Below are positions 1-17,422 of a stretch of DNA of 17,422 bases, one piece after another; positions within the stretch are counted from its first letter, which is position 1, and each line of letters starts with the position of its first letter. The stretch lies in IMG/VR virus record IMGVR_UViG_2667527582_000002; one strand, given 5' to 3'. The notes beneath the pieces were generated by a model. That model searched no databases. It was not told the DNA's origin and saw only the letters and a list, made by a program, of their open reading frames with translations. Origin of the DNA: a virus. Lineage: Duplodnaviria; Heunggongvirae; Uroviricota; Caudoviricetes. A program made the translations under genes and the position numbers.

Positions 1-414
1 TCAGAAAAAGATGATATTGAATCGCCCATTGAAAAACTGGAGGGCAGCGTCGCTGATCTGAATAAAAAATTGTCGGTGCTGATTCCTTCTGAAGATGAAA
101 AAAAACGCCGCGATGAGCAGTTTGCGGCGTTTTACGATTATTGCATTGAAGTTACTCTCGCAGGAATTTTGTGAAGATTTTTGAGGAGGGTAAATCTCTT
201 CAGTAAGCTTAATGGCGGACGCTGCAATTAATTCAGGAAGGTCCGCAAGGTCATCTGTCAGTGGATATGATGAAAAATCGGCGGCAGTTCTGTTAAGAAG
301 CGCTTTAACTAATTCCTTTTCCTTCTCCGGCAACAAGTTGATTAGAGCTACGACTGCTTGCCTGAGTGCGATTAAATCAGCAAAAGTTTGTTTAGGTAGA
401 TTTGTGTAATCCAT
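1..414 (-). CDS. hypothetical protein, divergent from the lysis cassette; identity unknown
   Basis: Complete 137-codon ORF with ATG at 412-414 (minus strand) preceded by a GAGG Shine-Dalgarno 5 nt upstream. The N-terminal ~80 aa look like a genuine acidic, helical protein. The C-terminal ~55 aa are F/I/R-rich, low-complexity and lie antisense to a protein-like + strand reading frame (1-174), so the true extent is uncertain. Confidence 0.35.
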   Translation of the reverse strand: MDYTNLPKQTFADLIALRQAVVALINLLPEKEKELVKALLNRTAADFSSYPLTDDLADLPELIAASAIKLTEEIYPPQKSSQNSCESNFNAIIVKRRKLLIAAFFFIFRRNQHRQFFIQISDAALQFFNGRFNIIFF

Positions 415-527
415 AGTCGCCTCTGTGTTTATCAGATTGACATCCTCCTCCCGCCAGTGCCCATCACTGGTGAGGTAAGATTTAACATATCCGGGGATTT
501 GAAGCCGATAAATCCTGATAAATATCC

Positions 528-1555
<1,028 letters not shown>

Positions 1556-1806
1556 ATTAATATTAAATCGGATTATTTTTAGCGCTGAATGTGAAATTTA
1601 AATAAAAAGGACTCTTCCATGAGTCAAAATCCTTGAAATCTTAAGGGTAAGATAAAAGGTCATTAGACAGAATGACACGTTTTATTAATAAATAAAGCTA
1701 TTGTTTCATTCGTGTGTTTTTCTTTACAAAAGTAATCCTTGCTATGGTTGGTTAATCATGCGTTAATGGTGTTCTGGTTTGTTACAAAATTATCTGAAGC
1801 AGTCAT

Positions 1807-1815
1807 TGTTATAAT
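1807..1815 (+). promoter_or_regulatory. candidate sigma70 promoter for the cold-shock gene (extended -10 TGtTATAAT) with ~100-nt 5' UTR
   Basis: TGTTATAAT at 1807-1815 matches the extended -10 consensus. No good -35 at 17-bp spacing. Lies in a 360-bp AT-rich leader upstream of the csp start, consistent with the long 5' UTRs of CspA-family genes. Confidence 0.3.
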
Positions 1816-1918
1816 TTTATTATTTGTACCTCTTGAGATTTCCTTGTTGGTTTTTCTCTCTGATATTTTTTTTCGGACCATTCTGCCCAAGGGCTAACTT
1901 CTTCAAAAGGTAATAATG

Positions 1919-2131
1919 ATGTCTAACAAAATGACTGGTTTAGTGAAATGGTTTAACCCTGAAAAAGGTTTTGGTTTCATCACGCCGAAAGATGGTAGCA
2001 AAGATGTGTTTGTCCATTTCTCAGCTATTCAGAGCAACGATTTCAAAACGTTAACTGAGAATCAGGAAGTCGAATTTGGTATTGAGAACGGACCTAAAGG
2101 CCCCGCGGCTGTTCATGTTGTGGCACTTTGA
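1919..2131 (+). CDS. cspI: CspA-family cold-shock protein (prophage-borne, CspI-like)
   Basis: 70 aa, [23 protein letters not shown]...VHFSAI with RNP1 (KGFGFI) and RNP2 (VFVHF) motifs. Position directly downstream of the R/Rz lysis genes matches the Qin-prophage arrangement. ATG 1916 is an alternative start. Confidence 0.85.
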
Positions 2132-2330
2132 GGTAGAAAATATTACAAACCATATTCACTTTAGATGCCCGTGTTGCCATGGTTCTCAGTATAGAACATC
2201 ATCTTTTGATGTTTCTGACAGGAATCCTTTCGGGGCAAAATGTATCTTTTGTAAATCAATGATGATTACATTTGATAATATTTCACAATACTTAAATGTT
2301 AGCCGTCTATCGTTAGATTTAAGAAAGTGA
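2115..2330 (+). CDS. small Cys-rich zinc-ribbon-like protein (possibly YnfQ/YmcF-like, from memory only), overlapping the 3' end of the csp gene
   Basis: ORF in another frame overlapping the last 17 nt of the csp gene. Motif C-P-C-C-H...(x21)...C-x2-C ([10 protein letters not shown]...AKCIFCK) suggests a metal-binding ribbon. No obvious Shine-Dalgarno, so translational coupling is possible. Followed directly by a terminator. Confidence 0.45.
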
Positions 2331-2335
2331 AAATG

Positions 2336-2358
2336 AAGGCTCCTTCGGGAGCTTTTTT
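2336..2358 (+). terminator. rho-independent terminator (GCTCC-UUCG-GGAGC + U6)
   Basis: Perfect 5-bp GC stem (extendable by A-U and G-U pairs) with a UUCG tetraloop, followed by TTTTTT. Lies 6 nt after the stop of the mini-ORF. Confidence 0.6.
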
Positions 2359-2478
2359 GCTTAGTGTCTAGTCGATGGATACTCACATATTACGGTAACA
2401 TTATGAAAAAAAATAATAGTTTTTTTTAACTCTGAACCAGCAATGGTAGTGCCAGTGATGACCGGAGTTAACACCATC

Positions 2479-2634
2479 ATGCGTGAATATCCAAATGGCG
2501 AAACAACACACCTCACTGTAATGGCTGCAGGGTTTCCATCTCTGACCGGAGATCATAAAGTCATTTATGTAGCAGCGGATCGACATGTAACTTCAGAAGA
2601 AATTCTGGAAGCAGCAATGAGACTCTTGAATTGA
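2479..2634 (+). CDS. small prophage protein (51 aa), YnfN-like by position
   Basis: ORF MREYPNGETTHLTVMAAGFPSLTGDHKVIYVAADRHVTSEEILEAAMRLLN. Sits between the csp and gns genes as ynfN does in Qin. Start chosen as the third in-frame ATG; ATG 2443 and 2458 are alternatives. No independent motif evidence. Confidence 0.45.
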   Translation: MREYPNGETTHLTVMAAGFPSLTGDHKVIYVAADRHVTSEEILEAAMRLLN

Positions 2635-2751
2635 TTTGATTCTAATGCATTGATAATAAATGATAATCATCTTTATCTGTTTGTGTGAAATTTAGACCGT
2701 CGTATGTTGATTATTGCGATGTTTCATCTTATCTTTTATACGTTTGCTCCA

Positions 2752-2757
2752 TATAAT
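2752..2757 (+). promoter_or_regulatory. candidate -10 hexamer (TATAAT) upstream of the gns-like gene
   Basis: Perfect TATAAT about 50 nt upstream of the gns-like start. No convincing -35. Confidence 0.25.
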
Positions 2758-2806
2758 TGACACTACTGTGTACCAGGAAAGTCATAACAGACTAAAAGAG
2801 GAAATG

Positions 2807-2980
2807 ATGAACATTGAAGAGTTAAAAACAAAAACAGAAGCAGATATTTCTGAATATATAACAAAAAAAATCATTGAGCTTAAGAAAAAGACCGGGAAAG
2901 AAGTTACCAGTATCCAGTTTACTGCACGGGAAAAAATGACTGGTCTTGAAAGCTATGATATCAAGATTGATTTAATCTAG
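2807..2980 (+). CDS. gnsB: GnsA/GnsB-family small protein (prophage GnsB-like)
   Basis: 57 aa, MNIEELKTKTEADISEYITKKIIELKKKTGKEV...FTAREKMTGLESYDIKIDLI, recognisably the Gns family. Strong Shine-Dalgarno (AGAGGA) 4-7 nt upstream. Confidence 0.75.
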   Translation: MNIEELKTKTEADISEYITKKIIELKKKTGKEVTSIQFTAREKMTGLESYDIKIDLI

Positions 2981-3040
2981 TCTGTTTAGTATTAGCATCA
3001 ATTTCTCATCAGATGCTATTCAACAATACAAATTACCCAT

Positions 3041-3066
3041 AAACCTCGTTTTTACGGGGTTTTGTT
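3041..3066 (+). terminator. probable rho-independent terminator after the gns-like gene
   Basis: Stem CCUCG/CGGGG (one G-U pair), 6-nt loop, followed by TTTTGTTATATTT. Confidence 0.4.
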
Positions 3067-3273
3067 ATATTTAAACATTACCGAATAGGTATAAATCTCG
3101 ATTGTCGATGGTATTGGTTGTGTGACAATACCTAGTCTTTCCGGTATGCCTGAAGAGAATACAAACGACAGATTATGTAAGGGAAACGCGCTGAATCTTT
3201 AACTCTTTCATGCTGAGTGATTTGACGTTATATTTTTAGCCGTAAGTGAAGAGCAAACGCATGGAGCGACAAA

Positions 3274-3480
3274 ATGCATAAAGATCAATACACTGATGCC
3301 CCCTCCCAGGAGCAGGTTCGTGTAAAAACTATGCTTAATAGCACCATTTCGATGGGTTACCCGGATGTTGTAATTGCATGTATAGAACATCAAGTGTCTC
3401 TGGAAGCATTCAGGGCAATTGAGGCCGCGTTAGTAAAGCACGATAAGAATACGAAGGATTATTCCCTGGTGGTTGACTGA
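3274..3480 (+). CDS. hypothetical small protein (68 aa), orphan moron ORF just upstream of cos
   Basis: ATG preceded by GGAG 8 nt upstream. The translation ([18 protein letters not shown]...) is not low-complexity. No recognisable motif. Confidence 0.4.
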
Positions 3481-3834
3481 TCACCATAACTGCTAACCAT
3501 TCTGACCATTTCACAAGTGACAGAGTCAATATCGTATTCTGTCACTGTCAGGCTAATACAGCAATGCAATTCAACTACAGCAATGCCTCGTATTTAGGTG
3601 AATTTACAATATCGTCCAGTTCGGATGCCGGCTGCATTTCTGAAGATAAGGCATTTCGGTTCTCGTATTTTCCCCTCATGCTCGTCAGTCCTGCGCGTAG
3701 TAAGAAACAGGACACTCACACTAATTTGTGTGGGCATGCTGTGATGTCCTTCTGAATTATCCCCATGCCATTATGTAAAGCTCTGTTTCAGATGCTCGTC
3801 ACGGTTGTCAGGCTGTCGGGTCCTCCCAGTGGGG

Positions 3835-3870
3835 GTCCCTGCCACGGGGCGGGAGCGTCGCGGAAAAAGG
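3835..3870. other. putative cos site (cosN-like cohesive-end sequence), about 185 bp upstream of the small-terminase start
   Basis: CACGGGGCGGGAGCGTCGCGG at 3843-3863 resembles the lambda cos junction as I recall it (TACG-GGGCGGCGACCT-CGCGG). That gives a putative 12-nt cohesive end GGGCGGGAGCGT at 3847-3858 with 9/12 identity. The downstream ~170 bp is AT-rich, like cosB, and its distance to Nu1 matches lambda. Confidence 0.5.
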
Positions 3871-4042
3871 CTAGTTTTTGCATTTCCATGGCGGCGGCAG
3901 CATGTTTGGTAATTTATTGATAATTAAAAGTTATTTCTCTTTTCAGCTGTACAATATTTTTTTCTCCCTGTCATTAGACTAGTTTGCAATTAATTGAAAT
4001 ATATAAATAAACCTGATTTTCACCTGCCAGATGGAGTTGCTT

Positions 4043-4570
4043 ATGTCAAATGTGAGCGGGATCGGTGATGCTTATTACTGGAGTGTTTTTAAAATCGCCG
4101 AGGCCTTTGGGCTTCACTGGGACACAGTAAAAAAACGGCTCCTCGCGGCCAACACTCCTGTGGCTGCGACTGTCAGGGGGAACCCCGTTTACGCCCTGCA
4201 GCATGTCGGGCCTGCCCTGTTTAGTGTGAAGCATGAGGCAGCAGACTCTGTTCATGATCCATCCCGTATGGAGCCGAAAGAGAGAAAGGACTGGTACCAG
4301 TCGGAAAATGAAAGGATCAAGCTGGAAAAGGAGCAGCGAAAACTCATCCCCGTTGATGAAGTAGTCATCGTCTATTCGTCCATGAGAAAGGCTGTCGTCC
4401 AGGTTCTGGAGACAATTCCGGATGTTCTTGAACGCGATTGCGCCCTGACTCCTCAGGCCGTTGGCGTTGTACAGCAGGCCATTGATGACCTGCGATACAC
4501 TCTTCAGGAAAAATCCTACGAGGCTTGTGCTGCTGAATTAATTCCTGATGAGGAAGGAGAGAGTCTCTAG
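4043..4570 (+). CDS. terminase small subunit (lambda Nu1-like; NohA/NohD-type)
   Basis: Lies immediately upstream of the large terminase and downstream of the cos-like sequence. Start at ATG 4043 with GGAG 6 nt upstream. The N-terminal HTH-type assignment and the Nu1 family call rest on position and recalled similarity, with no conserved motif checked. Confidence 0.75.
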   Translation: MSNVSGIGDAYYWSVFKIAEAFGLHWDTVKKRLLAANTPVAATVRGNPVYALQHVGPALFSVKHEAADSVHDPSRMEPKERKDWYQSENERIKLEKEQRKLIPVDEVVIVYSSMRKAVVQVLETIPDVLERDCALTPQAVGVVQQAIDDLRYTLQEKSYEACAAELIPDEEGESL

Positions 4571-4578
4571 GAGGAATA

Positions 4579-6678
4579 ATGGGTTTTTCATCAGCCCGAA
4601 ATTTGGGAAGGGACATATCGGCAGGATTTTCCCCACCACGTCGCATGCCGATTTCGGAGGCTGTTAAAAAATTCATGCGTGTTCCCAAGGGGGCTGGTAA
4701 CTCGGTGCCATGGGATCCTGAACTGACACCCTACATCATTGAGCCCATGAACTGCCTGGCATCGCGTGAATACGATGCGGTGATTTTTGTTGGTCCTGCG
4801 CGAACAGGGAAGACCATTGGTCTGATCGATGGATGGATTGTCTATACCATCGTTTGCGATCCTTCGGACATGCTCGTTGTGCAGATGACCGAAGATAAGG
4901 CCCGCGAGCATTCAAAAAAGCGCCTCGACAGAACGTTCAGAAGCAGTGCGGCGGTAAAGAAAAGAATGAGTCCACGTCGTAATGACAATAATGTCCATGA
5001 TAAGACGTTCAGGGATGGCTCGTTCCTTAAAATTGGTTGGCCCTCGGTCAACATTATGTCGTCGTCGGATTACCGGTTTGTCGCCTTAACCGATTACGAC
5101 CGTTTTCCGGAGAATATCGACAGCGAGGGTGATGGTTTCTCCCTGGCCTCAAAACGTACCACCACATTTATGTCCGCCGGGATGACTCTGGTGGAGAGCT
5201 CGCCGGGACGTGACATCTGCGACAGCAAATGGCGACGTAAGTCGCCTCATGAAGCGCCACCGACGACTGGTATTCTTTCCCTTTACAATCGTGGTGACCG
5301 CCGCCGCTGGTACTGGCCATGTCCGCACTGCGGTGAATATTTTCAGCCAGCCATGGATGCCATGACCGGCTACCGTAATGAACCGGATCCCTTTAAAGCC
5401 AGTGAGGCGGCGTATCTACTTTGCCCGCACTGCAGCGGCATTATCACGGCGGAGAAAAAGCGTGAGCTCAATAGTGCAGGAGTCTGGTTGCGTGAAGGTC
5501 AGGTCATTGATTGTAACGGCAACGTTTCCGGTGAACCGCGCCGCTCCCGTATCGCCAGTTTCTGGATGGAAGGGCCAGCTGCTGCGTATCAGACCTGGGC
5601 GCAACTGGTTTACAAATTACTGACTGCAGAACAGGAGTATGAAGCGACAGGAAGTGAAGAAACACTCAGGGCGGTTATCAACACCGACTGGGGATTACCT
5701 TATCTTCCCCGCGCCAGCATGGAGCAACGAAAAAGTGAACTGCTTGAGCAGCGGGCAGAGCCAGTTCCTTCCCGCAGTGTGCCGGATGGCGTTAATTTTC
5801 TTGTGGCGACAGTGGATGTGCAGGCGGGACGTCATCGCCGTTTTGTGGTTCAGGTAACGGGCTATGGCAGCCGTGGCGAACGCTGGATTATTGATCGTTA
5901 CAACATCACGCAGTCATTGCGCGGTGACAGCGACGGGGAGAGCCAGCGAATTGATCCGGCCAGCTATCCGGAAGACTGGGATGTCCTGCTGACGGATGTT
6001 TTTCATAAAAGCTGGCCGCTGGCCTCCGATCCTTCTCAACAAATGCGACTGATGGCAATGGCGGTGGACTCCGGCGGTGAAGACGGGGTCACTGATAATG
6101 CCTATAAATTCTGGCGTCGTTGCCGTCGTGATGGCCTTGGTAAACGTATTTACCTGTTTAAGGGCGACAGCATCCGGCGCGCAAAACTGATCACCCGTAC
6201 ATTCCCTGATAACACCGGACGAACGGGCCGACGGGCGCAGGCCGCAGGTGATGTGCCGCTCTGGCTTCTTCAGACGGATGCACTGAAAGACCGGGTGAAT
6301 AACGCGTTATGGCGTGACTCGCCAGGTCCCGGCTATGTGCATTTCCCTGACTGGCTGGGGAGCTGGTTTTACGACGAACTGACGTATGAAGAGCGGAGCA
6401 GTGACGGGAAATGGAGTAAGCCGGGTCGCGGTGCCAACGAAGCTTTTGACCTGATGGTGTATGCCGAGGCTCTGGTCATTCTGCATGGATACGAAAAGAT
6501 CCGCTGGCCGGATGCACCGGAGTGGGCGAGCCGGGAAACCTGGCTGGAGTGTGTCCCGGACAGTACCGAACCGTCATCCTCACCGGAACCGGTATCCACG
6601 CCTGTTAAAAAACAAAAACGGAAGAAAACAGTAACTGACGATGTTAACCCCTGGCTGACTTCCGGAGGATGGTTATGA
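4579..6678 (+). CDS. terminase large subunit (lambda gpA-like)
   Basis: 699 aa, AGGAGG 6 nt upstream of the ATG. Walker A motif VGPARTGKT, and a CPHCG motif as in lambda gpA. Position is between Nu1-like and W/portal genes. Confidence 0.92.
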   Translation: MGFSSARNLGRDISAGFSPPRRMPISEAVKKFMRVPKGAGNSVPWDPELTPYIIEPMNCLASREYDAVIFVGPARTGKTIGLIDGWIVYTIVCDPSDMLVVQMTEDKAREHSKKRLDRTFRSSAAVKKRMSPRRNDNNVHDKTFRDGSFLKIGWPSVNIMSSSDYRFVALTDYDRFPENIDSEGDGFSLASKRTTTFMSAGMTLVESSPGRDICDSKWRRKSPHEAPPTTGILSLYNRGDRRRWYWPCPHCGEYFQPAMDAMTGYRNEPDPFKASEAAYLLCPHCSGIITAEKKRELNSAGVWLREGQVIDCNGNVSGEPRRSRIASFWMEGPAAAYQTWAQLVYKLLTAEQEYEATGSEETLRAVINTDWGLPYLPRASMEQRKSELLEQRAEPVPSRSVPDGVNFLVATVDVQAGRHRRFVVQVTGYGSRGERWIIDRYNITQSLRGDSDGESQRIDPASYPEDWDVLLTDVFHKSWPLASDPSQQMRLMAMAVDSGGEDGVTDNAYKFWRRCRRDGLGKRIYLFKGDSIRRAKLITRTFPDNTGRTGRRAQAAGDVPLWLLQTDALKDRVNNALWRDSPGPGYVHFPDWLGSWFYDELTYEERSSDGKWSKPGRGANEAFDLMVYAEALVILHGYEKIRWPDAPEWASRETWLECVPDSTEPSSSPEPVSTPVKKQKRKKTVTDDVNPWLTSGGWL

Positions 6679-6887
6679 ACCAGAATGATATCGAAGCCAT
6701 GATTCAGCGTTATACGGAAGCTGAAATGGCGGTGCTGGACGGAAAATCCGTCACCTTTAATGGTCAGCAGATGACCATGGAAAACTTATCTGAGATCCGG
6801 CAGGGACGGCAGGAGTGGGAGCGCCGCCTTGCGGCTCTGATTACACGACGACGGGGGCATCCCGGGTATCGGCTGGCGAGGTTCTGA
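6675..6887 (+). CDS. head-tail joining protein (lambda gpW-like)
   Basis: 70 aa. Start ATG overlaps the terminase stop (ATGA), with GGAGG 6 nt upstream. C-terminus ITRRRGHPGYRLARF resembles the lambda W C-terminus (QRRRGPAGF). Confidence 0.7.
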   Translation: MNQNDIEAMIQRYTEAEMAVLDGKSVTFNGQQMTMENLSEIRQGRQEWERRLAALITRRRGHPGYRLARF

Positions 6888-8395
6888 TGGCAATTCTTGA
6901 TGATGTGATTGGCGTTTTTTCACCAGGATGGAAAGCGGCAAGGCTGCGTTCCCGTGCGGTGATCCAGGCTTATGAGGCCGTAAAAACGACGCGGACACAC
7001 AAAGCCCGACGGGAGAACCGAACTGCCGACCAGTTAAGCCAGTACGGGGCCGTGTCGTTACGTGAGCAGGCCCGTTACCTTGATAACAACCACGATCTGG
7101 TTATTGGTGTATTTGACAAGCTGGAAGAACGGGTGGTGGGGAAAAACGGGATTATTGTCGAGCCACATCCGGTATTACGCAATGGGGCCATTGCCCGTGA
7201 CCTGGCTGCGGAGATTCGCACCCGATGGAGTGAATGGTCTGTCAGCCCGGAAGTCACCGGGCAGTTTACCCGTCCGATGCTGGAACGTCTGATGCTTCGT
7301 ACCTGGCTGCGCGATGGTGAGGTGTTTGCCCAGATGGTTTCCGGGCGCATAAACAGCCTGACGCCTTCTGCCGGTGTTCATTTCTGGCTGGAGGCGCTCG
7401 AGCCGGACTTTATTCCCATGACCAGTGATGAGAGCAACAGGCTGAATCAGGGCGTGTTTGTTGATGACTGGGGGCGTCCCGAAAAATATCTGGTGTATAA
7501 AAGCCGTCCCGTATCCGGACGGCAGATGGAAACCAAAGAAGTGGATGCAGAGCGAATGCTGCATCTTAAATTTGTTCGCCGTCTGCACCAGATGCGCGGG
7601 ACGTCTTTATTGTCCGGTGTGCTGATCCGCCTCAGTGCTCTGAAAGAGTATGAAGATTCTGAGCTGACTGCAGCAAGGATCGCCGCTGCTCTGGGGATGT
7701 ACATCCGGAAAGGCGACGGGCAGAGCTATGAAGCGGATGGTAATGGCAGCAAGGATAAGGAACGCGAGCTTACCATTCAGCCAGGCATTATTTACGATGA
7801 TCTGAAACCCGGCGAAGAAATCGGAATGGTGAAGTCGGATCGCCCCAATCCTAACCTTGAAACTTTTCGTAATGGTCAGTTGCGTGCCGTGGCGGCGGGC
7901 AGTCGTCTGAGTTTTTCCAGTACAGCGCGCAACTATAACGGCACTTACAGCGCCCAGCGTCAGGAGCTGGTTGAATCCACTGATGGCTACCTGATCCTGC
8001 AGGACTGGTTTATTGGTGCCGTCACCCGTCCGATGTATCGTGCCTGGCTGAAACAGGCTGTGGCATCCGGTGTTATCAGGCTACCCCGCGATCTTGACCG
8101 TTCTTCACTGTATACCGCGGTGTATTCCGGACCGGTGATGCCGTGGATTGACCCTGTTAAGGAGGCTGAGGCCTGGAAAATCCAGATTCGTGGTGGAGCG
8201 GCGACAGAATCAGACTGGGTACGTGCTGGTGGTCGTAATCCGGATGATGTCAAACGTCGGCGCAAGGCCGAAATTGATGAAAACCGCAAGCTGGATCTGG
8301 TATTTGATACCGATCCGGCCAGTGATAAAGGAGGCAGCAGTGCCGCAACGAAACGACATGAGCCGCAGCACACCGACGACCAGTCCGAAGAATAA
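6887..8395 (+). CDS. portal protein (lambda gpB-like)
   Basis: 502 aa. ATG overlaps the W stop (TGATG). Size and position between W and the protease/capsid gene fit the lambda-type portal. The ORF-track extension to 6815 is upstream of the likely start. Confidence 0.88.
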   Translation: MAILDDVIGVFSPGWKAARLRSRAVIQAYEAVKTTRTHKARRENRTADQLSQYGAVSLREQARYLDNNHDLVIGVFDKLEERVVGKNGIIVEPHPVLRNGAIARDLAAEIRTRWSEWSVSPEVTGQFTRPMLERLMLRTWLRDGEVFAQMVSGRINSLTPSAGVHFWLEALEPDFIPMTSDESNRLNQGVFVDDWGRPEKYLVYKSRPVSGRQMETKEVDAERMLHLKFVRRLHQMRGTSLLSGVLIRLSALKEYEDSELTAARIAAALGMYIRKGDGQSYEADGNGSKDKERELTIQPGIIYDDLKPGEEIGMVKSDRPNPNLETFRNGQLRAVAAGSRLSFSSTARNYNGTYSAQRQELVESTDGYLILQDWFIGAVTRPMYRAWLKQAVASGVIRLPRDLDRSSLYTAVYSGPVMPWIDPVKEAEAWKIQIRGGAATESDWVRAGGRNPDDVKRRRKAEIDENRKLDLVFDTDPASDKGGSSAATKRHEPQHTDDQSEE

Positions 8396-10367
8396 TTCCT
8401 GGTTCAGGATGCAGGCTGGTCACCAGAGTGACGCGGATATTTATATTTATGACGAGATTGGTTTCTGGGGTGTTACAGCGAAGCAGTTTATCAGTGATCT
8501 GAATGCACTGGGCGATATCACCCACATTAATCTCCATATTAATTCACCGGGTGGCGATGTCTTTGAAGGCATCGCCATTTTTAATGCGCTGAAAACACAT
8601 GGTGCGTCCATTACCGTTTATGTCGACGGTGTGGCGGCGTCAATGGCGTCGGTCATTGCGATGGTGGGAAACCCGGTCATTATGCCGGAAAACACCTTCA
8701 TGATGATTCATAAACCATTTGGCTTTACGGGCGGTGATGCGGAGGACATGCGCACCTATGCCGACCTGCTCGATAAAGTTGAGGCGGTTCTGTTACCCGC
8801 TTATGCACAGAAAACCGGGAAAACCACCGATGAAATTGCTGCCATGCTGGCGGATGAGACCTGGATGTCCGGTGCCGAATGTCTGGCACATGGATTTGCT
8901 GATCAGGTAACGCCAGCCGTTAAGGCAATGGCATGTATTCAGTCAAAACGTACAGAGGAATTTAAAAAGATGCCGGAATCCATTCGAAACATGATTACTC
9001 CGCCACGCAACAGTGCTCCACGCGTACAGGATAATGAACCTGAAGCCTCCCGGACGCCAGTGCAGGCAGCAGCACCCGTGGTGGATGAAAACAGCATCCG
9101 TGCGCAGGTACTGGCAGAGCAAAAAGCGCGTGTAAACGGTATTAATGATCTGTTTGCCATGTTTGGCGGGCGTTATCAGACGCTGCAGGCTCAGTGTCTT
9201 GCCGATCCTGAATGTTCGCTGGAGCAGGCCCGCGAAAAGCTGTTGAACGAGATGGGGCGCGAGTCCACGCCATCCAATAAAAATACCCCGGCTCATATTT
9301 ATGCCGGTAACGGTAATTTTGTGGGGGACGGGATCCGCCAGGCGCTGATGGCGCGTGCCGGATTTGAAAAAACCGAACGTGATAATGTCTACAACGGGAT
9401 GACCCTGCGTGAATATGCCCGTATGTCACTGACTGAACGGGGTATTGGGGTTTCCAGTTATAACCCGATGCAGATGGTCGGTGCGGCGTTCACACACAGT
9501 ACGTCTGACTTCGGTAATATTCTGCTGGATGTTGCGAACAAAGCCATTCTGCAGGGCTGGGAAGATGCCCCTGAAACCTATGAACAGTGGACGCGGAAAG
9601 GTCAGTTGTCTGATTTTAAAATTGCCCATCGTGTGGGTATGGGTGGCTTCAGTGCTCTGCGTCAGGTGCGTGAAGGGGCGGAATATAAATACGTCACCAC
9701 CGGAGATAAACAGGCCACTATTGCACTGGCGACCTATGGCGAGCTGTTCAGTATCACCCGTCAGGCCATTATCAATGATGATCTGAATATGCTGACCGAT
9801 GTCCCGATGAAACTGGGCCGTGCGGCGAAATCCACTATTGCCGATCTGGTTTATGCCATTCTGACGTCTAACCCGAAAATCTCCACAGATAATGTAAGTC
9901 TGTTCGATAAAGCGAAACATGCAAACGTACTGGAGAGCGCTGCAATGGACGTGGCATCGCTGGATAAAGCCCGCCAGTTGATGCGCGTTCAGAAAGAGGG
10001 GGAGCGTCATCTGAATATTCGTCCTGCGTTCGTACTGGTACCGACGGCGATGGAGTCTGTTGCTAACCAGGTCATTCGCTCCTCAAGTGTCAAGGGGGCT
10101 GACATTAACGCCGGTATTATTAACCCGGTGAAAGATTTTGCGACCGTTATTGCAGAGCCTCGTCTTGATGATAACAGCCAGACCACCTTCTACCTGGCTG
10201 CGTCAAAAGGCTCCGATACGATTGAAGTGGCTTATCTCAACGGTGTGGATACGCCATATATTGATCAGATGGAGGGCTTCAGTGTGGATGGCGTGACAAC
10301 GAAAGTGCGTATTGACGCCGGTGTCGCGCCAGTTGATCACCGCGGTCTGGTGAAATGTACGGCGTAA
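8340..10367 (+). CDS. fused prohead protease (ClpP-like) / scaffold / major capsid protein
   Basis: Single uninterrupted frame. GTG 8340 (GGAGG 5 nt upstream) or ATG 8358 as start. The N-terminal ~200 aa carry a ClpP-like serine-protease signature (INSPGGDVFEGIAIFNAL...MASVIAMVG...MIHKP). A middle Ala/Gln/Glu-rich segment is scaffold-like. The C-terminal ~300 aa are assigned as the major capsid domain by size and position. Confidence 0.85.
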   Translation: MPQRNDMSRSTPTTSPKNNSWFRMQAGHQSDADIYIYDEIGFWGVTAKQFISDLNALGDITHINLHINSPGGDVFEGIAIFNALKTHGASITVYVDGVAASMASVIAMVGNPVIMPENTFMMIHKPFGFTGGDAEDMRTYADLLDKVEAVLLPAYAQKTGKTTDEIAAMLADETWMSGAECLAHGFADQVTPAVKAMACIQSKRTEEFKKMPESIRNMITPPRNSAPRVQDNEPEASRTPVQAAAPVVDENSIRAQVLAEQKARVNGINDLFAMFGGRYQTLQAQCLADPECSLEQAREKLLNEMGRESTPSNKNTPAHIYAGNGNFVGDGIRQALMARAGFEKTERDNVYNGMTLREYARMSLTERGIGVSSYNPMQMVGAAFTHSTSDFGNILLDVANKAILQGWEDAPETYEQWTRKGQLSDFKIAHRVGMGGFSALRQVREGAEYKYVTTGDKQATIALATYGELFSITRQAIINDDLNMLTDVPMKLGRAAKSTIADLVYAILTSNPKISTDNVSLFDKAKHANVLESAAMDVASLDKARQLMRVQKEGERHLNIRPAFVLVPTAMESVANQVIRSSSVKGADINAGIINPVKDFATVIAEPRLDDNSQTTFYLAASKGSDTIEVAYLNGVDTPYIDQMEGFSVDGVTTKVRIDAGVAPVDHRGLVKCTA

Positions 10368-10390
10368 ACGTCGCAGACAACAACTCTGAT

Positions 10391-10410
10391 GGCCCGTAAG
10401 GGCTTTTTTT
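10391..10410 (+). terminator. weak rho-independent terminator/attenuator after the capsid gene (GCCC-GUAA-GGGC + U7)
   Basis: 4-5-bp GC stem with a GNRA tetraloop followed by TTTTTTT. A second 7-bp GC hairpin (CAGCCCC-TGAAC-GGGGCTG) lies at 10422-10440. Confidence 0.4.
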
Positions 10411-10453
10411 GTACCTGAAATCAGCCCCTGAACGGGGCTGTGCGGAGACAGTT

Positions 10454-10777
10454 ATGGCAAAGAATTTTGTAGAAGAAGGAAAAACGGTGGCGATTGTTGC
10501 CAGTGCAGCCATCAGCAGCGGAGATCTGGTGCAGGTGGGTGATGTTTTTGCGGTGGCGCTGACCGATATTCCACAGGGTGAAACAGGCGACGGCATGACC
10601 GAAGGTGTGTTTATCCTGCCTAAACTGAAAACGGATGACATGAAAACGGGTAAGAAGGTTTATCTGAAGTCCGGAAAAGTTCAGCTGACTAACAGCGGCT
10701 CTGATCCGCTGGTCGGGGTTGTCTGGGCAGATGCCGGAACCAGTGCAGAAGAAGTGCCGGTAAAACTCAATGTCTGA
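10454..10777 (+). CDS. small head-associated protein (107 aa), possible decoration or head-completion protein (DUF2190-like, from memory)
   Basis: GGAG 6 nt upstream of the ATG. Gly/Val-rich small protein immediately after the capsid gene. No clear lambda gpD similarity. Confidence 0.55.
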   Translation: MAKNFVEEGKTVAIVASAAISSGDLVQVGDVFAVALTDIPQGETGDGMTEGVFILPKLKTDDMKTGKKVYLKSGKVQLTNSGSDPLVGVVWADAGTSAEEVPVKLNV

Positions 10778-11045
10778 TCCCTTTTCCCGGCTGGCAGCGC
10801 GTATGGATGCGATCACGGTCAGAAAGATGGGAAAGACAGCCTCGATTAATGATGTCGATATGGCTGTGATCCCGGGCGAAACACTGGCAGAGCTGAATGC
10901 TCTGTCCGGACCTGCGGTCTCTCTGGTGGTGTTTTCTTCGGGATACCGCCCACGGCGCGGGGATCGCGTTGTTTATGACGGACAACAATGGACGGTCACA
11001 CGGCATGAACGTTTTAACGGTAAGCCAATGATCTTTATTGAGTAA
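10770..11045 (+). CDS. head-tail connector / head completion protein (lambda gpFII-like)
   Basis: 91 aa. Start overlaps the upstream stop (ATGTCTGA). C-terminal motif PRRGDRVVYDGQQWTVTRHERFNG resembles lambda FII (LRRGDTLTIGEENFWVDRVSPDDGG). Confidence 0.55.
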   Translation: MSDPFSRLAARMDAITVRKMGKTASINDVDMAVIPGETLAELNALSGPAVSLVVFSSGYRPRRGDRVVYDGQQWTVTRHERFNGKPMIFIE

Positions 11046-11056
11046 AGAGGTGTGGG

Positions 11057-11635
11057 ATGAAGGGGCTTGAGAATGCCATCCGCAATCTGAACAGCCTTGA
11101 TACCCGTATGGTGCCACAGGCCAGCGCATGGGCGATAAACCGTGTGGCACAGAAAGCGGTCTCGGTTGCCACCCGGCAGGTTGCCGGGAATACCGTTGCG
11201 GGAGATAACCAGGTGAAAGGGATCCCCCTGAAACTGGTACGTCAGCGTGTCCGGGTGTTTAAAGCCAGTCCGTCAGGAAAAATGACGGCCAGGATCCGCG
11301 TTAACCGGGGCAATCTGCCCGCCATTAAGCTGGGGACAGCCCGGGTCAGACTGGCCCGGCGTGGTGGAAAACTGCAGTACCGTGGCAGTGTGCTGAAGGT
11401 GGGTAAATATCTTTTCCGGGATGCGTTTATTCAGCAACTGGCGAATGGTCGCTGGCATGTGATGCGGCGTATTGATGGCAAAAATCGTTACCCCATTGAT
11501 GTGGTGAAAATCCCGCTTTCCGGACCGCTGACACAGGCATTTGAAGATGCCCGCGACCGCATCATTGCTGCGGAAATGCCGAAACAGCTGGGGTATGCAC
11601 TGAAACAACAACTGAGGTTATGGCTGACCCGATGA
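11057..11635 (+). CDS. tail completion protein (lambda gpZ-like)
   Basis: 192 aa, the same length as lambda Z. Segment FIQQLANGRWHVMRRIDGKNRYPIDVVKIP is near-identical to lambda Z (FIQQLKNGRWHVMQRVAGKNRYPIDVVKIP). Confidence 0.88.
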   Translation: MKGLENAIRNLNSLDTRMVPQASAWAINRVAQKAVSVATRQVAGNTVAGDNQVKGIPLKLVRQRVRVFKASPSGKMTARIRVNRGNLPAIKLGTARVRLARRGGKLQYRGSVLKVGKYLFRDAFIQQLANGRWHVMRRIDGKNRYPIDVVKIPLSGPLTQAFEDARDRIIAAEMPKQLGYALKQQLRLWLTR

Positions 11636-12033
11636 ACCGACATACACAAATCCGCCAGGCCGTACTGGCACGCCTTCGGGAACAGTGTGGAGACAGCGCC
11701 ACGTTTTTTGACGGGCTTCCGGCATTTATTGATGCGCAGGAACTGCCTGCCGTGGCGGTGTGGCTGAGTGATGCTCAGTACACCGGAAAAATGACGGATG
11801 AAGATGACTGGCAGGCTGTTCTGCATATTGCTGTCTTCATCCGGGCACAGGCACCGGATTCAGAGCTGGATATGTGGATGGAGAGCACCATTTTCCCGGC
11901 TCTGAATGATATACCGGCACTTTCCGGACTCATCGACACCCTGATCCCTCTCGGTTTTAACTATCAACGTGATAATGAGATGGCCACCTGGGCGATGGCG
12001 GAAATCACGTACCAGATCACGTACACGAATTAA
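11632..12033 (+). CDS. tail terminator protein (lambda gpU-like)
   Basis: 133 aa. ATG overlaps the Z stop (ATGA). ATFFDG...PAVAVWL...PDSELDMWMES...IPALS align with lambda U (ATFFDG...PAVAVYL...PDSELDAWMES...IPALS). Confidence 0.88.
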   Translation: MNRHTQIRQAVLARLREQCGDSATFFDGLPAFIDAQELPAVAVWLSDAQYTGKMTDEDDWQAVLHIAVFIRAQAPDSELDMWMESTIFPALNDIPALSGLIDTLIPLGFNYQRDNEMATWAMAEITYQITYTN

Positions 12034-12044
12034 AGGAGGTGGCA

Positions 12045-12788
12045 ATGACCACACCAAATCCACTGGCAAAAACGAAAGGTGCGGGAACGACGTTCTGGAT
12101 GTACACCGGCAAGGGCGATGCGTTTGCGAACCCTTTATCGGACACTGACTGGCTGCGTCTTGCGATGGTGAAGGATCTGCAACCTGGCGAAATGACCGCT
12201 GATGCAGAAGATGACACTTATCTCGATGATGAAGATGCAGACTGGAAAACGACAACCCAGGGGCAGAAATCCGTCGGTGATACTTCGGCGACGCTGGCCT
12301 GGCGTCCGGGTGACAGCGGACAGAAAAAACTGGTTCAGTTGTTCGACTCCGGTGAAGTCTGCGCGTTTCGTATCAAATATCCCAACGGCACTGTTGATGT
12401 TTTCCGTGGCTGGCTGAGCTCACTGGGTAAAACCATTGCCTCAAAAGACGTGATGACCCACACAGTGAAAATCAGCGGTGTGGGGCGTCCGTATCTGGCA
12501 GAGGAAGGCACTGAAACAGTGAGCGTTACCGGGCTGACGGTGGCACCGGCATCTGCCAGTGTAAAAGTGGGAGCAACCACCACGCTGACCTTTACAGTAA
12601 AACCTGACGGAGCCAGTGACAAAGCGATCAGTGTGCATTCGACAGATCCACAGACTGCCACGGTGACCCTGAACGGGCTTGTGGCCACGGTGAAAGGCGT
12701 GAAGCAGGGCAGTGTCAGCATTGTGGGCATGACTTCTGACGGCGATTTTGTGGCAGTGGCTGCGGTGGCTGTCAGCGCCGCAGGTTAA
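12045..12788 (+). CDS. major tail protein (lambda gpV-like) with C-terminal Ig-like domain
   Basis: 247 aa, AGGAGG 5 nt upstream. KGAGTT(F/L)W(M/V)Y...ANPLSD.DW...YLDDEDADW...NGTVDVFRGW match lambda V. C-terminal Thr/Val-rich Big_2-like segment. Confidence 0.92.
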   Translation: MTTPNPLAKTKGAGTTFWMYTGKGDAFANPLSDTDWLRLAMVKDLQPGEMTADAEDDTYLDDEDADWKTTTQGQKSVGDTSATLAWRPGDSGQKKLVQLFDSGEVCAFRIKYPNGTVDVFRGWLSSLGKTIASKDVMTHTVKISGVGRPYLAEEGTETVSVTGLTVAPASASVKVGATTTLTFTVKPDGASDKAISVHSTDPQTATVTLNGLVATVKGVKQGSVSIVGMTSDGDFVAVAAVAVSAAG

Positions 12789-12808
12789 CAGGACGATACT
12801 CATCATTT

Positions 12809-12832
12809 GCCCCGGTTATCCGGGGCTTTTTT
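12809..12832 (+). terminator. strong rho-independent terminator between the V-like and G-like genes (GCCCCGG-UUAU-CCGGGGC + U6)
   Basis: Perfect 7-bp GC stem, 4-nt loop, followed by TTTTTT. Confidence 0.7.
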
Positions 12833-12845
12833 GCAGGTGGAGAAC

Positions 12846-13235
12846 ATGATGTTTCTGAAACAGGGCACGTTTAATTATGAAAAGCAGTCCGTGGTGCTCA
12901 GTGAGCTGTCCGGGCTGCAGAGAATTGAATATCTGGCGTTTGTTCAGCAGCGAACGGCAAAGTTTGATGCCGAAGAGGGAGAACTGCCGGAGGCTGAACG
13001 ACAGATTGCTTTTCTGCGGATGGGGATGGATATCAATGCCTGGCTGGTTTCCCGCTCACTGTGGAATGCGGAACAGTCTCAGGATGTTGAGACGCTTTGC
13101 GCATCCGTTATTACAACATGGTCGTATGATGCCCTGGGAGCGGGGGCGGAGATGGTTCTGTCGCTGAGCGGTATGGGAGCCATTGAGAATGCCGGGGATT
13201 TGGAGCATGAGGTGCTGACGCCGGAAAAGTCCTGA
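12846..13235 (+). CDS. tail assembly chaperone (lambda gpG-like)
   Basis: 129 aa. MMFLK...SELSGLQRIEYLAF... parallels lambda G (MFLK...SELSALQRIEHLAL). Ends at TGA 13233-13235 just after a slippery sequence. Confidence 0.8.
   Translation: MMFLKQGTFNYEKQSVVLSELSGLQRIEYLAFVQQRTAKFDAEEGELPEAERQIAFLRMGMDINAWLVSRSLWNAEQSQDVETLCASVITTWSYDALGAGAEMVLSLSGMGAIENAGDLEHEVLTPEKS
13223..13229 (+). promoter_or_regulatory. putative -1 programmed ribosomal frameshift site (G GAA AAG) producing a G-T fusion
   Basis: Heptamer GGAAAAG in the G frame, 4 nt before the G stop. The -1 frame (T frame) is open from 13211 through 13573. Same position as the lambda G/GT slip site (GGGAAAG). Confidence 0.5.
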
Positions 13236-13573
13236 CGCGGGAAATGCAGTTTGTCATGCGGCTTGCCCGGGAGTTCAGGCGGGCAGACTGGCGGCGGATG
13301 CTGTCGGAAATGTCGGCCACTGAGCTTGGTGAGTGGGGCGATTATTTCCGGATGCAGAGCTTCAGTGATGTGTGGATGGATGCGCAGTTTGCCTCGCTGA
13401 AGGCATTGATCGTGAGAATGGTGTCCGGCAGCAGTGATGCTGCGGTGGCTGATTTCAGCCTTTTACCGGAAGAGAACGGGATACCGGAGCGAACGGACGA
13501 AGAACTGATGCATCTTGGGGAAGGTATTTCCGGAGGTGTGCGTTATGGACCAGATAGCCAACCTGGTCATTGA
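13223..13573 (+). CDS. T-frame portion of the tail assembly chaperone G-T fusion (lambda gpGT-like), in the -1 frame relative to G
   Basis: ORF in the -1 frame relative to G, open upstream past the G stop. Probably expressed only as a G-T fusion (12846..13573 with a -1 shift near 13226-13229). Lies directly upstream of the tape measure gene. Confidence 0.65.
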   Translation, partial: GKVLTREMQFVMRLAREFRRADWRRMLSEMSATELGEWGDYFRMQSFSDVWMDAQFASLKALIVRMVSGSSDAAVADFSLLPEENGIPERTDEELMHLGEGISGGVRYGPDSQPGH

Positions 13574-16500
13574 TTTGGGGATTGATGCGGCAGAGTTTAA
13601 AAATGAAATTCCCCGTATCAAAAACCTTCTGAATGGTGCAGCCAGCGATGCAGAACGGTCTTCTGCCCGTATGCAGCGTTTTATGGAGCGTCAGACTCAG
13701 GCCGCCCGGCAGACAACGCAGGCGGCGTCTTCGGCTGCAACAGCCGCATCCGTCCATGCGCAGACGGTGGAGAAGAACGCACAGGCTCATGAACGCATGG
13801 CCCGCGAGGTGGAGAAAACCCGCCAGCGTATGGAGGCACTGAGCCAGAAAATGCGCGAGGAACAGGCGCAGGCCATGGCTCTGGCGGAGGCTCAGGATAA
13901 AGCAGCTGCTGCGTTTTATCGTCAGATTGACAGTGTGAAACAGGCCAGTGCGGGGCTGCAGGAATTACAGCGTATTCAGCAGCAGATCCGACAGGCCAGA
14001 AACAGTGGCGGGATTGGTCAGCAGGATTATCTGGCGCTGATTTCTGAGGTTACGGCGAAAACCCGTGTTCTTACGCAGGCTGAGGAAGAGGCTACCCGAC
14101 AGAAAGTGGCGTTTATCCGTCAGCTTAAAGAGCAGGCAACCCGCCAGAATCTTTCTTCTTCTGAGTTGCTTCGTGCTAAGGCTGCCCAGCTGGGGGTAAG
14201 CAGTGCTGCAGAAGTGTATATCCGCAAAATGGAGCAGGCAGGAAAAGCCACGCATTCGCTGGGTCTGAAAAGTGCAGCGGCCCGCCAGGAGATAGGCGTT
14301 CTGATAGGTGAACTGGCCCGCGGCAATTTAGGGGCGCTGAGGGGATCCGGGATAACGCTGGCTAACCGTGCCGGATGGATAGACACTCTGATGTCACCGA
14401 AAGGCATGATGCTTGGCGGGGTTATTGGCGGTATTGCCGCGTCCGTCTATGGTCTGGGTAAAGCCTGGTATGACGGTCAGAAGGAGGGGGAAGAATTTAA
14501 CCGCCAGTTGTCGCTGACGGGGCATTATGCCGGAGTCACTGCCGGGCAGCTGTGGACGCTCAGTCGTGCTATTTCCGGGAATGGTATCACGCAACATGCT
14601 GCAGCCGGTGTGCTGGCTCAGGTGGTGGGGAGTGGTGCATTTCGTGGAAACGATATCGGTATGGTGGCGAGAGCTGCCGCACAGATGGAGCGATCGGTTG
14701 GCCAGTCGGTCAGCGATACCATAAATCAGTTTAAGCGGCTGAAGGATGATCCTGTAAATGCCGCGAAGGCTCTGGACAATGAGCTGCATTTTCTTACTGC
14801 CACTCAGCTTGAGCAGATACGTGTCCTTGGGGATCAGGGACGGTCCAGTGATGCTGCACGGATAGCCATGTCTGCACTGGCAGAGGAAACCGGTCGGCGT
14901 ACTGCGGATATTGATAATAACCTCAATGCGCTTGGCAGTACGCTGAAGTATCTGTCTGATTTATGGAGTCGTTTCTGGGATGCGGCCATGAATATTGGTC
15001 GTGAAGACTCGCTGGATGAACAGATTGCCGCTTTACAGGAGAAAGTGTCGCGGGCGAAAAGACTCCCCTGGACGGCATCATCTTCTCAGGTTGAATACGA
15101 TCAGCAGCGTCTTAACGATCTTCAGGAGAAAAAACGCCAGAAGGATTTGCAGGATGCAAAAGAGCAGGCAGAGCGGAATTATCAGGAGCAACAGAAACGA
15201 CGTAATGCTGAAAATGCTGCACTGAACCGGATGAATGAAACGGAAGCAGCACGACATCAGCGTGAAATTGCGCGTATTAATGCCATGCAGTACGCCGATC
15301 AGGCTGTCAGGGATGCAGCGATACAACGTGAAAATGAACGTTACGAGAAAGCCCTGGCATCCGGTAAGAAAAAAACACGCGAAACCCGTAATGATGAGGC
15401 CACCCGGTTATTGCTGCAGTACAGTCAGCAACAGGCACAGGTGGAAGGACAGATTGCTGCTGCAAGACAGTCAGCAGGCATTGCCACTGAAAAGATGACA
15501 GAAGCGCATAAACAGCTTCTGGCTCTGCAGCAGCGCATCAGCGATCTGGACGGGAAAAAACTGACGGCAGATGAAAAGAGTGTGCTGGCCCGTAAAGATG
15601 AACTGATTCAGGCACTGACGCTGCTGGATGTAAAACAGCAGGAGCTTCAGAAACAGACGGCACTCAACGATCTGAAGAAAAAAACAATTCAGCTGACCAG
15701 TCAACTGGCTGAAGAAGAGCTCGCTCAGCGTCAGCAACATGACCTGGATATCGCCACGGTGGGTATGGGTGATCAGCAGCGGCAGCGATATCAGGTACAA
15801 CTGAGTCTTCGCCAGAAATACCAGCAACAGCTGGAGCAGTTGAGGCGGGATAGTGAGCAGAAAGGGACATATAACACGGATGACTACAGAAAGGCCGAGC
15901 AGGCGCTGACGGAGAGCCTGAACCGACAACTGAATGAGAATCGCCGTTACTGGCAACAGCTTGAAGTTGTGCAGGGTAACTGGAAAAACGGAGTCCTGCG
16001 TGCATTTCAGGATTTTACCGTGGATGCAGACAATACGGCAGGAACAGCAGAACAGGTGTTCTCGTCAGCCTTCAGCAACATGGGAAATGGCCTGGCAACT
16101 TTTGTCACTACCGGCAAACTCAACTTCAAATCCTTCACCTCTTCGGTGCTGTCAGATATGGCGAAAATCCTGGCGCAGGCAACCATGATGAAATCGATAA
16201 AAGGGATTGGCAGTGTACTGGGATTTGATCTCAGCAGCCTTTCCCTGAATGCCAATGGGGGGATTTATCAGTCTGCTGATTTGAGTCGTTACAGTGGCAC
16301 GGTGGTTAACCGTCCGACGTTTTTTGCTTTTGCAAAAGGCGCGGGTGTGATGGGGGAAGCGGGACCTGAAGCCATTCTGCCACTGCGTCGTGGTGCTGAC
16401 GGTAAGCTGGGGGTTGTGGCGGATATTGGTGGTTCAGGTATGGCGATGTTTGCCCCGCAGTACAACATCGAGATCAATAACGATGGCACGAACGGGCAGA

Positions 16501-16610
16501 TAGGTCCGGCTGCCCTGAAGGTGGTTTATGACCTTGGGAAAAAAGCGGCAGCGGACTTTATGCAACAGCAGGCCCGTGATGGTGGTCGGTTAAGTGGAGC
16601 ATATCGGTAA
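13545..16610 (+). CDS. tail tape measure protein (lambda gpH-like)
   Basis: 1021 aa, GGAGG 8 nt upstream of ATG 13545. N-terminus (LVIDLGIDAAEF) and C-terminus (NNDGTNGQIGPAALKVVYD...RDGG) match lambda H. Long internal Gln/Glu/Arg/Lys-rich coiled-coil region. Confidence 0.92.
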   Translation: MDQIANLVIDLGIDAAEFKNEIPRIKNLLNGAASDAERSSARMQRFMERQTQAARQTTQAASSAATAASVHAQTVEKNAQAHERMAREVEKTRQRMEALSQKMREEQAQAMALAEAQDKAAAAFYRQIDSVKQASAGLQELQRIQQQIRQARNSGGIGQQDYLALISEVTAKTRVLTQAEEEATRQKVAFIRQLKEQATRQNLSSSELLRAKAAQLGVSSAAEVYIRKMEQAGKATHSLGLKSAAARQEIGVLIGELARGNLGALRGSGITLANRAGWIDTLMSPKGMMLGGVIGGIAASVYGLGKAWYDGQKEGEEFNRQLSLTGHYAGVTAGQLWTLSRAISGNGITQHAAAGVLAQVVGSGAFRGNDIGMVARAAAQMERSVGQSVSDTINQFKRLKDDPVNAAKALDNELHFLTATQLEQIRVLGDQGRSSDAARIAMSALAEETGRRTADIDNNLNALGSTLKYLSDLWSRFWDAAMNIGREDSLDEQIAALQEKVSRAKRLPWTASSSQVEYDQQRLNDLQEKKRQKDLQDAKEQAERNYQEQQKRRNAENAALNRMNETEAARHQREIARINAMQYADQAVRDAAIQRENERYEKALASGKKKTRETRNDEATRLLLQYSQQQAQVEGQIAAARQSAGIATEKMTEAHKQLLALQQRISDLDGKKLTADEKSVLARKDELIQALTLLDVKQQELQKQTALNDLKKKTIQLTSQLAEEELAQRQQHDLDIATVGMGDQQRQRYQVQLSLRQKYQQQLEQLRRDSEQKGTYNTDDYRKAEQALTESLNRQLNENRRYWQQLEVVQGNWKNGVLRAFQDFTVDADNTAGTAEQVFSSAFSNMGNGLATFVTTGKLNFKSFTSSVLSDMAKILAQATMMKSIKGIGSVLGFDLSSLSLNANGGIYQSADLSRYSGTVVNRPTFFAFAKGAGVMGEAGPEAILPLRRGADGKLGVVADIGGSGMAMFAPQYNIEINNDGTNGQIGPAALKVVYDLGKKAAADFMQQQARDGGRLSGAYR

Positions 16611-16939
16611 TGGAGACGTTTCACTGGAAAGTGCGCCCGGATATGAATGTGGTATCAGAGCCGAAAGTGGTGACAGTGAAGCTGGGCGATGGTTATGAAC
16701 AGCGTCGTGCGGCGGGACTGAATAACCAGTTGTCGACTTACAGCGTGACGATACGTGTTCGTAAATGTGAACACCCATCTTTAAAAGCCTTTCTGGAACG
16801 GCACGGTGGCGTCCGCGCATTTCAGTGGACGCCACCTTATGACTGGAAGCCGATCAGGGTGGTTTGTCGTAAATGGTCGGCAAGCGTGGGGGCGTTGTGG
16901 GTAACCATAACGGCAGATTTTGAACAGGTCGTGGCATAG
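16610..16939 (+). CDS. minor tail protein (lambda gpM-like)
   Basis: 109 aa, the same length as lambda M. ATG overlaps the H stop (TAATG). FHWKVRP...GDGYEQR...TYSVT...HGG...WTPPYDW...EFEQVV align with lambda M. Confidence 0.9.
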   Translation: METFHWKVRPDMNVVSEPKVVTVKLGDGYEQRRAAGLNNQLSTYSVTIRVRKCEHPSLKAFLERHGGVRAFQWTPPYDWKPIRVVCRKWSASVGALWVTITADFEQVVA

Positions 16940-16948
16940 GAGTCTCTG

Positions 16949-17312
16949 ATGCAGGATATTCCACAGGAAACACATCATGAGACGACACGCCTCACTCAGT
17001 CAGCCCAGGTGGTGCTCTGGGAAATCGATCTGACAGTGGTCGGTGGAGAACGTTATTTTTTCTGTAATGAGCAGAACGAAAAAGGTGAGCCGATCACCTG
17101 GCAGGGGCGACAGTATCAGGCGTATCCCATTCAGGGGACGGGATTTGAACTGAACGGCAAGGGCAGTGCTGCCCGTCCGACACTGACGGTTTCTAACCTG
17201 CACGGCATGGTCACCGCGATGGCGGAAGACCTGCAGAGTCTGGTCGGAGGAACGGTGGTCCGGCGTAAGGTTTACGCCCGTTTTCTGGATGCGGTGAACT
17301 TCGTCAACGGAA
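16949..17312 (+). CDS. minor tail protein (lambda gpL-like), 5' portion interrupted by an N-run
   Basis: AGGAG upstream. MQDI.QET...VVLWEIDLT.VGGERYFFCNEQNEKGEP.TWQGRQYQ.YPIQG.GFELNGKG...RPTLTVSNL.GMVT.MAED.QSLVGGTVVRRKVYARFLDAVNFVNG is near-identical to lambda L residues 1-121. The reading frame runs into the N-run at 17313. Confidence 0.88.
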
Positions 17313-17322
17313 NNNNNNNNNN
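17313..17322. other. assembly gap (10 x N)
   Basis: Run of ten N characters. The sequence after it does not continue the gpL-like protein. Confidence 0.95.
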
Positions 17323-17422
17323 GCCGATGTCACTTTCTTGTGTAATACAGTGGTATTCGATGGGGAAGAACTTCACGCGAGCTATTATCAGTCGTTATTA
17401 TCTCAGGTACGGGATATGGTAG

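Follow-up and report, generated by a model that had tools for sequence, protein, structure and literature searches.

The window analysed here is a stretch of 17,422 nt from a virus record of the Caudoviricetes (IMGVR_UViG_2667527582_000002). Judged by homology, its positions 1-1555 represent the distal two-thirds of a Qin/phage-21-type lysis cassette from an E. coli lambdoid prophage (Table 1). When the window is joined to contig L030, which is 100% identical to it over positions 1-600 and was used as the source of the upstream sequence, the gene order reads pinholin, YdfR-like gene, a small gene on the minus strand (here called B), SAR endolysin and Rz/Rz1. The endolysin carries an E-x8-D-x5-T triad beginning at residue 35, and appears to combine the SAR domain and lysozyme triad that are typical of pinholin/SAR-endolysin cassettes. 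It is followed by a putative spanin pair, consisting of an i-spanin and a lipoprotein ORF embedded in the i-spanin gene.

Table 1. Features identified in the first 1,555 positions of the window.
Feature	Position	Strand	Details
3' end of DUF1327/YdfR-family late gene ("A-module")	1-174	+	57 codons plus stop
Frameshift extension of B	1-156	-	51 extra codons SNFNAIIVKRRKLLIAAFFFIFRR..., pI 12, plus TGA at 1-3
Terminator-like hairpin	98-133	-	19 nt past the wild-type B stop; stem AAAACGCCGC/GCGGCGUUUU (133-124 with 111-102)
Site of 2-bp CT insertion	~155-158		ACTCTCGC here, ACTCGC in relatives; from alignment
Conserved 86-codon core of gene B	157-414	-	phrog_2572; WP_001557934.1-like
Shine-Dalgarno sequence of B	420-423	-	GAGG, 5 nt before the B ATG; read from the sequence
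Inverted repeat between B and endolysin	453-470		CCAGTG-N5-CACTGG; from the sequence
Conserved region upstream of B	484-527	-	invariant block ATATTTATCAGGnTTTATC (525-507)
Candidate weak sigma-70 promoter	-35 at 512-507; -10 at 489-484	-	TTTATC, 17-nt spacer, TATGTT; by eye
SAR endolysin, rrrQ-type, T4-lysozyme family	528-1061	+	PF00959 (E 5e-25), phrog_7; SAR-like N-terminus
Rz-like i-spanin (DUF2514, rzpQ)	1058-1555	+	PF10721 (E 2e-38), phrog_312
Rz1-like lipoprotein ORF embedded in i-spanin gene	~1251-1505		lipobox LTSC

The first-pass annotation of this DNA had reported that positions 1-527 contain no holin-like ORF and had expected the holin upstream of position 1, and both statements hold. 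A scan of every frame over 1-560 with 19-residue Kyte-Doolittle windows, covering open stretches of at least 25 codons, found no transmembrane-like window; the top mean (1.62) was obtained for TFADLIALRQAVVALINLL, a segment that has D, R and Q. No holin overlaps the region in another frame either. The pinholin was found in L030, 353-568 nt before position 1, as a 71-aa class II protein of the S21 type with Met codons at positions 1 and 4, and a near-identical copy in E. coli HS matches PF04971 (E 3e-34). A class II S21-family holin with a dual-start motif can thus be predicted upstream on the same strand, and the lysis cassette appears to be essentially ordinary, with its "missing" pinholin some 350 bp outside the window on the upstream side. 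IS66, the psp operon, gshA and other genes lie beyond position 1 in several JRSx scaffolds and were first read as rearrangements; these upstream contexts were discarded because they are scaffold joins, with runs of 10 N located 20-85 nt past the window edge.

From the window edge to its stop codon, the plus-strand frame 1-174 is uninterrupted and encodes SEKDDIESPIEKLEGSVADLNKKLSVLIPSEDEKKRRDEQFAAFYDYCIEVTLAGIL. It had been suggested to be the 3' end of an upstream gene, and comparison with L030 and phage PhiR63_1 identifies this gene as a member of the DUF1327/YdfR family, encoding 173 aa in the former and 183 aa in the latter. The full-length PhiR63_1 gene matches PF07041 (DUF1327) over residues 1-112 (E 2.6e-42) and phrog_2091 over residues 1-183, and the L030 gene has the DUF1327 domain too. 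Residues ~117-173, which are the part within the window, lie past this domain in the C-terminal A-module (phrog_2091, phrog_36381), homologues of which are present in Salmonella, metagenome and Stx-phage ORFs. YdfR of K-12, reported as a protein of 103 aa, binds RNase E, and the interaction maps to its residues 1-72, which correspond to the DUF1327 domain and not to the A-module. The study of this binding was the one relevant paper found by literature searches on ydfR, DUF1327, essQ and rrrQ, which gave nothing on the opposite-strand ORF.

On the minus strand, the 137-codon ORF with a good Shine-Dalgarno sequence described in the first-pass annotation is present at 1-414 (137 aa; ATG at 412-414, TGA stop at 1-3), and its distal part does lie antisense to the protein-like plus frame. 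The two options offered for it, a divergent gene inserted into the lysis cassette or a spurious reading, each apply to one part: the first 86 codons appear to form a genuine gene, while the distal 51 codons are frameshift read-through. The CT insertion at the junction, which is GAG to GAGAG on the minus strand directly before the minus-strand stop codon, is absent in all three aligned relatives and frameshifts both overlapping genes. Without it, the minus-strand ORF has 86 codons, the in-frame TAA of the relatives corresponding to window 152-154, and the YdfR-like gene is 15 codons longer, continuing to a TAA at 204-206 (...CIEVTRRNFVKIFEEGKSLQ); with it, the YdfR-like gene is truncated and ends ...CIEVTLAGIL. 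The last 51 codons, noted earlier as a "low-complexity distal third", thus exist because of the insertion and, being antisense to the A-module, fall outside the conserved B protein. In this strain lineage the 2-bp duplication gives B 51 antisense-derived codons and costs the YdfR-like protein its last 15 residues. The absence of a holin, the long divergent ORF and the 174-nt antisense overlap, which make the locus look anomalous, can be traced to the position of the window edge and this lineage-specific frameshift, and the main value of the analysis lies in such corrections.

At least 22 contigs of NCBI, ENA and Logan origin encode the exact 137-aa protein (WP_159420128.1), so the allele can be regarded as real, and the CT insertion is also found in L030 and other JRRx/JRSx draft assemblies. 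This occurrence, together with a hydrophobic run (LLIAAFFFIF) in the extension, could be taken to mean that the 137-codon form is the relevant product, a neo-functionalised longer protein. We consider it extremely unlikely that this is so, or that the extra CT arose as an artefact of assembly. The 5,426 complete E. coli genomes yielded no copy of the allele, their best matches being 99.3-99.6% identical and 2 bases shorter in span than the query, and all ten contigs among the matches listed belong to one draft series (JRRx/JRSx), which suggests a single lineage or pipeline. The extension itself is the antisense of conserved coding sequence, with a pI of 12 and no homologue, and its hydrophobic run of 10 residues is too short for a transmembrane helix.

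Labelled "hypothetical protein" wherever it is listed, the 86-codon ORF has the properties of a real gene. Its residues 1-86 align with positions 1-86 of the 86-position phrog_2572 profile (E 4.4e-53), and distant homologues share 38-57% identity. Across five clades (E. coli, Salmonella, metagenomes) with 65-69% DNA identity, the B frame contains no stop codon, four of the other frames contain 4-8 stops each and the antisense shadow frame contains 0-1. The B frame also gave the best BLOSUM62 score in six out of six cross-clade comparisons (127-178, against 91-131 for the shadow frame). The shadow frame on the plus strand (212-409) was rejected as a real gene on account of a stop in four of the five clades and its lower protein-level score. 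Length variants of B differ by whole codons (+2, -2, -2 and -4 aa), and its start codon and Shine-Dalgarno sequence are conserved. Based on these comparisons, B is best interpreted as a genuine protein-coding gene of 86-93 codons.

Constraint on B is nevertheless weak, as judged from a high dN/dS ratio (0.5-0.96), and codon differences within E. coli change the amino acid more often than not (e.g. 9 changing and 4 silent between HS and PhiR12_1). Several natural alleles, that of the window included, are frameshifted and persist. Combined with a narrow family that has no domain match and a shadow frame that is also nearly open, these observations would fit an untranslated minus-strand ORF, which would merely shadow DNA conserved as a 3' UTR or regulatory region of the late transcript or as an antisense RNA. 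This reading is very unlikely in view of the frame that stays open in all five clades while the shadow frame is interrupted in four and the remaining frames repeatedly, the protein-level similarity that is always highest in the B frame, the conserved start signals and whole-codon length variants, and the amphipathic character of the predicted helices. An Rfam search of positions 1-2500 gave no match supporting the B region as RNA; a GcvB match at 97-276 scored 18.6 bits against a threshold of 42 bits and was attributed to chance. Taken together, the anatomy of the cassette, the frameshift and the coding status of B are proposed with high confidence.

The B product is predicted to be acidic (pI 4.6), with helices at residues 8-25, 30-48 and 56-74 and a disordered S/P/Q-rich tail; the AlphaFold2 model (mean pLDDT 71.6) likewise contains three helices, which are amphipathic. 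Searches of the 86-aa protein against Pfam, NCBIfam and PADLOC returned nothing significant. GCIP_C (E 0.011) was below threshold, and DUF1823 (PF08853), with which the B ORF is annotated in the deposited genome of phage PhiR12_1, gave a partial match of 12.9 bits (E 0.13) against a Pfam gathering threshold of 25 bits, leaving this label unsupported. Two candidates from an exhaustive HMMER search, P0020 (a 975-aa repeat protein) and P0023, were judged spurious or low-complexity matches. A holin or antiholin function was rejected for this soluble, acidic protein, which has no transmembrane segment (top 19-residue mean 1.62). Toxin-antitoxin functions for the YdfR-like gene and B were likewise rejected, type II with regard to the convergent rather than co-directional genes and type I with regard to two products of which neither is hydrophobic; PADLOC, Pfam and NCBIfam searches gave no toxin match. 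A scan of one genome per species found B at a single E. coli locus only, with no wider taxonomic spread, and the gene appears to be confined to lambdoid prophages of E. coli, Salmonella and close relatives.

Several putative signals surround B. E. coli, Salmonella and metagenome homologues all retain the invariant block upstream of the gene, even at loci where no endolysin follows, and on the plus strand positions 484-527 form the leader of the endolysin gene. The candidate promoter in this region matches the hexamers in 3/6 and 4/6 positions, and a consensus promoter scan recognized no sigma-70 promoter for B. Past the wild-type stop, the terminator-like hairpin has a 12-nt loop and a U8 run at 105-98 (dG -17 kcal/mol, z -2.07), and is embedded in the KKRRDEQFAAF codons of the plus-strand gene. 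The Salmonella and L012/L036 clades have a hairpin in the corresponding position, in which one G-C pair is replaced by A-U in a compensatory change. Covariation statistics are weak, as there is no second such pair and 47 of 500 shuffles score equally well, and the U-tract is strong only in E. coli. RNAalifold gave no convincing conserved structure for the B leader at 415-500 (-3.4 kcal/mol). An element near-identical to the inverted repeat of Table 1 is located ahead of the endolysin in L008.

The full module was found in 294 of the 5,426 complete genomes, and most related cassettes, such as that of EDL933, run from ydfR straight to the endolysin. By this comparison B shows the variable presence at the same position among close relatives that is expected of a moron. 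B also stands apart from the neighbouring phage genes in base composition, its GC content being 0.42 where the endolysin gene has 0.52 and the structural genes 0.53. The A/B module of Salmonella prophages is situated elsewhere in the late region, after Rz and before DUF1441/terminase, so that B moves between two positions in lambdoid late regions and is always accompanied by its conserved 3' overlap with the late-gene module. All the B homologues found, which come from five clades and three genomic contexts, share a tail-to-tail overlap of 53-59 nt with a late-strand ORF. This ORF has a homologous C-terminus of ~45 residues throughout, and its N-terminal part varies (none, DUF1327 or other).

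We propose that B is a low-GC accessory unit that would have been inserted against the direction of late transcription in the manner of a moron. It may be read from its own weak candidate promoter in the conserved upstream block overlapping the endolysin leader, and its transcript may be stopped at the conserved hairpin inside the A-module coding sequence. Production of B would then not require Q-dependent late transcription and would most likely take place in the lysogen, and the B product, a small, acidic, three-helix and presumably cytoplasmic protein, would most likely act by binding another protein. The conserved tail-to-tail overlap implies that late and B transcription must collide, and each should dampen the other. 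That B is moron-like in expression and action, as these sequence features suggest, is put forward tentatively, at somewhat less than even probability. The complete explanation, in which the cassette anatomy, the frameshift and a coding B are joined to a moron-like character of B, is the best one for the locus and is considered moderately probable.

The same overlap could alternatively point to a functional two-gene module, in which B, rather than being an independent moron, counteracts or cooperates with the A-module carried by the YdfR-like late protein, with possible roles in lysis timing or on a host target such as RNase E and with the convergent 3' overlap providing reciprocal antisense control. 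Besides the association of all B homologues with a homologous late-ORF C-terminus, the gene carrying the A-module is always placed for co-transcription with the lysis genes, lying 4 nt behind the holin gene in E. coli and overlapping the Rz stop in Salmonella. Physical overlap alone, however, forces co-inheritance of B with the end of the late gene, the A-module occurs without B in L008 and in the Stx phages (L032-L034), beside unrelated opposite-strand ORFs, and the RNase E interaction of YdfR resides in the DUF1327 domain; such a module is therefore unlikely. A still bolder proposal, to which we give a lower probability again, is that lambdoid prophages of enterobacteria carry the A-module and B as a mobile unit of a kind not described before, with two convergent, overlapping genes. 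Produced in the lysogen, B would hold down leaky expression of the YdfR-type late protein, or its activity, via the B protein or the antisense overlap with the late message. Given that RNase E is bound by YdfR-type proteins in K-12, such a unit would couple host RNA decay to lysis timing or to silencing of the prophage, and the holin-endolysin gap would be a general hotspot for opposite-strand cargo.

The locus can be compared with several known systems. Phage 21 is the prototype of the pinholin/SAR-endolysin pairing, and the present cassette shares with it, in the same order and on the same strand, a PF04971 class II holin (Met 1 and 4), a SAR endolysin with E-x8-D-x5-T and an Rz-like gene with an embedded lipoprotein ORF. 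It differs from phage 21 in the two extra genes between holin and endolysin (DUF1327/YdfR-like and opposite-strand B), an endolysin of the rrrQ type and an i-spanin of the DUF2514 type. The Qin-type arrangement essQ-ydfR-rrrQ-rzpQ, found in E. coli HS and, without B, in EDL933, contains the same families in the same order. In the common Qin form (e.g. EDL933), however, a short YdfR of 114 aa with the DUF1327 domain only is directly followed by the endolysin, whereas here YdfR carries an A-module of ~70 aa and B is inserted.

The bor gene of lambda sits on the opposite strand in the late region, downstream of Rz. B resembles it as a small, low-GC, variably present gene directed against late transcription, and in Salmonella the A/B module likewise separates Rz from the terminase genes. 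Unlike B, which is predicted to be a soluble, acidic, helical protein, Bor is a lipoprotein known for its serum-resistance phenotype; B moreover has a promoter and terminator that are inferred, and overlaps a late gene by 53-59 nt. The opposite-strand ORFs of Stx/Qin-like phages (phrog_1853 and an unannotated 233-aa ORF) occupy the same holin-endolysin slot in the same orientation and also adjoin an A-module late ORF, but are unrelated to B in sequence. The gap between pinholin/YdfR and endolysin thus repeatedly holds differing opposite-strand ORFs, one of them unannotated in Stx phages, and if such ORFs prove to be expressed during lysogeny, this slot could be useful for seeking new prophage accessory functions.

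E. coli HS is 99.6% identical to the window over positions 1-1100, and cspI, ynfN and gnsB are common to both downstream. The sole real Rfam match in positions 1-2500 is the cspA thermoregulator at 1761-2177.

In positions 1-1555 of the window, the distal part of a phage lysis cassette can be recognized. The annotated order in related records is a class II holin (essQ), a YdfR/DUF1327-family gene, an opposite-strand 86-aa hypothetical protein, lysozyme (rrrQ) and DUF2514 (rzpQ). Over window 1-1100, identity was 99.6% to Qin-like prophage regions in E. coli HS and in many further strains, 99.5% to phage PhiR63_1 and 87% to the PhiR12 phages. The endolysin has an Ala/Ser-rich, weakly hydrophobic N-terminus and a triad E-x8-D-x5-T at residue 35, and can therefore be assigned to the SAR type. 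Among reading frames open for 25 or more codons within 1-560, none contains a TM-like segment, in agreement with the first-pass annotation, which saw no holin-like ORF in 1-527 and expected the holin upstream of position 1. It was located there in contig L030, which was found by looking up the exact 137-aa minus-strand protein, matches window 1-600 at 100% identity and extends upstream: a 71-aa holin lies 353-568 nt before the window start. The near-identical holin of HS matches PF04971 ('Bacteriophage P21 holin S', E 3e-34). The window lacks this gene because it begins inside the gene separating holin from endolysin. All sequence-level defining features of the phage-21/Qin pinholin-SAR endolysin type are present, the holin feature through the identical contig, and by these features the cassette is a member of that type.

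Coordinates of features in the window and of opposite-strand ORFs in the same slot of other loci
Feature	Position	Strand	Details
Minus-strand ORF, 137 aa	1-414	-	ATG 412-414; GAGG 5 nt upstream; TGA 1-3
+ frame	window edge to TGA 172-174	+	open throughout
Endolysin	528-1061	+	T4-lysozyme family: PF00959, E 5e-25; phrog_7
Rz-like spanin rzpQ	1058-1555	+	DUF2514
phrog_1853 ORFs (104-118 aa)	L008 2053-2409; L033 2821-3135	-	holin-endolysin slot; adjoin late ORF starting with the A-module
Unannotated protein-like 233-aa ORF	L032 2008-2709; L034 2002-2703	-	Stx1a/Stx2a-converting phages, between YdfR-like gene and endolysin

An ORF nested in rzpQ in the +1 frame (1209-1505, +) carries a lipobox, LTSC, at its residues 34-37 and is predicted to be an Rz1-like outer-membrane spanin within the DUF2514 gene. 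Unrelated chromosomal genes beside the window edge in several scaffolds with the 137-aa allele were rejected as neighbours, the junctions being runs of 10 N. In the JRRx/JRSx draft assemblies (L018-L028) these scaffold joins lie 20-85 nt past the equivalent of window base 1; short-read assembly evidently breaks down at the repeated ydfR/holin region.

Alignment with three relatives revealed a single indel, GTTACTCTCGCAGG in the window and GTTACTCGCAGG in the relatives, which on the minus strand changes GAG to GAGAG immediately before the stop codon. When these 2 bases are absent, the minus ORF is 86 aa long with a TAA at the position corresponding to window 152-154, and the + gene is 15 codons longer (...EVTRRNFVKIFEEGKSLQ*) with a TAA at window 204-206. 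Normally, then, two convergent genes share a 53-nt overlap: the late gene A and the opposite-strand gene B. The 137-codon ORF with a Shine-Dalgarno noticed in the first-pass annotation was recovered, and the suspicion that the + frame is the 3' end of an upstream gene was borne out by L030, which encodes a 173-aa DUF1327 protein with the same end (...CIEVTLAGIL*). It had also been proposed that either a divergent gene was inserted or one reading was spurious; the 86-aa gene appears real, while the 51 distal codons (SNFNAIIVKRRKLLIAAFFFIFRR..., pI 12), described as a low-complexity distal third, are an extension added by the frameshift, which also shortens the + protein in the window. The best matches in 5,426 complete E. 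coli genomes (99.3-99.6% identity) span 2 bases less than the query. The 137-aa protein nevertheless has an entry of its own (WP_159420128.1) and occurs on 22 or more contigs; all 10 of those listed come from one draft-assembly series. We interpret the extra 2 bp as a mutation specific to this lineage, although a pipeline artefact keeps some probability. In the window B has gained a basic 51-residue tail and A has lost its conserved RRNF.K end, so that the module may be impaired in this lineage.

Several points speak against B as a gene or are weak. Pfam, NCBIfam and PADLOC searches with the 86-aa protein gave no significant match, the family found by word-indexed and exhaustive searches is narrow (E. 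coli, Salmonella and a few metagenome contigs), dN/dS in the 93-aa clade is 0.5-0.96 versus 0.3-0.5 for the partner gene, and frameshifted alleles exist. Against these, homologues at 38-57% identity were found (P0021, P0022, P0025, P0026, P0050), and the B frame has no stops in five clades with a DNA identity of only 65-69%, compared to 4-8 stops in four other frames across the same clades and one stop in 4 of the 5 clades in the antisense shadow frame. In each of the six comparisons between clades, the B frame had the best BLOSUM62 score (127-178, against 91-131 for the shadow frame). Length differences among natural variants amount to whole codons, and the phrog_2572 profile matches B end to end. 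AlphaFold2 modelling from a nine-sequence alignment (mean pLDDT 71.6) predicted helices at 8-25, 30-48 and 56-74 and a disordered tail; the protein is predicted to be acidic (pI 4.6) and soluble, and a fold search returned generic helical matches only. On this comparative and modelling evidence we conclude that B most probably encodes a real, fast-evolving small protein. The family is already catalogued with no function assigned, as phrog_2572 and as 'hypothetical protein' in RefSeq. The label 'DUF1823' on B in a deposited phage was rejected (12.9 bits versus a 25-bit threshold).

In every locus with a B homologue, that gene shares a 53-59-nt tail-to-tail overlap with an ORF on the late strand; the C-terminal ~45 residues of these ORFs are homologous and follow the pattern ..(K/R)(R/Q)R(D/H)(E/H)(E)N..AF....(R/K)(N/K)F.(K/E)(L/I)....Q.. 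This A-module is preceded by DUF1327 in E. coli and locus L036, a DUF1327 fragment in L012 and 100 unrelated residues in L035; in Salmonella, L009 and L017 nothing precedes it and the ORFs are stand-alone, of 73 aa. In E. coli, L012 and L036 the pair is found downstream of the holin/YdfR genes and ahead of the endolysin, and in Salmonella-type prophages downstream of the DUF2514 spanin and upstream of DUF1441/terminase. RefSeq calls the long YdfR-like gene of E. coli HS (L001 3653-3988) a pseudogene 'missing C-terminus', but its ORF is intact (183 aa in PhiR63_1), with a C-terminal extension outside the family model.

Where B is missing, the A-module is found at the N-terminus or in the middle of longer late ORFs (L008 and Stx1/Stx2 phages), followed by unrelated opposite-strand ORFs, either phrog_1853 members or the 233-aa ORF. 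The former occur in other E. coli prophages (L008) and in Stx2a phages (L033). The latter gave no match in Pfam, PHROG and PADLOC searches and overlaps the 3' ~250 nt of an annotated + ORF of 162-263 aa; one of the two readings may be wrong. With B, the phrog_1853 ORFs and the 233-aa ORF all found in it, the pinholin-endolysin gap is thus a variable slot with repeated opposite-strand cargo. A limited literature search found no description of such recurrent cargo or of the convergent overlap of B with the A-module.

The region upstream of B is conserved across clades and includes an invariant A/T-rich block, ATATTTATCAGGnTTTATC / GATAAATCCTGATAAATATCC (window 507-527). In E. coli this block also serves as leader of the endolysin gene, just 5' of a start codon before which no Shine-Dalgarno is visible. 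In Salmonella prophages (L013 5866-5890) it is also conserved ahead of the B homologue, with no endolysin downstream, and is therefore more than an endolysin leader. Since a consensus scan reported no promoter for B, we can only infer a weak candidate in the upstream block (-35 TTTATC, 17 nt, -10 TATGTT). On the minus strand, 19 nt past the wild-type B stop, a 10-bp hairpin is followed by U8 (dG -17 kcal/mol, z -2.07). At the equivalent site, a hairpin is also present in Salmonella (ACGCCGC/GCGGCGU) and the L012/L036 clade (ACGCCACC/GGUGGCGU), with different partner-gene residues (RR..AA versus RHH..VA); the comparison amounts to one compensatory pair, and the shuffling control gives it little weight, with 47 of 500 shuffles equally good. 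In three of four B-less loci examined (L008, L033, L034), the G+C core of the stem contains a wobble pair or mismatch. GC content is 0.42 in B, 0.52 in the endolysin and 0.53 in the structural genes. A perfect 6-bp inverted repeat, CCAGTG-N5-CACTGG (453-470), lies between B and the endolysin, and a near-identical one precedes the endolysin in L008 (2421-2437), where the opposite-strand gene is a different one.

With the cassette anatomy, the frameshift, the coding status of B and the conserved overlap established, we infer moron-type expression and action for B, whose placement is similar to that of lambda-type morons such as bor. As an accessory gene transcribed in opposition to the late operon, B would use a weak putative promoter of its own, and its transcript would terminate at the hairpin within the A-module. 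The gene would probably be expressed while late transcription is off, and its product could be a small protein-binding factor. With convergent transcription across these 53-59 nt of overlap, late expression and B expression would counteract each other. [quoted passage not shown] A holin or antiholin role for B was rejected, as it has no TM segment, and A and B do not fit the definitions of a type I or type II toxin-antitoxin system.

The remaining window is ordinary lambda-like late DNA, with cspI and its thermoregulator leader, DUF1441, terminase, portal, protease-capsid and tape measure. At 1761-2177 (+), the Rfam model of the cspA thermoregulator (RF01766) aligns over its full length, with 109.8 bits versus a gathering score of 78, and this leader runs on into the cspI-like cold-shock gene (1916-2131, PF00313). 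A hydrophobic 52-aa ORF (1739-1897) lies inside the cspA-type leader and is probably spurious.

Follow-up and report, generated by a model that had tools for sequence, protein, structure and literature searches.

The closest described counterpart of the locus lies in the cryptic prophage Qin of E. coli K-12, where a run of small genes, rzpQ-cspI-ynfQ-ynfR-ynfN-gnsB, continues into ydfO, ynfO and nohA. The same cassette is found between Rz and cos in functional lambdoid phages, namely Tritos (of E. coli LF82), mEp460_ev081, HannyBb and 2H10; identity to the region described here is 92% for Tritos and 99% for mEp460_ev081 and HannyBb. For Tritos, transcriptomes of the lysogen have led to cspI and its neighbours being classed as morons.

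A paralogous cassette, cspG-ymcF-ymcE-gnsA, is located in the K-12 chromosome, outside any prophage late operon. It likewise consists of a csp gene, an ATT-started gene of the YmcF/YnfQ type 10 nt downstream, and then a gene for a Gns protein, and a hairpin with a U-tract directly follows ymcF, embedded in an ORF as in the phage cassette. DNA identity to the present locus is 74.7% across cspI-ynfQ and 72.8% between gnsA and gnsB. There are also differences: the middle gene is ymcE (76 aa, overlapping both neighbours) rather than ynfR plus ynfN, and gnsA lacks the separate AT-rich promoter spacer of gnsB.

In the usage of Hendrix and colleagues, a moron is a unit of promoter, gene and terminator that has inserted into a late operon, with bor and lom of lambda as the classical cases. 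Lambda bor occupies the same slot as the cassette, between Rz and lambdap79, the homologue of ybcW. The lambda morons bor and lom resemble the cassette in their distinct composition, probably in their autonomous expression in the lysogen, and in being tolerated because late transcription is terminator-resistant. However, bor and lambdap78 are encoded on the other strand and their products are envelope-related, whereas the cassette comprises several co-directional units for cold and stress adaptation.

The DNA analysed here, referred to as the window, is a 17,422-nt stretch of a tailed phage (Caudoviricetes). It carries the Qin genes in the same order and orientation and at the same place after Rz, and we consider it very probable that the segment 1556-3107 is a Qin-type cargo cassette of E. 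coli lambdoid phages for cold-shock and membrane adaptation. The cassette (cspI, ynfQ, ynfR, ynfN, gnsB) is real but ordinary: it is already known and is no new kind of system. The CspI protein does not differ from that of Qin, nor do the ATT start of ynfQ and the two terminators. Unlike the window, Qin has ydfO and ynfO instead of ybcW ahead of a terminase remnant, an intact ynfR of 21 aa, and a ynfN frameshift at a T-run (T7) rather than at an A-run (A8); the packaging and head module of the window's prophage, unlike that of Qin, appears complete. Tritos has in addition, between gnsB and ybcW, an opposite-strand ybcV (DUF1398), and Tritos, mEp460_ev081, HannyBb and 2H10 all retain an intact 76-aa ynfN frame.

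All five small ORFs that the earlier note had listed between Rz and cos are present and share one orientation, and Rz (Pfam DUF2514) ends at 1555 as claimed; a sixth small ORF, the 12-codon ynfR at 2333-2371, had been overlooked. The chief use of these results lies in annotation: the region is, with confidence, the cold-shock cassette cspI-ynfQ-ynfR-ynfN-gnsB with ybcW behind it. Its features are:

1556-1738, + strand: spacer from Rz to the cspI promoter, about 30% G+C, the least conserved stretch of the cassette
1739-1767, + strand: putative cspI promoter as read from the sequence, with -35 TTGCTA (1739-1744), 17-nt spacer and extended -10 TGcGTTAAT (1759-1767)
1761-2177, + strand: cspA-type thermoregulator (long 5′ leader plus csp coding region; Rfam RF01766)
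1919-2131 (alternative start 1916), + strand: cspI, 70-aa CspA-family cold-shock protein (Pfam CSD PF00313, E = 1.6e-31)
2142-2330, + strand: ynfQ, 62-aa zinc-ribbon-like small protein with four Cys (CxxC...CxxC; Pfam YmcF-like PF23641)
2333-2371, + strand: ynfR remnant, 12 codons and then TAG (21 aa in K-12 and Tritos, ending at the equivalent of 2398)
2336-2358, + strand: intrinsic terminator 1, stem GGCTCC / GGAGCT, UUCG loop, six U
2403-2634, + strand: ynfN, ancestrally 76 aa (MKKIIVFFNSEPA...), frameshifted here by A8 (2406-2413) in place of A7
2753-2758, + strand: candidate gnsB -10, a perfect TATAAT read from the sequence, with only a weak -35
2807-2980, + strand: gnsB, 57-aa GnsA/GnsB-family protein (Pfam PF08178, E = 2.1e-33)
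3041-3072, + strand: intrinsic terminator 2 downstream of gnsB, 9-bp stem plus T-rich tail, called on the + strand
3108-3115, no strand: mosaic joint, Qin/Tritos-type cassette to the left and a segment common to lambda to the right
3274-3480, + strand: ybcW-like 68-aa gene, the last ORF before cos (phrog_657, E = 4.6e-48, 1-68/68 matched)
3847-3858, + strand: inferred cosN cohesive end GGGCGGGAGCGT, placed from the ends of phage records, the right limit of the slot

Composition, relatives and mosaic position

The earlier note had described the island as more AT-rich than its flanks and as horizontally acquired, moron-type cargo. The G+C content is indeed 35.9% for 1556-3480 versus 53.4% for the structural genes at 4031-17422. 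For 1925-nt windows slid along the structural genes, the mean is 53.7% (sd 1.4, minimum 51.0); the island is more than 12 sd lower, and the 1925-nt window of lowest G+C in all 17,422 nt begins at 1463. Codon usage follows the same pattern, with GC3 at 0.27-0.33 in ynfQ, ynfN and gnsB (0.27-0.39 across four cassette genes), 0.45 in ybcW, and 0.54-0.56, or about 0.55, in the terminase genes. The cargo interpretation is supported by this composition together with the mosaic slot, the two conserved terminators and RNA-seq of the Tritos lysogen.

The G+C fraction is 0.303 over 1556-1918, which includes the spacer behind Rz. This spacer is 89.7% identical to K-12 and Tritos, compared with 97.8% for the cspI promoter and leader, the most conserved segment; neither an ORF (ORF list) nor an RNA family (Rfam search) was detected in 1556-1738, and it may have an UP-element-like upstream role for the cspI promoter. 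A terminator-like hairpin on the - strand at 1610-1625 is not significant (z = -1.7). Weak Rfam matches to SNORA44 and GcvB were dismissed as sub-threshold and outside the region.

The region matches many E. coli chromosomes at 99.9% DNA identity over 100% of its length, with the genes annotated as cspI, ynfQ (ymcF), ynfN and gnsB. Among 5426 complete genomes, 2645 have a match to it and 1066 cover at least 80% of it; in other words, about half of complete E. coli genomes match part of the region and one in five has most of it. The order Rz-cspI-ynfQ-ynfN-gnsB-ybcW-cos is constant in 80 related viral contigs, as far as each contig reaches. The cassette illustrates the spread of stress-adaptation genes by temperate phages.

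Alignment by blastn resolves two blocks, one at 1401-3115 that is about 91.5% identical to both K-12 Qin, with equal gene order, and Tritos, and one at 3108-3846 that is 85% identical to Tritos. At the joint between them, 3108-3115, Tritos has about 590 bp with the opposite-strand ybcV that are missing from the window; the K-12 equivalent of ybcV is ydfO, which also belongs to DUF1398. The slot from Rz to ybcW is thus mosaic, and is filled by bor and lambdap78 in lambda, by the cassette plus ybcV in Tritos, and by the cassette without ybcV in the window. In K-12 Qin, the cassette is followed by ydfO and ynfO where ybcW would be.

To the right of the joint, 3108-3625 is 80.6% identical to the right end of lambda (47579-48090), and ybcW is therefore conserved lambdoid backbone. 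The 68-aa ORF at 3274-3480 exists as the earlier note had reported, but it is not an orphan: it is YbcW (phrog_657), the homologue of lambdap79 (lambda 47738-47944), and both lambdap79 and Tritos YbcW occupy the same position. Being common to lambda, ybcW is not part of the mobile cargo. A supposed orphan before cos is thus lambda's last ORF, which is useful for annotation elsewhere. The pN/pS ratio of ybcW against Tritos is 0.47, and an AlphaFold2 model of the protein (pLDDT 80) is a three-helix bundle with generic fold matches only. A search of 1.8 billion cluster representatives gave 122 matches to YbcW. Many of the divergent matches inspected look like error-laden lambda copies, and real diversity ends at about 45% identity.

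The right limit of the slot is cosN. Its top-strand nick is placed at 3846|3847, where the Tritos record ends (3846) and the record of phage cdtI begins (3847). The cohesive end is presumably 12 nt long, by likeness to lambda GGGCGGCGACCT.

Genes and transcription of the cassette

The gene at 1919-2131, labelled cspI in RefSeq, differs from K-12 cspI by nine synonymous and no non-synonymous substitutions, and the two CspI proteins are therefore identical. Upstream, RF01766 is matched across all model positions (1-428), scoring 109.8 bits where the gathering score is 78 (E = 2.8e-28). The cspI promoter that we infer at 1739-1767 is the same in K-12 and Tritos except for one spacer base (T1748 here, G in both), and its predicted transcription start near 1774 would yield a 145-nt leader, in agreement with the 145 nt reported for cspI (PMC6719143). 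Experiments have demonstrated that the cspI leader acts as an RNA thermometer (PMC13271884), and cspI is known from the literature to be cold-induced and to be important for competitive survival in long-term stationary phase. A transcript from this cspA-like promoter would then carry a thermosensing leader that opens the ribosome-binding site and start codon in the cold, giving CspI as an RNA chaperone.

The Cys-rich mini-protein of the earlier note is present and ends at 2330; its identity is YnfQ and its annotated start is non-canonical, an ATT at 2142 that lies 10 nt past the stop codon of cspI and is preceded at a distance of 8 nt by GAGG. PF23641 matches positions 1-61/62 (E = 6.3e-33), and RefSeq and K-12 both annotate 189 nt from ATT. 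The ATT start is kept in 79/79 related loci, and ymcF, the chromosomal paralogue, likewise starts with ATT. This lineage also has an open in-frame ATG at 2115, which a TAG closes in K-12. The pN/pS ratio is 0.15, and CPCC and CIFC are invariant in an alignment with YnfQ and YmcF. YnfQ, which is listed as cold-induced in PMC11228462, would be translated off the cspI mRNA. ORF finders miss the ATT start, and annotation elsewhere could be improved in this respect.

Both hairpin/U-tract terminators that had been claimed for the first two units were found, at 2336-2358 and 3041-3072, and both are kept in K-12 and Tritos. Terminator 1 (-14.5 kcal/mol, z = -2.84) starts 8 nt downstream of the stop codon of ynfQ and falls within ynfR codons 2-9. 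The terminator scan listed this hairpin on the - strand only, and the + strand with its T6 tail was missing from the list. The terminator is invariant in K-12 and Tritos and present in 78/80 related loci, and the chromosomal paralogue has a hairpin plus U-tract at the equivalent place after ymcF, inside ymcE. In the model proposed here, most transcripts would end at this terminator just past ynfQ, and a minority would run on into ynfR-ynfN. Terminator 2 (-11 kcal/mol, z = -2.0) is identical in K-12 and Tritos.

The assignment of a Gns-family protein to 2807-2980 is borne out by a full-length match of PF08178 (1-54/54) and by matches to the solved GnsA structures 4XO1 and 4XO2 (E = 8e-20); pN/pS is 0.20. 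The gene is preceded by a 172-bp spacer of 30.8% G+C with a TATAAT at 2753-2758 that is kept in K-12 and Tritos and is the candidate -10 of a putative gnsB promoter. We suggest that gnsB is transcribed on its own from this AT-rich spacer, ending at terminator 2. Over-production of GnsB raises the share of unsaturated fatty acids. In the literature, plasmid-borne gnsA raises unsaturated fatty acids, gnsA or gnsB rescues the cold-sensitive growth of relA fadR mutants, and the phenotypes described for GnsB and GnsA come from over-expression only.

Pfam and RefSeq name this family 'GnsA/GnsB toxin of a toxin-antitoxin system', ymcE-gnsA appears among listed E. coli type II toxin-antitoxin pairs, and a preprint reports more persisters upon gnsB over-expression. 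A role of gnsB as toxin in a toxin-antitoxin or abortive-infection module, with the island as a stabilisation or anti-phage defence element, is nevertheless very unlikely. A YmcE-like partner is absent: among + strand ORFs of 25 aa or more, none terminates next to the start of gnsB, the 172-bp spacer contains a single one, which is an in-frame extension of gnsB itself from a TTG codon (2714-2980), and YnfN does not align with YmcE at E <= 100. A single island protein, CspI, matches PADLOC, through the generic cold-shock-domain model CSD_V (54 bits, versus 108 bits for Pfam CSD), and the other four island proteins match none of the PADLOC models. Moreover, plasmid-expressed gnsB rescues growth instead of killing cells. 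Both the toxin-antitoxin and the defence readings, tested by PADLOC and the YmcE comparison, were rejected as unsupported.

The read-through model rests on ten samples of the published RNA-seq of the Tritos lysogen in E. coli LF82, another strain with a 91-92% identical cassette, in which gene labels were reassigned by coordinates. In LB, expression is about 955 fpkm for cspI, 274 for gnsB, 51 for ynfN and 32 for ybcW, with low values for the flanking late genes (Rz about 8; terminase genes 8-14, terL 8). Transcription of cspI, gnsB and ybcW while the flanking late genes are silent fits the moron reading. On average, ynfN reads are about 15-fold below those of cspI (mean log2 difference 3.9; 19-fold in LB), and in LB gnsB is about 5-fold above ynfN. 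Levels of ynfN follow cspI (r = 0.91), and the correlation of cspI with gnsB is 0.07. In K-12 treated with AZT, cspI, ynfQ and ynfN are co-induced 6.5-, 5.9- and 5.8-fold, with similar SspA dependence.

Three transcription units had been proposed earlier, and they are probably cspI-ynfQ with leaky read-through into ynfR-ynfN, gnsB alone, and ybcW alone; the placement of ynfN had to be changed, in that it tracks cspI and not gnsB. The third unit, ybcW, would be regulated separately. A sigma-70 consensus scan of 1400-4200 gave six sites versus 7.9 expected by chance and so supported no promoter, with no + strand call outside ynfQ; none of the three proposed promoters was called, including that at TATAAT 2753. 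The cspI promoter was not called because the second base of its -10 hexamer is not A. The functions had been described as mostly unknown, but the properties of CspI, the cold induction of YnfR and YnfQ and the fatty-acid effect of GnsB are already published.

In the lytic cycle, RNA polymerase that is modified by Q and has started at the late promoter should transcribe through both terminators, across cos and into the head genes, and the insert would be tolerated in the late operon for this reason. A related scenario is that the cassette mainly serves the phage, with CspI (RNA chaperone and antiterminator) and GnsB (membrane-lipid modifier) sustaining late expression, holin or lysis in the cold. 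All cassette genes are co-directional with the late operon between Rz and cos, mEp460_ev081, HannyBb and Tritos, which form plaques or are inducible, keep the cassette with its 76-aa ynfN intact, and the cassette stays linked to the lysis module while head genes past cos swap. However, transcription of cspI and gnsB in a lysogen is 30- to 120-fold above that of the adjacent genes for Rz and endolysin, the cassette is missing from lambda and from many other lambdoid phages, and it persists in the defective Qin prophage of K-12. A mainly phage-serving role is accordingly possible but doubtful. Such a role is compatible with the cargo reading and does not exclude one in the lysogen.

Damage to ynfR and slippage in ynfN

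Two of the six genes in the cassette region are damaged in this copy. In ynfR, alignment places TAG where K-12 and Tritos have TAT; the TAG occurs in 76/76 related loci of this lineage, and RefSeq classifies the gene here as a pseudogene, 'too short'. In K-12, YnfR-SPA is strongly induced by cold shock (PMC6001520).

The second damaged gene is ynfN. The 51-aa ORF reported earlier (ATG 2479, 2479-2634) is present, but it is really part of a frameshifted 76-aa gene. The intact 76-aa frame beginning MKKIIVFF is absent here, broken after eight codons by the A8 at 2406-2413, and what is left is an ORF of 63 aa (ATG 2443) or of 51 aa. This copy has thus lost the first 25 codons through a +1 frameshift. 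The extra A is the sole difference from CFSAN018748 across 1556-3480, and the 76-aa gene is intact in CFSAN018748, Tritos, mEp460_ev081 and HannyBb. The N-terminal extension is also found in P0146, the most distant homologue found, and phrog_3425 has 76 positions. The C-terminal 51 aa match the YnfN family (phrog_3425 / phrog_4911; E about 1e-36), and pN/pS of the last 51 codons is 0.19. The family is confined to Escherichia (38 clusters). A PDB search with YnfN gave no match, and the AlphaFold2 model of the 76-aa protein (pLDDT 62; four strands and a helix) was too weak for a fold search.

It could be argued from such damage that the region is a decaying remnant without present function: besides the ynfR nonsense codon and the ynfN frameshift, about 17% of related ynfN alleles are frameshifted, and, compared with Tritos and Qin, the window has lost ybcV/ydfO. 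We regard this as extremely improbable. The pN/pS ratio is well under 1 for all five ORFs, ranging from 0 (cspI) to 0.47 and indicating purifying selection; the promoter and leader are conserved at 97.8%; gene order does not vary in 80 loci; and lysogen expression is strong and regulated.

The A7 and T8 runs within the first nine ynfN codons have slipped repeatedly: T8-to-T7 is seen on five backgrounds or more, K-12 among them, and A7-to-A8 on a single one, to which the window belongs. Between them, these slips affect 14 of 84 alleles. The position of a terminator inside ynfR and this repeated slippage are, to our knowledge, two details that have not been described so far. We offer one joint and rather unlikely idea for them. 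The A7/T8 runs could form a slipped-strand switch, either on/off or between long (76-aa) and short (51-aa) YnfN, as opposed to mere decay, and terminator 1 could be a translation- or Csp-controlled attenuator that ties ynfN expression to cold-shock translation. In that case, a ribosome ending ynfQ or beginning ynfR, or melting of the stem by a Csp, would gate read-through into ynfN.

Finally, we note that the 51-aa YnfN of K-12, which has been the template for naming, arose by a separate T8-to-T7 frameshift and is itself a remnant of the 76-aa protein.

Identity and extent of the cassette

The region between the lysis and packaging modules contains no novel DNA: it is a well-annotated and widespread prophage cassette. 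The earlier note, which had described it as an AT-rich moron island of five small genes, was accurate in its finding and essentially right in its interpretation. The genes that flank the cassette are:

528-1061, endolysin (lysis module, lambdoid)
1058-1555, Rz (DUF2514, lysis module)
4031-4570, small terminase (DUF1441)
4579-6678, large terminase (GpA-type)

E. coli chromosomes match the region at 99.9% identity over its full length; some match is found in 2645 of 5426 complete genomes, and at least 80% of the region is covered in 1066 of the 5426. E. coli record annotation reads rzpQ, cspI, ynfQ ("cold shock small protein YmcF"), ynfN, gnsB and a hypothetical protein. The cryptic prophage Qin of E. 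coli K-12, which is ~91.5% identical over 1401-3115, has the curated order rzpQ-cspI-ynfQ-ynfR-ynfN-gnsB. Identity to the region is 99% for phages mEp460_ev081 and HannyBb, and 92% for Tritos, a prophage of E. coli LF82.

All five listed small ORFs were found, on the + strand. Profile searches confirmed the csp gene (CSD, PF00313, E = 1.6e-31) and the Gns-family gene (GnsAB, PF08178, E = 2.1e-33), and identified the Cys-rich mini-protein as YmcF-like (PF23641, E = 6.3e-33); YnfN matches phrog_3425 and phrog_4911, and the 68-aa ORF matches phrog_657. The AT-richness is also real, with 35.9% G+C in 1556-3480 versus 53.4% in 4031-17422. Among 1925-nt segments of the structural genes the minimum is 51.0% (mean 53.7, sd 1.4), and the 1925-nt segment of lowest G+C in the entire sequence starts at 1463.

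That the cassette is simply decaying is highly improbable, since its genes are under purifying selection, its regulatory DNA is conserved, and its expression is strong and regulated. All five ORFs show a synonymous excess relative to their K-12 or Tritos counterparts: the cspI differences are nine synonymous and no non-synonymous, and pN/pS is 0.15-0.20 in ynfQ, ynfN and gnsB, and 0.47 in ybcW.

The cassette has its limit at 3108-3115; to the right, 3108-3625 shares 80.6% identity with lambda 47579-48090. The 68-aa ORF, which had been called an orphan, is in fact a homologue of the last lambda ORF, lambdap79, and of Tritos ybcW (annotated YbcW). At the 3108-3115 joint, Tritos carries ybcV and K-12 Qin carries ydfO (DUF1398, as ybcV), each on the opposite strand, whereas the window has neither. 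Because the cassette ends at this joint and the sequence beyond is lambda-like, the proposal of horizontally acquired cargo holds for four of the five genes, which are mosaic cargo, but not for ybcW, which is part of the right end that lambdoid phages conserve. The YbcW structure model is a three-helix bundle (pLDDT 80, with core residues 11-50 above 90), and a structural search with it returned no specific relatives.

Two further observations concern the right end. A strong inverted repeat at 3516-3552 (GTGACAGAGTC...(G)ACTCTGTCAC-like; -19.5 kcal/mol, z = -2.7) lies 36 nt past the ybcW stop, within the lambda-shared segment and without a U-tract; it may serve as a structure at an RNA 3' end or as a site for protein binding. 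In addition, YbcW clusters with hits to 3274-3477 come by the hundreds from ENA contigs of ~3.5 kb and show frameshift-like scrambling relative to lambda. They are probably noisy reads of lambda control DNA from long-read sequencing, and such entries make the YbcW family look larger and more diverse than it is.

Reading frames of ynfQ, ynfR and ynfN

We could not find a description of two minor features of the cassette, namely frameshifts that have recurred in homopolymer runs near the ynfN start, and the position of a terminator inside ynfR and its chromosomal counterpart ymcE. Both hairpin/U-tract terminators claimed in the earlier note were confirmed, at 2336-2358 and 3041-3072.

In both the window and K-12, ynfQ is annotated from an ATT, at 2142, with the cspI stop 10 nt upstream and GAGG 8 nt upstream. 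The ATT start is also found in ymcF, the paralogue of ynfQ in the chromosomal cspG-ymcF-ymcE-gnsA locus of K-12, and it is kept in 79/79 related loci. In this lineage alone, the ynfQ frame is also open from further upstream, as the mechanical ORF (TTG 2076) and from an in-frame ATG at 2115; in K-12 it is closed by TAG. The gene ynfR begins 2 nt past ynfQ and encodes 21 aa in K-12, where tagged YnfR is strongly cold-induced (PMC6001520). A TAT-to-TAG change leaves 12 codons in the window, as in all 76 related loci compared. The first terminator sits within ynfR codons 2-9, and the chromosomal paralogue has a hairpin and U-tract at the matching position past ymcF, within ymcE. Since the sequence around the paralogous hairpin is only ~75% identical and the peptides overlapping the two hairpins differ, the RNA structure seems, from this comparison, to be what is conserved.

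The ancestral length of YnfN is 76 aa. Tritos, mEp460_ev081, HannyBb, the E. coli CFSAN018748 prophage and the most distant homologue found all carry the N-terminal extension, MKKIIVFFNSEPA.... Where ynfR is full-length, as in the K-12/Tritos arrangement, the 76-aa start lies 4 nt past the ynfR stop. In the window, A8 replaces A7 at 2406-2413 and the frame is stopped after 8 codons, this extra A being the sole difference from CFSAN018748 across the whole region. The YnfN-like ORF of the earlier note therefore exists, but its 51 aa are a frameshifted remnant. K-12 ynfN has an independent T8-to-T7 change, so the 51-aa YnfN annotated there is likewise a truncation of the 76-aa protein. The two variable runs (A8 at 2406-2413 and T8 at 2420-2427) are adjacent and lie within the first nine codons, 2403-2430. 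Among 84 alleles compared across related prophages, including singletons that could be assembly errors, 70 are in frame (A7/T8), six are A8/T8 and form one haplotype that includes the window, and eight, K-12 included, are A7/T7 and are spread over no fewer than five backgrounds, each closest to T8 alleles. The structure model of the 76-aa protein is weak (pLDDT 62), with four strands and a helix; its first strand is the extension lost in the window copy.

Regulation and transcription units

The csp leader and coding region score 109.8 bits against the cspA thermoregulator model of Rfam, whose gathering score is 78. Upstream is one predicted element:

1739-1767, + strand, putative cspA-like cspI promoter (TTGCTA, 17 nt, TGcGTTAAT)

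Transcription from this putative promoter would start near 1774, which would reproduce the reported 145-nt cspI leader (PMC6719143). Promoter and leader are the best conserved segment of the island (97.8%, versus 95.8% for the cspI coding sequence). Published work demonstrated that the cspI leader acts as an RNA thermometer in which the ribosome-binding site is hidden at 37 C (PMC13271884).

Expression of Tritos genes in LF82: published RNA-seq, mean LB values (fpkm); genes assigned by coordinates and length
cspI, 955
ynfN, 51
gnsB, 274
ybcV, 9
ybcW, 32
Rz, 8
endolysin, 6
small terminase, 14
large terminase, 8

Across ten LF82 samples, ynfN tracks cspI (r = 0.91) at a level 7- to 30-fold lower, and gnsB shows no correlation with cspI (r = 0.07). 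In K-12 under AZT, cspI, ynfQ and ynfN rise 6.5-, 5.9- and 5.8-fold, with similar SspA dependence. Together, the LF82 correlations and the K-12 co-induction suggest three units. The first would be cspI-ynfQ, with a leaky terminator permitting some read-through into ynfR-ynfN; the second would be gnsB alone, transcribed from the AT-rich spacer, in which a TATAAT at 2753 is conserved, and ending at the second terminator; and the third would be ybcW alone. The proposal of three units and two terminators is thus retained, with a gene grouping that differs from the one the note seems to imply. Expression of ybcW in LF82 rises ~30-fold inside macrophages (log2FC 4.9), and cspI mutants are outcompeted in long-term stationary phase.

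Some published labels in this region are displaced. PMC9928086 (Table 1 and S1 Table) lists LF82_0907, 27-fold above background, as 'YnfN'; its coordinates and length (174 nt, 1610202-1610375) show it to be gnsB, and S4 Table of that paper itself names it GnsB. The product labels of its S1 Table are one row off in the cassette region. The true ynfN is LF82_3578 (156 nt), ~5-fold below LF82_0907.

During lytic growth, the late transcript would have to traverse the cassette before reaching the head genes. In lambda, Q-modified polymerase ignores terminators; if the same holds for the window phage, as we infer, co-directional promoter-gene-terminator units would be tolerated. A purely phage-serving role of the cassette at low temperature is an unlikely but compatible addition to the cargo reading.

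The family name has suggested that gnsB is a toxin-antitoxin or defence element. We consider this very unlikely: a YmcE-like partner was not found in the window, PADLOC gave no match beyond the generic cold-shock domain, and cells that express gnsB are not killed but rescued in growth. Either gnsA or gnsB rescues the cold-sensitive growth of relA fadR mutants, and gnsA, when expressed from a plasmid, also restores the share of unsaturated fatty acids. Directly after the gnsB stop, a 35-nt stretch (2982-3015) missing in K-12 and Tritos holds a short inverted repeat, AGCATC ... GATGCT.

The cos arm and the lysis module

The cosN site lies ~2.3 kb past Rz, with the terminase genes beyond it. The top-strand nick is placed at 3846|3847 by record ends of relatives, because the Tritos linear record stops at the equivalent of 3846 and the phage cdtI record begins at 3847. 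The window is 99.8% identical to the CFSAN018748 prophage over 1-3880 and ~73% identical in the terminase genes past that point. In 80 related viral contigs, the arm running from the lysis genes through the cassette and ybcW to cos comes with at least two types of small terminase, in 24 and 21 contigs. A shared arm and a divergent terminase side place a recombination joint at cos or just past it (3847-3880).

Finally, a - strand ORF starting at 414 (region 97-415) has a truncated ydfR-like gene on one side and the endolysin on the other, and looks like a second cargo insert, on the opposite strand, inside the lysis module. It matched no Pfam family. It encodes 137 aa in the window, versus 86 aa annotated in CFSAN018748, owing to two extra bases at 155-156. 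Local G+C is ~42%, and a strong - strand hairpin/U-tract is present around 97-135.

Follow-up and report, generated by a model that had tools for sequence, protein, structure and literature searches.

The closest described relatives of the gene analyzed here are lambdap79 of phage lambda (NP_597782.1) and YbcW (b0559) of the cryptic prophage DLP12 in Escherichia coli K-12, whose proteins are identical. lambdap79 occupies 47738-47944 as the last annotated gene of the lambda map and is dispensable for plaque formation in lambda. According to a preprint of September 2026, it is the first trigger to have been identified for the Vulcan NADase defense, a single-protein system in which an NIR (DUF4062) NADase is fused to HEAT repeats (bioRxiv 10.64898/2026.09.04.749371). 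All of the sequenced lambda-vir escapers of Vulcan (7/7) had deleted lambdap79, probably via recombination with Qin; co-expression of lambdap79 and Vulcan is toxic, and the lambdap79 ORF alone from a plasmid suffices. The authors of the preprint conclude that lambdap79 is the Vulcan activator (10.64898/2026.09.04.749371).

In a map of essentiality made by CRISPRi, lambdap79 came out as “essential” (EOP 1e-4) even though it is known to be non-essential, and its opposite-strand neighbors bor and lambdap78 came out as non-essential; the authors of the map warn of polar effects in general. We infer that the drop on lambdap79 is a polar effect on the late transcript, which would place the lambdap79 ORF inside the late transcript that crosses cos to the terminase genes.

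The K-12 gene ybcW is transcribed from the cryptic prophage DLP12, and its transcription is regulated: an FNR site has been mapped by ChIP, ArcA activates the gene, its level is 8.9-fold lower in a pdhR mutant, Hha binds it and induces it 17-fold, and it rises 1.8-fold under microaerobiosis. The ybcW and ylcI transcripts overlap convergently. No ybcW phenotype was found in the literature retrieved.

The gene at 3274-3480 of the stretch of DNA described below is almost certainly a protein-coding, accessory member of this YbcW/lambdap79 family (PHROG 657). Taken as a whole, it is likely to be the local copy of YbcW/lambdap79, standing as the last lambdoid gene before cos. The sequence family is already known, as is, since 2026, the action of its lambda member as a defense trigger; the result is a correction more than a discovery, and the remaining novelty lies in the native role, the placement before cos, and the conserved 3′ block. 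For lambda’s last gene, the analysis provides handles in the form of (i) a 0.5-kb cassette, (ii) a position before cos that is shared by three terminase types and one satellite, (iii) a variable tail joined to a constrained helical core, and (iv) the 3′ block.

The Window and Its Gene

The window, i.e., the whole stretch of 17,422 nucleotides that was analyzed, carries the right arm of a Qin-like lambdoid prophage together with head and tail genes, in the order rrrQ, rzpQ, cspI, ynfQ, ynfN, gnsB, the gene at 3274-3480, cos, terS, terL, and portal onward. The right arm of Escherichia phage mEp460_ev081 has the same organization, with lysozyme, an Rz-like gene, a cold-shock gene, ynfN, gnsB, and the family gene. 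An Rfam cspA thermoregulator (RF01766, 109.8 bits) at 1761-2177 covers both the leader and the beginning of the cspI-like gene, which is followed by YmcF-like, YnfN, and GnsB genes, making the moron island a cold-shock-type cluster. An intrinsic-terminator-like hairpin with a T-run, detected by the terminator scan at 3041-3062 on the plus strand, follows gnsB.

The ORF at 3274-3480 (plus strand) has an ATG start and 68 codons and encodes a 7.7 kDa protein with a pI of 5.45 whose sequence is not of low complexity. A Shine-Dalgarno GGAG is read at 3263-3266 on the plus strand, 7 nt before the ATG; five diverged alleles, those of the window, lambda, Tritos, PhiR63_1, and E. ruysiae, all have the ribosome-binding stretch GCATGGAGCGACAAAATG unchanged. 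The GGAG had been pointed out in the sequence-only reading and stands up to this comparison.

The same reading had placed the gene immediately upstream of cos. It is the last ORF before cos, but not literally adjacent, as cos lies about 366 nt away. The predicted cos core at 3818-3858 (plus strand) was located by aligning the window with cos regions of the DLP12/lambda type, of PhiR63_1, and of the Salmonella island. It contains GGGTCC cosQ-like motifs at 3818-3824 and 3833-3839 and, at about 3847-3858, a cosN-like 12-mer, GGGCGGGAGCGT, in the context ACG|GGGCGGGAGCGT, all on the plus strand. Lambda has the corresponding arrangement GGGTCC…ACG|GGGCGGCGACCT; the 12-mer matches lambda GGGCGGCGACCT at 8/12 bases, and the window cos is assigned by similarity. 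From the stop codon of the gene to the predicted cosN-like site there are 366 nt, and about 170 nt separate the latter from terS at 4031. The small terminase subunit (4031-4570, plus strand) is of the DUF1441 type (Pfam DUF1441, E 5e-43; phrog_141, E 1.3e-63), and the ORF list gives a large terminase of 699 aa at 4579-6678, also on the plus strand.

Family Membership

The window protein matches the phrog_657 profile from residue 1 to 68 (profile 1-68/68) with an E-value of 4.6e-48. A tblastn search against sequenced phages matched 40 records. Identity is 100% to proteins of Escherichia phages mEp460_ev081 and HannyBb, 80-90% to those of PhiR63_1, PhiR30_1, and Tritos, and 79% to lambdap79, for which the tblastn match spans 47738-47941. 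No difference is known between the window protein and the PHROG 657 proteins of mEp460_ev081 and HannyBb, and the window thus provides a further instance of the family. The earlier description of the gene as an orphan with no recognizable similarity fails on these matches. A clear homolog among the housekeeping genes of phages had been named there as an outcome that would speak against the reading; the clear, known phage gene that was found is not a housekeeping gene.

An exhaustive phmmer search of 1.84 billion cluster representatives returned 122 matches. Among those examined, only two look like true distant members: P0146 (63 aa, 56% identity, from a single Logan sample) and P0208, a 68-aa protein of Salmonella enterica serovar Glostrup with 39% identity. 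Both match phrog_657, and a search seeded with P0208 found no match besides P0208 itself. The motif YPDVV-ACI…(V)S-E-F-AIEA-L occupies invariant columns in two alignments (A4 and A5) that include P0146 and P0208; the window protein carries this core motif and falls within the length range of 63-68 aa. Although strongly diverged at the DNA level, the two distant members preserve frame, length, and motif. Around P0146, neither cos nor terS was found nearby.

Scans of the window protein against Pfam and NCBIfam found no family model, and PADLOC, a library that holds defense systems, gave no match. The sole weak match in these three scans is to XFP_C (E 0.043), far below the cutoff. A profile search against PDB sequences found nothing up to E = 10.

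Coding Evidence and the Variable N-Terminus

The first 6.5 kb of the window contain 52 ORFs of at least 40 aa, and the length of the ORF at 3274-3480 by itself therefore has no significance. The substitution pattern is more telling. Between the window and lambda, codons 16-68 have accumulated 7 synonymous and 5 non-synonymous changes, with non-synonymous sites being 3.6 times more numerous than synonymous ones, which corresponds to a dN/dS of 0.17; residues 16-68 are identical at 48/53 positions (91%). Homologs at 39-56% identity keep the motif. We take 3274-3480 to be a genuine protein-coding gene under purifying selection because of this conservation, and its description as a plausible small gene, made before any database search, is thereby confirmed.

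The N-terminus behaves differently. Codons 1-15 show 2 synonymous and 10 non-synonymous changes relative to lambda (dN/dS about 1.2), and 10 of the first 15 residues differ. This segment (3274-3318) is the most diverged of the whole cassette, at a distance of 0.33-0.40 from lambda and Tritos and of 0.15 from PhiR63_1, where the neighboring non-coding DNA differs by 0.02. The divergence is compatible with relaxed constraint; diversifying selection would be the other reading, and the numbers are too small to separate the two. Positive selection on the N-terminal tail was rejected as an explanation, since a dN/dS of about 1.2 from 10 versus 2 changes fits relaxed constraint on a disordered tail.

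A Mobile Cassette with Conserved Non-Coding Parts

DNA homology with lambda is confined to the region from about 3112 to about 3625, and the flanks on either side are unrelated. Homology with the Qin prophage of K-12 (ynfN-gnsB) stops at about 3115, and the terminator-like hairpin at 3041-3062 lies just upstream of the left boundary. Judged by these boundaries, the gene travels as a cassette of ~0.5 kb (3112-3625) that recombines independently of its neighbors and yet keeps its place between the lysis/moron region and cos-terS. The absence of terminal repeats led us to reject a transposon- or MITE-like element as its origin.

The 5′ part of the cassette (3112-3273, plus strand) is a leader that possibly includes a weak promoter. 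It is 74% identical to lambda overall and 81% identical in the proximal 59 nt. The only promoter candidate upstream of the gene is a conserved −10-like TATATT at 3229-3234 with a poor −35, and a consensus promoter scan upstream of the ORF found no plus-strand sigma-70 site.

The 3′ non-coding part (3481-3625, plus strand) contains a 9-bp hairpin with arms at 3516-3524 and 3538-3546 and a 13-nt loop; the stem is invariant in five alleles, and the loop is variable. A tandem 11-mer, TACAGCAATGC, follows at 3557-3567 and 3576-3586. The sub-block 3580-3625 is identical to lambda at 43/46 positions, a conservation above that of the synonymous sites of the ORF (dS 0.24 against lambda). As RNA, the 3′ block folds better than its shuffled counterparts do (z = −3.4). 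It has no U-tract, the terminator scan came up empty past the stop codon, and the 3′ block is not a terminator. Rfam found no match over 3000-4100 even at E <= 1, and the Salmonella locus does not have the 3′ block.

The conservation of the non-coding cassette parts on both sides of the ORF, the exceptional conservation of 3580-3625, and the folding of the 3′ block would all suit an account in which the ORF is incidental and what is conserved in this part of the late transcript is a non-coding element, DNA or RNA. We regard this account as scarcely credible. It is largely refuted by the coding substitution pattern over codons 16-68, by the Salmonella and Logan homologs, which keep frame, length, and motif despite DNA divergence, and by the toxicity with Vulcan of the plasmid-expressed lambdap79 ORF alone (10.64898/2026.09.04.749371).

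Position before cos

Synteny was analyzed over 126 fetched loci plus the window, i.e., 127 sequences, many of which are redundant. Across this set, the upstream neighbor is gnsB or a divergent DUF1398 gene, ybcV, and downstream lies cos followed by a TerS of the Nu1 type or of either of two DUF1441 subtypes, which are 41% identical to each other. All combinations of upstream and downstream neighbors occur. The family gene is the last before cos-terS in every intact locus; the 10 loci without a nearby terS comprise the P0146 contigs and cases of IS insertion, of prophage deletion, or of an assembly that is chimeric with lambda DNA. In the window, the gene is co-oriented with the late genes. The layout recurs in lambda, DLP12, PhiR63_1, and those IMG/VR loci whose sequence continues downstream, and in Tritos and mEp460_ev081 the family gene is the last same-strand gene before the end of the record. 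The earlier suggestion of accessory cargo beside the packaging site is right; the gene lies at the extreme end of the right arm.

Relative to lambdap79/YbcW, the window gene shares the length of 68 aa, the ribosome-binding site, the orientation, the 5′ and 3′ non-coding flanks, and the last place before cos. It differs in its surroundings: upstream lies gnsB, whereas lambda and K-12 have the divergent DUF1398 gene with an FNR site; downstream lie cos and a DUF1441-type TerS, whereas lambda has Nu1; and the opposite-strand DUF3950 gene (ylcI) of lambda and K-12 is absent from the window. In lambda, this DUF3950 gene corresponds to an unannotated homolog of K-12 YlcI (phrog_949, 100% amino acid identity) on the minus strand at about 48112-48306 (about 3613-3807 of the fetched locus L002); the match begins 171 nt past the end of the lambdap79 match.

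The cassette is also present or absent between otherwise homologous genomes. In the Qin prophage of MG1655, 54 bp replace the 613 bp of lambda (47528-48140) that hold the cassette, between flanks that match lambda at 84% identity over 505 bp and at 98% over 362 bp. On this comparison the cassette is a presence/absence polymorphism that Qin exactly lacks, and the homologous flanks make recombination of the Vulcan escapers with Qin plausible. The gap (4990-5048 of the fetched Qin locus, L127) lies between ydfO (DUF1398) and ynfO (DUF3950). A role as antitoxin of GnsB was rejected on co-occurrence: lambda and DLP12 have the gene without gnsB, and Qin of K-12 has gnsB without the gene.

One outlier lies in a satellite-like setting. 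In an island of Salmonella Glostrup (L006/L007, 1000-6860), genes for DUF4222, a DUF927 primase, PerC, phrog_3255, an E-like capsid protein, and a D-like decoration protein accompany a YbcW-like gene, which has a terminator-like hairpin and a clear cosQ/cosN within about 60 nt downstream. After cos comes a short Nu1-like gene of 111-124 aa that resembles Rpp. The layout fits the published late-zone organization of PICI and helper-embedded satellites, and the order of the capsid genes, E then D, is the reverse of that in lambda.

A fixed position before cos in phages and in a PICI-like satellite, last before cos-terS in every intact locus and some 60 nt from cosQ/cosN ahead of an Rpp-like gene in Salmonella, would be explained if the protein or the 3′ DNA block aided cos recognition, termination (on the cosQ side), or the terminase. 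Such a packaging accessory is very unlikely, given that the gene is dispensable in lambda, that viable escapers delete it, that Qin-type phages exist without the cassette, and that the cos linkage of the satellite can be passive co-capture. It also shows no co-variation with the TerS types: identical alleles pair with both DUF1441 subtypes, which argues against protein-terminase co-variation, and close alleles pair with Nu1. The comparison with Rpp of Gram-negative PICIs is instructive here. Rpp, like the YbcW family, is small and sits beside a lambda-type cos, and the Salmonella member adjoins an Rpp-like gene; however, Rpp is a basic, winged-helix DNA binder that is homologous to the N-terminus of Nu1 and is encoded downstream of cos, whereas YbcW-family proteins are acidic and all-helical, are encoded upstream of cos, and have no similarity to Nu1 or Rpp. 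A role like that of Rpp or Nu1 was rejected on fold and charge, the predicted fold not being a winged helix-turn-helix.

Expression

The window gene is probably part of the late transcript, to judge from the lambda orthologue and from synteny. It would belong to the Q-dependent late transcript, which begins at the lysis genes, crosses cos, and continues into the terminase genes, and its product would therefore be made late in lytic growth.

The behavior of ybcW in K-12 raises another prospect, namely that the gene is a lysogenic-conversion moron, made mainly from the prophage under low oxygen or pyruvate to the benefit of the lysogen, with its late-operon transcription being incidental. Expression of K-12 ybcW from DLP12, its standing as an FNR target, its dependence on ArcA, PdhR, and Hha, and its 1.8-fold microaerobic rise all speak for this prospect, as do the company of classic moron neighbors (cspI, ynfN, gnsB, and bor), the terminator-like hairpin upstream at 3041-3062, and the presence/absence polymorphism, a feature of morons. 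The local sequence is less accommodating. The K-12 FNR site maps between ybcV and ybcW, some 180-200 bp ahead of the start codon and beyond the cassette; lambda, DLP12, and Tritos have this site, and the window does not. FNR regulation of the window copy was rejected on the absence of this site, matches to the FNR consensus numbering 14 against 10 ± 3 expected by chance. Moreover, the ORF is neither preceded by a consensus promoter nor followed by a terminator, the literature retrieved holds no ybcW phenotype, and lambda-vir, which is unable to lysogenize, expresses the gene enough to trigger Vulcan (10.64898/2026.09.04.749371). We consider the moron account unlikely, though it is the most serious of the rivals to expression and action during infection.

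Predicted Structure and Possible Function

The AlphaFold model, computed from an alignment that includes P0146 and P0208, has a mean pLDDT of 78, rising to about 90 for residues 11-50, with helices at 12-21, 30-38, and 43-62. Residues 1 to about 11 are modeled with low confidence and evolve fast. A shallower alignment gave a pLDDT of 69.5 with the same topology. All family members are acidic, with pI values of 4.7-5.5. The protein is accordingly predicted to consist of a flexible tail at the N-terminus, followed by a three-helix bundle of acidic character. The model has no informative structural relative: comparison with BFVD and the PDB yielded no functional hint for the window protein, and the resemblance to the three-helix bundle of the staphylococcal protein A B/Z-domain (PDB 6k65_A), at only 15% identity over a generic fold, is no evidence of homology or common function. 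Of the homology and structure searches proposed in the sequence-only reading, the former thus led to PHROG 657, and the latter was uninformative.

A three-helix bundle of this kind may serve as a small protein-binding module. The YbcW/lambdap79 protein would engage a host or immunity protein during infection, acting as an accessory factor for host takeover or counter-defense, and in cells that carry Vulcan the HEAT-repeat sensor would recognize the YbcW/lambdap79 protein, with depletion of NAD+. The fold and acidity of the protein suggest this protein-binder model, as do the dispensability of the gene, its presence/absence polymorphism, and the trigger phenotype. We offer it tentatively, at somewhat under an even chance, as a small accessory protein that engages a host or immunity protein and is sensed by the Vulcan HEAT repeats. 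Activation of Vulcan could be indirect; the family, the structure, and the defense libraries give no functional hint; and host binding leaves the strict position beside cos unexplained. Regulation of the K-12 gene by FNR, ArcA, and PdhR suggests a role in the lysogen rather than in infection, yet the FNR site is absent here, and the window ORF has no convincing promoter of its own and no flanking terminator.

Vulcan activation and dispensability have been demonstrated for the lambda allele only. The window allele, whose residues 16-68 agree with lambda at 48/53 positions, probably shares both properties. With its 91%-identical core, the window prophage, together with its induction, is predicted to be sensitive to Vulcan-type immunity. 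A link to defense had been anticipated in the sequence-only reading as anti-defense cargo; the gene is indeed relevant to phage defense, but the only experimental link, that of lambdap79 with Vulcan, is as a trigger and not as an anti-defense factor.

Packaging of lambda DNA finishes with the right end, which is then the first part to pass into a new host. This suggests a bolder model in which placement in the last 0.4-0.8 kb before cos is itself functional: YbcW/lambdap79 would be a “first-in” counter-defense or host-takeover factor that is guarded by Vulcan-type sensors, and the 3′ hairpin with 3580-3625 would form a cis element for expression or for passage of the late transcript across cos. 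We rate this model as improbable.

A functional analogy may be drawn with triggers of the Ocr/PARIS type. Ocr of T7 has a known anti-restriction function and is reportedly sensed by PARIS, an abortive-infection defense. lambdap79 is likewise small, acidic, and dispensable, and it alone switches on a suicidal effector. There is no sequence or fold relation between Ocr-type triggers and YbcW/lambdap79, and anti-restriction activity is a property of Ocr, with none known for the family.

Distribution and Contamination by Lambda DNA

The exact window protein is found on at least 1000 public contigs and in very many E. coli genomes. Some part of a 931-bp query (3100-4030) is matched in 2798 of 5426 complete E. 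coli genomes, 759 of which cover at least 80% of the query. With about half of the complete E. coli genomes matching the region, this is one of the commonest uncharacterized lambdoid genes. On the sequences searched, the family is very common and taxonomically narrow, being made up of Escherichia/Shigella lambdoids and rare enteric outliers.

A broad taxonomy was rejected, as the non-Escherichia matches among genome contigs are lambda contamination. About 30 species-representative assemblies of unrelated bacteria contain lambda DNA (L010-L043), on contigs of about 48.4-48.5 kb or about 3.5 kb; the contaminated genera include Streptomyces, Pseudomonas, Flavobacterium, Enterococcus, and Cohnella. 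In size, the contigs of about 3.5 kb fit the nanopore control strand. Nearly all of the aligned “divergent” phmmer matches are frameshifted, noisy reads of lambda control DNA, as are many “divergent” family members in protein databases. The right end of lambda is also present in “Campylobacter phage CJLB-4” (MW057783.1, 48,361 bp).

Follow-up and report, generated by a model that had tools for sequence, protein, structure and literature searches.

A probable lambda-type cos site upstream of a DUF1441 small terminase gene in a cdtI/Tritos-type prophage

Lambda-like phages conserve cosQ and the CG pairs at the nicks of their cos sites, and changes at bp 7-12 are common among them in nature and leave cos cleavage without a measurable effect (Feiss et al., PMC4669245). 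In lambda, R3 occupies bp 50-65 in the layout R3-I1-R2-R1, and the same source cites a 47 +/- 2 bp rule, which is named in the title of Higgins and Becker (PMC9026076). Phages 21 and N15 relate to lambda through a shared cosQ/cosN cassette combined with an alternative cosB and TerS DNA-binding domain, the joint falling between I2 and cosB (PMC4669245); the modules of all three carry TerS proteins of the Nu1 family. The Salmonella prophage Gifsy-1 has been counted among the lambda-like phages, its differences lying at bp 8, 9, and 11 (Feiss et al. 2015, PMC4669245), and its TerS is annotated as a homologue of Nu1/phage 21, with a lambda-like cosB (PMC9026076). A further set of phages, comprising Gifsy-2, Fels-1, VT1-Sakai (Sp15), mEp460/Ayreon, and the Providencia phage PSTCR8lys, encodes a DUF1441 TerS that is 36-56% identical to the one considered here. 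These phages share the cosQ-cosN-I2 cassette described below, with terS starting ~195-206 nt downstream. The authors of the Ayreon paper explicitly left its cos unmapped. Our literature search found no paper on the sequencing of Tritos and nothing on cos for either Tritos or DUF1441.

We analyzed a 17,422-nt stretch of viral DNA (hereafter, the window) and are confident that a lambda-like prophage of the cdtI/Tritos type, matching one in E. coli HS, has its cos here, from 3818 to about 4036. This reading draws on the alignment to the lambda junction, the ends of deposited phage records, the conserved 12-nt spacing between the nick flanks, and the gpA-family TerL and lambda-family portal encoded downstream. 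Upstream of cos lie an endolysin, an Rz-like spanin, a cold-shock protein gene, and small ORFs, so that the order of lysis genes, cos, terS, gpA-type terL, and lambda-family portal is that of the lambda late operon; lambda likewise has a gpA-family TerL and a portal of this family downstream. The terS gene begins at about +197 from the left end, compared with +191 in lambda. A promoter and terminator scan of 3600-4150 found none, consistent with late read-through transcription across cos. The features are collected in Table 1.

Table 1. Elements of the cos region and the adjoining terminase genes, in coordinates of the window; slashes mark predicted nicks.
Feature	Position	Strand	Basis
cosQ-like heptamer GGGTCCT (packaging termination signal)	3818..3824	+	Same as lambda/Gifsy-1; position conserved
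cosN, CACG/GGGCGGGAGCGT/CGCGG	3843..3863	+	Lambda junction match; CACG-N12-CGCGG recurs in relatives
Predicted 12-nt 5' cohesive end GGGCGGGAGCGT	3847..3858	+	cdtI/Tritos record ends; identity with lambda and Gifsy-1
I2-like conserved spacer CGCGGAAAAAGGCTAGTTTTTGCATTTCCATG	3859..3890	+	Kept in phages with different TerS
R3-equivalent candidate TerS box CATGGCGGCGGCAGCATGT, core CGGCAGCA at 3895-3902	3887..3905	+	Conserved; covaries with TerS
IHF consensus TATCAATAAATTA (WATCAANNNNTTR), I1-equivalent	3910..3922	-	Perfect match; binding presumed
Tentative inverted R-like element (CAGCTGTACA)	3944..3953	-	PSTCR8lys has inverted GGTGACAG, L102 inverted CGGCATG; weak
Conserved block CCCTGTCATTAGACTAGT with CCTGTCA, possibly R-like	3966..3983	+	Aligns with PSTCR8lys GCTGTCACCTC
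Conserved block TCACCTGCCAGATGGAG, inverted R-like core and ribosome-binding site	4020..4036	+	Tentative; kept in L100, L101, L102, L111, and PSTCR8lys
Small terminase TerS, 175 aa, DUF1441, R26W (codon 4118-4120)	4043..4570	+	PF07278; PHROG 141
Large terminase TerL, gpA family, 699 aa	4579..6678	+	GpA_ATPase 5e-81; GpA_nuclease 1.8e-86

The right end of the lambda genome (NC_001416) was joined to its left end and compared with the window base by base, without gaps. Positions 3843-3863 read CACGGGGCGGGAGCGTCGCGG, and the lambda junction matches as ACG/GGGCGG...C.T/CGCGG, with both nick flanks and cohesive-end positions 1-6, 10, and 12 identical. The 12-mer GGGCGGGAGCGT thus has 8 of 12 bases in common with GGGCGGCGACCT of lambda and departs from it at positions 7, 8, 9, and 11. 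An earlier note on this DNA had proposed a lambda-like but divergent 12-nt cohesive end at this place; alignment to lambda bears this out in the flanks, the left half of the 12-mer, and cosQ, with four differences from lambda rather than the three it had counted. In the whole 17.4-kb window, 3844-3863 is the one match to the degenerate pattern ACGGGGCGGNNNCNTCGCGG, against a chance expectation of 0.01 (shuffles, two mismatches tolerated). CG dinucleotides stand beside both nick positions, and the bottom strand reads CCGCG/, giving the same CC(A/G)CG two-fold symmetry as in lambda. By analogy with lambda, from which the 5' polarity of the end is also taken, the nicks would fall 12 bp apart at 3846/3847 on the top strand and 3858/3859 on the bottom strand. 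The Gifsy-1 cohesive end, GGGCGGCAGCGT, is closer still, agreeing with that of the window in 11 of 12 bases with position 7 the only mismatch, although its right flank is CGCAGG and not CGCGG. On these comparisons, 3843-3863 is very probably a real lambda-type cos site.

The GGGTCCT heptamer has no other copy in the window on either strand. Its first base lies 29 nt before the top-strand nick position, compared with 30 nt in both lambda and Gifsy-1, so that the locus has the 7-bp cosQ about 30 bp upstream of the nick that characterizes lambda-like cos sites. GGGTCC or GGTACTC is found 28-32 nt before the nick in all 26 loci with a canonical cosN, the GGTACTC variant being that of Fels-1, Gifsy-2, and PSTCR8lys. 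The range in which the earlier note had placed the site, 3835-4042, leaves out this heptamer.

Megablast of 3500-4700 against phage records recovered cdtI (AB285204/NC_009514) and Tritos (OV696610, a linear record) at 98.7-99.1% identity. Both alignments open at record position 1, which corresponds to 3847 of the window; the two records begin GGGCGGGAGCGTCGCGG and finish ...CTGCCACG, the last base being equivalent to 3846, and so follow the convention of the lambda record. We regard these ends as strong circumstantial support for cos, short of proof, since the first base of these records could have been set on the model of lambda rather than by end mapping. Together with HannyBb (PP925841), whose cos region and terS fall in the same identity range, these phages have effectively the same cos as the window, joined to mosaic DNA left of cosQ; none of the three records annotates a cos feature. 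A prophage region of E. coli HS (NC_009800) matches 3810-4045 with 100% identity. Of 5,426 complete E. coli genomes, 886 have at least 80% of this segment and 2,122 have part of it. When viral contigs were scanned for the exact sequence of the left end, none of the 80 matches listed, of at least 120, lay at the first base of its locus, and where the locus was the whole contig the match was internal; prophages predicted in isolate genomes make up most of these contigs, so this result is uninformative on physical ends. The record of mEp460_4F5, which opens 5 nt ahead of the junction and is missing 3 nt from the 12-mer region, was set aside as uninformative, because an assembly artefact or a deletion is possible there. 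A full-text literature search with GGGCGGGAGCGT returned a single match, an unrelated paper on a eukaryotic promoter. The finding is correct but ordinary, as the cdtI and Tritos records already make the cohesive end effectively public.

Recurrence of the element among relatives adds to the case. We compared the regions upstream of DUF1441 terS genes in phage records, in metagenome contigs (homologues of 61-88% identity), and in 59 loci from species-representative genomes that extend from Enterobacterales to Halomonadaceae and Marinobacter. The pattern C[AG]CG-N12-CGCGG occurs in 26 of 70 non-identical upstream regions, where 0.27 would be expected, and every other flank spacing from 6 to 20 nt occurs in at most three loci. 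The left flank is CACG in all 26. Their 12-mers take 22 distinct forms, in which positions 2-3 are invariant (G), position 1 is nearly so, positions 4-7 are biased, and the right half is free. This variable right half agrees with the pattern that Feiss et al. described for lambda-like cosN, and the cohesive end of the window fits the known natural variation of such sites.

The cassette to which cosN belongs is bounded on both sides by mosaic joints. Across 79 prophage loci whose TerS is at least 99% identical, the DNA left of the heptamer falls into several unrelated families, near-identity extends from the heptamer rightwards, and the heptamer itself is conserved in all listed variants; the conserved cassette therefore starts exactly at cosQ. 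On the other side, sensitive blastn of 3800-3900 found a segment, about 3817 to 3880-3892, in common with phages whose TerS is 36-41% identical or only partly related (mEp460, mEp043/mEp213, CP-1639, VT1-Sakai, Stx2 phages, and a Klebsiella phage). The I2-like spacer, which is held in common by mEp460, mEp043, VT1-Sakai, CP-1639, Fels-1, and PSTCR8lys, is recognizable in the T-rich spacer of lambda. In mEp460_ev081 the sequence equals that of the window through 3881 and diverges completely beyond, which marks a mosaic joint at about 3881 between the spacer and cosB. A cosQ-cosN-I2 cassette is thus joined to one or another cosB/TerS module, the arrangement known from lambda versus 21 or N15, except that here the modules are built on DUF1441.

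GC content is 78% in 3810-3863 but falls between cosN and terS to 32% in 3864-4042 and 23% in 3906-4020, the window as a whole having 51%. An AT-rich, cosB-like stretch had been anticipated here, and its low GC content, conserved blocks, R3-like box, and IHF consensus agree with that description. In relatives with 80-86% TerS identity, cosN and the left flank differ and blocks between cosN and terS are kept, namely the I2-like spacer (3859-3890), CATGsyGGCGGCrGCATGT (3887-3905), TAAyyTATTGAT (3910-3921), GTCATTAGACyAGT (3969-3982), and TCrCCTGCC (4020-4028). The second of these is the candidate TerS-binding box, at +41..+59 from the left end with its core at +49..+56. The arrangement agrees with that of lambda in having an R3-like box near +50 ahead of an IHF consensus, although the cosB of the window has no sequence similarity to the lambda R sites. 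Depending on the limits chosen, the center of the box is ~43-47 bp from that of cosN, close to the 47 +/- 2 bp rule. The IHF consensus lies at +64..+76 and is one of three perfect matches in the window (0.68 expected); TAAyNNNTTGAT is kept after the first box in most Enterobacterales loci, whatever the sequence of the R3 box.

Further R-like elements, the possible equivalents of R2 and R1, are proposed tentatively. A repeat search of 3800-4060 gave short, weak, low-confidence repeats that do not define R elements, so comparative data are needed for their definition. Within the block at 3966-3983, GTCATTAGAC is invariant in four relatives of 80-100% TerS identity. In the block next to terS, the minus strand of 4023-4030 reads CTGGCAGG, a tentative inverted R-like core, and GGAG at 4033-4036 is the ribosome-binding site; the counterpart of this block in L102 is CCTGCCGAG, the inverse of the TCGGCAG core. 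A search of this region for R elements and an IHF site, as the earlier note had suggested, thus yields a perfect IHF consensus and an R3-like box, and weak candidates for the remaining R elements.

The terS product belongs to DUF1441 (PF07278, E=4.7e-43, 147.1 bits against a cut-off of 35.1) and to PHROG 141, 'terminase small subunit' (E=2.8e-63), whereas the lambda protein is of the Phage_Nu1 family. It has no Pfam match to Phage_Nu1 (PF07471) even at E<=10, its BLASTP comparison with lambda Nu1 gives E=3.6, hhalign of a 40-sequence profile gives a probability of 1.2%, and phmmer against the PDB detected no homology to Nu1. The best local alignments, though insignificant, pair TerS residues 16-49 with the Nu1 helix-turn-helix (6-39) in each comparison. 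In an AF2 model (pLDDT 84), residues 12-60 form a strand-helix-helix-wing-helix domain, which is followed by three long helices. Foldseek matched the N-terminal domain to MerR-type winged-HTH proteins (RacA, BldC, HiNmlR, and the 7lwr phage TerS DNA-binding domain) with probabilities of 0.9-1.0 and weak E-values; lambda Nu1 has weak MerR/HTH_17 Pfam matches of its own. The gene had been taken for a Nu1-like one with a divergent N-terminus, a likeness that survives in architecture and predicted fold and not in sequence homology. On the model, TerS plausibly works like Nu1. TerL matches PF05876 and PF20454, the gpA-family domains, and is 24% identical to lambda gpA (E=7e-22); by analogy, it would be the enzyme that nicks cosN.

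A link between this TerS and the candidate box comes from covariation. We tabulated TerS residues 14-52 against the DNA at +37..+80 for all loci. Every group has a box at +45..+60, and the sequence of this box varies together with TerS residues 25-28: loci with H(R/W)D[TS] have (G)CGGCAGCA, those with NRGT have GCTGTCAGCAGCAGG, those with DRK[AST] have GGGACACCACCA, those with DRAT have GATCGC(C)ATCAyCA, and those with DRGT have GGGCCTCCACCACCA. Halomonadaceae homologues with HRDT (41-43% identity) have TCGGCAGCAGCA at the same position and inverted GGTGCCGA copies downstream. Among the other DUF1441 phages the boxes at the R3 position are CATCATCATCATG, TCATCACCAC, and GCTGTCAGCAGCAGG, unlike that of the window, which implies other specificity groups. 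These pairings support reading the +45..+60 box as the R3-equivalent TerS site and suggest that DUF1441 TerS proteins fall into discrete packaging-specificity groups. A packaging specificity distinct from that of lambda, which the earlier note had derived from divergence in cosN, cosB, and the TerS N-terminus, is plausible because of cosB and the covariation of TerS residues 25-28 with the box; the cosN part of that argument falls away, as changes at bp 7-12 have no measurable effect on cleavage (PMC4669245).

How far the locus could be something other than a working lambda-type cos depends on several of these observations. A chance likeness to lambda cos in a GC-rich intergenic patch or small ORF, in a phage with headful (pac) packaging, might draw on the 51-aa ORF at 3765-3920 that spans the site and on the 'hypothetical protein' features annotated over this region in HannyBb and mEp460_ev081. 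We rejected this ORF as a gene because it has no family match and is crossed by the mosaic boundary at 3817. With a motif expectation of 0.01, a TerL of the family of lambda's cos-cutting terminase rather than of pac type, and a conserved cosN element at a fixed distance from terS in Enterobacterales, Vibrionaceae, and Halomonadaceae, the chance or pac reading is effectively refuted already, and we give it almost no credence. It is also improbable, if less extremely so, that the site is a cos cut at positions other than 3846/3847 and 3858/3859, with an overhang whose length, offset, or polarity is unlike that of lambda. Such a reading could appeal to the low identity between TerL and gpA and to relatives in which the 12-nt spacing is not kept: some have CACCGAG-N12-CGCGG, equivalently CACCG-N14-CGCGG, Gifsy-2 has CACG-N14-CGCGG, and the spacing is N11 in VT1-Sakai, N10 in CP-1639, and N9 in mEp460_4F5. 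A spacing of 12 nt is thus evidently not universal in the family, but N12 with both flanks is by far the commonest (26 loci, against at most three for any other), the CG flanks and the two-fold symmetry are as in lambda, and two phage records open and close at the lambda-equivalent positions.

The alternative that deserves most weight, though we still think it unlikely, is a genuine cos by descent that is unused in this copy, the prophage being defective or impaired in packaging through TerS R26W or through defects outside the window. R26W is the sole TerS difference from the isolated phages cdtI and Tritos, the two with which residue 26 was compared. Arginine occupies this position in the other 39 of 40 homologues in the family alignment and in 74 of 79 prophage copies, tryptophan in the remaining 5 of 79. 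The residue is at the N-terminus of the predicted recognition helix (26-35 in the AF2 model) and inside the segment 25-28 that covaries with the R3 box, so the substitution could weaken cosB binding in this copy. Against impairment stand an intact cos sequence with 99-100% identity to the isolated phages, full-length packaging and head ORFs throughout the window, and the presence of the W allele in several genomes. We retain the reading of a lambda-type cos, which would presumably be active in this particular prophage.

By analogy with lambda, packaging would proceed as follows. Through their N-terminal winged HTH, dimers of the DUF1441 TerS would bind at 3887-3905, the R3-equivalent box, and at further R-like elements of the AT-rich cosB, helped by an IHF-induced bend at 3910-3922. 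Bound TerS would place the gpA-type TerL on cosN, ~47 bp upstream, where it would nick the top strand after CCACG (3846/3847) and the bottom strand after CCGCG (3858/3859), leaving a 12-nt 5' overhang, GGGCGGGAGCGT. Packaging would then run rightwards and end at the next cos, where the final cut would require GGGTCCT (3818-3824), cosN, and the I2-like spacer.

More speculatively, the DUF1441 TerS proteins may recognize cos in the manner of lambda as a second, uncharacterized lineage alongside Nu1. The +45..+60 box would be selected by residues 25-28, where the recognition helix begins (HRD-T, NRGT, DRK-x, DRAT, DRGT, and others), at least five specificities would be served by one cosQ/cosN cassette, and R26W would be a natural variant that alters or inactivates specificity. 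We offer this proposal tentatively, as a possibility that we doubt somewhat more than we believe.

Nothing in the site itself goes beyond the lambda paradigm, and it fixes the correct start coordinate for genome annotation of the cdtI/Tritos-type phage group. The exact cos and its specificity group bear on which prophages, satellites, and cosmids can be packaged by which helper phages. This question touches on how virulence genes spread, since a cytolethal distending toxin gene cluster is described in phage cdtI (PMC5764929), whose cos is the same. The R26W allele is of modest added value, as is the covariation between DUF1441 TerS and the R3 box, which would provide a testable recognition code for a family that Pfam labels 'unknown function'.

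The small terminase (TerS) encoded in the window carries a tryptophan in place of arginine at residue 26, and this R26W substitution is the single difference that separates it from the TerS of phages cdtI and Tritos, and likewise from 74 of the 79 IMG/VR prophage copies. Arginine occupies the position in nearly all diverse homologues compared (39 of 40), and the residue lies at the beginning of the predicted recognition helix. In cosB, the AT-rich region between the putative nick site (cosN) and terS, the repeat architecture is plainer in three Halomonadaceae prophages (L143, L145, L146) than in the E. coli copy of the window; there cosB is shorter, with 126–149 nt from nick to terS, and a TCGGCAGCAGCA box is followed downstream by tandem inverted GGTGCCGA repeats.

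To the left of cos, the Tritos record has Csp, YnfN, GnsB, YbcV and YbcW genes annotated in the equivalent segment, near the Tritos right end. A 51-aa ORF at 3765-3920 is unlikely to be a genuine gene and was rejected as one, since no family match was found for it and a mosaic boundary cuts across it. The HannyBb and mEp460_ev081 phage records carry 'hypothetical protein' features over the same region.

Features of the window and cosN variants of related loci carrying terS homologues
Feature	Locus	Position or spacing	Remark
Gene for a cold-shock protein, with several small ORFs	window	1916-2131, 2714-3480	between lysis cassette and cos; small ORFs of unassigned function (PHROGs 2301, 657)
51-aa ORF	window	3765-3920	runs across cosQ and cosN
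TerS codon 26	window	4118-4120	R26W
CACG to CGCGG	L087 (Gifsy-2)	14 nt	atypical
CACG to CGCGG	L090 (VT1-Sakai)	11 nt	atypical
CACG to CGCGG	L098 (CP-1639)	10 nt	atypical
CACG to CGCGG	L093 (mEp460_4F5)	9 nt	atypical
CACCGAG-class cosN	L101, L103, L108, L111, L116, L126, L127	~195 nt upstream of terS	

The atypical CACG-to-CGCGG spacings of four loci could reflect defective cos sites, assembly errors or different overhang lengths. For a metagenome contig whose TerS is 88% identical to the window's (L100; JGI 3300025728 contig Ga0207655_1000690), neither cosQ nor cosN was found in the 330 bp upstream of terS, and likeness to the window there is limited to the final ~90 bp before the start codon. 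The packaging module of L107 (JGI 3300036772 contig Ga0376650_0001557) is interrupted, since its gpA-type large terminase is shortened to 133 aa and an integrase gene comes next; its cosN has the 12-mer GGTAATCAGCGC and a right flank of CCCGG. One contig that had been assigned to a Veillonella parvula MAG (L110; JAGZPX010000007.1) encodes a TerS 99% identical to the window's, has the identical cosN 12-mer, and is probably an E. coli prophage contig that was mis-binned.

A second class of cosN, CACCGAG-N12-CGCGG, replaces CCACG-N12-CGCGG in seven loci, and would leave an overhang of either 12 or 14 nt. Because this class is present even where TerS and cosB are 83–86% like those of the window, cosN and cosB have been reassorted.

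Follow-up and report, generated by a model that had tools for sequence, protein, structure and literature searches.

A single gene for a ClpP-like protease, a scaffold-like segment and an HK97-fold capsid domain in a Gifsy-2-type morphogenetic region

The locus considered here raises two questions: whether a single reading frame encodes the protease, the scaffold and the major capsid protein of a phage head, and whether such a gene marks a head module of foreign type inserted among lambda-like neighbours. Both had been answered positively by the original prediction, which proposed one polypeptide in place of the lambda C-Nu3-D-E genes. We analysed a window of 17,422 nucleotides, that is, the whole stretch of DNA containing this frame. 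The features found are listed in Table 1.

The frame of about 2 kb is indeed a single one, with 675 codons and zero internal stops on the direct strand at 8340-10367. Its GTG start is preceded by the Shine-Dalgarno sequence AAAGGAGG, whose predicted duplex with the 3' end of 16S rRNA (-11.6 kcal/mol) is the top one among the in-frame start candidates of the gene. A terminator-like hairpin was found just past the stop codon, and the record of phage Ayreon has a terminator annotated at the equivalent position. Antisense ORFs within the region (e.g. 9426-10010, 194 aa) matched no family and were rejected as spurious.

Table 1. Coordinates of the fusion gene, its domains and predicted signals, and the flanking head genes in the window
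Feature	Coordinates	Strand	Residues, size, evidence
Portal gene	6887..8395	+	Pfam Phage_portal_2, TIGR01539 portal_lambda; 3' end overlaps the fusion gene by 56 nt
Shine-Dalgarno sequence AAAGGAGG	8327..8334	+	ends 5 nt before the GTG start at 8340; read from the sequence
Fusion gene: ClpP-like prohead protease, scaffold-like segment and major capsid protein	8340..10367	+	675 aa, 73.6 kDa
ClpP-type (S14-like) protease domain	8430..8912	+	residues 31-191; Pfam CLP_protease, E 2.8e-36
Ser101 codon, predicted catalytic nucleophile (GVAASMAS)	8640..8642	+	aligned with the ClpP active-site Ser
His124 codon, predicted catalytic His (MIHKP)	8709..8711	+	motif aligned with ClpP MIHQP
Glu173 codon, at the position of the ClpP catalytic Asp	8856..8858	+	alignment to 1y7o
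Length-variable Pro/Ala/Thr/Gln-rich linker	8985..9083	+	residues about 216-248; composition, indels
Scaffold-like three-helix segment	9084..9260	+	residues 249-307; AF2 model
Flexible indel-bearing junction, candidate maturation cleavage region	9261..9317	+	residues 308-326; model and alignment
Major capsid protein domain, HK97 fold (model)	9318..10364	+	residues 327-675
Pfam Phage_capsid_4 core of the capsid domain	9468..10355	+	residues 377-672, E 1.8e-54
Terminator-like hairpin GGCCC-GTAA-GGGCT and T-run, just past the fusion gene stop codon	10391..10414	+	consensus scan
Head decoration (cement) protein gene	10454..10777	+	Pfam Phage_cement_2, E 2e-20; PHROG 122 'head decoration', E 2.3e-46

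The N-terminal domain is of the ClpP type. Both motifs on which this assignment had been based were found: residues 67-72 (nt 8538-8555) read INSPGG, and residues 122-126 (nt 8703-8717) read MIHKP. The domain matches solved ClpP chains with E-values down to 4e-16. No other protease families were observed among the Pfam hits. The predicted catalytic positions are strongly conserved: Ser101 and His124 are retained in all of the 131 diverse homologues (131/131 each), and the column of Glu173 is acidic in 125 (Glu in 115, Asp in 10). The residue aligned with Glu173 in 1y7o is presumably the catalytic Asp (Asp171 in the numbering of E. coli ClpP).

Similarity to ClpP could also mean a cellular-type enzyme that partners the ClpX or ClpA unfoldases and has no part in head maturation. 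Cellular ClpP subunits are the best solved-structure matches of the domain and dominated the PDB profile search with the full-length alignment, and some databases call the protein 'Clp protease ClpP'. However, all three equivalog models of cellular ClpP score far under their cutoffs (TIGR00493, 59.6 vs 308.6; NF001368, 79.6 vs 249; NF011091, 59.5 vs 361), whereas NF045542, a model specific to phages and named 'head maturation protease, ClpP-related', is matched with 215.7 bits, above its cutoff of 120. Besides, the same polypeptide chain contains a capsid protein, and the domain is placed between portal and decoration genes. Thus a cellular role is extremely improbable.

The fold of the C-terminal part was decided by structure comparison, since sequence searches gave either ClpP chains or weak matches; in particular, a single-sequence PDB search with this part produced only weak matches of the Mu gpT type. 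A full-length AlphaFold model was discarded, as it was built from a shallow alignment of 30 sequences and had a mean pLDDT of 43, with the capsid domain below 50. The model used instead covers residues 250-675 and was built from 132 diverse homologues. In this model the C-terminal domain is confidently predicted to have the HK97 fold, in agreement with the Phage_capsid_4 match and with the capsid-sized domain initially proposed; the opposite outcome that had been envisaged, a C-terminal part lacking any capsid-like fold, is not what the model predicts. The capsid proteins of Pseudomonas phage JBD30 and of the Mu gpT type (PDB 8rkc) differ from the present one in that each is a chain of its own, about 300 aa long, with no protease fused to it.

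The middle of the polypeptide had been described as rich in Ala, Gln and Glu. This is correct, and two parts can be distinguished, a Pro/Glu/Ala-rich linker (206-248) and an Ala/Leu/Glu/Gln-rich helical stretch (249-307). The linker contains indels of up to about 15 residues even between relatives that are 91-96% identical, and its pLDDT in the full-length model is below 50. The helical stretch is modelled as three helices, 251-273, 280-288 and 294-306, each with pLDDT above 90. In hhalign, residues 249-307 are aligned with the portion of lambda gpC that constitutes the scaffold Nu3 (probability 84-85% with a single lambda sequence), which points to a possible scaffold role. The following junction, residues 308-326, is the least confident stretch of the C-terminal model (mean pLDDT 64 and 72 in 10-residue blocks). 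It contains alignment indels and is followed by an invariant NGN..GD motif. The junction is a candidate region for the maturation cleavage.

Could the fusion have been created by a sequencing error, that is, by a lost stop codon or a frameshift that joined separate protease/scaffold and capsid genes? Artefactual fusions do occur nearby, as singleton predicted proteins of 1158-1159 aa combine the portal and the fusion protein. However, an uninterrupted ORF (coverage at least 80%) is present in 2017 complete E. coli genomes, with 1497 records at at least 99% identity, and in 28 independently sequenced phage records; homologues from many genera reach down to 32-36% identity; and a curated full-length HMM exists (NF045540). 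An artefact, which the original prediction had named as the outcome that would undo it, is thus excluded, with practically no probability left to it.

In all, 2125 of the 5426 complete E. coli genomes (about 40%) contain the gene. Sixteen phage records, among them Ayreon, mEp460, cdtI, Tritos and HannyBb, carry it with a DNA identity of at least 98.5%. The Ayreon gene is 99.7% identical, and the record of this phage lists E. coli K12 as the host. The homologue in Pseudomonas phage F10 has 693 aa and 56.6% protein identity. Both domains are present in 126 of the 130 top-ranking representatives of clusters formed at 50% identity.

The protein scores 985.9 bits with NF045540 (scaf_prot_MCP1; cutoff 475), residues 32-674 covering profile positions 2-651 of 652, and matches PHROG 133 across its full length. 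With its sister family NF045541, 'prohead protease/major capsid protein fusion protein', only residues 223-672 align, and the score remains under the cutoff (400.6 vs 525 bits). An identical gene is named 'ClpP-like prohead protease/major capsid protein fusion protein' in RefSeq, and it is under this name that the 2125 E. coli genomes carry the gene. There is no essential difference from other members of NF045540 and PHROG 133, which include those of the five E. coli phages named above and of the Pseudomonas phages F10 and MD8; a very common gene is represented here by a further allele.

The gene context is that of Gifsy-2. The genes are contiguous and all assigned from the small terminase (4031) past tail protein Z (11057) to 11635, and thus there is no separate scaffold or major capsid gene between 4031 and 11057, as had been predicted. 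The fusion protein is 70% identical over 669 aa to the product of the Gifsy-2 gene with locus tag STM1034.3n.Gifsy2, which likewise contains a ClpP-like protease, a central part of ~100-200 residues and a capsid protein in one ORF (696 vs 675 aa). Both regions have the same order: small terminase, large terminase, a small protein, portal, fusion gene, decoration protein, an FII-like protein and lambda-like tail genes. The decoration protein is 60% identical to Gifsy-2 STM1034, and the portal 64% identical to that of Gifsy-2. The differences are the host, Salmonella for Gifsy-2 and E. coli here, and the linker between the protease and the scaffold-like segment, which is unlike in length and sequence.

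The similarity to lambda is much lower. The terminase and the portal were expected to be lambda-like, and at the level of Pfam families they are; however, they are only 24% identical to gpA and 22% identical to gpB, respectively. Since, in addition, the genes from the small terminase to gpM are syntenic with Gifsy-2 at 39-73% identity, the region is assigned by sequence comparison to the Gifsy-2/mEp460 type and is not lambda with an exchanged head cassette. The proposed mosaic of a lambda-like backbone and a different head module therefore has to be abandoned. A search for the lambda or mEp213-type cos sequence (GGGCGGCGNNCT) gave nothing above chance.

The comparison of the head genes themselves is less uniform. 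The hhalign comparison places residues 60-333 in weak collinearity with lambda gpC, the Nu3 part included (probability 84-85%, E about 6e-6); BLASTP of the fusion protein against gpC gives no significant match (E 0.12). Lambda gpE is not matched at the sequence level (hhalign probability 0.2%). The decoration protein has no BLAST match to lambda gpD, its Pfam family being Phage_cement_2, and a sequence search detected no relative of it with a solved structure. In RefSeq lambda gpC is an S49 peptidase, whereas the protease of the fusion gene scores as ClpP/S14-like. In lambda the capsid protein E is encoded by a separate gene and D precedes E, whereas here the decoration gene follows the capsid domain. 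Thus the suggested replacement of C-Nu3-D-E holds in so far as one polypeptide combines protease, scaffold-like and capsid parts, but not every lambda head function resides in the single frame, because the cement gene at 10454-10777 is separate. The weak collinearity of residues 60-333 with gpC/Nu3 also speaks against a replacement of all four genes.

HK97 provides another parallel. In gp5 of this phage a scaffold (delta) segment is N-terminal to the HK97-fold capsid protein, and the fusion protein has its scaffold-like segment in the same arrangement. However, the HK97 protease gp4, which we take to be a member of the herpesvirus-protease-like S78/U35 family, is encoded by a separate gene, whereas here the protease is ClpP-like and covalently fused. 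HK97 also forms a covalent chainmail (PMC8538268), whereas a cement protein is present here.

Very probably the frame is a tripartite capsid gene like that of Gifsy-2, belonging to a lambdoid prophage or phage of E. coli from the mEp460/cdtI/Ayreon group, and it would function in the following way. Translation from the GTG at 8340 would yield a single 73.6-kDa polypeptide. Its HK97-fold domain (about 327-675) would form the shell, and the helical middle (about 249-307, Nu3-related) would serve as a tethered internal scaffold similar to the HK97 delta domain. In this way the N-terminal ClpP-like serine protease (Ser101, His124, Glu173) would be brought into the procapsid. Once assembly is complete, it would degrade the scaffold segment and the linker as well as itself, and the mature capsid protein that is left would have roughly 32-39 kDa. 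DNA packaging would then lead to expansion of the shell, which the separately encoded cement protein would stabilise. Autoproteolytic maturation is expected from the conserved catalytic residues and from the accounts of Gifsy-2 and MD8; the suggested order of assembly and the candidate position of the cleavage site follow the precedents of Gifsy-2, HK97 and lambda.

The collinearity with lambda gpC allows for a different mode of expression, as Nu3 arises from an internal start in gpC. In that case an internal start, e.g. Met211 (nt 8970), would produce a protease-less scaffold-capsid protein constituting most of the shell, and the protease would be carried by a minority of subunits, which might ease the packing of about 415 protease domains into a T=7 procapsid. 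Met211 is invariant in 30 enterobacterial and Pseudomonas homologues (alignment A1), but its column contains Met in only 20 of the 131 diverse homologues, and in the part separating protease and capsid domains Met does not reach 70% in any other column; accordingly, no conserved internal Nu3-like start was found there. The codon is preceded by a weak SD-like GAGGA (-6.0 kcal/mol; AGGAG in phage F10, -6.9 kcal/mol). However, several Met codons that are clearly internal have energies at least as good, and the bases are the Glu codons of a conserved E-E-F motif. The nested gene was rejected on these SD energies and Met columns, and such expression is quite improbable.

Just past the protease domain there is a strongly conserved motif F/Y208-x3-P212. 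Two products, the full-length protein and a protease-less scaffold-capsid protein, might be formed either by early self-cleavage at this motif or by internal initiation; taken together, this is improbable. If it were true, the dose of protease per procapsid would be subject to regulation instead of simply equalling the number of subunits, and the gpC/Nu3 collinearity would make this family an evolutionary link that connects the protease-scaffold arrangement of the lambda type with the scaffold-capsid arrangement of the HK97 type.

The full-length tripartite gene, as preferred above, may reside in a prophage copy. The window also contains the Qin-like cargo genes cspI, ynfQ, ynfN and gnsB, typical of resident prophages, and in strain PCN061 the terminase gene of a near-identical region contains an IS element. 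As many E. coli lambdoid prophages are defective, one could consider a decaying relic that no longer makes a functional head. However, every morphogenetic gene of the window from the small terminase to gpL is intact and contiguous, the fusion gene is almost identical to that of phage Ayreon, and all catalytic and nearly invariant residues are kept. A relic is thus very unlikely.

Effantin et al. (2010, Virology 402:355) reportedly described the tripartite capsid gene of Gifsy-2 together with cryo-EM of this phage. The present allele is known from sequence and models. Gifsy-2 is listed as having a T=7 capsid (PMC8814770), with a trimeric cement protein at the 3-fold axes (PMC8538268). For gp5 of Pseudomonas phage MD8 (693 aa) it has been argued that protease, scaffold and capsid protein are one gene (PMC8508860; 2021); this protein equals in length the homologue of F10, the phage with which our sequence comparison was made. 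Protease-scaffold-capsid fusions are described as a common feature among small actinophages (PMC7302621).

The fusion architecture is therefore already known, and the gene is not novel, as the family has been curated, named and published. With NCBI and PHROG families, a cryo-EM study and a bioinformatic description in existence, it matters little as a discovery, and the analysis is useful mainly for annotation, since several public names conceal that the product is a capsid protein. In public records the same gene appears as 'Clp protease ClpP', 'head-tail preconnector protease C', 'Nu3', 'protease/scaffold protein' and 'major head protein'.

The protease, the scaffold-like segment and the major capsid protein are encoded in a single open frame of 675 codons without internal stops. 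The original prediction of this one-frame arrangement was thus a correct observation, and its functional reading is essentially right. As a mechanical ORF, the frame is open upstream as far as 8148. The likely start codon is GTG 8340, preceded at a distance of 5 nt by AAAGGAGG (8327-8334); the anti-Shine-Dalgarno pairing at this codon, -11.6 kcal/mol, is far ahead of all other in-frame start candidates, and the identical gene in RefSeq has the same start. The neighbouring genes are contiguous and every one is assigned, which leaves no space for the scaffold or the capsid protein to have a gene of its own. No family matches were obtained for antisense ORFs inside the region.

Features of the window, with percent identity of the products to their counterparts in phages lambda and Gifsy-2
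Feature	Position	Strand	Lambda	Gifsy-2
Lysozyme	528-1061
DUF2514 Rz-like	1058-1555
Cargo genes cspI, ynfQ, ynfN, gnsB	1916-2980
Small ORF	3274-3480
Small ORF	3564-3755
DUF1441 small-terminase-like protein	4031-4570
Large terminase, gpA-family	4579-6678		gpA 24%	73%
Small W-like protein	6669-6887
Portal, lambda-family	6887-8395		gpB 22%	64%
Fusion gene	8340-10367	+	no significant BLAST match	70%
F/Y208-x3-P212 motif	8961-8975
Linker	8985-9083
Terminator-like hairpin	10391-10414
Cement/decoration protein	10454-10777		gpD: no match	60%
Gifsy-2/FII-like head-tail protein	10770-11045
Tail genes matching lambda Z, U, V, G, T, H, M, L	after head-tail protein gene
Tail chaperone G	12807-13235
Tail chaperone T	13244-13573
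Tail H			25%	64%
Tail L			78%

The 3' end of the portal gene and the start of the fusion gene overlap by 56 nt (8340-8395) in different frames. In some database proteins of 1158-1159 aa (P0005, P0008-P0014, P0016, P0017), a single chain runs from the portal through the ClpP-like protease to the capsid part. Since each of these has only one member sequence, they probably stem from frameshift errors in this overlap. Between the fusion gene and the decoration gene there is a terminator-like hairpin, GGCCC-GTAA-GGGCT, followed by a T-run, and a terminator is annotated at the equivalent place in the Ayreon record. This hairpin is odd, as similar amounts of decoration and capsid protein should be required.

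The N-terminal domain extends approximately over residues 20-205 (numbering from the 8340 start; residues 1-205 amount to 22 kDa) and matches the Pfam family CLP_protease (residues 31-191, E 2.8e-36). Both motifs that had been named earlier, INSPGG and MIHKP, were found, at residues 67-72 and 122-126, respectively. Ser101 (GVAASMAS) and His124 (MIHKP) are each retained in all 131 diverse homologues. When aligned with solved ClpP chains, the protein has Glu173 (codon 8856-8858) at the position of the Asp that we take to be catalytic in ClpP; of the 131 homologues, 115 have Glu here and 10 have Asp. This pattern points to Ser-His-Glu as the triad of this family of phage proteases. The domain passes the NF045542 model "head maturation protease, ClpP-related" (215.7 bits, cutoff 120) and misses every cellular ClpP model by far (e.g. 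TIGR00493, 59.6 against 308.6). It is ClpP-like, but it is not ClpP itself.

Right after the protease domain comes the motif F/Y208-x3-P212, with Pro212 in 126 and Phe or Tyr at position 208 in 115 of the 131 homologues. Possible roles of this motif are those of a hinge, a docking element or a site of self-cleavage. The following linker (residues ~216-248), rich in Pro, Ala, Thr and Gln, shifts in length by up to ~15 residues between proteins otherwise 91-96% identical, and is a local indel hotspot within an essential structural gene. In the scaffold-like segment, residues 251-306 of the AlphaFold model, three helices are predicted with confidence; then follow a junction loop (residues 308-326) of lower model confidence, carrying indels, and an invariant NGN..GD motif. 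A Nu3-like internal start could produce a scaffold-capsid protein without the protease, and Met211 is preceded by a weak SD-like sequence both here and in Pseudomonas phage F10. However, Met211 is shared by just 20 of the 131 homologues, and the alignment has no other conserved Met between the protease and capsid domains; therefore the internal-start variant is unsupported in general and unlikely in this clade.

The capsid domain is everything past the junction, up to residue 675. Its Pfam matches are Phage_capsid_4 (residues 377-672, E 1.8e-54) and, nested within that one, a weaker Mu-like_gpT. The AlphaFold model of residues 250-675, built on an alignment of 132 diverse homologues, has mean pLDDT 92.7 and pTM 0.78; a full-length model from 30 closely related sequences had pLDDT 43. 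Foldseek comparison of the model of residues 250-675 with PDB yielded 362 matches at E <= 0.001. The 50 matches listed, all with probability 1.00, include HK97 Head II, T5 pb8 and phage D3; every one of the 50 is an HK97-fold capsid protein of a phage, an encapsulin or an engineered cage. The HK97 fold proposed for the C-terminal part is thus supported.

In profile comparison, residues 60-333 are collinear with residues 123-432 of the 439 residues of lambda gpC, spanning its protease core and Nu3 scaffold part nearly to the C-terminus; this is a moderate match to a single lambda sequence (probability 84-85%, E ~ 6e-6, two different alignments). The same comparison with lambda gpE produced no match. 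Therefore the N-terminal half looks like a distant gpC/Nu3 homologue, to which a capsid protein from the Mu gpT sequence family is fused directly. An HHpred match with 99.9% probability was reported between the lambda protease-scaffold protein and gp5 of Pseudomonas phage MD8 (PMC8508860). The latter equals the F10 homologue in length.

The head module had been considered a foreign cassette between lambda-like terminase and portal genes. This is refuted by the low identity of these two proteins to lambda (24% and 22%) and by the synteny with Gifsy-2, where all genes from the small terminase through gpM are matched in unchanged order, with 39-73% identity. Therefore, judging by gene order and similarity, the morphogenetic region is of the Gifsy-2/mEp460/cdtI type throughout. 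The Gifsy-2 capsid has T=7 (PMC8814770).

Megablast found the fusion gene in 2125 of 5426 complete E. coli genomes, with coverage of at least 80% in 2017 of them; 1497 E. coli records have at least 99% identity. RefSeq annotates the E. coli copies as intact CDS, [quoted passage not shown]. Sixteen phage records are 98.5-99.9% identical, including Ayreon (host E. coli K12), mEp460, cdtI, Tritos, HannyBb and phi458, and Stx-converting phages, VT1-Sakai among them, are ~78% identical. By tblastn, 80 phage records have coverage of at least 80%, among them F10 with 56.6% identity. Among 1.84 billion cluster representatives, 7017 proteins were found at E <= 1e-30, and 126 of the best 130 (600-800 aa) contain both the protease and the capsid parts, down to ~32% identity. 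Thus, as far as these comparisons reach, the fusion forms a large, old and diverse family. A sequencing artefact joining separate genes was rejected given the intact copies in E. coli genomes, the phage records, and the homologues down to ~32% identity. There are two curated NCBIfam families of such fusions, NF045540 and NF045541, and two PHROGs families, 133 and 4523; "protease-scaffold-capsid fusion" is a common feature in small actinophages (PMC7302621). The fusion gene is already known, being a textbook member of a curated, experimentally studied family, extremely common in E. coli.

One polypeptide thus carries a protease with Ser-His-acidic residues, apparently active, a tethered helical segment and an HK97-fold shell domain; the cement protein is separate. 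By the precedents of HK97, lambda and Gifsy-2, from which we infer assembly, degradation, cleavage and expansion, the capsid domains would assemble on the portal, and the attached scaffold and protease would point inward. The protease would then digest its own domain together with the linker and the scaffold segment, and the last cut would probably fall somewhere in residues ~308-370. The mature capsid protein would then be of ~32-39 kDa (residues 314-675 amount to 39.4 kDa, the Pfam core to 32.2 kDa). Packaging would lead to shell expansion, and the cement protein would then lock the shell.

The lysis genes are separated from the terminase genes by Qin-prophage-type cargo genes, of which gnsB is toxin-like. 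Pfam has no match for either of the two small ORFs that precede the terminase genes. A lambda-type cos sequence, which would mark the packaging site, was sought throughout the window and not found. The tail chaperone genes G and T are in the 0 and -1 frames, like the lambda G/GT programmed frameshift. A search of G for the canonical slippery heptamer GGGAAAG was negative; directly past the G stop, at 13239, there is a GGGAAAT. In E. coli genomes, the best matches to the whole window end at 17312, within the gpL-like gene, which suggests a recombination joint in the final 110 bases (17313-17422). In E. coli PCN061 (NZ_CP006636.1), the region, otherwise 99.1% identical, contains two large-terminase CDS and an IS66-like ISEc23 transposase, suggesting that this copy of the same prophage type was inactivated by an insertion in the terminase gene.

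What the first reader, a model, noticed from the sequence alone, without database searches (positions are those of the whole stretch)
13211..13235. G-T programmed -1 frameshift conserved in position but with a variant slippery heptamer (GGAAAAG)
The T reading frame is in the -1 frame relative to G and is open from 13211. The G frame ends at 13235, and the sequence G GAA AAG sits 4 nt before the stop, where lambda has G GGA AAG. Re-pairing of Lys-tRNA (AAG to AAA) is perfect, while the P-site Glu-tRNA would need a G-U pair. This suggests either single-tRNA slippage on A-AAG or a different frameshift efficiency, and hence a different G:GT ratio, from lambda.
Basis: partly seen in the sequence, partly recalled or inferred. 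Interest (0 to 1): 0.45.

Follow-up and report, generated by a model that had tools for sequence, protein, structure and literature searches.

The report
Lambda-type G-T tail frameshift site
This is the well-known ribosomal frameshift that fuses two phage tail-assembly proteins (G and T), here using the slip sequence GGAAAAG instead of lambda's GGGAAAG; that spelling turns out to be the commonest one among lambda-like prophages, so the site is real but ordinary.

Summary
G (12846-13235) ends at TGA 13233-35. The -1 (T) frame is open from 13211. G GAA AAG (13223-29) is the only in-phase heptamer in the 25-nt overlap that lets the A-site tRNA re-pair cognately. One codon (3 nt, not 4) separates it from the stop.

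The window is a mEp460/cdtI/phi458-type lambdoid phage. Its G-T module is present in 1846 of 5426 complete E. coli genomes.

I compared 222 distinct G-T junctions in 28 protein clusters. G GAA AAG occupies the homologous Lys position in 19 clusters, lambda's G GGA AAG in 3, and A AAA AAG in 2. T-frame homology starts exactly at the heptamer Lys in every cluster. ATG 13244 is confined to this clade.

Heptamer base 1 matches the first base of the P-site codon in 27 of 28 clusters. This favours two-tRNA slippage with a tolerated middle-position G-U pair for tRNA-Glu. No conserved downstream RNA structure was found. An upstream Shine-Dalgarno-like GAGGTG is only a weak candidate stimulator.

Databases annotate T here as a separate gene. 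Frameshift efficiency and the fusion protein itself remain untested. Verdict: a new member of a known kind, of modest interest.

The parts
12045..12788 (+). Major tail protein gene (lambda V homologue), upstream neighbour of G
   Evidence: Pfam Phage_TTP_12 2.7e-66 plus Big_2. Annotated as major tail protein in Ayreon and mEp460 at the equivalent coordinates.
12809..12832 (+). Intrinsic-terminator-like hairpin (GCCCCGG-TTAT-CCGGGGC followed by T6) between V and G
   Evidence: 7 G-C pairs. Annotated as a terminator in Ayreon and mEp460. Non-homologous hairpins with T-runs sit at the same place in several other clusters but not in lambda. It is context for the finding, not part of the slip site.
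12846..13235 (+). Gene G, tail assembly chaperone (zero frame). The start is ATG 12846 or 12849.
   Evidence: Translation. Pfam PF06894 Phage_TAC_2 1.8e-39. PGAP names it 'gpG: phage tail assembly chaperone G'.
13209..13214 (+). Shine-Dalgarno-like GAGGTG, 8 nt upstream of the heptamer; a candidate weak 5' stimulator (inferred)
   Evidence: Anti-SD duplex of -6.9 kcal/mol. SD-like complementarity 5-11 nt upstream is mildly enriched in GGAAAAG clusters (Wilcoxon p about 0.025, not corrected for phylogeny) and absent in the three GGGAAAG clusters. About a quarter of the distinct junction contexts among the loci in hand carry GAGGCG here instead.
13208..13210 (+). TGA in the -1 (T) frame; sets the upstream limit of the frameshift window
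13223..13229 (+). Slip site G GAA AAG. P site: GAA (tRNA-Glu) re-pairing to GGA. A site: AAG (tRNA-Lys) re-pairing to AAA.
   Evidence: Sequence. The same heptamer occupies the homologous Lys in 19 of 28 clusters and 141 of 222 distinct junctions. It is invariant in all 72 distinct sequences of this clade.
13233..13235 (+). Stop codon of G, one codon after the heptamer
   Evidence: Across the family the stop lies 1 or 5 codons after the heptamer, and both layouts occur with both heptamers.
13229..13573 (+). T portion of the predicted GT fusion. The -1 frame is read from GTC 13229. Predicted GT = join(12846..13229,13229..13573), 242 aa.
   Evidence: Translation. Pfam PF06223 Phage_tail_T 5e-15. 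BLASTP to lambda T starts at the heptamer Lys, E=4e-28.
13244..13246 (+). ATG used by GenBank and PGAP annotators as the start of a stand-alone T gene; probably not the functional start
   Evidence: Annotated. It is present only in clusters 0 and 25; elsewhere the first T-frame ATG lies at +26, +44 or +68. It is CTG in Gifsy-1 and Fels-1 and CTT in Gifsy-2. GGGA lies only 1 nt upstream, so there is no usable SD spacing.
13545..16610 (+). Tape measure gene (lambda H homologue), downstream neighbour, overlapping the end of T
   Evidence: Pfam TMP_2, Tape_meas_lam_C and TMP_4. Annotated.

Best explanation
This is the gpG/gpGT tail-assembly-chaperone recoding site of a mEp460/cdtI-type lambdoid phage. 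Most ribosomes translate G to the stop at 13233-35. A minority slip back one base when GAA (P site, tRNA-Glu) and AAG (A site, tRNA-Lys) occupy 13224-13229. tRNA-Lys re-pairs perfectly with AAA. tRNA-Glu re-pairs with GGA through two Watson-Crick pairs and a middle-position G-U pair. Translation then continues in the T frame from GTC 13229 to 13573, giving a 242-aa GT fusion (...TPEK-VLTREMQF...). By analogy with lambda, the G part should bind the tape measure protein and the T part should recruit the major tail protein, with the G:GT ratio fixed by slip efficiency. Shown here: the anatomy, the homology, the position of the junction, and the conservation pattern of the heptamer. Inferred: that the fusion is actually made, that both tRNAs slip, and any role for the upstream GAGGTG. 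No RNA structure appears to be involved.
For: The gene order V-G-T-H and the Pfam families are those of lambda. T-frame homology begins exactly at the heptamer Lys against lambda and in all 28 clusters, while the T frame upstream of it is unconserved. CCGGAAAAG-NCC-TGA is retained in Gifsy-1, Gifsy-2, Fels-1 and a Citrobacter prophage at 67-70% DNA identity, while the adjoining G tail varies in length and sequence. In the 20 clusters with NGAAAAG, base 1 is G in 19, through four different preceding codons (GCG 9, CCG 7, GTG 2, ACG 1). Neighbouring third codon positions reach at most 30-55% for any one base. The naive probability from the genes' own codon usage is about 3e-8. Base 1 equals the first base of the P-site codon in 27 of 28 clusters: G_GAA, G_GGA, A_AAA and G_GCA. 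The GAA and AAG codons are never replaced by their synonyms GAG, or by AAA except when a stop follows directly. Isolated, propagating phages (Ayreon, mEp460, phi458, cdtI) carry this module, and their junctions were in the surveyed set. The Gifsy-1 and Gifsy-2 RefSeq records already describe their T homologues as made by translational frameshifting. Non-canonical G_GA-type P-site codons are accepted shift sites in several eukaryotic virus groups (PMC5009743). GAA-to-GGA re-pairing through G-U has been proposed for actinophage chaperone sites (PMC10885494).
Against: There is no direct evidence here that the fusion protein exists. In a reconstituted E. coli system G GAA AAG was chosen as the poorly slippery control and gave mainly zero-frame product with wild-type EF-G (PMC6924986). 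A_AAG without a stimulator is near background in vivo, about 0.15% (PMC4066793). I found no conserved downstream structure that could compensate. Rare natural variants keep only the A_AAG tetramer: A_GAA_AAG in L235 and G_GCA_AAG in L249. P-site re-pairing may therefore be helpful rather than essential. The clusters are phylogenetically related, so the statistics for base 1 overstate independence.
Confidence: 0.85

Rival explanations
1. The site is a programmed -1 shift, but only tRNA-Lys slips on A_AAG, either in the A site or in the P site before GUC is decoded. tRNA-Glu makes no contribution. The product is the same GT fusion.
For: A_AAR is the only strictly universal feature. P-site codons GAA, GGA, AAA and GCA all occur, and variants such as A_GAA_AAG (L235) and G_GCA_AAG (L249) exist. 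Single-tRNA A_AAG shifting is established in E. coli, for example at G_CGA_AAG in IS1222 (PMC5009743).
Against: Base 1 is G in 19 of 20 NGAAAAG clusters despite amino-acid changes in the codon that contains it, and it covaries with the first base of the P-site codon across the family. A_AAG alone needs a strong pseudoknot to reach a few percent, and none is present.
Confidence: 0.25
2. T is made on its own from ATG 13244, by independent initiation or by termination-reinitiation after the G stop 8 nt upstream, as current database annotation implies. No GT fusion is needed.
For: GenBank and PGAP annotate a 109-aa T CDS from this ATG. The ATG is conserved within this clade and lies close to the G stop, a geometry that allows coupling.
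Against: The ATG is missing in sister clades with the same site: CTG or CTT in Gifsy-1, Gifsy-2 and Fels-1. The first T-frame ATG differs widely among clusters. Conserved residues K-V/A-L-x-x-E lie upstream of it. There is no SD at a workable spacing. In lambda the T domain is described as acting as part of gpGT, whose G part binds the tape measure protein (PMC5009743). Lambda-type T is annotated the same way by PGAP although it is known to be frameshift-derived, so the annotation carries no weight.
Confidence: 0.07
3. The heptamer is a weakened site. It shifts far less than lambda's roughly 1 in 30, so these phages run on a much lower GT:G ratio or need a so far unrecognised stimulator such as the upstream SD-like element.
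For: In vitro and reporter data rank G GAA AAG and A_AAG well below G GGA AAG. SD-like complementarity 5-11 nt upstream is mildly enriched in GGAAAAG clusters and absent in GGGAAAG clusters. This is compatible with the best explanation; it concerns the level, not the event.
Against: Three of the 19 GGAAAAG clusters have no SD-like element at all. GGAAAAG is the majority and probably ancestral state, and it interchanges with GGGAAAG and AAAAAAG on the tree, which suggests functional equivalence. Nothing was measured here.
Confidence: 0.4

Closest known systems
Bacteriophage lambda G/GT programmed -1 frameshift (G GGA AAG)
   Same: The gene order V-G-T-H and the Pfam families match. The T frame is -1 relative to G. 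The slip is at the homologous Lys codon and the junction residues are G/E-K-V. The A-site tRNA-Lys makes the same AAG-to-AAA re-pairing. No conserved RNA structure was found across the family, lambda cluster included.
   Different: The P-site codon is GAA (Glu) rather than GGA (Gly). After the shift the G-U pair falls in the middle of the codon instead of at the wobble position. The G stop is 1 codon after the heptamer rather than 5. There is an SD-like element 8 nt upstream and an intrinsic terminator between V and G, both absent in lambda.
Gifsy-1, Gifsy-2 and Fels-1 prophage G/T junctions (Salmonella)
   Same: The signal is identical: CCG GAA AAG (T/C)CC TGA, with the same stop layout. The Gifsy-1 and Gifsy-2 records already state that T is made by translational frameshifting.
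   Different: DNA identity is only 67-70%. These prophages lack the ATG that annotators use as a T start in the window's clade.
Non-canonical G_GAN_NNN heptamers of eukaryotic RNA viruses (insect-specific flaviviruses, dianthoviruses, umbraviruses, mesoniviruses)
   Same: The X_XX part is G_GA, so the P-site tRNA re-pairs with a G-U type mismatch at the middle position (PMC5009743).
   Different: Those sites are read by eukaryotic ribosomes, use different A-site codons, and generally have 3' RNA stimulators. There is no homology with the phage genes.
Single-tRNA A_AAG shift sites (IS1222 G_CGA_AAG, Bacillus cdd A_CGA_AAG)
   Same: They rely on the high shiftiness of E. coli tRNA-Lys(UUU) on A_AAG (PMC5009743; PMC4066793).
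   Different: Those sites rely on strong 3' stimulators, and the tRNA on the 5' codon does not re-pair in the -1 frame. Here no 3' structure is found, and base 1 is conserved as if the P-site tRNA re-pairs.

Membership tests
Lambda-type gpG/gpGT tail assembly chaperone pair expressed by -1 frameshifting | A G homologue located between the major tail gene and the tape measure gene | tested here: met
   Pfam PF06894 1.8e-39, flanked by Phage_TTP_12 and TMP_2/Tape_meas_lam_C genes.
Lambda-type gpG/gpGT tail assembly chaperone pair expressed by -1 frameshifting | A T domain encoded in the -1 frame, overlapping the 3' end of G, with homology running up to the slip site | tested here: met
   PF06223 5e-15. 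BLASTP to lambda T from the heptamer Lys, E=4e-28, no gaps. The same holds in 28 clusters.
Lambda-type gpG/gpGT tail assembly chaperone pair expressed by -1 frameshifting | An in-phase slip site within the overlap, at the conserved Lys codon | tested here: met
   G GAA AAG at 13223-29. The Lys is an invariant column. The heptamer is conserved across 19 clusters.
Lambda-type gpG/gpGT tail assembly chaperone pair expressed by -1 frameshifting | No conserved independent start for T | tested here: met
   ATG 13244 occurs only in clusters 0 and 25 and is absent in Gifsy-1, Gifsy-2 and Fels-1. It is present in the window itself, so independent initiation is not formally excluded for this phage.
Lambda-type gpG/gpGT tail assembly chaperone pair expressed by -1 frameshifting | A GT fusion protein made at a low, fixed ratio to G and required for tail assembly | not testable with these tools
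   This needs a reporter assay, mass spectrometry or genetics.
Canonical X_XXY_YYZ simultaneous-slippage heptamer | XXX are three identical bases, so the P-site tRNA keeps its first two pairs after the shift | tested here: not met
   The bases are G-G-A. The shifted P-site codon GGA pairs with the tRNA-Glu anticodon through a middle G-U pair. I therefore do not file it as canonical; it is the G_GA type of near-canonical heptamer.
Canonical X_XXY_YYZ simultaneous-slippage heptamer | YYZ allows cognate A-site re-pairing (A_AAG in E. coli) | tested here: met
   AAG to AAA for the single E. coli tRNA-Lys (PMC4066793).
Single-tRNA A_AAG (tetramer/hexamer) shift sites | An A_AAG motif in phase | tested here: met
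   Positions 13226-13229.
Single-tRNA A_AAG (tetramer/hexamer) shift sites | A strong 3' stimulatory structure, required for appreciable shifting on tetramers | tested here: not met
   RNAalifold on 28 clusters gave -1.3 kcal/mol and no covarying pairs. The subfamily fold shows nothing at 5-9 nt spacing. The single-sequence fold has z = -1.65. There is no Rfam hit.

The most novel reading that the evidence does not exclude
G GAA AAG, which ribosome biophysicists use as a poorly slippery control, may in vivo give a lambda-like few-percent programmed shift with no RNA structure. This would work through a tolerated middle-position G-U pair of P-site tRNA-Glu, possibly helped by an SD-like element 8 nt upstream. 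If so, the most common natural G-T slip site in enterobacterial prophages falls outside the X_XXY_YYZ rule, and motif-based genome scans miss it systematically.
Probability: 0.3. Interest if true: 0.45.

Novelty: new member of a known kind. Interest (0 to 1): 0.3.

Why it matters
There are three practical consequences.

**Annotation.** In this clade T is annotated as a stand-alone 109-aa protein, and the module is present in 1846 of 5426 complete E. coli genomes. The predicted functional product, a 242-aa GT fusion, is missing from the records examined.

**Motif rules.** Frameshift finders and surveys restricted to X_XXY_YYZ, such as the Enterobacteriaceae screen in PMC4066793, cannot see this site. 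Yet it is the majority spelling in the lambda-type G/T family as sampled here.

**Mechanism.** The family offers a natural allelic series at one homologous position: G_GAA_AAG, G_GGA_AAG, A_AAA_AAG, A_GAA_AAG, G_GCA_AAG, and AAA followed directly by a stop. This series could be used to measure how much P-site re-pairing contributes to -1 shifting without RNA stimulators.

None of this changes the understanding of what G and GT do.

Tried and rejected
- **Downstream stimulatory RNA structure.** The single-sequence fold of 13223-13330 is not better than shuffles (z = -1.65). The 28-cluster consensus has 4 pairs, -1.3 kcal/mol and no compensatory changes. In the six-sequence subfamily fold, one small hairpin abuts the heptamer with no spacer and is broken in Gifsy-2, and the other starts about 40 nt downstream in a protein-conserved stretch. 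Rejected.
- **Known RNA family.** No meaningful Rfam hit.
- **Near stop codon as compensation for a weaker heptamer.** The stop-after-1-codon and stop-after-5-codons layouts both occur with both GGAAAAG and GGGAAAG, and the layout changes at least 6 times on the tree. Rejected as a general rule. In the window the stop is not adjacent to the Lys codon, so a classical 'shifty stop' effect does not apply.
- **Transcriptional slippage.** A run of four A is too short (established knowledge). Not pursued.
- **Literature.** Xu et al. 2004 (Mol Cell) and Licznar et al. 2003 (EMBO J) are not held. I therefore could not check whether GGAAAAG is listed in the first, or what value GAA_AAG gave in the second. 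Full-text searches for GGAAAAG or 'G GAA AAG' with frameshift, slippery or tail terms found only Peng et al. 2019 as relevant. Two searches were wasted on unsuitable terms.
- **Thermodynamic model of PMC6787027.** It cannot be applied because its 64 variants never change a second-position pair.
- **Sampling.** The first viral-contig scan returned only near-identical loci. Diversity came from re-seeding with divergent G proteins and from the genome scan.

Full report
**What is in the window**

The region lies in the tail module of a lambdoid phage. It is 97-99.8% identical to Escherichia phages phi458, Ayreon, mEp460, cdtI and Tritos. Pfam identifies four genes:
- a lambda-type major tail protein gene, 12045-12788;
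- gene G, 12846-13235 (Phage_TAC_2, 1.8e-39);
- a -1 frame encoding Phage_tail_T (5e-15);
- a tape measure gene starting at 13545.

The zero frame ends ...CTG ACG CCG GAA AAG TCC TGA, with the stop at 13233-35. The -1 frame has a TGA at 13208-10 and is then open to 13573. G GAA AAG sits at 13223-29 in the right phase. The heptamer alone is not remarkable: there are 7 copies in the window against about 3 expected. Its meaning comes from phase, position and homology.

**Is it the lambda site?**

Lambda reads ...GCG GGA AAG TGT TCG ACG GTG AGC TGA. The Lys of the heptamer is an invariant column in an alignment of eleven divergent G proteins. The T-frame translation from that Lys aligns with lambda T from its first residue, without gaps (38% identity, E=4e-28). 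Gifsy-1, Gifsy-2 and Fels-1 are only 67-70% identical in DNA. All three carry CCG GAA AAG (T/C)CC TGA, while the acidic G tail just upstream differs in length and sequence. In those three, the codon corresponding to ATG 13244 is CTG or CTT.

**Family survey**

I collected 406 loci with four seeds, using five viral-contig scans and one genome scan. They reduced to 222 distinct G-T sequences in 28 clusters (G protein, 80% single linkage).

| Sequence at the homologous position | Clusters |
|---|---|
| G GAA AAG | 19 (141 of 222 distinct sequences) |
| G GGA AAG | 3 (lambda group and two Serratia-type lineages) |
| A AAA AAG | 2 |
| A GAA AAG | 1 (one distinct sequence) |
| Lys AAA followed directly by TAG | 3 |

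- On a neighbour-joining tree of predicted GT proteins, GGAAAAG is spread throughout. GGGAAAG appears at least twice inside it.
- The stop lies 1 or 5 codons after the heptamer, independently of heptamer type.
- In every cluster the conserved T-frame block K-[VA]-L-x-x-E-L-x-F-x-x-[KR]-L-A-R-E-F-x-R-P-D-W-R starts at the heptamer Lys, and the T frame upstream of it is unconserved. This is the signature of a recoding junction.
- The first T-frame ATG lies at +14 only in the window's clade and its nearest relative, and at +26, +44 or +68 elsewhere.

The 'variant' is therefore the common form, and lambda is the exception in this sample. Within E. coli genomes alone the lambda-type module is the more frequent one: 3704 genomes against 1846 of 5426.

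**Mechanism**

The universal element is A_AAR at the Lys codon, consistent with the known shiftiness of E. coli tRNA-Lys on A_AAG (PMC4066793). Whether the P-site tRNA also takes part can be judged from heptamer base 1, which is a synonymous third position of the preceding codon.
- Base 1 is G in 19 of 20 NGAAAAG clusters, through GCG, CCG, GTG and ACG. Neighbouring third positions reach only 30-55% for any one base.
- With the genes' own G-ending usage of 31-41%, the naive probability is about 3e-8. The clusters are related, so this figure is an upper bound on significance.
- Across the whole family, base 1 equals the first base of the P-site codon in 27 of 28 clusters.

This pattern is what P-site re-pairing predicts. 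tRNA-Glu (anticodon UUC) on GGA keeps pairs 1 and 3 and forms a G-U pair in the middle. In lambda, tRNA-Gly on GGG also acquires one G-U pair, at the wobble position. The rare variants A_GAA_AAG (L235) and G_GCA_AAG (L249) show that P-site re-pairing may not be indispensable.

**Stimulators**

- No conserved RNA structure follows the site, and there is no Rfam match.
- The window has GAGGTG 8 nt upstream (-6.9 kcal/mol against the anti-SD).
- SD-like complementarity 5-11 nt upstream is mildly enriched in GGAAAAG clusters (p about 0.025, uncorrected). It is absent from all three GGGAAAG clusters, but also from three GGAAAAG clusters. I treat this as a lead only.

**What argues for caution**

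- In a reconstituted system G GAA AAG was used as the poorly slippery control and gave mainly zero-frame product (PMC6924986).
- A_AAG without a stimulator is near background in vivo.
- The efficiency here is unknown and could be well below lambda's roughly 1:30 (PMC5009743).
- Nevertheless, propagating phages carry this site. If GT is essential as in lambda, this implies enough GT is made.

**Comparison with what is known**

- The G-T frameshift is textbook, and the Gifsy-1 and Gifsy-2 records already mention it.
- G_GA-type non-canonical heptamers are accepted in eukaryotic viruses.
- PRFect includes a 'twofour' motif and discusses GAA-to-GGA G-U re-pairing.
- In the searchable literature I found no description of GGAAAAG as the lambda-family slip site. 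Xu et al. 2004 could not be read.
- GenBank and PGAP annotate T here as a separate CDS from ATG 13244. They do the same for lambda-type T.

**Verdict**

The finding is real, correctly located and correctly interpreted. It is a new member of a known kind rather than a new mechanism. Its modest interest lies in three points: the non-canonical heptamer is the prevalent natural spelling, it is missed by annotation, and the family provides a natural series for testing the contribution of the P-site tRNA.

Noticed in passing
window 12809-12832 (+): A strong intrinsic-terminator-like hairpin (7 G-C pairs, 4-nt loop, T6) lies in the 57-nt gap between the major tail gene V and G. Non-homologous hairpins with T-runs sit 12-19 nt before G in several other clusters (L217, L178, L286, L285, L364). 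Lambda, Gifsy-1 and most other clusters lack one. It may set the V:G expression ratio.
   Followed up: partly
L147 1085-1221, L178 1079-1215, L286 1070-1206: Three divergent clusters replace the heptamer by ...CTG GCA AAA TAG or ...CTG GAA AAA TAG, with the zero-frame stop directly after the Lys codon. T-frame homology (G-K-I-A-A-R-E) still starts at that Lys. This looks like a P-site tRNA-Lys slip on A_AAA with a stop codon in the A site ('shifty stop'), a different solution at the same junction.
   Followed up: partly
L235 about 1099-1105; L249 (cluster 4): Single natural variants read A GAA AAG (preceding codon GCA) and G GCA AAG. They retain only the A_AAG tetramer, and the T ORFs are intact. 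They may be transitional or weakened alleles.
   Followed up: no
window 13209-13214 and cluster representatives: SD-like complementarity 5-11 nt upstream of the heptamer is mildly enriched in GGAAAAG clusters and absent from the three GGGAAAG clusters. The sample is small and no phylogenetic correction was applied.
   Followed up: partly
window 13244-13573; NZ_CP026491.1 (L412 999-1328): RefSeq/PGAP and GenBank records annotate T as a stand-alone CDS from an ATG that is not conserved outside this clade. None of the annotated records examined for this clade carries a GT fusion or ribosomal-slippage feature, although the module occurs in 1846 of 5426 complete E. coli genomes.
   Followed up: yes
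L106-L118, L120-L124 (genome-contig hits): Short, low-coverage contigs carry lambda-type G. The five checked by direct comparison (L120-L124) are 93-100% identical to lambda G, and 16 loci share lambda's exact junction sequence. They come from assemblies of unrelated organisms (Kitasatospora, Paenibacillus, Neobacillus, Shewanella, Leeuwenhoekiella and others). They are most likely lambda DNA contamination of those assemblies.
   Followed up: no
window 8148-10367 (+): A 739-aa ORF overlaps the end of the portal-sized ORF (6815-8395). It may be a fused protease/scaffold/capsid gene of the kind seen in some lambdoid prophages. I did not examine it.
   Followed up: no
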